A stretch of DNA of 61,708 nucleotides, the filler included, from Platydemus manokwari (taxonomy: Eukaryota): assembly GCA_037951405.1 (NCBI GenBank). It is 5 parts of 5 records of this genome, joined end to end, with 100 filler letters (N's around TTAATTAATTAA, not from the genome) between each part and the next. Parts side by side here need not be neighbours in the genome. Positions count along the whole stretch, not along the records: positions 10,643 to 22,000 come from JBBMOY010737759.1; 4 more parts are not named here. One strand, 5' to 3'. Below the pieces are notes generated by a model. The model was given only the letters and a program-made list of their open reading frames with translations, was not told where the DNA came from and did no database searches. Shown piece after piece: positions 1 through 61,708 of the stretch. Numbering within the stretch: the first letter of the stretch is position 1; each line of letters opens with the position of its first letter. The position numbers were made by a program, and so were the translations under genes.

Positions 1-229
1 TTTATTTTTATTTTAAATATTTAAAAAGTACTGGATGGTTATCACTTCTTTAATATTCAAAGGAAATAGCAAATAAGATTCAAACTTGGTAGATACATGA
101 AAAAGTATCAATGCAACACTTATTTAGATTCAGAATGAATTAATTATATATTCATAGAACAAAGTGATGAAAAAAACAAAGTATATAATTGAACTAAACT
201 AATTATATTAAAGATAATTGGTCAACTTT

Positions 230-905
230 ACACAGCTCGACATTCACTTAAAGTCTCTAATAGTGGAAATAAATTACACCTTTCCCGTAAGATTGAAAAA
301 ATGACCAACTGATAGTTTTTCTTGGTTTTCGTATTTTGCATGATTCACGATCTTACTAATATACTTATGTTTTTATCACCATCTTAGTTCTTTATCTTTA
401 TTCTAATCTAAGAATTTGTCTTGTTATACTCGACACAACATTTTGTTAAAGACACTTCTTTTCTTCATAATCCACCTTTGCATAACGTCTTTTTAGGATT
501 CTGTGCTTTATGGCATATTGTTCAATATGCGGAAACTGTGATATTGCATTTGCGTTGAAATGATCTTTCCATTTCAAAGATTTGCAGCTCTGGTTTCCAT
601 ATACAGAATTGTGAATTATTGGTAGAATCGAATACGTGACCCATTTCTGAGCTGCGTTATCAGTTCTGTCAATAAAATTTTTGCCATATAGGTTGTGCTT
701 AAAATTTTTAACAAAGGTATATATGGTTAACAACTTTTTTCTTGTTATACAATACTTACGCTGCCACTTGTCAGTATTCTCTGTACATATGTCATCACTT
801 GTTCTTCACTGTTTGTATCTGACAAAACATGGCTTCTGTAGCACAGAAAGATGCATCAGTATCCAAAACATATTCCCCTTCTTTGCATGATAAACTTAAA
901 ACTGG
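230..905 (-). mobile_element. Ty3/gypsy LTR retrotransposon pol relic (RNase H and downstream linker), degenerate
   Basis: Minus strand reads CKEGEYVLDTDASF...RKYCITRKKLLTIYTFVKNFKHNLYGKNFIDRTDNAAQKW...HFNANAISQ, matching gypsy RNase H motifs (TDAS, YLYGxxFxxRTDH, NADALSR); stops and frameshifts; DNA resembles the + copy at 1655-1990. Ends approximate. Confidence 0.8.
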
Positions 906-949
906 TGGCGAAATTAATCACGTTTTCAATTTGTGACTTGGGAAAATTC

Positions 950-3300
950 GAGATCTCAAAACAAAGCATAAAAACTGAAAGCATAAATACTGATCAACCA
1001 AACAACACAAAATTCTAGTAGCATTAGATAAGATTAAACACGTGGTAGATGACATGTTGGAATCAAACTTTGTTATTCCAATTAATTCAAAATGAAAAGA
1101 AGAAAGAAGAAGCCACATATTTTTCAACAATAGATTTGGTAAATGGTTATCATAAAGAAGCAAAAGCAAAAACAGCATTCAGCACTAGATAAGGACAGTT
1201 TCAGTTTAATCGAATACCCTTTGGATAATGTTCAGCACCTGCAAATTTTCAGAAATTCATGAATGTCGTATTGATGACTGAAATTGGACAAATAGTATAA
1301 TTTATTTGGATAATATTCTGATATTTGGAAGAACAGTCAATAAACACAATGGAAGGTTGGGAAAAGTTTGGAATTACTCCAAAAAAATTATGTATTTAGG
1401 CCATGTGATTGACGAAAATGGCAAACAAACAGATGAAGCCAACTTGGGGTTATAAAAAATCTGTTAAAATCTCAATATATCAAAGAACTACAGGAATTTA
1501 TGGGATTATGTGGTCATTATATGCATTTTACAATTGATTTTGCTGGTATTTCCCAACCACTAAACCAATTACTGAAGAAAGAAAGTAAATTTGAGTGGAA
1601 CGATTCAGCAATTGAAAAACGTTTTTAATTTCGCCAACAATTTTAAGTTTATTATGTAAAGGAGGAAAATATATTTTGGATACTGATGCACCTTTTGGTG
1701 CTATAGGAGCAGTGTTTTCTCAGATAGGAAATGATGAAGAACGAGTAATAGCTTGAAATGGAAGTAGATTATAGAAAACATCAGTCCAGATACAATATCA
1801 CAATTTCTTCATTATGAACAATGCTCTATAAAGCATCAAAACCAACAAAAAAGACTTAATATAATACTAAGAAAAATGTGAAATATCTTGCAACGAAGAT
1901 GAGAAAGTTTTGTGTAGAATAGAACTAGACAGGTTTTTAGATCAGAATAAAGATGAAGACCTGAAAATGGTGATAAATGCAATGCTCAGCGAAAGTGCTA
2001 TACAGTTATCAAAAATTCCATGTTATAAGAATATCTGGGAAAAAAGGAATAATTGAGGATTAGAGATGATGCATTACTCTATGAGAAGAAAGGAATTTAT
2101 CGTTATATAGTACCTCAGTATGATACGAAAACTTGTGTTCAAATGATTTATGAAAGATTTGGACATTTCGGGGTTGAAAAAATAACTGGAGTGCTTCCCC
2201 AGGCTAGCGGAAAGATATTCACAAATACGTACATTCATCTGCTAAGGAAATTGGTGGAAGAAATACAACTAAATTGCAATCAATAATTACGAGTAATTCG
2301 TTCAAAATTATTAGTATCGATATTGCAGAGCCGTAGGCTGAAATGAAACAAGAAAAACGATTTATACTAGGTATTATGGATTATTTTTCCAAATAATCCC
2401 TAAAGGCGCATCACTGCAAAACACGTGGCCAAAGTATTATTGAAAGAATCAATATGCATACACTCCGAACAACGGAACAAATTTTCAATCGATATTGATA
2501 TCTGAATTATGCATCAGTATGGAAATAAAGAGAATATTTTCTTCCCCAGATTGTCCACATTCAAATGGACTAATTGAGAGAACTTTAAAAACCGTGAAAA
2601 GCGTGATCACATCATCACTGAAGAATTGCTCGTGCTCGGAGTATGTAATAACACGTTGAATATGGATTACCGATGTCGCCTCCCAAATCAATGAAATTTG
2701 CCATTCGAATTTATTTTCAGAAGAAAACCATGGCTACTTACTAATAAGGCAAGACCATATAAAAGGAAGACTATGGAAGAGTTTATGAATCATCATAAGA
2801 AAATTCTTGAAAAAGTGCAGAACTATAATAAGAATCAGAGTGAAGCAAACAGAATACTATAACCGAGGGACAATATCCCATGAATTATTAGTTGGTGATA
2901 TAGTTATTGTTGAAAATCCGTTTTACAAACAATTTGGTAAAAGATTTGTAGACTCATTGAAGTTCTTAGAAAAAATAAATGCATTGATTTTTAAACTCCA
3001 TAATAAGAAGCATAATAAAATTATTTAAAGAAACTATAATCAAGTAAAGAAATAGAGATAATATCGAAACGATGATGCAGGAAGAGATAATGATATCAGT
3101 ATTGAAAGTATGGACAAGCGGCCAAGCATCATCAACAAAAATGATGACTTAAAAATATGATACTACCAAACAATGGTGAGAGAATGAAGAAGTCTACCAG
3201 AAATAGGAAACCTGCAAGATATCTGAATTCCCTAGACACCCGCTTTTCCGAAGACGGACGGATGTGATGTATGTATGTATTAATATTTTTATAAATCCGA
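950..3300 (+). mobile_element. Ty3/gypsy LTR retrotransposon relic (RT, RNase H, integrase, PPT and start of 3' LTR)
   Basis: Fragmented frames give YLDNILIFG (RT, ~1303), YLGHVI, QEFMGLCGHY, ILDTDAPFGAIGAVFSQ (RNase H, ~1668), IVPQ...GHFGVEK, FILGIMDYFSK, HSNGLIERTLKT (integrase); purine-rich GAAGACGGACGGA directly before TG at 3263. Confidence 0.85.
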
Positions 3301-4864
3301 ATATATTTGTAGATACTTTTGGGTAAATAAATATTAATATTATTCTAATCTTACGCTTATATTGGTATTATTCGTAGATTTATTGATACTATTTGTACTT
3401 TATTTTTTTAATTTTTCACTCTTATTTATTTTTATTTTTTAATTTTGATATTTTTTAATTAATTTAATTTTAATGTCTGAATTATTAGTGATTTATGGAA
3501 AAATGAGTATAAGCTTTTATTGTTAGATGAATCGTAATTTTGATTTTTATGAATTATTTTATTAGTAAAAGGTTATAATTTCGAAAGTTCGTTAATAATT
3601 GATTAGTATAATAAATTAATAAAACAATTAAAATAAATAATTATTGACAACAAATTGTTAATGTTATTCAATAGTGAATGCAAATAATGATTATATTATA
3701 TTTTCCAAGAAGTAACTCTTGGTGAATTCATGATTAAATGTTTGATTATTGTGTAATTTTAGCGGAATCCAATAAACAATAATAATAAATAATAAACCTC
3801 TCCATCATTTATTTGTAAAATAATACTATATAAATACAACTATAAAATCATAATTTTTGACCTTGTATCGTCTTAGGCTAATGCAACTCGAGTTTCTTAC
3901 TGAAAACTATTTGACTTAATTGAAAGCGCTTTCTTCGGTGAAAGTATCGGTATTATTCCTGATTGCAAGATCCAATTACTTTAATCGGTTTCATCTTAGA
4001 TAAGCATATAACTCTGATATTTTGAGCTAGAACCGGTGGTAAACATTTATATTTTATTAGTCTAAGCTTTCCTTCATTTTAGTAGTTTTATAGGCTCTAG
4101 TCCACATATTAAGGTGGTTACCAGAACTGGTTGTTCAATAGTCATTTGGTTCATCAAATTTCTTAAATATAAAACATTTTTTATAATCAAATTTTTACTT
4201 TCTCGTTTAACTGTGGCTGTTTTAAACAAGTCGAATCATCGATTGATCACATATTTGACAAATGCAGGGTTTCTACGTTGTGTAGTTAACATAAATATGA
4301 ATATAATTCAGAATACAAAATAAACAGACTTTTTAATCCGAATTGATTTTGCAATAAAAGGTTATTAATGTCGTCGATAGTTAGAGTGAGTTGAATAATG
4401 CTTAGTACCCTGTGAATTCTCATATAAAAAGTGGGCGAGTTGAATACGACCCTCAGATTTTCTGCATCTAGTTCTCTGGTTAATGTTTTCTCCCGATAAT
4501 TAAATGTTTTCTCTTTATTTCATTATTTAAAGTTATTTAATTAACAATTTACCTTAATTAACACAGCAAAGTTCTGATTGCTAACTTACACAAATTTGAT
4601 AAATAGATGTAGGTGCACTAATGCCGATGTCATTTAATATACTAAATTGTTTATATTTTTATTAAAGAAAGTTCAGATATAATTAACCTACTCTCTGGGG
4701 AAAGATCGAGCAGAAACAACTCATTCAACGGAAATAAATCTTTAAGAATAAATTAAAAATAAATAACAATTCTGCATTTTCTGACCTCTACCATATAATG
4801 AATAATATTTAAAATTTTAAATATTAAATTTATTTGAAAAAACGATTGTGCTTGCAATTCTCAG

Positions 4865-6002
4865 CAAGTTAACATCATCCTATCTTTTGGAAAAATCAAC
4901 TTGTCTGAGTTTAAATTGTGTAAAAATTGGACAACTTTCGATTTTTTAACATTTGTAATTGTGCTTATAAATAAAACTTTGTTATTAAATATTGTTATTT
5001 AATTTTAAAAGCAAGAAATTGCATTTACACATAAGAACTCATGCTGTTGAGTTTGCGCATTAACAAAAAAATACCACAAAGCTAACAGTTGAGAGATTAT
5101 ATCTAGTTTCCAAATTATGATAAGTGTAACTCCTTTGTGGTAATCGTCGCTCTTTCAAAGTCTCTGTTAATTCGGTCTAACGCATCAATGATTCAATTCG
5201 ATTCTGATTTATCTCTTGCTTTCATGAGCTTATATAGTCATCGTTATCATGATAATGTAGGTTGTATTTCTTATTCTTATTATTTTAAATTTCGAAATAA
5301 TTAATAAATGTTTCATCTACATGTAATTTCTTCAAATAATGTTATTTTAATCACATTGAAAAGATAAATGATTAATAAAGATAAGAAAAGAAATCTCTAA
5401 AAATTTAATTTTTTCTAAAATTTTTAATTATTATTTTGTTAACGTGCCCTTAAATTGATAATGTATTATTTTTAAATTTGACAGCAGTGATAAAAATTTC
5501 CATTACCAAGGTGTTATTTGATTGAAAAATAATTTACATCACAATTATTTCTATATTCTTTCTATAATTAATTTATTTTATTGTCATAATCGTGGAGTCT
5601 GAGCGGGAGTCTACTTACAAAAAATTAACCAGAGCCACAAATTTACATTTATCTTAGTTCGTTCATTATCATAATTCTAAATAATATTAATAAGATGTGA
5701 AAAAATTTAAATTTTAAAAGCACTTAAAATGATTAATAAAATAATATAAATTTCTTTAGCATTATGATCCTACACTACTCAATTCCGAAAGAAATGGACA
5801 CGTATCTTTTAATGTCAACGATATCATCCTAGATGGCTTTGTGAAAAACAATGGAGTACAAGAGCTTGGAAGCATTGCCTATGAACCAAATAATTATTTG
5901 GAAATGGATGATTACCAAAGAAGGTAACTACTATTTAAAATATCTAATGTCTAAAGAATTTTATTCAGATCGTTGAATAAACGAGATTATGTAGCTAATT
6001 AA
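4865..6002 (+). CDS. Putative small spliced gene of unknown function (exons ~4865-4954?, 5107-5256, 5760-5923, 5969-6002)
   Basis: Stop-free, phase-compatible exons with AG/GT boundaries: FPNYDKCNSF...HRYHDN | HYDPTLL...EMDDYQR | RSLNKRDYVAN*. No family motif recognised; 5' structure uncertain. Confidence 0.4.
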
Positions 6003-9000
6003 AGTTTTTTGGTATGACTTCAAAAATACAATTTGTTTTAAGTAATTTTAACAATTTATACTTAAAATACTCTAGGCATGTATCTATATAAAAATTTCTA
6101 TTTCTTCAATCTGCTCTATATCTACTTTATATCATTTTTGTATTATTCATTAATCTTCTCTGCCTTTATTTACATTTTTTTATTTCCATGCCATAGATCT
6201 TCTCGAAATTGAATTCAAATGCGCAGTTGCCAAGTAAACTGCTACTAATTATAAAAGCACGTATTGTATACAAAATATAAAGTCAACGCACCACATTGTA
6301 TTTAACTACATCATTTTTAATTCTCATAATGTGAATTTATTGATATTATGTACTCATTTTTCATTAATTTTCTCACTATTACTGATACCATTTTGCCTTA
6401 ATATGATATTTAAATATAAATTATAAATAAATCTTATAAATAAATATATAAATAAAAGTTATCTGCACATGTTTGTCGAATAATAAACAGTAATGGGGGT
6501 TTGACGAAAAAATAACCAGAATACGAAGATACGACAATGACATTGTCAACCCAATTACGTGAACATAAATAATATTAAATTTAATATCAATAAATTTATG
6601 ATAAATAATAAAAATGATAATGAAAATAATAAGTATTATGATAAAGATAATCAGTATTTCTTAATTGAGTTTAAAGTTTACTGGTCCAAAATCTTGGTTT
6701 TTAAATTCGTATACTTCAATAAAACAAAAAAATTGCAATTTCGTAATCCCTTTCATAAATATTGTTACAAAATCTATTTTTAAACTTAATGAGAAAGCAC
6801 GAGTTCAAACCATTTTTTTTGAATTAAAACTTTCCGCTCATTTGCATAAATATGACAGGCGGGCTGAAAGATTAATTGAAGGAAGCCCTAACCACAGGGA
6901 GATTTTGCTAAGAAAATTATTATTATATAAGAAATAAAATTAATAAATATTTAAATAAGCAGTACTTATATCAACATAAATTTTTCTTATTTCACTTCAT
7001 TAAAACAAAATAATTGATTTAAAAATTTTTGGAAACCATTTTAAATTCTAGTTTATATAAAAGTAAAATGTTTGAAAGGAATATTAAGGAACATTCTTCA
7101 TGGAAACGGTTGAATTAAGGAATTAAAATTTGATTTGTTTAAATTTACTACTGGAATAAAGAATATACATATATTGCTATGATGAGTTTTAATAATAATT
7201 GAAACATGACGATGAGAATGATTCGTTCTGGGTATTCTTTTGGGAAATTCCAAAAAGCGGTAAATAATTTTGTGTTATAGATTCTAAATCATTTTCCATC
7301 TCTCTCTCTTCTCTCTGTGTTTGTTCAATGAACCAAAATCGGTGGAAATTTTATTTCGATCAGAAAATATTTAACGGTTTTATTTAATGACTTTCATTGA
7401 ATATTTATGCAAATTTTTCATGTCGATACTTGAATCGAAAAATAATTAAATTCTTTTTTTGATTTCCCCACTTGTTTATCGTTTTATATCCAAAGATTAG
7501 CCAAATAGAACGCTGATTAACGAATATCGTATTTTCGTAATTTAATAATAAAAAATTTCTTTCACAAGTCGTTCCTGTTGCAATATAAGACCCATTGATA
7601 TTTGGTGTGCATGAAAAATTAAAATGTTAAGAACCATAATATTATCCTTGATATTAATCATTAAAATTATTTTTTGATAGATATATTTGGTCTATAATGA
7701 TGCTTATTAAGTTTTTCTCAATTTCGTATTAGCTCATATAAAAATAAAAGTACATTTGATAAGAATATGTTGATCGGTATTAGACAAATGATATATAATC
7801 CAAAATAATCCACCAATTGAAGAGATTACTGAATTTCGAAATACATTAATGCCATTAGTAAACAATTTGATCTTTTCTAAGTTCATTTACAAAATCTTTT
7901 TTGGCTATAATTGTTTCGATGCTATTTGTCAAATATTAGTAATATAACTATATTTTCAAATAAATAAAAGCAAAATATTATTTTTCACATCTTAAACAAT
8001 GATTGAACTTGAACTTTGTTGGTCAAAGCTTTTCAATTTTTGTCAAATCTGAAATAATTCATTCTGTGTGATCGTAAAATTATGTTGTGTTTATAGTTCA
8101 AGTGGCTGAACAAATCTGAATATTTTTATTTGTTATTGAGCTGTTTAAAAGAGTGGGCGTTGCTTTTTTTCTTCAATATTTTTTTTATTTAATTCTTATG
8201 TATAAAGTAAAAAAAATAGATTGCTAATGTATTCCGAACGAAACTGCTAATAATATTCTGACAATGAGATTCATTTATTGGCTATTCAAAAATTAATACT
8301 AAATAATGATAATAATATTAATAGTAATTATCTCAAACAAAAGATAATTTAAAAATATTAAAAAAAATTAAAAATATCAATATCTGAACTCAGTATTTAT
8401 ATCAACAATTATATCCAATCACATCAACATGATAAATCAGATATTCGGAATATTTGAAATAATTAGTTAGATAATTTCACTTCAATCACCGATTTATTCA
8501 ATATGAACTGTGGCATTGTTTTAATGCCATAATTCAACTTATCAATTATCGTAAATATTAATGAATGATAATTATAAAATTGGTTTTTAAATATTTTTTG
8601 CTATCAACACCAGCAAACCATGTAAAAAACTTTGGAAATTAAAGTCATTGCCTTCCAATAAAAAAATAAAAATGACAATTTTTTCAGGTTCTATTTTCTT
8701 TAAATTTACAACGATAATGATTTAAAAAATAATATTATATTGTTTAATTAAATAAAATTGCTTTAATTTCATTATCAATAACTATTTTAATAAATTACGC
8801 AGTTGTTTGTACAGGAATTTATTGTGATTATATAAGATTATATTTCAAATCAAAATCATTGAAATGCAGTATTTTGCATTTAAATTGAAGGGATTAACTG
8901 ATTTTGAACAAAAATCCAATTTCGACAGTAATGTAAATAATGATGAATGTTAATGGGATGGTAATGGATTCGATTACACCAATAATTGAATTTTGTAATT

Positions 9001-10542
9001 ACGAATTCGAGATTCTATGAAATACTGATAAAAATCTGATCGATCAGTGGAAATGATTTAACAATAAACATCCATATGAGTAAAGCTGTATTGAAAATGA
9101 ACCTTTATCTCAACTTTAGCGAGAACAATATTGCATCATATCGTACTATTTTATAATATACTCCATCGCCTAGAAGTGTATGACGTAATCATTGCACTTA
9201 TCACATCATTACATGTGATATATCAATAATTAATAAAGTTATGGTTATAAATTAAAAACATTTTACAAAAATTGATTTAACAACCATATGAACGTGATGA
9301 CAATTATTATTATGCCAAAATAATTATTATTGATGATTATTATTATTAATAATTATGACATTAAGAATAATTTATTCAAGAAATAAATCGAAAAAATTCC
9401 CATTTATAATGAAGCAGCCATTCCCCAATATTAGTTAGCAATCGTCAGCACTCTTTCATTCTGAAAGAAATCAATTAATATTTAAGAATGAACCAATGAG
9501 AAAAATACGATAAATAGTTATTAAATTTTTATAAAATTAACTTATTAAAATATAATTAATAATATGACAAATCATATTTGGAAATCTTTCTTAATTTATT
9601 CATCGATTAATTTCATTGTTTGTTTTTTGTTAAAATTTGATTTGAATCAATTCTGATTAAAAAACAATATCGATATTGATTTTGTTTTGGACAATGAATG
9701 AAAAACATCAAATCAAGATTAACAATTCAACAAAAGATTGACAAATATAATTTAATGAATTCATAAATAGATGAGATGATATTCAAGTAGTGAATACGAT
9801 TGGTATGATGGTGGCACAAAAAAGCAGATCACATGGTTAGAGAAATGAGAAATATATGTTTATGAAGTATAATTTTAAATTAATTGATTTTTCATGCCTT
9901 GGTATGGATTTTAGTGAAATTTGGGAGTGTAAACCTATTGGAATTACACTATTAAAGAAGGTATATAGTGAAAATCTTAGGAATTTTAAATATGTATGAA
10001 GACTATAGTGAAATACATAATATTTGTCATTATTCATAATTATATTATTATCTTTTATTATAATTCGTTTCACAGTCGTTTTAATCATCAATAAACTTTT
10101 ATTTTGTAATTTAATTACTTAAAATAATTTAATGAAACGCATAATATTTGATAATCTTCTTTAGATTGCTTACAAATACATAATGTTCAACATATGCCAC
10201 CAGTATTCACCATTTTGTACCGTGTTCTGTAAGTACCTGATCAGCAGCAGACACTCACATCCACGCAGACATACTTTTGCAACTCCATCAATGGTAATTT
10301 AAAGATGGTAGTTACTGCCGATCCCAGGTTTAACATGTTTACATTTTCAGGTTCTATTAATTAACTTGTTTAGCTCCAAGCAGGTGCTAATTGAATTGAT
10401 TTTTATCCTATTTGGGTCAAATAATAATATGGGGGACAGAAAAGTAACAATTGAGAGGGGTCAATGTAACAACTGGTTTGATCACAAGACGTAAAGCATT
10501 TAATGTCAGGAGGAACCAAAATGCATGGTGCATGTCTGGTGC

Positions 10543-10642
10543 NNNNNNNNNNNNNNNNNNNNNNNNNNNNNNNNNNNNNNNNNNNNTTAATTAATTAANN
10601 NNNNNNNNNNNNNNNNNNNNNNNNNNNNNNNNNNNNNNNNNN
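10543..10642. other. Assembly spacer 44N-TTAATTAATTAA-44N
   Basis: Exactly 100 nt with a central six-frame stop linker; same structure at 22001-22100, 31300-31399 and 44617-44716. Confidence 0.97.
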
Positions 10643-10699
10643 ACTTATTTTTTAAGCGAGTTATAGTCTTTTAAAGTTGCTGTTAGATAACGGCCATTA

Positions 10700-13600
10700 T
10701 TTTTGCACCAACCTAATACATCTTATAAACAACAAACAATAACACTAATAATAGAAATACCTGTACTGGTATTCCTATTACGTGTGTACAAGACTTCATT
10801 TTTCTGTTATTGTGTGTTAGATATATTGGTGGGGCTGTTTATTGGAGGCCAGCCTCCTTCGTTATGTGAGATTTATATAACATATATGATTCTATAATAG
10901 AAGTAGAAACGAAAAGTGAAGCCAACTCATTTGAACTCTTATTATCTAACCCTACTCATCTCAAGACTTCATAATTCTGTGGATCCCACAGTCCTAAACA
11001 ATCTACGTTTAACACATGCACACTTACTGAAGTTCTGGATTGCCCAGCTATATGAACCACCAGATCTTCATACTTTCGGTAGTTTCGCTCTAATTTATTC
11101 CTAAAGTTTTCTTCCTTATCAAGTGGAACCTTAAGATCTACGAGGAATGTATGTTATTTCATGTTTTTACTACTCGAAGTTTGGATTATTAAGTCAGGAC
11201 GCAAAGAAGTCTTCACCTCAGCTGGCGACCAGTCGTCGTCTACATTATATCCTAAAGCAATAAGCCTTTAAGACAAAATTTCAAGTACTCCATTATGCTT
11301 AGAGGCCGCTACATAAGGATTACCAATGCAATGGTTGAGTACGTGGTCCACTGCAGTACCGCATCGACGGCAATTTAAATCTCCACCCTGGATTACACGG
11401 AAAGGCCGGAAATTTAGCGGTAAAAAGTTAATTCTAACCAAGACGAGGAAGTTTCAAACCTGTGGTGACAATACAATTGAGCTCAAAACTCCCATTGAAA
11501 CCTTAGATAGCGCAACAGTCTTAACTAACATACCCTGGCACTTTTTCTCAGTTTAAGAGATAAAACTTAAGAAACCAAACCTATAATGAAGAATAGAACA
11601 CAATTTATCCTTCTCTTTGTTGCCTATCATATATTGTAAATCCCTACAGATAACCTTAACAAATAAATTTCCTTCAAGCAAGACAAACTTACAATCTATT
11701 CCTCTCTTTCGCAGAGCCCGGACTCCCAACCTAACCTTCGACCACCAAGAGCCCGGTCCAGCATGTTCATCATTAATTGTGTTATTTAGCCAGTCTAGAG
11801 CCCTATGGAATTGGTCAACTTCAGAACGATTGAAGCGCTTGTTTACTACTGCGATCAATCTCTTTTTCATAAAAGAAGCAAAGACAGAGTCCGAGCTGTT
11901 CAACAACCGAAAACTTCCCACTATACTCTGAATATAATGGTCGATCTCTGCTGGCATAAGGCCAAGACCACCCAACTTTCTGCAGGTATACAAAAAGTCA
12001 TTATTTGCTGACGGATAAAAGCTAATTCCTATCATTTTTCTAACTAACTGTCTAATCTTTTCATCGAACCCGAATTCCATGGGCTTACCACCCATTTGCC
12101 TCTTGTGTAGAGAGAAAAAAGATAGAATACTGAGCTCTCTGTTTCTGAGGTGTAATGGTAGTCTAGAGTGTAGAAACACTCTAAAGGCGTTTAGCTATTG
12201 GCTCGGATGTATGTCCGAGTTACAAATCACTTCGAAGTCAGAGATGACATTATTTAAAATGTCATCAATATCTTTTCTCTTTGGGGAACCAAACAGAACT
12301 TTCATCCACTACTGGAATATCACTATCGTATATTCTGAAAACCGTTCTTTTCACTACAGAAATATCCACATTTACTTGGATTAAAGGCAAGATAAGCCTT
12401 ACTAGTCAGATACACAATTCTATCTAAACTATTAGCAATCCTTGTTACAACTACCAAATTGTCAGCACAAGCCAATATGGAAATTTCCATATTAGATAAT
12501 GTGAAAGGTCTCGGAAAATTATTGCAAGACTTAATAAGGAAATCTATCGATAAACAGAACAATGTCATCAATAAGGGGCAACCTTGTTTGACACCTTTAA
12601 CCAAATCAATAGACGGAGTGATTATATTCCCACGCCAGTATACAAATTTTTCAGAAGATTGATTGTGTTGGATGCACAACCCATCTTTTCCAGAGTCAAC
12701 CAAATTAACTCATAAGGCAAGCTAGGAAATGCATCCTTAGGAGCTAACCAAACGAAATGGCGATTCGCCCTTGACATTTTACAAGATTCGTAAATGGATT
12801 GAAGGCACGCATTGAGCTCAGCACAACCATCCACAGACAAGAGTGCTTTTTGATTCCCAAAGATTAAATATCCATTGGTAATCCAATGGAGCATGCGCTT
12901 GTTAATAATGTTACAAAACAATCTATAGGACGTGTCCATTAGCGCAATTGTTGCCAAGATGACACTAAGTGTGCTTGCAAATTATTCAGTGGTTTCAATA
13001 TGAGATAAGTCTTAAATTCTTTCCACTGACTCGGCACACGCCTTGAATTTAATACTATATCAAAGAATTTATGCAAAAACACAAATTTCGGATCAATCTC
13101 ACACCAATCCTTGAATAACAAGCCATCATTACCAAAAGGAGAGTTTTTCGAGGTTTTGAAAACAGAGGCAATTTATCCAACAGAAATTGGCTCATTTGTG
13201 AAAAGGTCTTCTGAATAAGGAAAGTCGATATTCAAATTAGAAAGAGGCAGTGGAGGTTGATGTGTAAAATGAGAGGTAATATCTTCAACAGATGGTAAAA
13301 TTGTTGGAGTAGTAGAAGATAACAACTTCTTTATTACTTTCTTTGGAATCACTATATACTCTTTTCTTAACTCAAAAATAGATTTAGAAGGTTCTACTTT
13401 TCCATCTGACATATATCTAATTTTGGATCGAAACCTATCAGGATATATACGAGATATTGCCTTTCTACCAAATTCAAGGACCTTAGTCAAATTCACATAA
13501 ATGTAATCCATCAACATCATCGCCTCAGAGAGGAGAGGGAAGACCAGACGACGATAAACTAGTTTTTCATGTCCGTGTTTCCTATTTAATAAGTATGTCA

Positions 13601-16600
13601 AATAAGAGTTTATCTGAGATCTAAAGTTTGAAACTGGCAATGAAAAACTACAATTTTCAGAACAGTCTTTTATATACCTGACAACAAAGATAATCAAATA
13701 AAGCGAGTTGTCTCGGCACATTGTCAATAAAAACTTTTGAGGAAGAGATAACAAGTCTTGGAGCGAGAAGATTCTCCAAGATCCAATTAAGTTTATCCAA
13801 TAGAAATACTTGTTCCTCTGACAACTCACTCCTTGCGGGATCCATTACGAAAGAATTTTGTTTACCAACATTGGCAATGAAGGCAAGCCAATGATCGTTA
13901 TTCCAATGTATCAGCCAAAGAACTGCCGAAACGGGAAAGAATCATAGAATAAATCCAACTTACAGCGGGCAAAAGCTATAGCAGGAGGAGGCGGAATGAA
14001 AACTATACCTTTCCTACCAGACAATCGAAGGCTGATATAACCTTCAATCTCTGGCCCGCCTAGTCATTCTGAAGGACGACCGTCTTCCCCTAATTTTAAT
14101 GATATCAATATTTCGTCATTTAAAGTCAAAGATTCACAAGTTTTTCCTGAATAGTGAATTATGTGAATTGTAATGTGACTTGAAATTAACAATATTTCCT
14201 ACAAAATCACAATGACAAGTTATTTCAAGATTATTAATATCTATCAGATTATGAATTGTAGCAAAGTGTTTACGTACCCCTGTAATATTAGCATTACTGG
14301 GCATGACAAAAGATTTCTTTATGTTTTGATACAAACAGCACAAAGCCTTTGAGTTAGAGGAAGCCGTAAAGATATTCATGACTGGCATCTGAGAAATAGT
14401 AAATAGATCTGTTATTTCAATATCAGAAACTGGAATAGAGTTATTAGTTCCACCAAAATTTTTAAAAACATTCATATGTAATTTTAAGTCTTGGAAATCC
14501 ACAACTGAAGGGTAGTAAGATGAAAGAGTCCAAAATAATTTGTACACCATAGAGTTAAAGTTACAACTGCTGAAGAGATAAATGTCATCATTATCACCTA
14601 AGTCTGAGAACGAAATGTGGCTTTTTCAATGGTCTGTTATGCACTCGTCAATTATATTATCGAGTAAGCAACCAAGGAGCCTATCACCAAATTGATTAGT
14701 TGAATTTGGTATCATTTTTTAAATACCAACATGAGGTACAATAGCAGAGCTATGATTATCATTTGTGAGAACAAAGTCAATCATACTATAAAACTTTGTG
14801 TCCAACGAAACATCAACTACCTCACTTATAATCTTATCTATCGAATAATCATTCTCAAAATTATAAGAAATCAACATCTTCAAACTGGGCTTGCAGCAAT
14901 CACTGCAACTGCACAAATAAATATATCAAGATTTATTTCAACTTGCTCAAATTACTCTCATAGCAAGTTTCGATCTATCTTACACATTGTCTACGAAAAA
15001 CTATTCCTTCAAGAGAGACGTTCCTCAACAACAGATCACGATTAAATCTTCGGAATGTACTTGCACTTATAGACACACCGGAGATCTCCCTACAAGCCTT
15101 AGATAACCAATCGAATCAATACGAACAACCGCACGCTCTCGCCTCAAGTAAATTGTAGGTTTATCTTTCCTCGAAAGTCAAACCTCAGTGTAAGAAATCT
15201 GCACAGAAATCGAAGCAAAATTTGCTAATGTGATTGGATTCGGAACTTGTAACCCTTTTCTTTAACTTCGCCCTATTAAACAGTGTGGAAAATTTTTCAG
15301 CATATTTTATTAAACAATCTAAACACTTGTGATTCAAATATCCTATCATTAATCTCATTTCAACTCTCTTTCCCTTATTTCCTATAATCAATCTTGTACG
15401 TTAATCACTAACAAACTGATTATTCGGATGTAACTTGGAGTAAGTTCTCTCCACACTGAACTTACAAATTCTACAGTAGCTCAACCACCTATCAGGGAAA
15501 ACAAGCAAATCACAAAGACTAACTCGATCAGCAATAAAACTATTATTTTTTAAAATTTGCTTAGAGTTAATAAAGGATCGACCAAGCACAGAGCCAGTAA
15601 CAATAGTTTTAATGGGTCCCTCCACTACTCCATTGGAGCTTGAAGAATTCTCCTGAGTCCCTTGTCCGGACTCTGGAGTTGGTCGACCTATAAGGTGACT
15701 TGCCACAAGACCTTCCTTCTCCATGGTACGAATCGGATTACCATCGTCACTAGCTCTTTCATCATCATTAGTTTTAATAACTTTGTGCTTAATATGCTTC
15801 TTTTTCCTTGCATATTTAACTTTGGTGATCGGTTCTATATTTTTCATATGATCACTAAAGTCAATAGGCGCAATTGGTTTGGCGCGACGACCGATTTGAC
15901 CACTAATTACACCAACCTTATTGCTAGCATTAATATTAATTGAATGTATGCGGCCGCCGTCTTTAACAATACTGTTCTTATTAATCACATAGTTTAAGTC
16001 CCCTTCATTTACTATAGGTGAGGTACATTTAAACGTAGTTATAGAGGTATATTTATAAATGTCAGTCTGTATACATTTATTTATTAACCCTTCACCTTCT
16101 TCTGGATCTCTTTCTCGCCTGTGGGTAAAATTTATAACAATTTATAACATAAGCTCTCTATCACTACCCTAAATAAATACGTAAATGAGGTATCAAAAAC
16201 TGGAGTACCAGTTGGGGGATTAATGCCAACACTGGTCTCGACATTATAATGACCAGACCGAGGGATAAGTGCCTGGTTGATCCTTATATAATGACAATTA
16301 ATACCCATATCCTGTTTCAAAACATTACAGCAGTACGCTCTTTCAGTGTCCAAATCCACTTGTTCACTTTCGTTATGACAAGCATACGCATATCTACCAC
16401 TAAACTTCAAGGTAGGGGGACTATCACCAATCCATTTATTCTTCCCGTGAACCTAGCTGAAATAGAATTATTAACAAAAAAGTTATCATTGTGGTGAGAT
16501 TTACCACTCGAAATCTTGGTATTATTAAAATCGTTATTAATAGTCACATTATATACATTGAAATCTTTCCATAGAATTGGACACATGGAACCCGTCAAGG

Positions 16601-17000
16601 TTTCAGGTTCTCCAGTGGTTTTTCTCTTATCATTATCAGGTAAGTTTAAAGTGGAAAGTTAGTTATGCAAACTTTCCACTTTTCCCTGTGCAAAATTATG
16701 AGTACCATGTTCCGTAAATTTAACCGGAAGGTTAAACTTACTCGGCATAGTGAGACTATTATTGGCGCTACTTTGAGTGCCTTTACTAATGAAATGAATC
16801 TGTTCGGGGACTTTAGCCAATATTTTAGAGTTATAATTACTTAATTCATTATTAATTCTAATTTTAAAAATTTTGTCCAAAATTTCGGGAATCTTTTTCT
16901 TAAATCGATCACGCGGGACGTTATCAATTTTATTAGTCTCCCTAATTACAGTTCTTAAACTTTTCTGTTAATTTCTTTGGGTTAATTCACTCCTTGTTCA
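10700..17000 (-). mobile_element. RLE (R2-superfamily, NeSL-type layout) non-LTR retrotransposon, one long disrupted ORF
   Basis: 5' to 3' on minus: Cys/His zinc-finger-like segments (YCRICKF; KHFATIH...CHCDF...SHYNSH), Ulp1-like segment (13657-14080), RT motifs (KNSP.GNDG, WLAPKDAFPSL, KGVKQGCPL, LACADNL, FNPSKC, GGLGL), CCHC CRRCGTAVDHVLNHC (~11325-11375), endonuclease RPDL...LVDLKVP...KYEDL...GLWDPQN (~10975-11205). Ends approximate. Confidence 0.88.
13657..14080 (-). pseudogene. Ulp1/C48-like cysteine protease domain within the RLE retroelement
   Basis: E*LGGPEIEGYI (like WLNDEVINFY, with W changed to stop), LIHWNNDHWLAFIA (catalytic HW), MDP (like D-S/P), NVPRQ (like PxQ), in the expected order upstream of RT; the DCG catalytic Cys motif is not cleanly preserved. 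Confidence 0.6.
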
Positions 17001-17582
17001 GAATTTTGCAAAAGTCGATTAAATAAGGAACTAATGACCCCTAATTTATTTTATTTGATATTTTTTATTACTTAACTATGTGAATTTATTATATGGTGTT
17101 GTTTCATCATTACCCAAAAATAATTAGCACCAATATCTGTTATAAATAATGCTTCTTAAAATATTTATTCATGCTGACGGGTTGTTCATATCGTTTCAAT
17201 TTATGCTTTGCAAATTCGGTTTAATTAGATTCTTCGACATCTTTTTGAAATTTATATTCTCCTAGATAATTATAATGGTCTATATTATCATTAATAATTA
17301 TTTTATTAGCTTTGACATAACTTTTTACCAAGTACTGATTAAATTTAACCCCCAAATTTACTGTTCTCATATTACATACATTGATTGATCTGTAAATAAT
17401 CGTAAGTTTATATTTGCTACTTTTAACACAGATTTTTAAATTAAAGACGATGAGAAAACATAATGAGCAAGCTTTAAATCTCTTTGTTTAACATGATCAT
17501 TTCGGAAAATTTCCATTTTATCAGCTAATGTATGAAATTGTGTTATCCCATAATGTTTTGCAATGGAATTTGTTTTAAACAT

Positions 17583-17640
17583 TGTAAGCCGCTACTATTT
17601 TATAAAATAAGCATCGAAAACGAACTGAAAAAACTCGACA
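17583..17640 (+). repeat. Dispersed repeat, related copy at 49423-49478
   Basis: TAAGCCGCTACTATTTTATAAAA versus TAAGTCGCTACTATTTTATAAAA, followed by similar GC..GAAAA..TGAAAA sequence. Confidence 0.6.
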
Positions 17641-18303
17641 TTCAATTCTATTTTAAAGACAATTATTTAAACAAATAATGAAAATTTAATACCAAATTTA
17701 ATTCAATATAAATTTAAAATCAATGAAAATTTTAATTCAATATAAAATCAAATTAAATTTAAAATCAAATTCAATACAACATTAAATTCAACATAAAACT
17801 CAATTCAATATAAATTAAATTCTATACTAATACAAATTGAATTCAAATTGATATTCTCACAATGATATTTATCATTTCTTTATAAAGTTTAAACTCGGCG
17901 GTAAAAATATAGTTCTGATGAAGATATAATATAATGATAATATATAAATATATTATCATTAATAAGATATGAATAACTCGATAAATTCAGATATCAACCA
18001 GAAAATCAAGTCCGATTATCTCACATAAAGTCTTGTTTAGTTATATCCGAATTTCTAAACATCAAATAGTGATATTTCTCACTCAAATAAATTATTAACA
18101 ATGAGTCCAAGACAGAAATATAATAAATATTGAATACAATAAAATAACTCGCGTTTATCAATTTATTTTCTGTTTTCATCTAATAAATTCAAAAATTTAA
18201 AACAATATTTTGTGAATAATAAGATCTTATAAAATATAATTATATTTTGATTATAAACGTTGTTACTGAATGTTTGATTAACATAATCATCGGTTTGAAA
18301 TAA

Positions 18304-19688
18304 TTATTTTGTTGGTTTTTGAGGTCTTTTTGATTCATCAACTGATAAACTCGACAATGGATTACCGTTTCTATGATAATTTTTAAATTTTGTTTTAAAT
18401 CTCTCTACAATAAATGATCAAATATATTGATTTTAAATTTAAAAGAAAACTTACCGATACACTCACTCACTGGACCACCGAGTCCACCGAATTCAGTTGG
18501 TAAGATTTTTTCCATTCCAGGATTTTTTTCAATGACTTTTGAGAAATCATTTTTTGCTCGAATTACCTGAATGTTTAGATTGTCGATAAAATATATGATA
18601 AGGAAATATGATGAAGATAAATTATATTATAGTGAAAGTAATAACAAGTATTTATAAATATTATAGTGTGAAATATAAAATAATAAAATTAAAAATGATT
18701 ATCAATGATAGATAATAAATATAATAATAATTTATAAAAATAAATATAATAACAGATTCGAATGAGAACATAAGTAATGAAAAACTATTTAATGAAAAAT
18801 GAAGAATTATATACTCGGCTTTTTATTTTTTCATTCATAAAGAAATGCAAAATATTCACAAATATATCGAATAGTAACGGCCCATTTGAAAATATGATTC
18901 CCTTCACTCTTATTGGATAAGAATTCTGCAGATCATTATTTTATAAATATCGTTTTAATTAATAAATAACTTGTATCATTCCTAAGATGTTCTTTAAATA
19001 TCTCGGTTGACAAGCCGCTAAAAGAGTTTTCCGCGAAACATTCTCTCCATTAAACACCATTGTTATCCCATGAATCTGAGATTCCTCTTCGGCCATTATC
19101 ATATCACCAATCATGAAGAAAATGTTAACAGCTTGTTGGAAATTAACTTTATCAGGATTCCAATATCCTTTATCCCAAGATATTATTTTATAATTTATAA
19201 TTAATCTCATACTAGCTACCATTAATACTATAATTTCACCATTATCGTCTTTTCCCAGTGGTAGAAATGTACTACAAATATAATGAATTTAATAATGTTT
19301 AATCCATCATTAATTTTGATACCCTGAATCCAAATATTCATCAATAATTGACTCATCAATTTGTTTGAATAAATGCGGACATCCTCGAATCGAACCACGA
19401 CCTGTACAAAAGTTATCCAATCGTTTTTCGGCTTTTCTGTGATCGAATTTAGCAACACGTAAAAATCTCAACAAGAATTCAGCATCTAATTAAGTAATCT
19501 TCAAGAAATCACGATTATTAACCAGTGATGAAACCTGTTGGACAATTGAGGTGAGGCATCGATTTAACCCATCTTCTGAAACTCTCAATATGAGCATTGA
19601 CTTGTGATGGATTCTCATTCAAATTATCAATGGCGAATTGTTTCGATTTGTTACTGATTTTATCATATACATAAAGACGTAAAGACAT
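18304..19688 (-). CDS. CRAL-TRIO (SEC14-like) lipid-binding protein, alpha-tocopherol transfer protein/clavesin-like; 7 exons: 19688-19535, 19485-19323, 19271-19213, 19167-18971, 18925-18815, 18566-18455, 18404-18304
   Basis: All introns GT-AG and phase-compatible; motifs DAEFLLRFLRVAKF, EESQIHG, YPIRVKGI, ILPTEFGG, C-terminal SVDESKRP; ATG to TAA with no internal stop. Confidence 0.92.
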
Positions 19689-20419
19689 CAGTGATTTTTG
19701 TATAATTTCTAAGCTGCTTAATCTGCTAAAATGACGAAAAAAAACAATACTTATTCACAAACAAAATGTCAGTTTAAAGCAAGGTGGAGTGAAAAAAATA
19801 CAACTCGGTAAAGGCGATGAATGTACTTTAATCTTATTAATATAAACAATAATAGTGTGTCTATTCGCATCAATGATCTCTAATTAAATAAGTGTGTAAA
19901 GCAAAACCAAAACTCTAAAAGTTAATCTTATTTGGAACGTGTTGATTGTGATTTATTTTTATCTCTGTGTGTATACTTATTGTTTATTTGCCAAAATTTT
20001 TTTGAGTTGTACCACATGACTACATCCATTGTGAGTGAGTTCACGACTTTTCAATCAATTTACATACAAGCTTAAAGGAAATATGACAAATTAAAGAATC
20101 TCTGTAAATCTTGTTTACGATTAAATACTTTTTCTAATCATCATAAACTTTTAAATAAAATTACAACCAACTATTAGTTTTGTGTTGTTTATTTCATACA
20201 TTATAATTTAAATAATAAGCTATGGAGTGTTACTATTGCATTGAATTCAACTCTGCAACTTTATAGCTTTGGTAGTGTTCAAGACTTTTTTTAAAAATAA
20301 TAATAATGTTGGGTTTTAGGAGTATAGACAATTTTTAAATAACTGCAACAACCGAACGAAAATAGTGTGCTAATTTGTGTGTCAATGTTCAATATTTATA
20401 GGTGTAATAAAAGGATTTT

Positions 20420-21960
20420 TGCATGAAAATTGGTATGGAATATTTTATGTAAATTCAGGAAGCTGTATGGACTAGAGAAATAAAATATATTATAAATTAA
20501 ACCTGATAAATATAAAATTTCAAATGAATGTTAAGATTATTTTGCAAAATATAAATCAGAATATAAATGAATACAATTATATTACAATAGCATTAAGTTC
20601 AGATCAAACATTAAAAATAGGAGAAGATCCAATTAATGGAGATCAATTATTAGCATAAATCAAAGATTTTCCACAGAAACTGGATAATAATTTGTTAAAG
20701 ATTAAAGGTAGTGGTTGGAATATATTTGAATTAGGAAACATAAAAATAAACATTTCAAAGATAAATGTGTTATCTGGAAGTAATTATATACCTTTACCTT
20801 TTGTCTCTAATAATATAGTTAATGTAGAAAATTGTGGTAGCAAATGTTTTTTGTATTAAATACCAGCTCATTTATATTCAATGGATGGGAAAAGACGTCC
20901 AGATAGACTAGGTCATTATCCTAAACATATAAAAGAATTAAATCCAGAGATAACCAAATTTCCCACACCTATAAATAAGATTAAAAAAAATTGTAACGAA
21001 CAATAATTTTAAAATAAATGTTTATGGAATAAAAAATATAAATAAGGAAAAAAGGAGAAAGAAAAAACTATAGATTATTTCTAATTAATATTTCTAAAAA
21101 AGAAGAATATAATCGGGACATTAAGTTGTTATATTTAGAAAAAATCTGGTGTAACTCATTATTCTCTCATTAAAAACTTTAAACGATTTATAATTGGAGA
21201 ATTACATTATTAATTAAGACAAAATCAAAAACTTAATATCTGTGATAAATGTTGTTCTTACTTTGTAAAAGAAACTGGTTTTGAAAATCACCAATGAATA
21301 TGTGGAAAAGACTGAAAGGAAATAACAAAAATAGTTATGCCAAGTAAGAAAGATAATAGAAATTAGCGAAGTTCCGCCAATGGGAATATTCTAAGGTTTG
21401 AAAATTATAAACATCAAATACATCTTCCTTTTATAATAGTTACAGTTGTAGAATGTGTAAATATTCCAAAAGAAAAACAAGAAGGAAAAAATACTGAAAT
21501 TATAATCAACCAAATTCGTTTTCGTGTTTATTTAAAATTAATTTCAAGATATCTTAATGAAATAGAAAATGAAAGTAAATTATTTCATAGAGGGATTTTT
21601 ATTAAGGAATTTAGTAATTGGGTTGTAGAAAATGAAAATAGATTCGAATTATAACTAGAAACAAAATTTGAAATTAATATGAAAGAACAAGACAAAATAA
21701 ATTATAATAATTATATTAATTGTATTTATTGTGAAAAGAAATTTACTGAAATAAATATTTGGAAAAAGGCGATTAGTGATTTGTTATTGCGTGATCCAAT
21801 GCTAACAATGAACCCAGTAATTTAAGTTATATATCATGATCATTTTCTCAAAGAAAGCAATTATAAAGGAGTCGCTTGTGAAAAATATAATTTATTAGCT
21901 AGGAAACCAAAAAATGTTCTGTTACATTTTTATAATGGATCTAAAATAGCTGGCTAAGAA
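20420..21960 (+). mobile_element. Polinton/Maverick (adintovirus-like) protein-primed DNA polymerase B relic, N-terminal half
   Basis: Frameshifted translation gives KGSGW, GSNYIPLP, IVNVENCGSKCFLY, KFPTP, KINVYG, HYSLIKNF, ICDKCCSYF, LRFENYKHQIHLPFII, CIYCEKKF, YHDHF..YKGVAC, LHFYNGS: the ordered motif series of Polinton pPolB with its Endo VII-like insert. Cut by the gap at 22001. Confidence 0.8.
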
Positions 21961-22000
21961 ATCTGTGAAAAATCGAAAAATATTACCATTAACAGAAGAC

Positions 22001-22100
22001 NNNNNNNNNNNNNNNNNNNNNNNNNNNNNNNNNNNNNNNNNNNNTTAATTAATTAANNNNNNNNNNNNNNNNNNNNNNNNNNNNNNNNNNNNNNNNNNNN
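22001..22100. other. Assembly spacer 44N-TTAATTAATTAA-44N
   Basis: Seen directly. Confidence 0.97.
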
Positions 22101-22743
22101 ATTGTTTAATCCTTAATAATAATAATAATTAATATTATAATAAAAGATCTTACATAATAACAATCTTTTAAATTTCATATAAAATACTTTCGTCCCTTTT
22201 TCAAAAAAATAAAATTTACGAAAATTATCTTATTAATGTTATTAAAAATGAAAAGATGAAAACAAAATCGACAATGTTTTGCATATTAATTTGATTGATC
22301 TAATTGTTTTTTTCTCTGACATTAACAGAAACTTTTTTTCAGATAATTGTGCAGTTATCAATCATCAGGTTCCACAAATTTATGAATTGTCTACTTATTT
22401 CTTATCTCTTCAATTATTATTTAAATTATCATTCAACAATATAATTCTTTATAAAAATTTAATTATTTTTATCCCATTATCTCGGAAACGTTATCGATTT
22501 CATATTAAAATCGAACTCCTCGACCATATAATTAATAAAATCGGGCTAAATCAAATGATTTTAACTTCACAAGTATTATTCTAACAACAAGTATTAAACA
22601 CATTTAGATAATTATAGAAATCATGTGCCGAATTTGAAATTCATGACAGCGATTTTGTTTATATGTTATAAATAGATTACTAAATTCATTATAAATCCAT
22701 GAACTATTCGAAATATTATTTGGTGTAGACAAACAAAAATAAC

Positions 22744-24281
22744 CTTGAACTGATCATTTAGTACAATGAGTCGTCTGATGACTTCTTTCGGGGAATTTTG
22801 TGAAGTATAATTCGATAGAAACGGTATCTGACAACTGTGCAGCTCGTAGAATATCATACCAAACGAATAAATATCTCCTTTCTGATAGGTGTACACATCG
22901 AAATTCTTAGGCATAGGATGGAATGTATTTTTGATAAACGTTTCCTTACATGGATCATCATTCAGCAGGTCGGAAAAATACTCTTCGTTTTTATTGTCCA
23001 TTGACTTCAATCTTACGGACACTAGTTTCTGCTTAAAATCGTTTAGAAATGGATTGTTATGGCATTTCAATTGAACAATATTTCGAAGAATCTCCGGCGC
23101 AGTCCAAAATAAGGACATGAAATAAATATACTCTGGCATATCGGGAGGAGGTAGCATGTAGGTTAAAAATTCTGTCATACCATAATCGGTGAGTTTTACC
23201 GTCCAGCGACTATCAACTAAACAATTTGACGATTTGAGATGGCCATGGAAGCATATATTGGGATTATCATGGAGAAAGGTCAAACCACGAATCACATCAA
23301 ATGCAAAAGAACTCAAAAATACAGGATAATCCTTTGTGAGGTTGGTGCTATAGAGAACATCTTGTAGACTGCCTCGATCACAGAATTCCCAAACGACCCA
23401 AGTATCATTATGCTCAATTATCGCTCCCATGAATTTATTTAAATTCATATCACTCATTTCCCGTAGAATTTTTAATTCTTTTTTAACGTTTCTTGTTATC
23501 GATAAAGCCGAACTGAAAAATACTCTTTTTATCAAAACTTCTTGATTTCTGTATATACCAACCAATACATTCGAGTTCGACCAATCTAATGAGGACACCA
23601 TGTCTATGTTGCAACAGCTAATGGTTATCAGAAATTTATTTTTATCTTCATCGACAGGTAAATAAACCGTGCCATTTTCAGCTTCATTGATCGGTGGCCT
23701 TGTTATGAAAGAAAATTTTTCCAATAATTCTAGACTGGTTAAATCTATTTCCTTGTTCTTGTCGATTTTCCACAAAAGTCTTTCCAATTCTCTCTCATAT
23801 TTGTTACTTCGAATAATAAAAGCCGAAACCAATACGACAACAACGAAAACAATACACAAGCCAATAGTGATCAGTATTATTTTCTCATTTGTTTTACAAA
23901 GTTCACCTTTGAATCCACATTCCGGTACATCGCGAGGTACATTACGGACCCATTTAATGTTTTTATTTGCTATGAATTTAAATTCCAAAACATTGTTCGG
24001 ATTTCGTTTGAATAATCCAATCACTTCTTTGCGCCAAAACCCATTCGGATCGATAATCATTTGTTTGACAGTATAATTGCCCGATGCACCGCCTTGATCA
24101 TCGAGACGATTCATGTAACCATAAACACTGGTGTATTGTTTGTTGATAAGTAATTGTTTCAATAACGTTCCGTTTCTTGGTGATCCAATCGTTTGATTAC
24201 GAAGAACCGTTCCCACTGCACTTGCATAAAGCCAAACGGCATCATATAGATAACTGGATTCGACGGGATCGTAGGTTCTGG
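22744..24281 (-). CDS. Receptor (membrane) guanylyl cyclase, large internal exon: end of ANF-receptor ectodomain, TM helix, kinase-homology domain
   Basis: YLYDAVWLYA, PRDVPECGFKGELC, TM IILITIGLCIVFVVVVLVSAFII, YERELERLLWKI, EFCDRGSLQDVL, HGHLKSSNCLVDSRWTVKLTDYG, WTAPE, KGDIYSFG; acceptor AG at 24283-24282, donor GT at 22743. Cyclase catalytic exons not found. Confidence 0.9.
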
Positions 24282-24739
24282 CTAGAGAATGATGAAAAAG
24301 AGGAATAAATTAATTTCCTGTAAAATACAAGTAGCAATATCAAATATCACCAATAACAAAATGATTAATATTTTATTAAAAATAAAAAATAAATCTCAAG
24401 CATTCATTGTACATTAATTTATCAAATTAAAGATGAAATACTGAGTAAAAATCTATAAGAATGTAATTATATTTGTGTTGCTTAATAATAAATACAACCT
24501 ATTAAGTTAATATTAATATTTTATCTTTATGATTAATAATAATAATAATAATTTTAAAGACAGAAATATAAAATTCAAGCAAAAACTATTTAAAATAATC
24601 CAATTCTTCTACTTGGGCCATTTCCAATAGATGGAAATTATCAAAACTGAGCTGAGAGACTGAAATCAATCAGGAAATTTTATTGACTTTCTGTTTTGTA
24701 AATAATACCATTAATTGATCTCATACACTTCTTTTCTTT

Positions 24740-25008
24740 NNNNNNNNNNNNNNNNNNNNNNNNNNNNNNNNNNNNNNNNNNNNNNNNNNNNNNNNNNNNN
24801 NNNNNNNNNNNNNNNNNNNNNNNNNNNNNNNNNNNNNNNNNNNNNNNNNNNNNNNNNNNNNNNNNNNNNNNNNNNNNNNNNNNNNNNNNNNNNNNNNNNN
24901 NNNNNNNNNNNNNNNNNNNNNNNNNNNNNNNNNNNNNNNNNNNNNNNNNNNNNNNNNNNNNNNNNNNNNNNNNNNNNNNNNNNNNNNNNNNNNNNNNNNN
25001 NNNNNNNN
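24740..25008. other. Sized assembly gap (269 N)
   Basis: Seen directly. Confidence 0.97.
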
Positions 25009-25799
25009 ATGAATTCGACAAGCCAAAATAAACATTTCTATTGCAGAAAACCTCAATGTCAATGTCTGTAAATATTAATTATATTTGATTGCTTGATAAT
25101 ATTTTATTTTATTGAAGTGTGCTATAATTATAACATTTAAAGTTTTTCATTGTCATCAGAGTCAGGTCGTGACTGCTTTTATCATCAAGTATAGACACTA
25201 AATCTTGGAAATCGTAAGAATACGTGAAACTATTTTTGAAACATGTGAAGAACAAGAGAGCTATAACGAGGTCTGAATTTGCGTTCTCTTGTGAGAACCA
25301 TTTAAAAATCGATACATTTAACTTCACGGAAGTAAATTAATTGATGAAGAAATGTGCTGTTTATGTAATTACGGGAGTCCTATTCAACACCGAGAGATTA
25401 TTTATTTGTCCATCATGCACATTGTGCGATATTTATAACTCTCACTTATTGATCAGTACATAAACAGGTACAAAACAGAATAAAAGATTGGAAATATACT
25501 ATTTTGCTCTGAATTGAAGCTTTGCAGTGTGACTGTGTGTGATAATAAATAAAATCCTCAGACAATGGTTACCATCGTTAAAATCTCAATCTTAAATTAT
25601 GTCTAGCTGAAGGCTTTTCCGTTTTTATTTTCTGGAATAAATTAACTAATAGGGGGGGGCGAAAATTTGGGAAACAGTGAGAGAGTGTATTTCAAAACTT
25701 CAAAATGTAACCAATGAAATTAATTGATTTTATCGATCGAATTTTTTTGTTTAACTAGATTCCCACAATTCTATTATAAGTCGACGGAAAACAATTCCC

Positions 25800-28130
25800 A
25801 GTGGAACAAAAGGAGTCTAATTTAAGAAATAAAATGATTGTGATAAGGATAAAATTGTTGAAACACTACTATCAATGCATTTTTGTTGATCGACTTTGAC
25901 AATGAAATAACTGAAGAGCTTTACTCGGGACTAATATTTAATGAATTACACTAGAGTGATATCGGAGTCAATAAATCTATTCATTGTCGGCATTATCTTC
26001 TACTTGAACTCGAATGATTTTTGTCGGTATTTATTTCGTCCGATAAAGAAGACCCTACCCAGTGTATTATTACTATCATCGTTGCTATAGTTATGAATTG
26101 GATTTACCATTAACAATAAAATCGATACGAAAATTGAATCTGGTCAGGTTTTGTATTTTCCTTAAGTCGAAAATCTGACGAAATAAGATTTGAGTTGAAA
26201 CTTAAAGATGTAACATAAAAACGCAACTCAAACTCTAAATCTTACGCAACAAAAAAGGTTCAACGTTTTGTACATATTGTTTAAGTTAGCGTCATCTATT
26301 GATATTTGCGTGAGGAATGCGTTTATTGGCCGAATGGTAACAAATGGTTATGATATGGCTGTTGGATCGATTTCACCTCCATGAATTATTTAATACGGAG
26401 GTGTAGAAAGGCTTATGAAAACGATTTATTGATCGAATACCTGTTAGGATTGTTATTTCATCAGTTCAAAGGTTTAACTTTTCATTATCCCGAATTAATC
26501 AATATTTCGATTTATTCCTTTGTCAGGGCAACTCTGAATTGATGGATGATTTATTTTTAAAAAGTGCGTGACACGATTGACATTGATTTAACTGATATTG
26601 AAAATCAATATCTCGACTCATTGCTTTTATAAAAATTTCAGAAAATCGTAAGAAACAATTCCAATTTATGGTAAACAAAGAAATTATTAAAAAGTTAAAA
26701 ATTTCAAACACAAATGCTGATTTATAAAAATATGCCCGAACGGATTATTAGATCTGTGGTGTTCAATAGTTTTATGAATGTTGTTAATAAGAACTGTGAA
26801 TGCAATCATCTATTTCTGGTGAGATATTCACAATGAAGACAATTCCAATGACTGATAATTTCATGTGCTCATCAGTATCTGATAGGATTTCCAATTCATC
26901 ACTAAATGATTTGGTGAATGTGAACACTGTGCAATTTTCAGCTCCAATCAAAACGCTGACCATTTGGTTGTGTGTATTTGTTGTAATAGGATTTCAATAC
27001 GCAGTCACCATGTTACTCACAATAATCTCATGGTTCAAGGTCGTTTGATTTGGTCATCGAATCAATTGTTTTCTACGAGAGATGCTTAAATAACAGTGAA
27101 CGATTAAATCAATGGGAAATTATTGAAATGGAGCGATATTTCATTGAATATAATTAATGAAATAATAATTTAATAATATAATCAAATATATTTACTGATA
27201 ATCAATATTTTTTCCATACAGTAGGTCATTGAAAGGAATTGCAGAAAATTTATAGAAAAATAATAATTTTTTTTGAAAATTTTCTGTTTTGTCGAGTTAT
27301 TGTGGATTCATTGTCTGAGAGGAATGGAAAACAATGGATTTGTTTTTATGAATTTTTATAAAGAGAAATTTTTTGAAGAGATTGCATCGATTTGTATTCG
27401 ATCTAGAAATTTATCGATAAATATTAGAAATATTCTGAATAAAATCAATATTTCGACATTGACGGCCTGTGTTTTTATTTTTTATACTTTTTTATTTCGA
27501 GATAACTCATTGTGTATCGAAATAACAATGGGTCGCATCGATCGACATTTTCTTTATTCAATTCATTCCAATAAATCATAATTGAAACTTTCTCCAATAT
27601 TCGACTAATTAAAGACTCGTTTTAACCGGATTATTCTTAGTGTTTCTAAAGAGTTGGAATAGAAAAATTTATTTTTACAAACAATGGTCGCCCAGTTAGA
27701 GAAAACGCAATTTAACTCCAACTGAATTGGCAATTAATGGGAGGACAAAATACTTTTCCTCTGGTTTCTTTTTTCAACGAATTTGTTTGTTAACACGATC
27801 TCATTAGGAGTTTCTATAAGCAGCGAATTGAAACAAAATCCGAGCAAAAAGTGAATTCAGTTTTTTTTCTACATTTTTCCAGTGAAAATATCGACATCGA
27901 TTCGATTTCTCATTGCCATTTTCTCTGAAATTAATGATGGCATACACAGTGGGTCGATCTTTGTGGGTCTTTGATCAGAGATAAAGTTACCTTTATTAGA
28001 AAATGGATTCATCTTTCTAACGATCAAAATTCTTAGCTTGATTTGGGAGATTAATTCAAGATTTTTACCTTCTCCATCATATTGTAACTGGATTAATGAC
28101 TTTGTAGATGCAACGGTTATTATGTTCAAT
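25800..28130 (-). pseudogene. Decayed cadherin/protocadherin-like coding relic
   Basis: Broken frames with cadherin-repeat-like spacing: RIDVDIFTGKM; LNHE...VTAY*NP...VSVLIGAENCTVFTF...E...VIGIV; IIRVQVEDNADN. Many stops. Confidence 0.4.
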
Positions 28131-28191
28131 GGGAGCTTTTGTTTTGTTATTTAAGAAGACTAAGAAACTATTTATTTATTATTTAAACAAG

Positions 28192-28860
28192 CACACTGTA
28201 AAATCCCGAATACAAGCGGCAGCACATATTAACTGCCTTATTTAATTTTCTATAATAAACAGTAAACCATAAATTTATTTAATTTTCTGCAATATTTTTA
28301 TTATTTTTAAATCCCCCTTATAAATGGCTAACAATAGTCAACCAAAAACATAAGCCGTGAAAATCTTTCAGTTCATCAAATAAAAATTTTTTTTGAAGTA
28401 GGTCATCGATTAGGAAACACAGTAAAATTTGCTGGAGGATATGATATCAACGAAATTGTGATTCGACGGTGAATCGTCCAATCCAGTTAGTAGAACTTTG
28501 CATGGTACTAACACTTGATATCCGGAATTGAAATCGAAATTACTAGAATGGATATAAATACAACTTGAACGAGAACTCCAATTGTCAGTCAATTGCAGGC
28601 ACATGCCATTTACAAAGAGTTGAAAACTGAAGGATTTATGGTGATAATTTTAAAAGTGAAGAAGATTAAGAAGAAATAAACAGTATAGTACAGACATTGT
28701 AAACGTTTCTGAAATTGGGCAGTTTAAAAGTCTTGACAAGAAATCTTCACTGTTATTGATGATGAAAACTATGATGGTTTTGAAGAATGTGATGTCAAAA
28801 AAATTAGCTCATTTTCAATCATCTATTGTTTTGCTTCAACATTCGCATAATTCCATACAT
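28192..28860 (+). mobile_element. pogo/Tigger (CENP-B-type HTH) DNA transposon fragment
   Basis: YPELKSKLLEWI*IQLERELQLS resembles the CENP-B HTH; upstream CTGTAAAATCCCGAATACAAGC resembles a pogo/Tc2-type TIR; no right TIR found. Confidence 0.5.
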
Positions 28861-31199
28861 GGAATTAAACAGGTTTTGGTCATACAAGATACAATTAATA
28901 ATAGCTGCAGATAAAATGCCTTATTTTTACCCGCTAACCAACAGCTAATTCTAAAAGTTTCACTGTAATGAAATCCGAATATTAAAATAATATATTTTCG
29001 AACACATAAAAATAGATTTTTCCCCAATACAAACTGCTGGTTATAAAATAAAAAGAAACCCTTGTGCATAATTAGGTGTGTAATAAAGTATAAATGCACT
29101 TTTTCTTTTATTGATAACTCGATTTTAACCTGAAATCCATAAAACAGTGCAAAAACCAATAGAAATTGTGAAATCGTACTTTCTAAATAATTCGATGGTT
29201 CACAACAAGTGATGGTAAAGCAAAGGAGAACTACTGTTATAAATTCGGAAAAAAATATTGCTTCACCACTGTCGATTCAGTTCTATTTGAAAAAAGGCTT
29301 AATCTGACGAATCAGAAGCGAGCTCATCAGTAAGTAGTGTAATTCTATTGATTGTTAGTAATTAGTGAATCAGTTGCTTAGTTTTTCGGTTTTCGATACA
29401 CACAATCTTTGTCAAGAGGTGGAGGAGATTTGTTTTCCTTACTATATTCATGAAGTATTAAGTTTTCCACTGCAACAGAATAATGATGCTCATAATTCGA
29501 AATAGGTTCATTTGATAACGATTCACCCACAACCTAACTTGAGCAAATCGAAATGATGGCATACAAGGTTCCATTTAAAAACAATTATCGATAATTATTA
29601 ACGATGATCATTGGACTTGCTTGTGGATTTGGTTTAGCATTTCACGATGACTGTAAGCGATGAGTTATTTCATTTGCATAACAGGCTGAAAAAGTATGAG
29701 TTTTTGGAATTGTTTACTTCATTAGTGAAGAGGCAAAAGTGTTCACCTTATATTAACATCTGTGATCTTTATTATAATTCATCTTTATCATAAACAGCAT
29801 GTCTTATTTTATTTGGATCGATTTATATTTTTATTGATTTTCAACGGTTGTCGGGATCTCGAGAGAAATGCAAATTTTGTTTCTAATTTGATAATGGATC
29901 GTCAAATGCTGGTCTTCCCTACTACTGTTTGCCTATTTATTGATGCTTTAAAGTTGCTAATTAAGCATATCAATGTGGTTTTAAATAGGAACGAGAATTC
30001 GTTTACAATAAACTGTATTTATTTTGTAGTGTGTTTTGTACCTTTTATTAATTGTAAAAGCTTGTTTTGATATCGCTTGTTATAATTATCTGATGGAAAG
30101 GTGAATGGTCCTGGTGATGGTTGAGTTAGAAATTCTAAGTATAGTTTTGTTGTCTTCCTTGTAGTTTTAGAAAAAAATAAATGATAAGGAATTTTAAATT
30201 TGATATAACATGTATTGAGATAACAAACAAATATTAAATATCCGATATCCGACTCCAAAGAAAATGACGAAGGCTGTTTAATAAAATATAATCGTCATTA
30301 ACACAAGTACAAGCTCATATATAGAATTGCCATTCAAATATAGACACCAATGATTAAATAATAAGTCGTTAATTAGCTGAAGTAACCAAGCATAATTTAG
30401 TTTTTTATTATAGGGTTCTATTGTCTTATATAAGAATGAATTTGAGTCACCAGTGCTTTTCCTGCAAGAGCCCTAGTTGTTGATTAACTTGCTGATGGTT
30501 GGGTACATGCGTGCCAGTAAGTAATCTTGGTTAATATCGATTTTACGCTGAGATTTAATTCAATTAATAGAACAGTTATACTGGGTCCAATCCACATAAT
30601 TTAAGGATGACAGCATTATTAAAATTCATAATTATTATTATCATTATTATTATCATTATTATTATGATTTAATTTCGACAATAGCAAATTACGTGAATCA
30701 AATAAAAGGATCGAAATAGTTTTCGTAACGAAAATGATTTCTTCTTCACTTATTGTTTCCAATAATCGATTTTCCGAGAGACAGAATTTTTCTAATAAAT
30801 CGTTAAAGACTTTGTTTCTATCTGCAGTGGGATCCGGTAACCAGCAGTTACGTGGGCATGTTCATGGGCTTGCTCAGATTGTTTCTTACGACAATTTTGT
30901 TGTTTTCATATTTATTTTTACCTGTTTGCTTTTAAGAAACTTTTTTTGCATCATTTTTGATGGATTTTGATTTACTTTTTTGTTTTATGCGCAGTTCGCA
31001 TTTTAGTGGAATGGATGTGCTGCAGAAACAGATAATCTTTTGATTTTTCTGTTGGGAAAATGGAACTGGTGTCTGACTTTAAGACTAAGAATGATAAAAC
31101 GCTGTTTACTACCAATGGACTGTGAAATAAGAAGAATATTCTAGGAGCCAAGACATTTATTTTTAGTAGGTATTATTTCCAATGTGATTGTCACTGTAA

Positions 31200-31235
31200 T
31201 ATTATTATTACTAAAATAATTATATTATTATTATC

Positions 31236-31299
<64 letters not shown>

Positions 31300-31427
31300 N
31301 NNNNNNNNNNNNNNNNNNNNNNNNNNNNNNNNNNNNNNNNNNNTTAATTAATTAANNNNNNNNNNNNNNNNNNNNNNNNNNNNNNNNNNNNNNNNNNNNT
31401 TTAATAATAATAACAATAATAATAATG

Positions 31428-31473
<46 letters not shown>
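31200..31473. repeat. (ATT)n / (AAT)n microsatellites flanking an assembly spacer (31300-31399)
   Basis: TTA runs left of the spacer, AAT runs right of it. Confidence 0.95.
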
Positions 31474-31474
<1 letters not shown>

Positions 31475-34400
31475 TTTGGAATCTACTTCTGAACAACTGA
31501 ATAATTACTGACTCCAAAACTGATGGTTATAAACCTTATTTCTAATCCGCGTACTAATCAGAACTACTTACAAAATAACATAAGTACAGATAAACTCGTT
31601 TTACAACTAATACTCGTACTACTCAAAAACAGCCAGAACCTGGATTCTTAATGGCATTTGGCCACCTTTACATAAATATGTATACTCGAGATCTGTGTGT
31701 AATTTTCGTGTCATGTTTGTATCACATTTTTACTTTTCCGCGTTCCCATTGGGTTCATCAGTTATTGTATGAGTGGGATTGGTCAAACCATATGTGTGCG
31801 TTGTTGTATGACTATGTCCCTTTTTCCAATTGTCGTTTACCTTACAACTCCGCTATGATTGGTCTGTTACTATGCTTGCATGATTGTGTAGATGTGCAAA
31901 TGTTTAAAATGCTAAAACAGGGGTTCCTGTGTGCAAATCCGTTTTTCTTGTGCAGAAATTTAATCTCAATCAACAACAGTAATAATAATATTAATAACTT
32001 ATAAACACGTATATGAGAAGGTTTTATAGTAAATTGAAATTTGATATTCTGATGTGAATCAGGAAACTCATTTTAACAGAAAACCACAATTTTTACGATT
32101 AACCCTTATTAAAGATAGCGAATTCTAAAGACATGTTGAGAAGTAAAAGCAAAAACAATTATTAAATGTATATCTCTTAATTAGAGTAAACCATTCTCCA
32201 AATTTCCGGATTCAACTAAGTGGCTGATAGATTTTTAGTTTTCTATGTTTGATTATTGATTGAAAAGTGTCAAGTTTGTTTAATGGTTAAATAAACCTTA
32301 ATTAGCACAACAATTGACGAGGTTTTGATGTTAAGTTTATCTTATAAACTACACAATGTCACTTATATAGCAAGCTTATATAGAATTTCTTGAAAGTGTA
32401 AATCATTATCGGAACACTAAACATATATCTCACTTTCTCTTTTTAGTTAATTTTTAATTGTCAATCTAATTTTTTATGATTTCTCTTATTATATCTCTAT
32501 ATTACCACGACAACGGCTTCAATTACCACTAGAATGAATTGATTTAATTTAAATGATTCATCCTTAACCATTAATAAATTAATTGATCAGAATTTTTGCA
32601 TTTGTTGCATATTGATTTTAATAATTATTTCAATTGATAAAAAAATTTACACAAATCGCCGAACGAGAAACAACATCATAAACAAGCTGAAGAACTGATC
32701 GAAAACAGTCAAAAAAATTCAAACTTTTGGTTCACAGCTAATTATTAGAAAATTATTATGCCAACTTGTATTGATATCAATTTTTCAAAAATTGTTTCAA
32801 CATTCTGCGATTCAATATATGTTTGTATATAATGAATTGATCAGTCAATCACATTCTAAATCTATAATTTCAACTTGGCATTTTGTCAAATCTTTCCTGA
32901 TATTCATTAAATATTTTCAGCCAAGCTATTATTTATAACATAACTGTACCATTTATGATTTGCTAACCAAATCAAATTTTCATTCTAATTAATAATATTT
33001 AGGCTAAACACATTTTATATAATGTGAAATATATTTCTAATTATGAAACATAAAATTTGTGGAATCATAAAATAATTTCAAAAATAATTTGTTGCAAAAT
33101 CTATTAGTGAAATCGATAATTACAAAAGGTGATAGAAGTAATGATAACTGAGTATTTCTCCTTCGGAATTCAAACTGAACAAAAGCAATATTTGTATAAG
33201 ACAAGTTCTTATCAAGCTCTATCAAAAATTATCAAAATAAACTTTATAATCATCTGGTTATTTGAATTAATGTACTTACGTCAATTCATTACGGTTCGCC
33301 TGGGCTGGTTTTAATGTTATTATTGTGGAGATTTACCATTATAATTAAATGTTTGAGTAATAGGCTCAATGATTAAATCCAATCCCATTTGCCTAAATCT
33401 ATAAGTTATATTTAGAAAATATTTTGTATTAATTATTTTCATTACAGTTTTTTCTAAACGAATTCAATAAGAGATTTTAATTGGAAAATAATGATTGTGA
33501 TTTTGTTGAGATTCATTTTATAATTTCGTAAAAGTGCAGTGTTAAAGATTGATTTGAGACATTTGATAGTTTTAATCGATATCTTTAATTAACTTTTAAC
33601 TGTTTTCTATAAAAGTGTACTCATTTTTCAGATTTCTTGATTAATAAATAGAAACGACTTTTAATTAATGGTTTGATTGGAATATTGATTTAAGATGTTG
33701 CTCACTTGTTTGGATTATTTTCTGTTCATTTATGAAGATTAGAAAATAAATATTAATTAAATAAAAATATATATTTTTATTAAAACTATTATTAAGATTA
33801 AAAAATTTAAAATGGAAATTTGTTTAAATATTATTATAAAATAAATTTTTATGAATTGGCAGCAGCTTAACAAGCTTGAATTTACAGAAAACAAAATGAG
33901 TTAGTTTTAGCTAAAAACGTTGGCTTTGTTTTATGATATGGAAGATAGGTTAGGATATCTCCAACTAGTGGGAATAATGCCATCTATTATTTCGTATCTC
34001 AATCTAGCGGATCGGTTTACTCTTTTTTGACTAGCTTCATTAAATAAACCAAACAAACAAATAAACTGTAAAATTTAATTTATTAAGTGCTTGGTTACAA
34101 TATTTGAATGTTATTTGTTATCCATCATGACTTATTGTCACAATATATTTACACCATCAAACTTTGTTATTATAAACTATTAATTATTATTGATAATTTT
34201 AGAGCTATTTTTAAAATATTGTTATTATTAGTTGTGCGATGATTCACATTGTAAATATTTTCATCATAATAAACATTATAAAAGTTCAAAAATTGCCAAA
34301 ATTTTCAAAAAAAATATTATTTCAATTATTTGTAGCTTGGTTCTTTATTATATACTTAGATATATGGTTAAATAAGTAGTACAGAACACACAGAAATTAA

Positions 34401-36419
34401 TGCGGATAGCCAATGATTTAAACGAAAATATATTAAACCATGATAATTGTGAAATGATAAATTAGAAAATTAACTTTTCAAATGAGATTAGGATCTTATA
34501 TCTATACCGACCGAGTCATTTAATTTTTTTTTCTAGTTGAAAATTGTGAAAATATCCATTTCCCATAATTTTAAAATTGCTTCAAGATTTAAAATAATGA
34601 ATCAAGTTGTTTTGAGAACTCTGTTGTCTAGAAAGCTTAAGAAAATCTTAATTGAAGTTAATATCAAAAATAATATAAACCACCAACAATTCAGTGTGGA
34701 ATCTTGTTTCAAACCTACGAATATACACAATCGCTTCAATTTTTATAATTCTAAGTGTTTGTTTATTTGTCTTTGAATTTTATTCGTCATTCTCTGTCAA
34801 TAAAATTTTTGTTACAATGTGATATTTTTGAAAATGGTGATTAGTCAGGCTCTATTTGATTTAAATGGATTTATAATAGTTATATTGTTTTGTACATCGT
34901 TTGTATATTTTTTGAGAATTATCTTTGTGATGTGTGACCATTGGATTTATGATTTTATTTACTGGCTCTGAAGAGGCCTTAATAACGGTGACAAAACTAT
35001 AGGAAATTTTACTTAAATAAAAAGAAAAATCTATAAGAGACTTAGATAATATCATATTTTTGATTTGAATGTAACTAACTATATCGACGAAACTTGGATA
35101 CGATACTTGAAGAATTTCAGTTTTGAATGTGTGTTCCAAAGTGTTACCCGAGTACTCTACTACTTTGAAAATATCCACTCGACATATATTGAGTTCAAAT
35201 AAAAGAACAAAGAAATTTGTAATTAAATTTGAGTGCCAGAATTTCTTAAGTGAATTAACCTGTCATTAAAGGTTGCTCAAGTAAGAGCTGATAAATCGAA
35301 ATAATTAACAATGCCCTAGAAAATTTTTGATATCATCAGTGATTACAAATAGTTCTTCGTATAATAATCCCTACCGTAGTGTAGAGTGTGCCAATGTGCA
35401 TTTTCTCAATTAGAAGTTTTTCAACGATGAGATTTCCAGTCATTACTGACCAAATTTTCAGTGCAATTTTGCGGTGCTTTTGAAGTCCACCTACCTACTA
35501 AAATGTCTTGTTATTCTCATTTCCTTTTAAAACTACCACTCGCATTTCAATTTTGTTTTCACTTGCTTAAAAATTCATATTGTTTATCTTTTCCCTGAAT
35601 TCTTTTCTAGCTATTTTATCTGATTTCATCTAGCTCTGATTTTTGGTTTTTTCTAAATTCTTTATTCTTAATTAATTCTAGTTGTCTTTGATTCTGCCGA
35701 TTATTTTAACACTAATATTATCATTATTTGTGATTATTACTAATATTACTGATTTGTCTTAATCATTATTAATCATAATTTATTTTATGGTTAATTTTAA
35801 TTTTTAGAATTTATTTCAATATTAATATCATTCATTATCCTTGTGCTGTAATATTACTTCATTACTAAATTTAATTTATAGTTCTTTTAATTTCTTACAT
35901 TTAGCAAAAGATAAAAATATTCGGGATTAACTAAACTCAATACTATTATTGCGTCTACACCAAAATATAAAATACAACAAATATGCACCCCTATGCTTTT
36001 CAATGCAAAAATATTGGCGAATATTAAATTTTTAAAATTTTATTTCATCAATCATTGATGTTTTAACGTTGGGATTTAAAACTGAAACTGTATTATTGTG
36101 CATTGAACTTTGGATTGATAGAATTGAAGATTATCTAATTACAATGAAGATAAACTGCAATAATCAATTAGTCCTTTCCAATTATCTAGAGATAGTGACT
36201 ACAACGTTTATTTATTAAACCTAGTTCTAGTATAGTTATAGTATGACTTCAAAATCAACAACGAAATAATAAATTTCCCTTCTTTCATCGACCTCACTTA
36301 AAATAGGCCTTCCTTGCATCGCCATTTATACTCGTGATTTGTACATGTTTTTCTTACAACTTCAATTTAGTCTATTGATTTGTCATGACTGGGAGTGTTG
36401 TAGTGTAGTCATGTCTTTA

Positions 36420-36545
36420 GCCAAATTGAAATCTTAAATCTACGTCATATCTGATTGGTTGGTTACTATGCCCACATGGTTGTGAAGGTATTCATGTTTG
36501 AACTATCAAAATAGTGGTTCGAAGGTAATAAAAGTCGTCATTTAG
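36420..36545 (+). repeat. Dispersed repeat, inverted copy at ~56195-56315
   Basis: TGATTGGTTGGTTACTATGCCCACATGGTTGTG...AAAATAGTGGTTCGAAGGT aligns with the reverse complement of 56195-56315 (TGACTGGCTGGTTGTTATGGCTGTGTGGTTGTG...AAAATAAAGGTTCCAAGGT). Confidence 0.65.
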
Positions 36546-39500
36546 TGTTAAAATTTATTTACACACCACGCTAATGGGGTCTTAATGTGATAACAGAATA
36601 TTACGCATTTTTGTTGAACCACACGAAAGCCTCTACTATTCATTTACCATTATAAAAATTGAAAATTAATTTTGTTTTCTAATAAATCTTAGGAGTGCTT
36701 GTTGTACAATCTTAACCGTCTATTCTAATATTTTTAAATGATACGCTATTGGTGTAATATACTAATCTTAAGATTAAACTAAGAATTTATTATAACAAAA
36801 AACGTCTTACTTTTATTTAATGGAAATAATTTGTTTAATTTTAAGTTCTGGATCTGTTACAATAACATTTTTCTAGAAAATATCATTAAAAAACAATTGC
36901 TTGATCAGTGAAATAATGCAGTTATCAAGTATCTAAAACGCTGTTATTAATGAACCACCACTTAGCCTGTTAAGATTGTCAGATTTGTCGTACACAATGG
37001 CGCTAATATTACATGGCAATTTAATCTATAACTGCAAGAAATGAAATTTATTGTACATAATATGTATTTTATTTATTTATCAATTTATTAAATTAAATTA
37101 TCGGTATCGCATAAAGATAATTATCTGAATTATATTTTATATTAACATATGATTATCACTATAAGTAACCGTTAAAATCATTGATTATCATTTTTTCACC
37201 AAATCACATAATTTGGCTGCATTCGTGATTTTAAAAATATCTGATATTCAAAGGAAAAAGATACAGTATGGATTTCCTGTAAATACTAAATCTGAAATAG
37301 AAATTACAGTAATTTATGAAAAACGTAACTTGGAACTAATACGGTAATGTATTTTTTTGAAATATTTTTTAATCATGAAGAATACGCTAAATAATATCGA
37401 AGTTTATCTAAATACTCGAAAGATTTTATAAGATTAAACATTGATATCATAATTATTAATATCATATAACTTTATCGAAAAGATAAACTGAGCAAATTGA
37501 TGTACGTAAATGTTTCTTTTGTATAAATGTTGATCAATAATGAAGTGACATGTCAAAAATTCAAATCAATCGCATGTTCATTGAGATTTATTTTGTAAAT
37601 TTCAAAGGTTATTTATTCTTTTTTCCAATCTATTCTCTTTACTTATCATTTTTCAAATGATTAAGAATATATAAAATTTTTGGGCTGTGCTATCTGAAAA
37701 CTCAACAGCTTAAGTTTGGTGGTTTTTTGACAAACTGTGGTTAATACAAAGGATACTTTTGAATATATGATAAAATTAATTATAATCCGAATTAATTGCG
37801 ATGATATTGTTTATGATAAAAATTATTATAAAAAAGATATAGTGAATGCGAATAATATGTGTTGATATTTTTCCTTTGAATTTATTATTATTAGATAAAA
37901 TCAAAATCTTGAGTACAATTAGATAACATATTATATTCAATCATAATTAAATGTAGACGTAATTTAGGTGACACTAACAATTTGTTATTGAAAAAAGGAG
38001 AAAAGAGCAGACTTGACGAGATCGTGATTATTTAATTTATAAAATTTAGAATATCTACTCTATCTAGTTGAAATATCGCTGGTTATGATGCTTCAATATT
38101 TATTGCTTTTATCTAAACGAAAAATTACACAATTTTTAATTAAATATTGTTTAATCAGATAAATTATTATTATTATGAATTATCAGTACATCGAGGTTAT
38201 GTTTATTTTTCTACTCACCCTTCAATTAGAATTCAATTTGCACTTTAAATCAAATCTCTAGGTATTTTGTATTTTTTGTTATTTTCTGGTTCTCGCATTT
38301 ATAAATATTTTTATCATTCATACAATTATTTCTAGTGGTGTGAATTATAGCAATTTATCTATTATCATTCTTGTTTTTTATTGACTTCTATTTTCGAATT
38401 GTCTTTTTGAAATTGCATTGGATTGGTTTGTGGACTCGCGAATTTTTTACTTCTTTATTTGCACAAGTCGAACATCATTTGTTCCCCAATGATAAGTCGA
38501 CATAGATTTGGATTCGAGTGTGAAATAAAAAGATTTTATGAATCAATACATTAAAAATAATTTAGTCCAAACAAAAAAATCCAAACATAGACAGTAAAGA
38601 CATGTCTCAGCAAAAATAAAAGAACAAATGAATTCGCTATGGTTTTATGAAGGGAGACTTTTTTTAAAAATATTTTTCAATATTTTCAAATCATTTTATG
38701 TAGAAAATGAGACTTAATTTCAGAATGAACCACAGTTGAAAAATAAGAGATTCATTTTCAATACATTGAAACTTGTTGTTACTTGAAAGTTTTTGGAATA
38801 AAACTAATACATCGTGACTAATTTTGTTACAATTATAATAGTGAAGCCACACTTTTTCATTGCAGTTACTAGGCGGTTATGCAGACCCGTAAAATCAGAC
38901 GAATTTGGTCAAAAGTCCTATTTTTTGAACTGAAATTTAAAAAGAATTTAGTAATAATAGAATGTCATCAATATTTTTTATCAATATAATAAACTTTTTT
39001 ATATTTTTGTTGTGTATTGAAATCAATATCAGGTGGGAAAAAATTATCAATTAAATAACATGTTAATTTAGAAAAAAATAATTAATATCGGAAAAATAAA
39101 AATAAGCAATCTGAGTAAAATGACATGTTTAGAGGTTTATAAATACCGAAATGAGTTTATTCAGAAAATTAAGAAAAAAAATAAAGAAGCGTTATTTTCC
39201 TATAACCAAGTTTACAGCATTATACGATAACGATAAATAGCAAAGCTAATAAACGTGAAATAATCATATTCTGGATAGATTGGATTAGTAAATATTGTGT
39301 GAAAATTTTGGTAAAAATTTGATCAAGCAAAATTGTGAAATAACATTAAAAAAGAAAAAATTAATTTTATAGCTAAATCGTATTAATAATATTGTTTATC
39401 TATTATTTTTTACATTTTAATTACATGTAAAGTTTGTGTAAAAATTGTGGTGCAGGATTTGAAAAATATTTATTATACTGAATTCCAATCTTTTATTTAG

Positions 39501-41238
39501 TGTATATCGAGGCAAAAAGTAAAATATTTAACTCTGTAGATTGCAAAATTAACAGTTGTCATCTCTACAGTACATGCCATTTATTGATTTGATAATGGAA
39601 TTTCTTGAATATTATTGATACTGTTGAATGAGTCAGGTATGTAAAAACTTTAAATGAATTTTAGCTGTGATATTTTTAATAAAGCATTGAATTTAGTTTA
39701 CGGTCTTTATTATTATTCTCAATTCTATATATAAATGATCATCTGTGAAAATTTTCTCATATTCGAGCAACGCAATGATCCAGATCATTAAAACAATTCA
39801 TCAACATTAAATTTAAATAGCGATGAACTTGTTACGATATAATATTTATCATAATATAATCATCAGCTGATATTTACACACATGTAATTATCTCTATGTT
39901 TCCTTGCTCTTAGATCTTCAAGCACTTATTTTAATATCTGATAACTAGGATCTGTTTTGTCCGAATGTTACTATATACAATTTTTCACATTTCTTACATT
40001 TCTTTTGTTTGCAATGCTGCCAAATGAATAAATTTCCTGTGTTTTTTGGTCTTTTGTATTAATAATGATTTGAAAAATGTGCTTAATAAGTTTTTGTGGA
40101 AGCAAAATTTACCGTTAAAATTAAATGAAATCTAAACAAAATAAATAATAATTATATTTATAAAATAACTACTAATGAAATTCATAATTATTAAACTTGC
40201 GGGAAGTTGACATGAGGTGATCGTTCAGAAATTGTCTTTCAAGACGTTGGGTTGAGTAGTCATAATCATTGGTTATTAATTTTAATCAGAAAAATCAATT
40301 GCAATATCATTCTAAAAATTCCAAAATAAATCTAAATAGCGAAAATCAATATCATTACAATTTATGTTTGTTTATTATATTCTGGAGTTAATTTAGAAGA
40401 CCAAATTTTAACATTGTTTTACTGGAATCAGAAGAAGCATCTAATTATAGTTTAAGTTGTTAAATTTTAACAGCTGCTTCAAGAAGACTAAATTTAACTC
40501 CAATATTGAGCAAATAATACAAGATCGAGATATTGACACATGTCGAAAAATTTTTGTTTAATATTTTATCTCTTCTTGAAAATATTAGTGTCGTTTATCG
40601 ATTCATTTAAAATTTGTTCAAAGAATAAATTTAATTTACTTTTTTAAATAAGTTCGGATAAAGTGAAGTTTGATTTTAGATTTTTATTTCCCAATAAATC
40701 GATTAAGGTCAAATATAAGCATAATTAATTATGGAAGTTAATTTTCAATTATTAGAACTGCTTTCGATTGATTTTAGAATGAATTAAGGATTGTTACAAT
40801 GAAAAATCTATCTGGAAATAAAAAAAAATTAATAATCTTCTAACATGTGAATTTAGTCAAATTTATTATTAATTGATAATCTTATGAATAATTTTCACAT
40901 TTATTTCAGACAAAATATTTTTAAATGATTAATAATTTAAAGTATCACATGACATACAAATTCTTAATATTTTAAATCTTCTGTTTTAATAATAGTGACA
41001 ACACGACCGATCTAAGACTATTACGTCAATATTAACAATTCTGACACCCACTCATTCATTTAATGACTCATTTTGGCTACAACCAAGTTAATTTAGTAAC
41101 AGCTGCTATCATTGGTTTAAGGATATAATGAAGGACCAATAGAAATGAAGCCAAATAATTAATCAAATATTTCTCATCTGAGAAGTTCGATCAATCTTAT
41201 TTCTGGACAGCGTATGATATTCAATATTATGTTTCTTT

Positions 41239-41792
41239 ATGAATTTTAATTCCTCAAATGTCTACGTAGTTGGAGCAGTAGACAATCCTCAGTCCAAGAT
41301 TATCCGAGTAGTCCATATCTCTGATACTATGGGATGTGAAGACAAACTTTTCTCTCAGATTCCATTTGGACATATCCTCATACATTCCGGTGACTTTGGA
41401 AAATCTACTTTTCTTACTGCATTATGGCGTTCGAGAGCTTTTCTCAGCCAAATAGATAATATGAATAAGTTTTTCAACCATTTACCTCATCCTCACAAAA
41501 TTTATGTAGCCGGATGTCATGATAATCAGTTTTCTTCAATGTCTAAGGATGAAATTCAATCATTACTACCACCTGTTACTTATCTGCAAGATTCGTGGTG
41601 TCAATTATATTCATTAACAATATATGGAACCCCGTGGGTTAAAAGGAGGCTCAAAATTTCAAATGCATTTAGTAAAGACACCACGAGTCTTTCTGAGTCT
41701 TGGGAGAAAATTCCCAATCATACAGACATACTCATTTCAAATCAGAAACCATGGGAGTCAACATTTTACAAACACATCTCTAGTAGAATTAA
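41239..41792 (+). CDS. Metallophosphoesterase, MPPED1/2 (239FB/UPF0046)-like, large exon; 3' exon not located
   Basis: IRVVHISDT, IPFGHILIHSGDF, LPHPHKIYVAGCHD, TYLQDS, IYGTPW, WEKIPNHTDILIS; GTAAG donor after ...SRIK. Confidence 0.85.
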
Positions 41793-44616
41793 GTAAGATA
41801 TTGTGATATAAATAAATATAGACACTGCTTGGATTGGTTTAATTATTCATCGATTTCTTGCTAGTCTATCATTAGAATAGAAGCAATTTTACCAGTTGCA
41901 TTTGAATGAAGTTGAAATAATTTCAATTTTAACATAAACTAATTTGATTTACAACTAAAATAAGCTTCTTTTGAACTCTATATTTCAAATCTTTCCTTTT
42001 AACATCATCAATTACTTCCGCAAATTAACACCAATATTATTGGTATTTCTACTGTAAGATGTTTAAATATTATAAAAAATGAAAGTTATGAAGATATTAA
42101 AAATACTTCATAGATTTCATTAAAGGAATATTTTTTTCTGTCGTCATCTTTCTGCTGATCAAAGTGAAATTTGAAAATCATCTGGTTAATATTGTTATTA
42201 TTGTTCCGGCAATGCTTGAAATACAAATCTGTATTCCATCTTGGAATTCTATATTTGTTTAGTGAATCTATGCTGACATTATGACTAAAGCTGCTTATCT
42301 GGCATTAAAATTCCCAGAGTAAATTTGTTAGAAAATGTGCAATAAAACAGATTATGTCCGATATTTCGTGTTATTCATTTTGATATGTTTCGATTGACCA
42401 ATATCTGATTTCCAATTGATTGATTGATATTTTATACACCAAGTATAAATTGAACATTTTATTAGGCCCTATAAATTGCCGTGTGATATTTATCATATAT
42501 TAGAGATTTTTAAAAATATTCAATGCATATTTTCGCTCTTCATTTGTCATCTTCAATTGATAATATTTTGTACATTAATGCATCACAAGATGAATTTATT
42601 CTCAAGGCAATTTTCATATTTCATTTCATCTTCCGTTAAATGAATTAGATTCAGTATGAAATTGATATCAGTATTTCGATTCTCATTTATTGTTTTCAAT
42701 TTGTATAAATTCCAGCTTAATAAACTAGTGTCAATTTGGTTTAATTGGTCGATATTTATCCCGGTATATATTTTCATTGTCTTTGAAGTGCTTATTGAAC
42801 TGTAGATATTTACCGAATATAATTTCGAATATTTGTATTTATTACGAAAGCGTATCGAATGAAATCTCCCATTAACAATATAAAAACTAATGTATGGTTA
42901 ATAAAACCGGTTAATATTTGCAATTAATTTTATAATTATTCTCTATTGGTATTCAGTTAAATTTATTTAATTAAATTAAAAGTTCCTCAAAAAGTTATTT
43001 TTTTGATTAGCACCTTTATATATTTCTCCTAAGTCAAATTTCATCATACAACTATATATTGTTGTTGAATCGTTTATCAATTTCGTTTTTTTCTATTTTT
43101 ATAATTTGGTGTCATGGTTTTAGATTTACTAAAATCATTCTTAATATAATAGAATTAGAATTAGCTAATAGAATTAGATAGGCTATATGTGTGTGTGTAT
43201 TCTTGATGAATATTTATAATTTTTAGTTGATATGATACTTATCATATATAATACCATAATAAATGTTCAAATTGTTTATATTAATTTATACTATTCTAAC
43301 GATTTCATTTCGAAAAATTTAATTTTTATCGTTAATGCAGAATTATATTACATTAAATTTTTATTAATTATTTTTAGTTTACAGATTTCATTGATAATAA
43401 TTCTAATACACAATTTCTAATATTAATAAGTAGCGTTAGCTAAACATTATTAATATTTATGTAATTTAAGCTGGGAAACTTAGGACTTTATATAATTACA
43501 TTTGAATTCATCATTGTTCTATGATGTTAAGGTTATACGTCAACGATTTAAACTATTTATAGTAACAATAATGACAAAGTAGATATTTAACATCTATTTT
43601 TTAGGTAACATTCTAAATATAATGTTTATTCATGATACAATCACATTTTAAAAATTTACATCATTAAATTATGTTACTTTCAAATCGGATTTTTGAAAAG
43701 GTATTTGAAAGATTAATAAAAATATTTATATTAATATTCCATTGTCTAAGTCATAAAATTTTATTATTTAATCGTTTGTTTAATTTTAAATCAAAATGAA
43801 GCGAGAATTCTTTATCAAAAATGAATAACAAAACGATTGATTTGCAGATCGATCATTTGCGAACTTGCGTCGTGTGATTGTGATGTGGCCTACGTGCTGT
43901 ACACACTTTGTTTAGCGCTAATTATACCAAATGCCACGTTTATCTAAATTGAAAATGTGATTCTTACATCATTCTAACTAATTTTAGATAGATCTTACGA
44001 ACTAATAAACTGCATTCAATTATAACTGTTTTATCTTTCAGTTTCATTGTATTAATTAAAATATTCACAATTAATGATTTCATAAATAAATCCTCAGATG
44101 AGTAATTTGAAATTTAAATTGATTTTGATAATATTTTATTAATATTCTGAGCTTTTGTTTACAAATATCCAATAAACAAACTATGATATGATGACAGATA
44201 AATTTACCGAAATTTATTAACATAATACTAAGTTAAAATCGGCCAAAAAATTATCAAAGGAAAATATTAAAACATTTTCCTATCAAAGCAAAGTAAATAT
44301 TAAGCAATAATCTATGGTAATTGTTTATAAGTAGTATTTAATTATTTGAGTTGAATATTTTCTTTAAAAATAAATTTTTGAGTAGAATGAAAACATTTCA
44401 CCAGAAACCATTTTAAATCTATGACTTATTATTGTTGTTATTTTTGTTAACAAGAACATTTGAAGCCGACTAAATAAAAACATACTATTTTGGTCACAAA
44501 ATAATTATCTGGGTCAAATAACACAGCATAAATATGTAAATTATGAAATATTTGAAAACGAATGCAAAACTAACCAATTCCTTTAAATTAAGTAAATATA
44601 TTTGTGGTTTTAAGAT

Positions 44617-44716
44617 NNNNNNNNNNNNNNNNNNNNNNNNNNNNNNNNNNNNNNNNNNNNTTAATTAATTAANNNNNNNNNNNNNNNNNNNNNNNNNNNN
44701 NNNNNNNNNNNNNNNN
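44617..44716. other. Assembly spacer 44N-TTAATTAATTAA-44N
   Basis: Seen directly. Confidence 0.97.
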
Positions 44717-44803
44717 CACATGTTGCTCAACCAGTTAAAACCTATTTAGAAAATAGCGGGTGGGAAGTTCTGCCCCACCCGCCATATAGCCCATACTTGG
44801 CGC
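44717..44803 (+). mobile_element. mariner transposase fragment (catalytic domain)
   Basis: HVAQPVKTYLENSGWEVLPHPPYSPYLA matches the mariner WEVLPHPPYSPDLAP motif; begins at the contig edge. Confidence 0.88.
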
Positions 44804-45026
44804 AATAATAATAATAATCATAATCATAATAATAGATCATTTTGTTGTTCATTTTATAACGGAATTATTTACGAATTAATTGGTAATTTAGCTATACTTT
44901 CATAACTTCAATGTCATTATAGTTAATTAAAAATTATAATAAATACTGACTAAACAGATAATATTTTTAATGGTAGTATTCTTAATATATTTAATATTAT
45001 CGATCTTTAATTTCTTTTTGATTTAG

Positions 45027-48000
45027 CTTGATGAGGAATATCCTGGAAAAATAAAGGAAAATAAGGTATAGAACCTTAATTACAATCCTCGAATTGATAA
45101 TATTTTAATTATAATAATTAATTTAACTTAATTAGTATCTCTTATACAATAAAGGAGCTCTTATATTTTGATTATATTCATCTAATCAAATGTTATTTCA
45201 TCTTTTCACTTTTCAGATTTTGGAAACCAAGCAAATGATAGATATGATGAAACAAGTATATAACTATTTATTAATGCCTGTATATTGAATATTTTGTGTT
45301 TCTTATAGTTAATGTCAACAATTTCTTATAAATTGCTTATTCCTCTATTGGATATTTTTGATTAAAATATCTCGTTTTTCAATAAAAAATTCTTAATTAA
45401 TTTTATTCTTTAAAAATAGGTGCTTTTGGATTTTTATTTAAGTTATAAATTTTCACACACACAAATAGTTTATTGCTGAGTGTTTTTAAAAATGGTACAA
45501 ATTTACCATTAATAAAACTTCCATATACACCAACACAGGCTATTCTAGTAGACAATTAGTGGTCATCAAATCAACGGTTTCTTATTAAATTTCAACAGTC
45601 GGTCAATGAATGAATGCCAACAAAGAACGACACATTCAAATTGGCTAAAGATGGTAAAGAATAAATAGAAATAATAGAAAGAAATTTAGTTAGATAAAAT
45701 GTAATGAGACAGACATTGAAACATGGTGGAATTATGGAACTTTCATTGCAGTTATGTTTGAATTTGCATGGAGTCTCAATAGACAGCCATTAATGATGAA
45801 AGTAGATGTAAAATTGTCTCAATTTAAAACCACATTTACTACCTGATAACATTGTTTCACCAATTGAGTTTAAATTGAGTTTCAACAACGAGTCATAAAA
45901 TCTAGCATCACACAAGAGTTCACATCACAAACCAACATCAAGAAAAAGGACTTGCAGAAAGAATTATTGAGACCGTTTGAAATATGGTAATGACTGCAAT
46001 GAAATCCAAAAATATTTTATGCGGTTTGGATAATGAATACTAGATACCAAAACTCGGTGAAACTTTAGCCATTCGATATTCTGTTTCGAAGCTTATTGGT
46101 CTACGCAGATTGAAGATGAAAAAAACATCACGATGAGACACTGCTGAAATTGTTTGTTGTTAATTTTAAAAAAATTCGATACAGATGCAAATGAGAAACA
46201 AAATATTTACGCTATGAGAGGTATTGTTGAAGAAGGAACCGCACAGGATATAAAAGAATGGCTTGCCAGAATACTCAAAATTTTGAGTCCGCATCATGTT
46301 ATACTTAATTTTTGAGAGTATTTAAAATATAGAAGAATTGAAAGACTTCTCAGAAAATTATCAGAATGGGAGATTAGATGACATTTAAGAGTTCAGTAAT
46401 TGGAAGTAAAATACATTTTAATTAATAAAGATTATGGCCTTATTTTGTGTTCTTACTAAGAATAATTTAACTTCTTTGAAATAAATATACCTTAAGTTTT
46501 AATTTTTATTCAATTACATTGCAAAATTGGTGAAAGAAAATCAATTGAATTACGTGATTGATTTCAGAATATCAACTCAGTACAAACAACGCCAAATTTA
46601 TTTCTAAATATATACAAAGACCACGATGACATACATAGTCAATTCTGTCTTTGACAGAATAATTCATTTGTATTATTTTTTATAAAAAAATTCACACACC
46701 ACTGTTTGAAACTCATTTAATTTGCAAACATACTCAAATGCATTCTGAAAATATTAACTTTGCTTTGGTAAATTAATAAGCGAAAATTATTATTATTTAT
46801 TGTAAAAAAAATATCAAATTAATTTTCAGCAAATTGCTAATGTTGATGAACAAATTGCTGAAGTAGAAAAGGAAATTTCAAAAAACCAGAGTTCAGCAAA
46901 TCTGTCCAAAGAAATCACTGATATTTTGGAGAAAATCAATAAGGCCACCGCCGAAAGACGAGCATTAACAGAAAAATTGCAAACGGAAAGGGTTCTTCGT
47001 AAAACATATTACAATCAAATTGAAGATATGAAAGGTGCAATTAGGGTTTACTGTAGAGTAAGACCATTAATCAAGTTTGAAAAAGAACGCAAAGATGAAA
47101 TTTGCGTAGAATTTCCTGATATATACACAATAGTTATCAAACAACCCGATAAAAAGAATATAGCAGAACGTGCAAAAGAATATTTGTTTGATAGAGTTTT
47201 TCCTTTAAATTCTACACAGACTGATATCTTCAAAGATATTGACAAGTTAATTGAAACCGTTTTCACTGGATTCAATGTTTGTATATTCGCTTATGGACAA
47301 ACTGGAAGTGGTAAAACGTTCACATTAATTGGAGATATGGATTCTAAAGTTAATATGGGTGTTGTTCCGCGAGCATTCATCAGATTCTACGAGATGATAG
47401 AAGCTAACAAGTATTTATTTTCGATTAATAGCATAATTATTTTATTAAATGTTGTCAAAAATTTTAAATTGTCGCATTATTTTAGACTCACCATGAAGAC
47501 CGAAACAAACTTCTATATGATAGAATTGTATAATGATAAATTGCTTGATTTGATGAAGTCAGATGCAGATTATGTGGTAAATATTAATTTAATATTATAT
47601 ATTTTATATGTTTGACTGTATATGTGTCATTGAATTTTTAATCGTTTATTTTAATAAGAAGAACGAAATTTTAGTGTATTAATCAACAGTAGTTTTTCAA
47701 TTTAAATCATGACGCTTTTATTTAATTCAACGGAGGAATTTTTTGAAATATATTTCGATTTGATTTTATAAAATAGATAATTGTGGCGAACTGCCTCCAT
47801 CTTTTGGAAAGTTTTTGACGCCAATTTAACACATTGACGGACTGTAGGAACAAATGAAGTTCGAAATTTAACACACTATGTGCGTACTTAAGCTGCAAGC
47901 CGTGTAATAGATGGAAAACAAATGTCAACCGAAAGAATTGTTTCCAAAACATGACACTAGTCTACTATTTGTACGCCGCTAAATGCAGATTTGTGCCGCA

Positions 48001-50039
48001 TTGTCCAAAAGACCGTTTCGTTTTATACGGCTATTCAATCCTAAATTAATAAAACAAGATTGACAAAATGCCAAAAACATAATTTGAAATATATTTTCAC
48101 CTGTAGGTTTACTTGTATAAGTTTATTATAAATCAAATCAATTTGTGATTTTATAAATACCGTATCTTACTGTTGGTTATTCAAGCAGAATACTGGGCAT
48201 ATGCAAATTCTCGATTCTCGACATAGAATGATCTTATTTCTGCTCAGTGTAATCGAAATGTTACTGAATCCCTGTCAGCTACTGTGGTTCTTGCAATTTA
48301 GTGCATGCTGCTACCTAATATAATCACTAATGAGTCACTCGTAGAAATTTTCCACCATTATTTTTTTAATGTAATGCATACATGTTTTTCCTGCTTCAAT
48401 TTAACATAGCAGAAATATTCTTAATAATTAACTTCGCTAAACTAGAAAAATTCTCTATAATTAAATTTATTATGCGTAATTATTTTAGGGTTTTTACTCT
48501 TACTATATTTTATTTGATTTTTTTATTTGTTTTAAAGGGATTTTATTAATTTTTTATTCACATATTCTCCCGAAATATGTACATGAAAAAAATAAAATAC
48601 ATTCACACAACATAAAATAGTGCAAATAATCAATACATTTATATAGCAATACATCAAGTTGTTATTATCTTTTAAATTATCATCAGTCCACAAAATATTT
48701 ATATTTGTATTCTAACAGTGATTGCCACTAGAAGGCAATTAAGAAATTGTTATTTATTGATATTTGTAATGTATTGGATAAAAGTCGAGCACAAGCAACA
48801 CGTACTAACTTCTAAATATAAATTTGCACACATGGTACATTGGCAATTGTAGCCATTGAAGGGATTTAATTTATTTGTTATTTTTGGTAATGAGTGGTAT
48901 TATTTGGAATCAATAAACTTTTTAGTCATAACCTCAGTTTTGTTTATTCAATAATATAATTAAATAAATGTAATAATTGATTATTTTTGTGAAAGATAAA
49001 TTGTCACAAAAACCTCAAAACACTGATACCTTGAGTGGAAATCAATTTTTATAATTTTTAGAAGATTTTTGACGAATATTTCTGTAGGAAAATCTCAAGA
49101 TAATAAAAAATGAGCACGGAATGGTCATTGTACCCGGTGTGACAATGTTAAACGCTCAAAGCGCTGCTGATATGGTCAAATATTTTCACATTGCAAACAA
49201 TAATCGCCATATTGCTTCTACAAGTAGTATTTTTATTGAGCTTGATGAATTTTATTATTTCAACATATCATTTCAAATCTTTGTTTCTATTTATTTGACT
49301 CAATCGGGCGGAGAGATTAATAAAAGAGCGATATTTTGTTTATAATATAAATTAATTCCTATTTGTTTTAATTTTAAATCTAAATAATAATGTGAAATTC
49401 CTTTCAGAAATTATAAGCATTATAAGTCGCTACTATTTTATAAAACACGCCTTGAAAAACATTGAAAAGTCGCGATACCAAATTATTTTTTTAATTACCA
49501 AATTAATTACCAAATTACAAATTAATCTTTCATAAAAATAGAATAGATTTTAAATTTCAATTTAATATAAATCCTCACAGGCAAAATCAAGATATTTGTA
49601 ACGATTATAAACTAAATTTGATTTATTCCTGATTCATGAATATGTCGACTTCTGAGTTCTGGAAAATGATTGACTGAAAAGATTTGTTAATCATAAATCA
49701 AAGTATTTTGGGATTACATAATTGATCTGAATGATAATCTACTTAATGATAATCTATATGGTGACCATTATATAACTCAATATTGAAACAGATTGTAAAA
49801 AGAAACTTACTCATAATTTTAATGAAATGTCTTATTAAATTTTGATAAAATGAAGATTTAATTTGATTTAATTTTAAGAAATGAACTCCGAGAGCTCCAG
49901 ATCACATTTGATTTTGACTATCATGTTCACATTTACAAATATAAGTAACAGTAAAAAGTTTTTTGGGAAATTATCAATGGTTGATTTGGCTGGTAGTGAA
50001 AGACTTGTAAAGAGTGGAGTAACTGGCATTAATAAAACT
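45027..50039 (+). CDS. Kinesin-14 (C-terminal motor), KCBP/kinesin-C-like; exons 45027-45065, 45217-45255, 46830-47410, 47486-47576, 49088-49223, 49879-50039; 5' and 3' ends not found
   Basis: Coiled-coil-like stretch, neck ERVLRKTYYNQIEDMKGAIRVYCRVRPL, P-loop AYGQTGSGKT, switch I MNSESSRSH, switch II DLAGSER; all junctions GT-AG and in phase. The two 39-nt upstream exons are less certain. Confidence 0.9.
45600..46330 (+). mobile_element. Degenerate hAT (ZMYM1/Tip100-like) transposase fragment in a kinesin intron
   Basis: Broken frames NYGTFIAV..., ETLAIRY...KLIGL, TAEI, YAMRG, H.ILNF follow hAT motif order; heavily decayed. Confidence 0.4.
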
Positions 50040-51416
50040 GTAATTATTCTTTATTTGAAAATATTATGGGATTAAATTTATTTATTATTAATCTACTATA
50101 ATAATAATAATAATAATATAAAATCATCTTAGACTAACTATAAATTCTAGGGTTATCGATAATATATTGAAGTAGACGGAACAAACATATTCTTATCAGC
50201 CTATTTTAGATCTCTAGAACTTGTCAGAATTATGAATGAGAAAAATAGAAAAATAACGAAATTTTCAAAGTTAGACATTTTTTAACAAAATCTAATGAAA
50301 ACAAACTAATGAACTAATATTCTAAACCACAAAATAATCCCAATGTGGTTGAAATTGTTGAAAAACTCGAAATGGTTTTAAAAATCGTTGATAAAATTTA
50401 ACTTACAGAAAATCATTACTGTCAAGCGAGAAGTTGATATTCCGTCAGAGTTGCTAGAAAATGAATCTTGAATACATTTAAAATAGAAATGAGATTTTCA
50501 TTGATGTTTCCTGCTCAATGAGGATTAATTAATTTTAAAAAATAACAATAAGTGGCACATGTACATCTGATGATATAATAAATAGGTACAATATAATCGG
50601 CTTTCTTACCATTTGCGAGAATAAACATAAGCACAAAAACGTGAGAAGAAATTAAGCTAATCGGTTATAGGCTATGAAATAGCCTAAGAAATGTAAAACT
50701 AGTTTTAAATAAAATTTTACTTATCATGTTAATGAAAAATAAATATAGATAAATAACAAATAAATGTTTTGGAATTCGCTATCAAACTTGAACAAGAGAA
50801 TAATTAATATTATATAATTATTATTGTTGGGGGATATAATTGGGTGCCTCAATAGAATAAATGTTCAGAAAATGATAAACTTATTTTACGTAGTCAATAG
50901 CGAGATAAAATATTGTGCCATCTAATTAAATTTGTAAGCCTATTTATATCGGTTGTGTATTTGTTTTCCTACATCTTTGTTATTGGCTTTATCTCAAAGA
51001 ATGTTAAATATAATGTGGTATTTTTGTTTCTGTTTTCTATTTTTGTTTAATCAATAGCGCTTTGTGAATAATAAGGGATAATTAATTTTCTAATTATGTA
51101 AATTATGTTTATTTCTATTTTTATTCAATTTTTTATTTTTTCTTAATTAGGGATTTATGTTTGAAATTTTATGTTTTTAGATTTTCAATTGAATGCATTC
51201 CTTATGTTCTAGATTTTGAATGTCAATAATTAAGAAACTTTTACTTATAACTTTAACATTTAAAATTTTTGTTTAACGTCTTTGTAAATATTTGGTTATT
51301 TTACGCTAGTAACTCCAAATATTGCTTTTTTTGGTTTTTCAAATTAACATTTTAAAACTATATTTGTGAAATCTTTAATAATGAGCCAAATTTTATTGGC
51401 TTCTGAACTATTAGAT

Positions 51417-51796
51417 TAGTGGTTCTCAACTCGGGGTCGCGGCATCAAATTGGGTCGGTAAGCATTTTTAAAGGAGTCGCCGAATTATGGTAGGTGTACA
51501 AACCATTACATGTGAAAAATCGTGTTTTATGATGCTGTTAAATAAATAGTTTGTGATGCTGATTTAACAACTTCCGTTCACAATTACCTTGACTACTAAA
51601 ATTAAGTATTTTATAGATAATGTTATTATCTGATAATTTTATTATTATAGGTAATTCATTACTTATTGTAAGTCAATGAAATATTTGCAAATTGGTTTTA
51701 TTAAATATGGTAAGTAATATTGATTTTCTTTGGTGTTGCCAAGATCTTAAAAATGGAAAAAATGGTATGCCATAGAAAAAAGGTTAAGAACCACAG
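51417..51796. mobile_element. hAT-family MITE (~380 bp)
   Basis: Imperfect TIRs TAGTGGTTCTCAAC...GTTAAGAACCACAG match the CAGTGGTTCTCAAC hAT/Charlie end, with subterminal GGGTCG repeats; the 8-bp TSD is degenerate. Confidence 0.75.
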
Positions 51797-52930
51797 CTTT
51801 ACAGCATTCCTTCTTTAAGGTTACTTTTGCAAAGTATGTTATCAAATACTCATAATATCTGATTTAATAGCTTGTTCTTTGACTGATTTAATCAATTATC
51901 GATCTGTGTCTAATTTTACTATTTTAATTACTAATTAATTGGGCTTCATGTAAGCTTATAAGTTAACTGAAATCATTGATGCTATACAATCAACAGTTAG
52001 GGTATCCTGCAATCTAATTGAAAAATAAGATATCGCGCATATTGGGTCATCAAGTGATTACGATTAACGAAAGTATTTAGAGCTTTTGATAGAAGATTTA
52101 TTAAGGTTATTTTAATCTTCAATTTATAAATAATTTGGTGAAAAGCAATAACTTCCAGAACCAAAGAATTAAATTCCCCAATCTCAGATACTAAATCTTG
52201 TGAGATCATGTCATTTTGCTGCGGAGGGACAAAGGACTAATCATCAAATCAAATATTAAGAAATGTCTTCATTCTTGAAAGAAATTTTAATTAAATTTCA
52301 CTTGTGTGGGAATATGGATAATTTGGTCAGAACTTGTCAATAAATCAGGATAAATTCCAACAATTTATACCTAATTAAAAAGCATATTTTCAAGATAACA
52401 AAATCAACATTAAATCTAGCAAATTCAGAAAGATAATAAAAATACTAGCCATCTAATCTTGAGAGATAAAGTAGTTTGTTTAATGGATATAGTAAGAGAT
52501 AAAGAAATTAAGAATTGAACGCCTAATGGAAAAAAATTATTATAAAGAACAGCAATTTTCGAAATTTGTAAAATATATTAAAGAAATCGAAAAGGTAAAA
52601 CACTAGAAAGAAAAACCAGGAAACCATGGGAAAATGTGAAATGATAAAGGAGAAGTTTACCGTATTACTAACAAGTTACATTGGTTTTTATTTCGCTGAA
52701 ATTTTTACAATCCCAACTAACGTTGTAATAATAATTTTTTCATTATTCTCTTTATTATTTTTATTATGCATTCTTTTAATTATTTTAATTAATTAATTAT
52801 TTTTATTATAATCTGGAATTCAATAATAATAATAATAATAATCAATATTATAGCGGTATCTTTTGATTTTTAAAATAATTATTTTTAAAATTTTAAATCT
52901 TTTTAATTCCAATTTTTATATAAATTTCAG

Positions 52931-53229
52931 CTGCAATTCTCGATCAAATCGTTACGGTTGTCATTGAAAAATTCCCAAAAGATCGAACTCGACATTTGTT
53001 TCGCAAACTGAAAATTCCGGAATCTGTCATCACGGAACTTGAATCGACATATCGTGGAAAATTCAATCAGAAATTGTTGCTATCGAAAGGTATTGAAGCG
53101 TGGAGGCAATATCTCGAAGACAAGGCGACAACGGATACTTTAATCAGATGCTTCTTTTTAATAAACGAAAAAAGTCTTAATGTTGAATTGATTCAGATAA
53201 AAACACTGGCCAATCGAATAAAATTGTAA
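52931..53229 (+). CDS. Terminal exon encoding a Death domain; upstream exons unidentified
   Basis: TTTCAG acceptor, then RHLFRKLKIPESVITELESTY...IEAWRQYLEDKATTDTLIRCF (Death-domain LxRxL..I..., W...AT..L pattern), TAA, and AATAAA at ~53316. Confidence 0.72.
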
Positions 53230-55114
53230 ACTTATTATTTAATATTGATATTGTCTTTAATCTAGAATGTCTTTGATATTGATATGGCTTGTTAAGTTTT
53301 ATATTAAGAATTTAAAATAAAAATTCATTATTTTTTCATTTACCTTAATATATTTCAAAATATGATTTTTAGAAATGTTTCATGTAGAATTTATATTCAG
53401 AATTTTATTATTTCAAACCCACAGTATTTAGCTGGATTATAATTTCATTCAAAATCACAATCTTAACTATGACATTTTAAAATGGTTCAAACATTATATA
53501 AAATATATAAAAAATTAAACTGATTTATTGAGTTCATCAAACAATTTTTTCAAATGCTAATTGATTTATAAATTTTTAAATACATTTTTATTTTCATATA
53601 ATTTTCAAGATAAAACATTTATCGAAATTTCTGATAGTTATTTGCCTGGCATTGTTCTACACATAATAACGTTTGAAGTTAAAACAATTGAGAAAATTTG
53701 AATGAAACAAGAACAGATTAATGAATAATTGAAATCACGTTGTAATAAAATTATAATTTTCAATGGAGTTACGGTAGTTCAGTATAAATAGAGCTAAATA
53801 GATCGATTTTCAAACTTCATTAGTAAAGTTAATCGCTTAATTAATTTAGATAGTCTCTGTTCGTTTAATTTTATAGCTCTATATTAATTTATCATGTTTT
53901 TATTTACCGCAGATAAAATCTTTGAAAATATCAATAATTTAATTAACGGATATTTTAACAAGCATACATTTAGCTTTTAGGAAGAAATATTTATTTGAAT
54001 TACAAATAAATTTTCCATACCATAAGTCCTTCCTTTATTGACATAATAGTGATGGAAACTATGGTTAAAGAAATTACATCCAATAAAGAGTGTTGGAGTT
54101 TTATCCAAAGTAAATTCGAATCCAATTCAAATTTCGTGTGTAAAAAATTAATTTTGTCTGTTTCATGTTTTGTGTTTACAAGGGATAATAGTAATGATAA
54201 TTATGATATTTGGTGTTGATTATAATAAGGTCAGTGTATAATATACAACAATATTTTATTTCATGCTTCAAAAGTATTTTAATTGATGGTATTATGAAAC
54301 AACTGTAGCAATAATTAAGTGAAATATTTTTGAAAGTTTTAAAATATCATTTAATTATGAAAAGAAATTGTAATTATCTCATCTTGTCAGATTTATGTTG
54401 CGGTTTGTATAATACTCTAAGTATGATCTTCTATTTTATTTTAAATATATTAGAATTGATACAAGCTGGAAATTTCTGTTAAATCAATGAATGACGTGAA
54501 TCTTTTTCATTCTCATTGTTTATTTCATTCAATATAAGTTGGTCTTACCCATATTAAATTAATAAAATGAAAATATTAATAAATCATTGATATTAGCGAA
54601 AACATAACTCAGGGTTTCAAATTCTGAAATAGATATAAATTAAGTGATTTCATTTCGAAAATTCCCATTAAAATCAACATTTTCTGAATTGATTGAATAC
54701 CCTATTCAATAAAAATAAATAATAGTATTGCTGATAAATTGTTGATATGGGCAGTATCGATCAAAGAATTCATTCATGATATAGAATTGAAATTTGTTGG
54801 GAATTTTTATTGATTCGATTCTCGCATTTCATGATATTAATTTCGGTGAATTCGATCGATTGATTGATGATTGATTTAGAATTGATGTTGTACCAATATT
54901 GAATGAAATTATTCAATGTCAATGTGAGATCCTTTTCGAATTTTTACACGTTTTCACATTAGTCGAATGTTAAAATTTTCATTGAGTTCGGTGATCTAAT
55001 CATGATTTTTATGTCTCGAATCGTGATTGATATGTTGAAAAGTTTCTATTGATTAAATTGATTTTTCTAGTATCGATTTTGTTATCATGGATCTGGATCA
55101 ATTTATCGAAATCT

Positions 55115-55680
55115 GTTATTGGAGTGCCGGGTTATCAATCAACAATTTAGGTCTGAAAATTGTATTAACTAAAATAATACAATCAAAGTCTCAATAACAA
55201 CAGTAACTCTGTTCACAATTCACAAAGTAAATCACTCAAAACGGGATCAGTGCTCGAATGTCAAAAACAGAATTGAAAGTAATCAAAAAGACTGATCACT
55301 AAAAATCTCACAAAGATAAGCTTAGCACTCAAGTTACCGATTAAAAAATACAGGCAGATATTCAAGGAACTAAACACTTTTATAGACCTAACGGGTGTGT
55401 CTGCTTGATGTCAAGAATCCTCGTTTTCCGTTTGATGAATTTATTTGTGGATCGATTTTCTTGAAATTTTCTTCTTATCTCTCGTGCCATTGTCCGATAT
55501 TTGATCTTGCTTAAATCCTAGCTTCTAAATATGGATTAATATTAAAACGAATCTGATTGGTTGATGGTACGTGTGTTTATCGGGTGTGTGTATTGACCCT
55601 TTTTAGGGTTCTTTCCTTGGTTCTTGTGATCCTTTGATTGGCTTGTGATATACCAAATAGAAGTATATAAGAGGTTTCCA
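55115..55680 (-). repeat. Possible solo LTR-like sequence
   Basis: Minus strand carries CCAATC boxes (~55555, ~55638) upstream of TATAAAAG (~55380) in a non-coding island with distinct composition. Confidence 0.3.
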
Positions 55681-57557
55681 AAATTCATAAAACTAATTTC
55701 ATTAGTTTTTTAATTTTTGAATAAATCTTTTGACCTGGTATTTCTATTAATGTGGATTTTGTATTAATTTGACAATCACAAACTCTTTCCATTAAACCTT
55801 TCATTCCAACCAAAGAACATTTTATTTTTTTAGTTCGCAGTAAAGCTTTATTTAACCGATAAACATCTTATAAAATCTGGGATTTTCCTCTGACATAGCA
55901 ATTGACTAATAAATTGCTGTCGATTTCGAGTTTCGATCTATTTATAAAAATTAGATTCAAAGGAAGATATTATTATCAGTATTCCTAATGACATGTATTA
56001 GGCGATTCGCTGAATAAATATGATTTATAAATTACTGATTTAGAGTAAAATCAACCCTGGATTTGCTTAGAAGAATTTAAAATAAGTGAGGCCTGAATTT
56101 AATTGTAATGGTTTTGGAGATATGTTGATGGAGATCTTAAGATGGTGATGTTAAGATGGAGATATGTTGAGTAGAGACGAAATCTCTCATAAGAAAAACG
56201 ATGTTGCACCTTGGAACCTTTATTTTAGAATTTCGAGCATTTACATGTTTACACAACCACACAGCCATAACAACCAGCCAGTCACAGCGTACATAATTGG
56301 AAAACTCAAATTCGAAAAATGAACATCTCACACAGTATCACCCACAAAATGATTGATCAATTCCGAGTACACATAATTAATAAATTCAATTGGAACTTGA
56401 GAAATAAGACCAAATCAAAACGAGATATAAAATTACAAACAAATCTCAAATTTAAATACTAATATAAAGCTGCCCAACTACTAGTTAGACACCAAGTTTT
56501 ATGTTGATTTATAAAGTTCTTGTTGAGTTCAGGGTCATTTTGTGTACGTACTGATTATACAGATTGCAATATTAGATTTTGTGCGTCTTAAAACCTCTCA
56601 TATAATTTACATAAATGCATATCCACGCAATTATAAATGTGTGATAACCAAACAATCAGAATCACTATAAAAAGAAGATTTCAATTTCAAATCTCAGTTA
56701 ACGTAGATCAATATATCAATTTGGAAATCAAAATATCCAATGAAATTGATTACAACTCTTGGCTATAAATTTTGTAACTAATATGCCCTATAGCCAGTTG
56801 AAGCCCTTAAAAAATTAATCAAGTTTTCTGTTAGTTGTTATTCGAGAACTAGTGTTCGACCAGTAAACGTTTAATTAAAATTAAGTTTAAATTTTTCATT
56901 TGATATCAGACACTATTAAACATTTGAATTACTGCCATTTCGTTTCAAAGATTAGTAAAGTTAAATACATAATTATTCGAAATAAAATTTAATATTAATA
57001 TCGTCCACCGTTTTATCAAATTGGTGATTTAAATTAAACTTGCGTTTGATTTGAAATATATTTTATAATTCAGATTTTATAAATTGTTTCAAGTGTCTTT
57101 GTTTGAATTTTCTTTCCAAATTTGATTTCCAAACTCATTAAAAAATGTTAGTAACATTTAATTTTACTTAAGGCTCAAGTTTATAAATTTTGAGCATGTT
57201 AATATCGTCATTGGGATCTGGATTATTTGTTTTAATTTGCACTCGTGTCTTTTCTTATTTCATGTATTTATTAATAGACAGAAGTTTTAATAATTGATCC
57301 ACATTATTTTTCTTACTCCGCAAAAGATATAATTATGTAAATTTGTTAATTAATAAGTTTCATTTTAAAAAATATTCTGATAGTTTTAAAGTATCCTTGA
57401 AAAATTTCTAAAAATAAATAATTATTTTATATATATATATATAGGTTTCTTATAAATAAATTTTACTTTTTTAATATGATTGAGAAAAGAAATTTTAATT
57501 TAAACTATATTTTCCATGTATTTTTAAGTTTATTTCTTTTAAGATAATTCGTTAAAT

Positions 57558-60500
57558 TCATTTCTTTAAAGTTCCGAGAGCTAGCATATAGTCACACTTG
57601 ATCATTTTTGAAGTGATACTGCTCGCAATTCTTCTCGATAATAAAAACATATGTTTTTCAAATGCTAGTGCATTAAACAGAACTCCGCAAATGTAAAGCT
57701 AAATAATATATAATTAATTCATAAATTCATATATAAATTACTGATTTTGCTTTAGTCATTTTACAAAATTGAATTCCAGTAGCTATCAACATATTGAATA
57801 TCAGATTACATAATGAATCCATCAGATCCACTTGATTAAAGTCTTCCTTCTGTATATTGTAATCTGCACTTTTTCCAAAAGCAAATATTGGCACATTGGG
57901 AGGCAATTTTCCATATGGAGATTTCTCATCTTCAGAAAACATTTCCCATACTTGAGTATCGACATTTTCTCTGTTGCCTTTACCAGCCATTTCTATTATA
58001 TTGGAAGTGTTCTAGTAGATTTTACAAACATAACATTTTTTAATATAAAATCATAATTTTTAGAATTAAAATTTTATTTCGAATGATGTTTATAAAAGGT
58101 ATGCTCACTGACAGAAATTTCAATTTGTGTTACACCACATACAAGGACAATTTCATATATTTTTTCATCACTGTTTTAAATATAATTCTAATTTAAGAAT
58201 ATTGGATAATGTAGAATTTGAGCCATCTTATTTGAAAGTGGCCGAATCCAATTATTATTCATTTCGAGAAATTTCTGATTTTGCATTTAATAATGTTTAA
58301 AATGGAAATTGAAGATAATGTATTCTGATCAATGTGTGCATATAAAACACTGCATGGATATTGTATGGAAATGCTTGGTTGTCATTCATGCTTTTATTAA
58401 TTAACAAACATGTAACTCCAATACGAATTAAAAAATTAACTTTATATAAAAAATCAAAACTCTTCATATAAATCAAATACTTATATTCGCTCTTTACCAC
58501 ATTGTTACAGATTCGTTCAATTACATTTTGCACAAATAGTTATAAAAAGGAATGAGGACCATTTAGAGAACAATCCACTTCGTTAACAATTAGAATTAAT
58601 TAATATTGATTTTCAGATATGAATATGTATATTTAATTCGTATCTTTTAAATCGATTGCATCACTTTATCAAAGTTTAACACAATTATACCGTTTTATCT
58701 AATACTATAATACTTGAACATAAATTTAACTCTTTATTAAATATTATAGTTATACCAAAAAACTGCTAAACTTTTCTCGTAACTTTAGTTTTTCTGTGCT
58801 TTCTAGATCCATTATTTATATTATTTATATTCATAGCAACTGCTCCCCGATTGGTAATTAATTTTTAATTTATGGTAAATTAAAATTTTGTGATTTCGCA
58901 ATTTCATAATGTAAATTTTTATTTCATTTTCCTTTAGGCTAATGCGGCTTAAATATTCGCATTAACTAAAATTTTTCCACTATTTTAATTCATTGATTAA
59001 AAGTAAATAATTTATTATTATTTTTCATTATTTATTATTTACAACTATTATTTATGATCTTGTCACTATCAAGTGTTATTTTTATTTAAGACGATTTCTC
59101 TAAACTTTTCTAAATTCAGTTGATATTGACTTCATATATAAGATATTTATGTAGACTTCATTTAACAGCAATCACAAATTCATTGCAAATCAATTCAGAT
59201 CGATTTAAAATGTCTGAAACACAGAAAATTTGTTCTTGTCAAAAATAACATCAACGGGTTTTGTACAGGGCTTTCAATACACTTTGCTTAGTTAAGTAAT
59301 ACAGAATAAAGATGGGATTTAGTTATGAAATTTGTTTGTTGAGTCTGAGATTAGAGCCTTTCTTGATTCCGGTGTTCAAACTTTTTGATTGCCGTTAAGG
59401 GTGCTTCCTTGTAGTCTTGCAACTCTATCTCCGCACTAGTTGTGGCTCCATAAAATTACTGTGTATTATTTCATTTAATACATCTATATGATTTATTTGA
59501 TTAATTCGGTTCTACTATTAGATTTAATTCAGAACTCCGGTGCAATTTGATCATCTATATTGGATACTGTATAGGTGAATACAATTTTTGTTGAATGATA
59601 TATTGGTTACATTGGATTTTTGTTTCATGTATAGATCATACACAGGTTTAATAAAGAACAAGGTACTGTAACTTAATATTTCTCTTATACAAGGTATAAT
59701 AGGTGCAAATCCATAGTCAAACAAAAAGTAAACATATTTATCTCCTTAGTCACTTTAAAAAATGTTCTTTTCATATTTCACTGTTCATATATTTCTAAGC
59801 ATCAAAATCTTACATTATCATCAATGAGGCATTTCGATAATCCTCCAATGGGTCCACGACCAATAAAAATTGTATCTAAAAGTTTCATAGACTTATCTTT
59901 GTTGACGAGAAAGTATCTAGTATTCGAGCCACTCATAATCAAAATTGATGGAACATTGATTTTGTTTTCATGTATTTCGGCATCGTCATCTGGTTTGAAT
60001 TCATATGCCTTTCTAAACTGAAGAATACTATTGTTATATAAGCTATTATTTAATGTAGGAATGCAGAATTAAAACAAAATTAAACATATGCTTATTTAAT
60101 TAAAACAAATAATTTAAATGATAGAATTGATTTATACAGGATAACCTAGTGCGTACGCCCTTTGGCACCCTAAAGCATGACAACATAAGGTAAAATGTAA
60201 TATCATTAACATAAATTATATAATAAATTTTTAAATTTGAACAGAGAAATTTTTGTGTAATATTGTGTAATATTTTTCAACTATTTATACTTGTTGGTAA
60301 TATGTACTTTTTATATAATAATTATAATTAATTATAATATAATTATTATTTTTAATTAATTATCAGATTGAGCTACGATCATCAGTCATACACGTAGCTC
60401 AATATGTCATCCATTGCAAATTGGGTTTTTCATTCTCCGCAGGTGATTTATCCTGAGGGCAATAATGCGTCGAAATTTATTGCCTGTAGGCGCTTTAAAA

Positions 60501-61708
60501 TCCCGTCTGGTTCTGCGTGAATTTTTAGCGATACTATAGTAATCCTGGGTTTTGGGATAGTTGATGAATTGGTCTCAAAATTGTTAAATAAACAGATGAT
60601 TATTTTCTATATTTCTTTTAGTCCGATCTGTCTCTGATCCTAGGCACTGATGAAGCCCATTGAAGGCCGAAATATGACTCCATCCGCATCATCATCACTG
60701 AAGCTATCGTTATTGAAGGCTTCGAGAGTCGGTACTATATTTCTCTGAACCGGGATACTAATGAGGCCTATGAAGGGGCGAAGTAGGACCAATTTTTTTA
60801 ACAAAAGATAGCTCATTTATATATTGTATCTTGATTACTTAACACTATTTTCATTCAGTATAAAAACAGAGTTAATAATTTATATAAAAATAATATATTG
60901 ATTTAATGTTTAAGACGTTCTCATTTTGTTACGAATGTTAACTAAATCTGAATATCAAAATTATAATAATTAATCGTAATTTCACTTGTTAAATCATCAC
61001 AATCGCGTAATCAATTTTCAATGGGATCAGCAGTAAAAAGATAAAATAAAACCATAAAAGACTGGTGGTAACTGTCCAGATATGACTTTCTTTATATTCC
61101 GATGTGGCTGTTTACTTGTTAGTCTAAAATTTTCTATTCAACTTTAGTTTGTTAGTTTGTTCTCGTCAAACTATTCGCCATTGGCTCATATCAGTGTTTG
61201 TTACATGTTGTTAATGTAAGCCATTTGATGATTATATTCAATTTATGGATTATTATTTTTGATGCTTCTAATTACCTGATTTTGTTGCACACTCAACAAT
61301 TTCCAAACAGGAAGTATTTCGACACATATTTAATGTGTACTCTCAATGTATATAATCTTTTGAGAAAATATAAAAATCATAATGCGATTTTGATGTTTAT
61401 CTAATAGAATGAATGCAGAAAATTAGCAAAAAATAAATGCAACAAGTGACCAAATACTTTCAAACTAAATTAAGAGATTCTATATTTAAACTATAAATGA
61501 TATTAAAAGTGTTAAATAATTAGTATACTTGTTTTAGCATTGGATTGTTTTCATCTACTTTATACTTATCAGCCAATGATGTCATGTCTCTAATTTTATA
61601 TTCGATATCATCCATGGTTAAATGATTGGCAACCAATTCGAATCCGTTGGATATTGCTAAGCTCTCGTCAACAACAATTACTTCTACATCAAATATAGAT
61701 TCCACAAT
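57558..61708 (-). CDS. Type II pantothenate kinase (fumble)-like, divergent; exons >61708-61529, 60017-59814, 58011-57742, 57698-57558; 5' end outside window
   Basis: All junctions phase 0, GT-AG, frame open. IVVDESLAISNG (like KLDELDCLxKG), PSILIMSGSNT (like PYLLVNIGSGV), IGRGPIGGL (like LGGGTFFGL), EMAGKGNRENVD (like EMASRGDSTKVD), AFGK (like SSFG), DLMDSL, DYMLALGTL* (like GYFGAVGAL). Confidence 0.82.
60439..60792 (+). ncRNA. Cluster of minimal hammerhead-ribozyme-like cores (Penelope/retrozyme-type), probably decayed
   Basis: CTGATGA(60647)-AGCC-loop-GGCC-GAAA(60669); second copy CTAATGA(60758)-GGCC...GGGC-GAAG 111 nt later, each preceded by TCTCTGA; third degenerate core CTGAGG..GCA-ATAA-TGC..CGAAA enclosed by a 9-bp stem (60439-60487). 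Confidence 0.55.

What the first reader, a model, noticed from the sequence alone, without database searches (positions are those of the whole stretch)
10700..17000. Near-complete RLE retrotransposon carrying a Ulp1-like (deSUMOylase-type) protease and a very long N-terminus
The sequence shows zinc-finger-like segments, a Ulp1-like domain (W*LGGPEI / HW / D / PRQ), RT, CCHC and PD-(D/E)xK nuclease in one collinear, decayed ORF over about 6 kb. A Ulp1 domain upstream of RT is known from NeSL-clade elements, many of which are site-specific (spliced-leader genes, U2 snRNA for Utopia). About 2.8 kb of further coding-like sequence lies 5' of the protease. I see no SL, U2 or rDNA target at the 5' flank and the 3' end runs into a gap, so this may be an undescribed family with another target or none (inference).
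Basis: partly seen in the sequence, partly recalled or inferred. Interest (0 to 1): 0.7.

Follow-up and report, generated by a model that had tools for sequence, protein, structure and literature searches.

The report
Retrotransposon with read-through stop codon
This is a dead copy of a multi-copy jumping gene with a SUMO-protease-like domain, whose long reading frame is cut just before that domain by a stop codon that an intact distant relative carries at the same spot and in the same leaky context, so active elements likely make their copying enzyme by reading through the stop, as some retroviruses do.

Summary
The element is real: a decayed, minus-strand, ~6.3 kb RLE-type non-LTR retrotransposon (zinc fingers, Ulp1/C48, RT, CCHC, PD-DxK). 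The 2.9 kb 5' of the protease is as open as the RT frame (14 vs 14 breaks; shuffles ~46) and is repeated to ~16,560, so it most likely belongs to the element. An intact relative (L001) has its only stop in ~1,400 codons at that same codon, and both read TGA-CTA-G, a known readthrough context. In the window a 17-bp hairpin starts 8 nt later. All 12 clusters of close relatives have predicted proteins that begin after this codon, while 7 of 7 Ulp1 elements outside the clade keep Trp. Best reading: ORF1-UGA-ORF2 with programmed readthrough, gag-pol style (~0.65). Limits: only two DNA examples, one decayed; 2 of 13 other conserved Trp codons here are also stops; the L001 hairpin is not significant; one relative has Lys there. 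No U2, SL, rRNA or tRNA target is seen, and the 3' junction is lost. The scan noted the same TGA idea on another genome (e1-7879953).

The parts
10720..17030 (-). Whole decayed non-LTR (RLE) retrotransposon copy, ~6.3 kb; both ends approximate
   Evidence: GC 0.32-0.40 vs 0.22-0.24 in flanks; collinear homology; 2,296 contigs of run X1 laid on 10760-17200, cover falling from the 3' to the 5' end; close relatives sit on contigs of 5.5-7.1 kb
14067..16967 (-). ORF1, ~965 codons, decayed; no known domain except two zinc fingers at its end
   Evidence: 14 breaks, as in ORF2; shuffles 45.7 +/- 3.9; no meaningful Pfam hit. 16565-17000 has only about single-copy cover, so its membership is less sure
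14158..14341 (-). Two degenerate C2H2-like zinc fingers, likely DNA-binding
   Evidence: C162, H184, H189, C204, H219 invariant across L001 ORF1, P0159 and the window; P0159 has a weak Pfam C2H2 hit
14060..14066 (-). In-frame TGA followed by CTA-G, at the conserved Trp-Leu that opens the Ulp1 domain; candidate readthrough site
   Evidence: Same seven bases at the same aligned codon in L001 762-768; column is W in 7 of 7 Ulp1 elements outside the clade
14016..14055 (-). Predicted 17-bp RNA hairpin starting 8 nt after the UGA
   Evidence: z -3.88, 0 of 200 dinucleotide shuffles as stable; 3rd of 178 windows along the element by z, 2nd by energy
13600..14063 (-). Ulp1/C48 (CE-clan) protease domain; His, Asp, Gln kept, Cys lost at a frameshift in this copy
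   Evidence: Pfam C48; the L001 domain read with Trp at the UGA folds at pLDDT 90 and matches yeast Ulp1 (Z 18.2, rmsd 2.6 A, 170 aligned)
12326..13373 (-). Reverse transcriptase, broken by stops and frameshifts
   Evidence: other copies differ at 12458, 12460, 12468, which reads Y-A-D-D (my decoding)
11330..11372 (-). CCHC zinc knuckle
   Evidence: CRRC..H..C
10838..11210 (-). PD-(D/E)xK restriction-like endonuclease and ORF2 stop (TAA)
   Evidence: RPDL..VDLK..KY motifs aligned to intact relatives; no Pfam or PDB sequence hit on its own
10720..10837 (-). 3' untranslated part (~120 nt visible); true 3' end not seen

Best explanation
This is a dead copy of a dispersed RLE-type non-LTR retrotransposon whose zinc-finger ORF1 and protease-RT-endonuclease ORF2 lie in one frame split by a UGA-CUAG stop, and active elements likely make the ORF2 enzymes by programmed readthrough of that stop. 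Shown: the domain order; many diverged, mostly 5'-shortened copies in the holding run; the same TGA-CTA-G at the protease's first Trp in this copy and in an intact relative; a hairpin predicted 8 nt downstream here. Inferred: most ribosomes stop and release a ~965-aa ORF1 protein ending in two zinc fingers; a minority insert an amino acid (Trp would restore the Ulp1 motif; Trp, Arg and Cys are the usual UGA insertions, recalled) and make a ~2,040-aa polyprotein that nicks DNA and reverse-transcribes at the nick (TPRT, established for R2-type elements). This would set a high ORF1:enzyme ratio, as gag-UAG-pro-pol does in MuLV. The protease likely trims the polyprotein or removes SUMO/ubiquitin-like tags; its substrate is untested.
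For: (1) L001 has 253+ open codons, one TGA, then 1,152 open codons in the same frame; it uses TGG 17 times and no other TGA in ORF2. (2) Window and L001 share TGA CTA G though their aligned ORF2 pieces are only 27-44% identical; CTA is 26 of 136 Leu codons in L001 and 13 of 133 in the window, and 0 of 4 other Trp-Leu pairs in L001 use it. UGA-CUA and UGA_CUAG are published readthrough contexts, often with a stem 8-12 nt downstream (PMC3159437, PMC9841425). (3) Predicted proteins of 12 of 12 close clusters (mostly 29-43% identical; one trio 70-81%) start 5-98 codons after the column, six within 10 codons; P0186, identical to L001 ORF2, starts at the GTG five codons after the stop. (4) 7 of 7 Ulp1 elements outside the clade have W there and run on upstream; the group is one clade, 100/99. 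(5) The first in-frame ATG lies after the catalytic His in both L001 and the window, yet the stretch from the stop to the His is conserved as protein, and the Cys motif is intact in 11 of 12 clusters. (6) With Trp at the UGA the domain folds as a whole Ulp1. (7) Other copies carry one extra base at 14140 and at 14155, which would put the zinc fingers in frame with the TGA, as in L001.
Against: Only two DNA examples, one decayed: 2 of 13 other conserved Trp codons in this copy are stops, so its TGA alone could be decay. The L001 stem is not significant (z +0.19 to -1.99), and its junction windows are not among the top 8 of 85. P0159, a cluster-mate of P0007, runs from the zinc fingers into the protease with Lys at that column, two changes from TGA. 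Gene-caller starts show a break upstream, not its codon. The G of CUAG is partly forced by the next amino acid (Asp/Gly). No RNA, ribosome or peptide data.
Confidence: 0.65

Rival explanations
1. The stop is a family trait, but ORF2 is made separately, by reinitiation or a near-cognate start (GTG/ATT/TTG a few codons after the stop), as in SART1 or LINE-1.
For: Reinitiation is known in non-LTR elements and can need a downstream structure (PMC5972666 passages); L001 has GTG five codons after the stop.
Against: The window has GAG at that codon and no ATG before the catalytic His; the stop sits exactly on a conserved Trp in a readthrough context; starting later would clip the first helix of the protease and part the zinc fingers from the RT.
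Confidence: 0.13
2. The family has one long ORF; the shared TGA is independent nonsense mutation of a TGG in dead copies.
For: TGG to TGA is one G>A change; G>A/C>T dominate differences among copies; 2 of 13 conserved Trp codons in this copy are stops; P0159 reads through.
Against: L001 has no other break in ~1,400 codons and its protein is on record from two sources with the same start; 12 of 12 clusters start after the column while 7 of 7 outside do not; shared CTA.
Confidence: 0.13
3. The UGA is corrected in the RNA (A-to-I editing to UGI, read as Trp) or skipped by splicing.
For: Editing would restore exactly the conserved Trp; weak pairing over the stop appears in some folds.
Against: The strong stem starts 8 nt after the stop, not across it; a 5' G disfavours ADAR editing (recalled); CUAG is what readthrough predicts.
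Confidence: 0.05
4. The hosts read UGA as Trp or selenocysteine generally.
For: The codon aligns with Trp.
Against: L001 ORF2 has 17 TGG and no TGA; the window keeps TGG at 11 of 13 conserved Trp; the position is not the catalytic Cys.
Confidence: 0.02

Closest known systems
NeSL elements of nematodes and Utopia-1_TSP (NeSL clade; PMC4640811)
   Same: Zinc fingers, then a Ulp1-like protease, RT, CCHC and RLE; the protease opens with the same W-L/T-x-x-x-x-I motif (supplement 5).
   Different: They keep Trp and are described as one protein; they target SL exons or U2. This element has UGA there, a ~965-codon ORF1, no visible target, and falls in a separate clade from the nematode Ulp1 element P0078.
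R5 and LIN elements of planarians (R5/LIN branch of the NeSL clade)
   Same: RLE elements near NeSL with varied targets (28S, tRNA; PMC4640811 text and supplement 6). I recall that R5 has two ORFs; the paper was not held.
   Different: Kojima and Jurka list a Ulp1 domain only for NeSL and Utopia-1_TSP. No labelled R5/LIN sequence was available, so kinship and the nature of the R5 ORF junction are untested; this is the main place where the arrangement may already be in print.
Gammaretrovirus gag-pol and alphavirus nsP3/nsP4 readthrough (PMC3159437)
   Same: Structural or binding ORF, leaky stop, then enzymes in frame; alphavirus context UGA-CUA with a stem 8-12 nt downstream.
   Different: Those are viruses with measured readthrough; MuLV uses UAG and a pseudoknot. 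Here it is a non-LTR element and readthrough is inferred.
SART1 and LINE-1 bicistronic translation (PMC5972666)
   Same: Non-LTR elements that make ORF2 from a full-length RNA at a lower rate than ORF1.
   Different: They are APE-type and use termination-reinitiation, giving separate proteins.

Membership tests
RLE (R2-group) non-LTR retrotransposon | RT followed by CCHC and PD-(D/E)xK endonuclease, no APE | tested here: met
RLE (R2-group) non-LTR retrotransposon | Multiple copies shortened from the 5' end | tested here: met
   Summed contig depth falls from ~2,000 at the 3' end to ~20 at the 5' end; up to 58 contigs differ at 3' sites, 2-3 at 16338-16453 (not a copy number)
RLE (R2-group) non-LTR retrotransposon | Single ORF (as stated in PMC3636483) | tested here: not met
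   In-frame stop between zinc fingers and protease in L001 and the window; I recall R5 as another exception
NeSL clade (broad) | RT groups with NeSL-1, R5 and Utopia | tested here: inconclusive
   No labelled references. FastTree joins the clade with nematode and arachnid/sponge elements (97); IQ-TREE deep nodes are weak (72/79)
NeSL proper (nematode) | Ulp1-like protease upstream of RT | tested here: met
NeSL proper (nematode) | RT clusters with nematode Ulp1 elements | tested here: not met
   P0078 (Acrobeloides nanus), P0124, P0131 form their own clade (98/96); the window sits in another (100/99). Calling these three NeSL-like is my inference
NeSL proper (nematode) | Insertion in spliced-leader genes | tested here: inconclusive
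   No Rfam hit at either flank; a host-specific SL could be missed; 3' junction not seen
Utopia | 3' end joined to a U2 snRNA fragment | tested here: inconclusive
   No U2 in the window or in 18 of 80 loci scanned; two target motifs match only at chance level and far away; 3' junction disrupted
R5/LIN | RT clusters with R5/LIN; 28S or tRNA target | not testable with these tools
   No labelled sequences; paper not held; no rRNA or tRNA beside this copy
UGA-CUA type programmed readthrough | UGA followed by CUA(G), conserved, with ORF continuing in frame | tested here: met
   2 of 2 DNA examples; indirect in 12 of 12 clusters, with P0159 as exception
UGA-CUA type programmed readthrough | 3' stem-loop 8-12 nt after the stop | tested here: inconclusive
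   Strong in the window (z -3.88), not significant in L001; too few sequences for covariation
UGA-CUA type programmed readthrough | Measured readthrough product | not testable with these tools
   No reporter, ribosome-profiling or peptide data
SUMO-specific protease | Cleaves SUMO | not testable with these tools
   Fold ties Ulp1/SENP5/SENP3 (Z 18.2-17.3) and also matches NEDP1 (15.8) and deubiquitinases

The most novel reading that the evidence does not exclude
A whole unnamed clade of RLE non-LTR retrotransposons has a retrovirus-like gag-stop-pro-pol layout: it turned the conserved Trp codon of a captured Ulp1 protease into a leaky UGA-CUAG, so one recoding event switches on protease, RT and nuclease together and fixes their ratio to a large zinc-finger ORF1 protein.
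Probability: 0.55. Interest if true: 0.78.

Novelty: new variant of a known kind. Interest (0 to 1): 0.62.

Why it matters
RLE elements are described as single-ORF, and the non-LTR elements with two ORFs that have been studied use reinitiation. Readthrough would be a further way to express LINE enzymes, reached independently of retroviruses. It gives a direct handle on the untested role of the Ulp1 domain in these elements: a protease right behind a leaky stop suggests polyprotein processing. It also means gene callers clip these proteins, so surveys of RLE elements (now mined as gene-insertion tools) would miss ORF1 and its zinc fingers or discard the elements as broken.

Tried and rejected
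No whole genome is held, so no copy alignment or flank comparison was possible. Self-BLAST found no second copy in the window. Homologue search with the thumb piece: 0 of 753 candidates. Search for separate ORF1 proteins ending at the stop: 2 hits among 7,993 scored, one L001's own ORF2, one unrelated; inconclusive. The window's 13901-17200 region matched none of the 80 loci or the proteins then held at E<0.6; weak Pfam RAG1 hits (E 0.006, 0.018) are below cut-off and rejected. The Atlas did not hold the ORF1 piece; P0159 1-330 gave C48 clusters by structure and nothing by features. Viral contigs: 0 of 19 pattern hits were relatives; genome contigs gave only distant elements. The absence of a listed difference at 14064 among other copies is uninformative: only 40 of 1,913 rows were shown and only 1 of 7 other ORF2 stops appears there. 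No RNA holder listed. TGACTAG occurs 3 times in the window, 3.1 expected, so the word alone means nothing; position and frame do. Rfam mir-54 (E 0.12) in the 3' UTR is below threshold. No terminal direct repeat or target duplication stood out. One row (10841-12307) was in the wrong frame and is disregarded; redone. Alignment A3 was misaligned and not used. The first tree run did not finish. Literature: no paper joined non-LTR/RLE elements with readthrough (0 papers; listed papers on other subjects; passages of three read); Ulp1 with non-LTR gave only PMC4640811; searches did not yield the R5 text. Malik and Eickbush 2000 and Burke 2003 are not held, Repbase was not searchable, and 7 of 10 supplements of PMC4640811 were not read, so prior mention there cannot be excluded.

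Full report
Observation. The finding is on the minus strand. Translation shows, from ~17,000 down, a long broken frame, two zinc-finger-like motifs, a Ulp1-like domain, RT, CCHC and a PD..DxK nuclease ending in TAA at 10840-10838. Pfam C48 passes its cut-off on 13657-13941. Intact proteins found with the RT piece (153 hits at E<=0.001) align collinearly from the protease to the end. The copy is dead: 8 stops and about five frameshifts in ORF2, RT core ACADN, catalytic Cys lost at a frameshift. The host genes nearby (kinase-homology/ANF receptor, CRAL-TRIO, kinesin) point to an AT-rich animal; I did not identify it.

Does the 5' part belong? Reading 16970-14067 on the minus strand needs 14 breaks, the same as ORF2 (14), against ~46 for shuffles, 27-31 for the plus strand and 30-47 for flanks. 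In the one run that holds the stretch, 2,296 contigs lie on it, 228/386/744/938 at 99+/95-99/90-95/under 90% identity; summed depth falls steadily from ~2,000 at the 3' end to ~420 at 14,000-14,400, 55-340 over 14,400-16,560 and ~20-30 beyond. Depth here is no copy number and that run may be the window's own source, but the slope is what 5' truncation gives and it has no step at 14,100. The last 450 bp are covered about once, so they rest on frame openness and GC alone. Close relatives lie on contigs of 5.5-7.1 kb with ORF2 of 3.0-3.5 kb, leaving room for a similar 5' part. That region has no detectable homologue.

The stop. The closest locus, L001, has an open frame of 253+ codons with two zinc fingers, one TGA at 762-764, then 1,152 open codons in the same frame. 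The TGA stands where Ulp1 domains have their first Trp. The window has TGA at the same column, and both continue CTA-G. UGA-CUA is the consensus of alphavirus and several plant-virus readthrough sites, often with a stem 8-12 nt downstream (PMC3159437: abstract, Introduction and passages); UGA_CUAG is the mammalian motif (PMC9841425: passages). In the window a 17-bp hairpin starts 8 nt after the stop (z -3.88), third of 178 windows. In L001 a long imperfect stem is predicted but is not significant.

Indirect evidence from proteins. I aligned 14 predicted N-termini; all start after the column. Leaving out P0018 (outside the clade) and counting P0002/P0157 once gives 12 of 12 clusters; six start within 10 codons (P0005's offset of 8 is an alignment artefact and is not counted among them). 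P0186 is L001's ORF2 and starts at the first GTG after the stop, which shows how callers treat this layout. P0159 is the exception, with Lys there and the fingers fused, while its cluster-mates P0007 and P0160 start at the first Met downstream. P0010 begins inside the RT on a short contig and is uninformative. Seven Ulp1-bearing elements outside the clade, chosen by their C48 hits, all keep Trp. The first ATG of ORF2 lies beyond the catalytic His in L001 (codon 69) and in the window, yet the stretch between is conserved, and the Cys motif is intact in 11 of 12 clusters (Ser in P0006). Read with Trp, the L001 domain folds at pLDDT 90 and matches Ulp1 at Z 18.2, rmsd 2.6 A over 170 residues. Against: 2 of 13 other conserved Trp codons in the window are stops, and the search for free ORF1 proteins was inconclusive.

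Placement. On RT plus thumb, the window falls in a clade of 13 of 71 rows (FastTree 99) and of 10 of 30 selected rows (IQ-TREE 100/99), nearest P0165 (50%). Its sister includes elements with tandem Ulp1-like domains. The nematode Ulp1 element P0078 and arachnid/sponge elements lie outside. None of the clade's proteins carries a meaningful name. No labelled NeSL, Utopia, R5 or LIN sequence was available, so 'NeSL clade, broad sense' is likely but not shown. PMC4640811 (parts 1-3 of 5, supplements 5, 7 and part 1 of 6) reports Ulp1 only in nematode NeSL and Utopia-1_TSP, all with Trp-type motifs. PMC3636483 (passages) calls the R2 group single-ORF. That R5 has two ORFs is recalled, not read.

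Target. No Rfam family, tRNA or U2 motif flanks the copy; 18 of 80 loci scanned gave none. The 3' junction is cut by a stretch that I recall as mariner-end-like and by an assembly gap. Many diverged copies and a position next to a CRAL-TRIO gene suggest weak or no specificity (inference).

Mechanism. Likely: full-length RNA gives mainly a ~965-aa ORF1 protein ending in zinc fingers; readthrough of UGA-CUAG gives a minor ~2,040-aa polyprotein that carries out target-primed reverse transcription; the protease may process it or strip ubiquitin-like tags. Odds: readthrough 0.65, reinitiation 0.13, coincidental decay 0.13, editing or splicing 0.05, code change 0.02. Known LINE ORF2 mechanisms are reinitiation (PMC5972666 passages; PMC5009743 passages from the first 300,000 characters). 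My searches found no report of readthrough in such elements, with the limits given under Tried and rejected.

Earlier notes. I logged the readthrough reading before looking. Note e1-7879953 makes the same claim for another genome; I could not check its sequences and do not count it as support. Verdict: observation confirmed; a new variant of a known kind; interest 0.62.

Noticed in passing
L007, L008, L012, L014, L039, L056, L071, L080, L091, L095, L099, L106, L114, L116: Of 72 loci with 500+ open codons before the RT motif, 15 (L001 included) have 120+ open in-frame codons upstream of a single stop. Six checked are APE-RT elements whose APE domain starts about 10-30 codons after the stop. Contexts include TAG-CAA-TCA (L039, the TMV-type motif), TAG-CAA-GCA (L056), TGA-CGG (L071) and several TAG-G. 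Readthrough may also occur in APE-type LINEs.
   Followed up: partly
P0015, P0017, P0050, P0166 (proteins): A sister clade of ~1,520-aa RLE elements carries one intact Ulp1 domain and, by eye in three of them, two degenerate Ulp1-like repeats before the RT.
   Followed up: partly
P0024; P0150: An RT element with an N-terminal GATA zinc finger (E 4.8e-10), and an APE-type one with a UCH protease hit (E 6.8e-5).
   Followed up: no
window 16640-16755 (-): Two strong hairpins near the element's 5' end (z -3.82 for 181 nt; top two of 178 windows); no Rfam match. Possible 5' regulatory or self-cleaving RNA.
   Followed up: partly
window, between the element's 3' UTR and the gap at 10599-10642: A TA followed by a short stretch that resembles a mariner terminal inverted repeat (recalled, no call); it may have cut off the element's 3' end.
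   Followed up: no
window 372-1977: Fragment of an LTR-type RNase H (Pfam RT_RNaseH E 4.9e-6 at 449-805) within a region with inverted duplicates (794-931/1610-1749, 372-552/1787-1977).
   Followed up: no
window 10543-10642, 22001-22100, 31300-31399, 44617-44716: Gaps are N44 + a 12-base spacer with stops in all frames + N44: contig joins, so order and distance across them are unsure.
   Followed up: no
window 18405-19288 (-), 22669-24309 (-), 41218-41793 (+), 46806-47612 (+), 52924-53226 (+): Host gene pieces: CRAL-TRIO, receptor guanylyl cyclase-like (ANF receptor plus kinase homology), metallophosphoesterase-like (by eye), kinesin motor, weak death domain.
   Followed up: partly
window 31637-31975 and 56165-56498: A 340-bp inverted repeat pair at 66% identity, perhaps remnants of another transposon.
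   Followed up: no
L082-L089: RLE-type retrotransposons inside bacterial MAGs of gut origin, probably eukaryotic contamination; they form their own clade.
   Followed up: no
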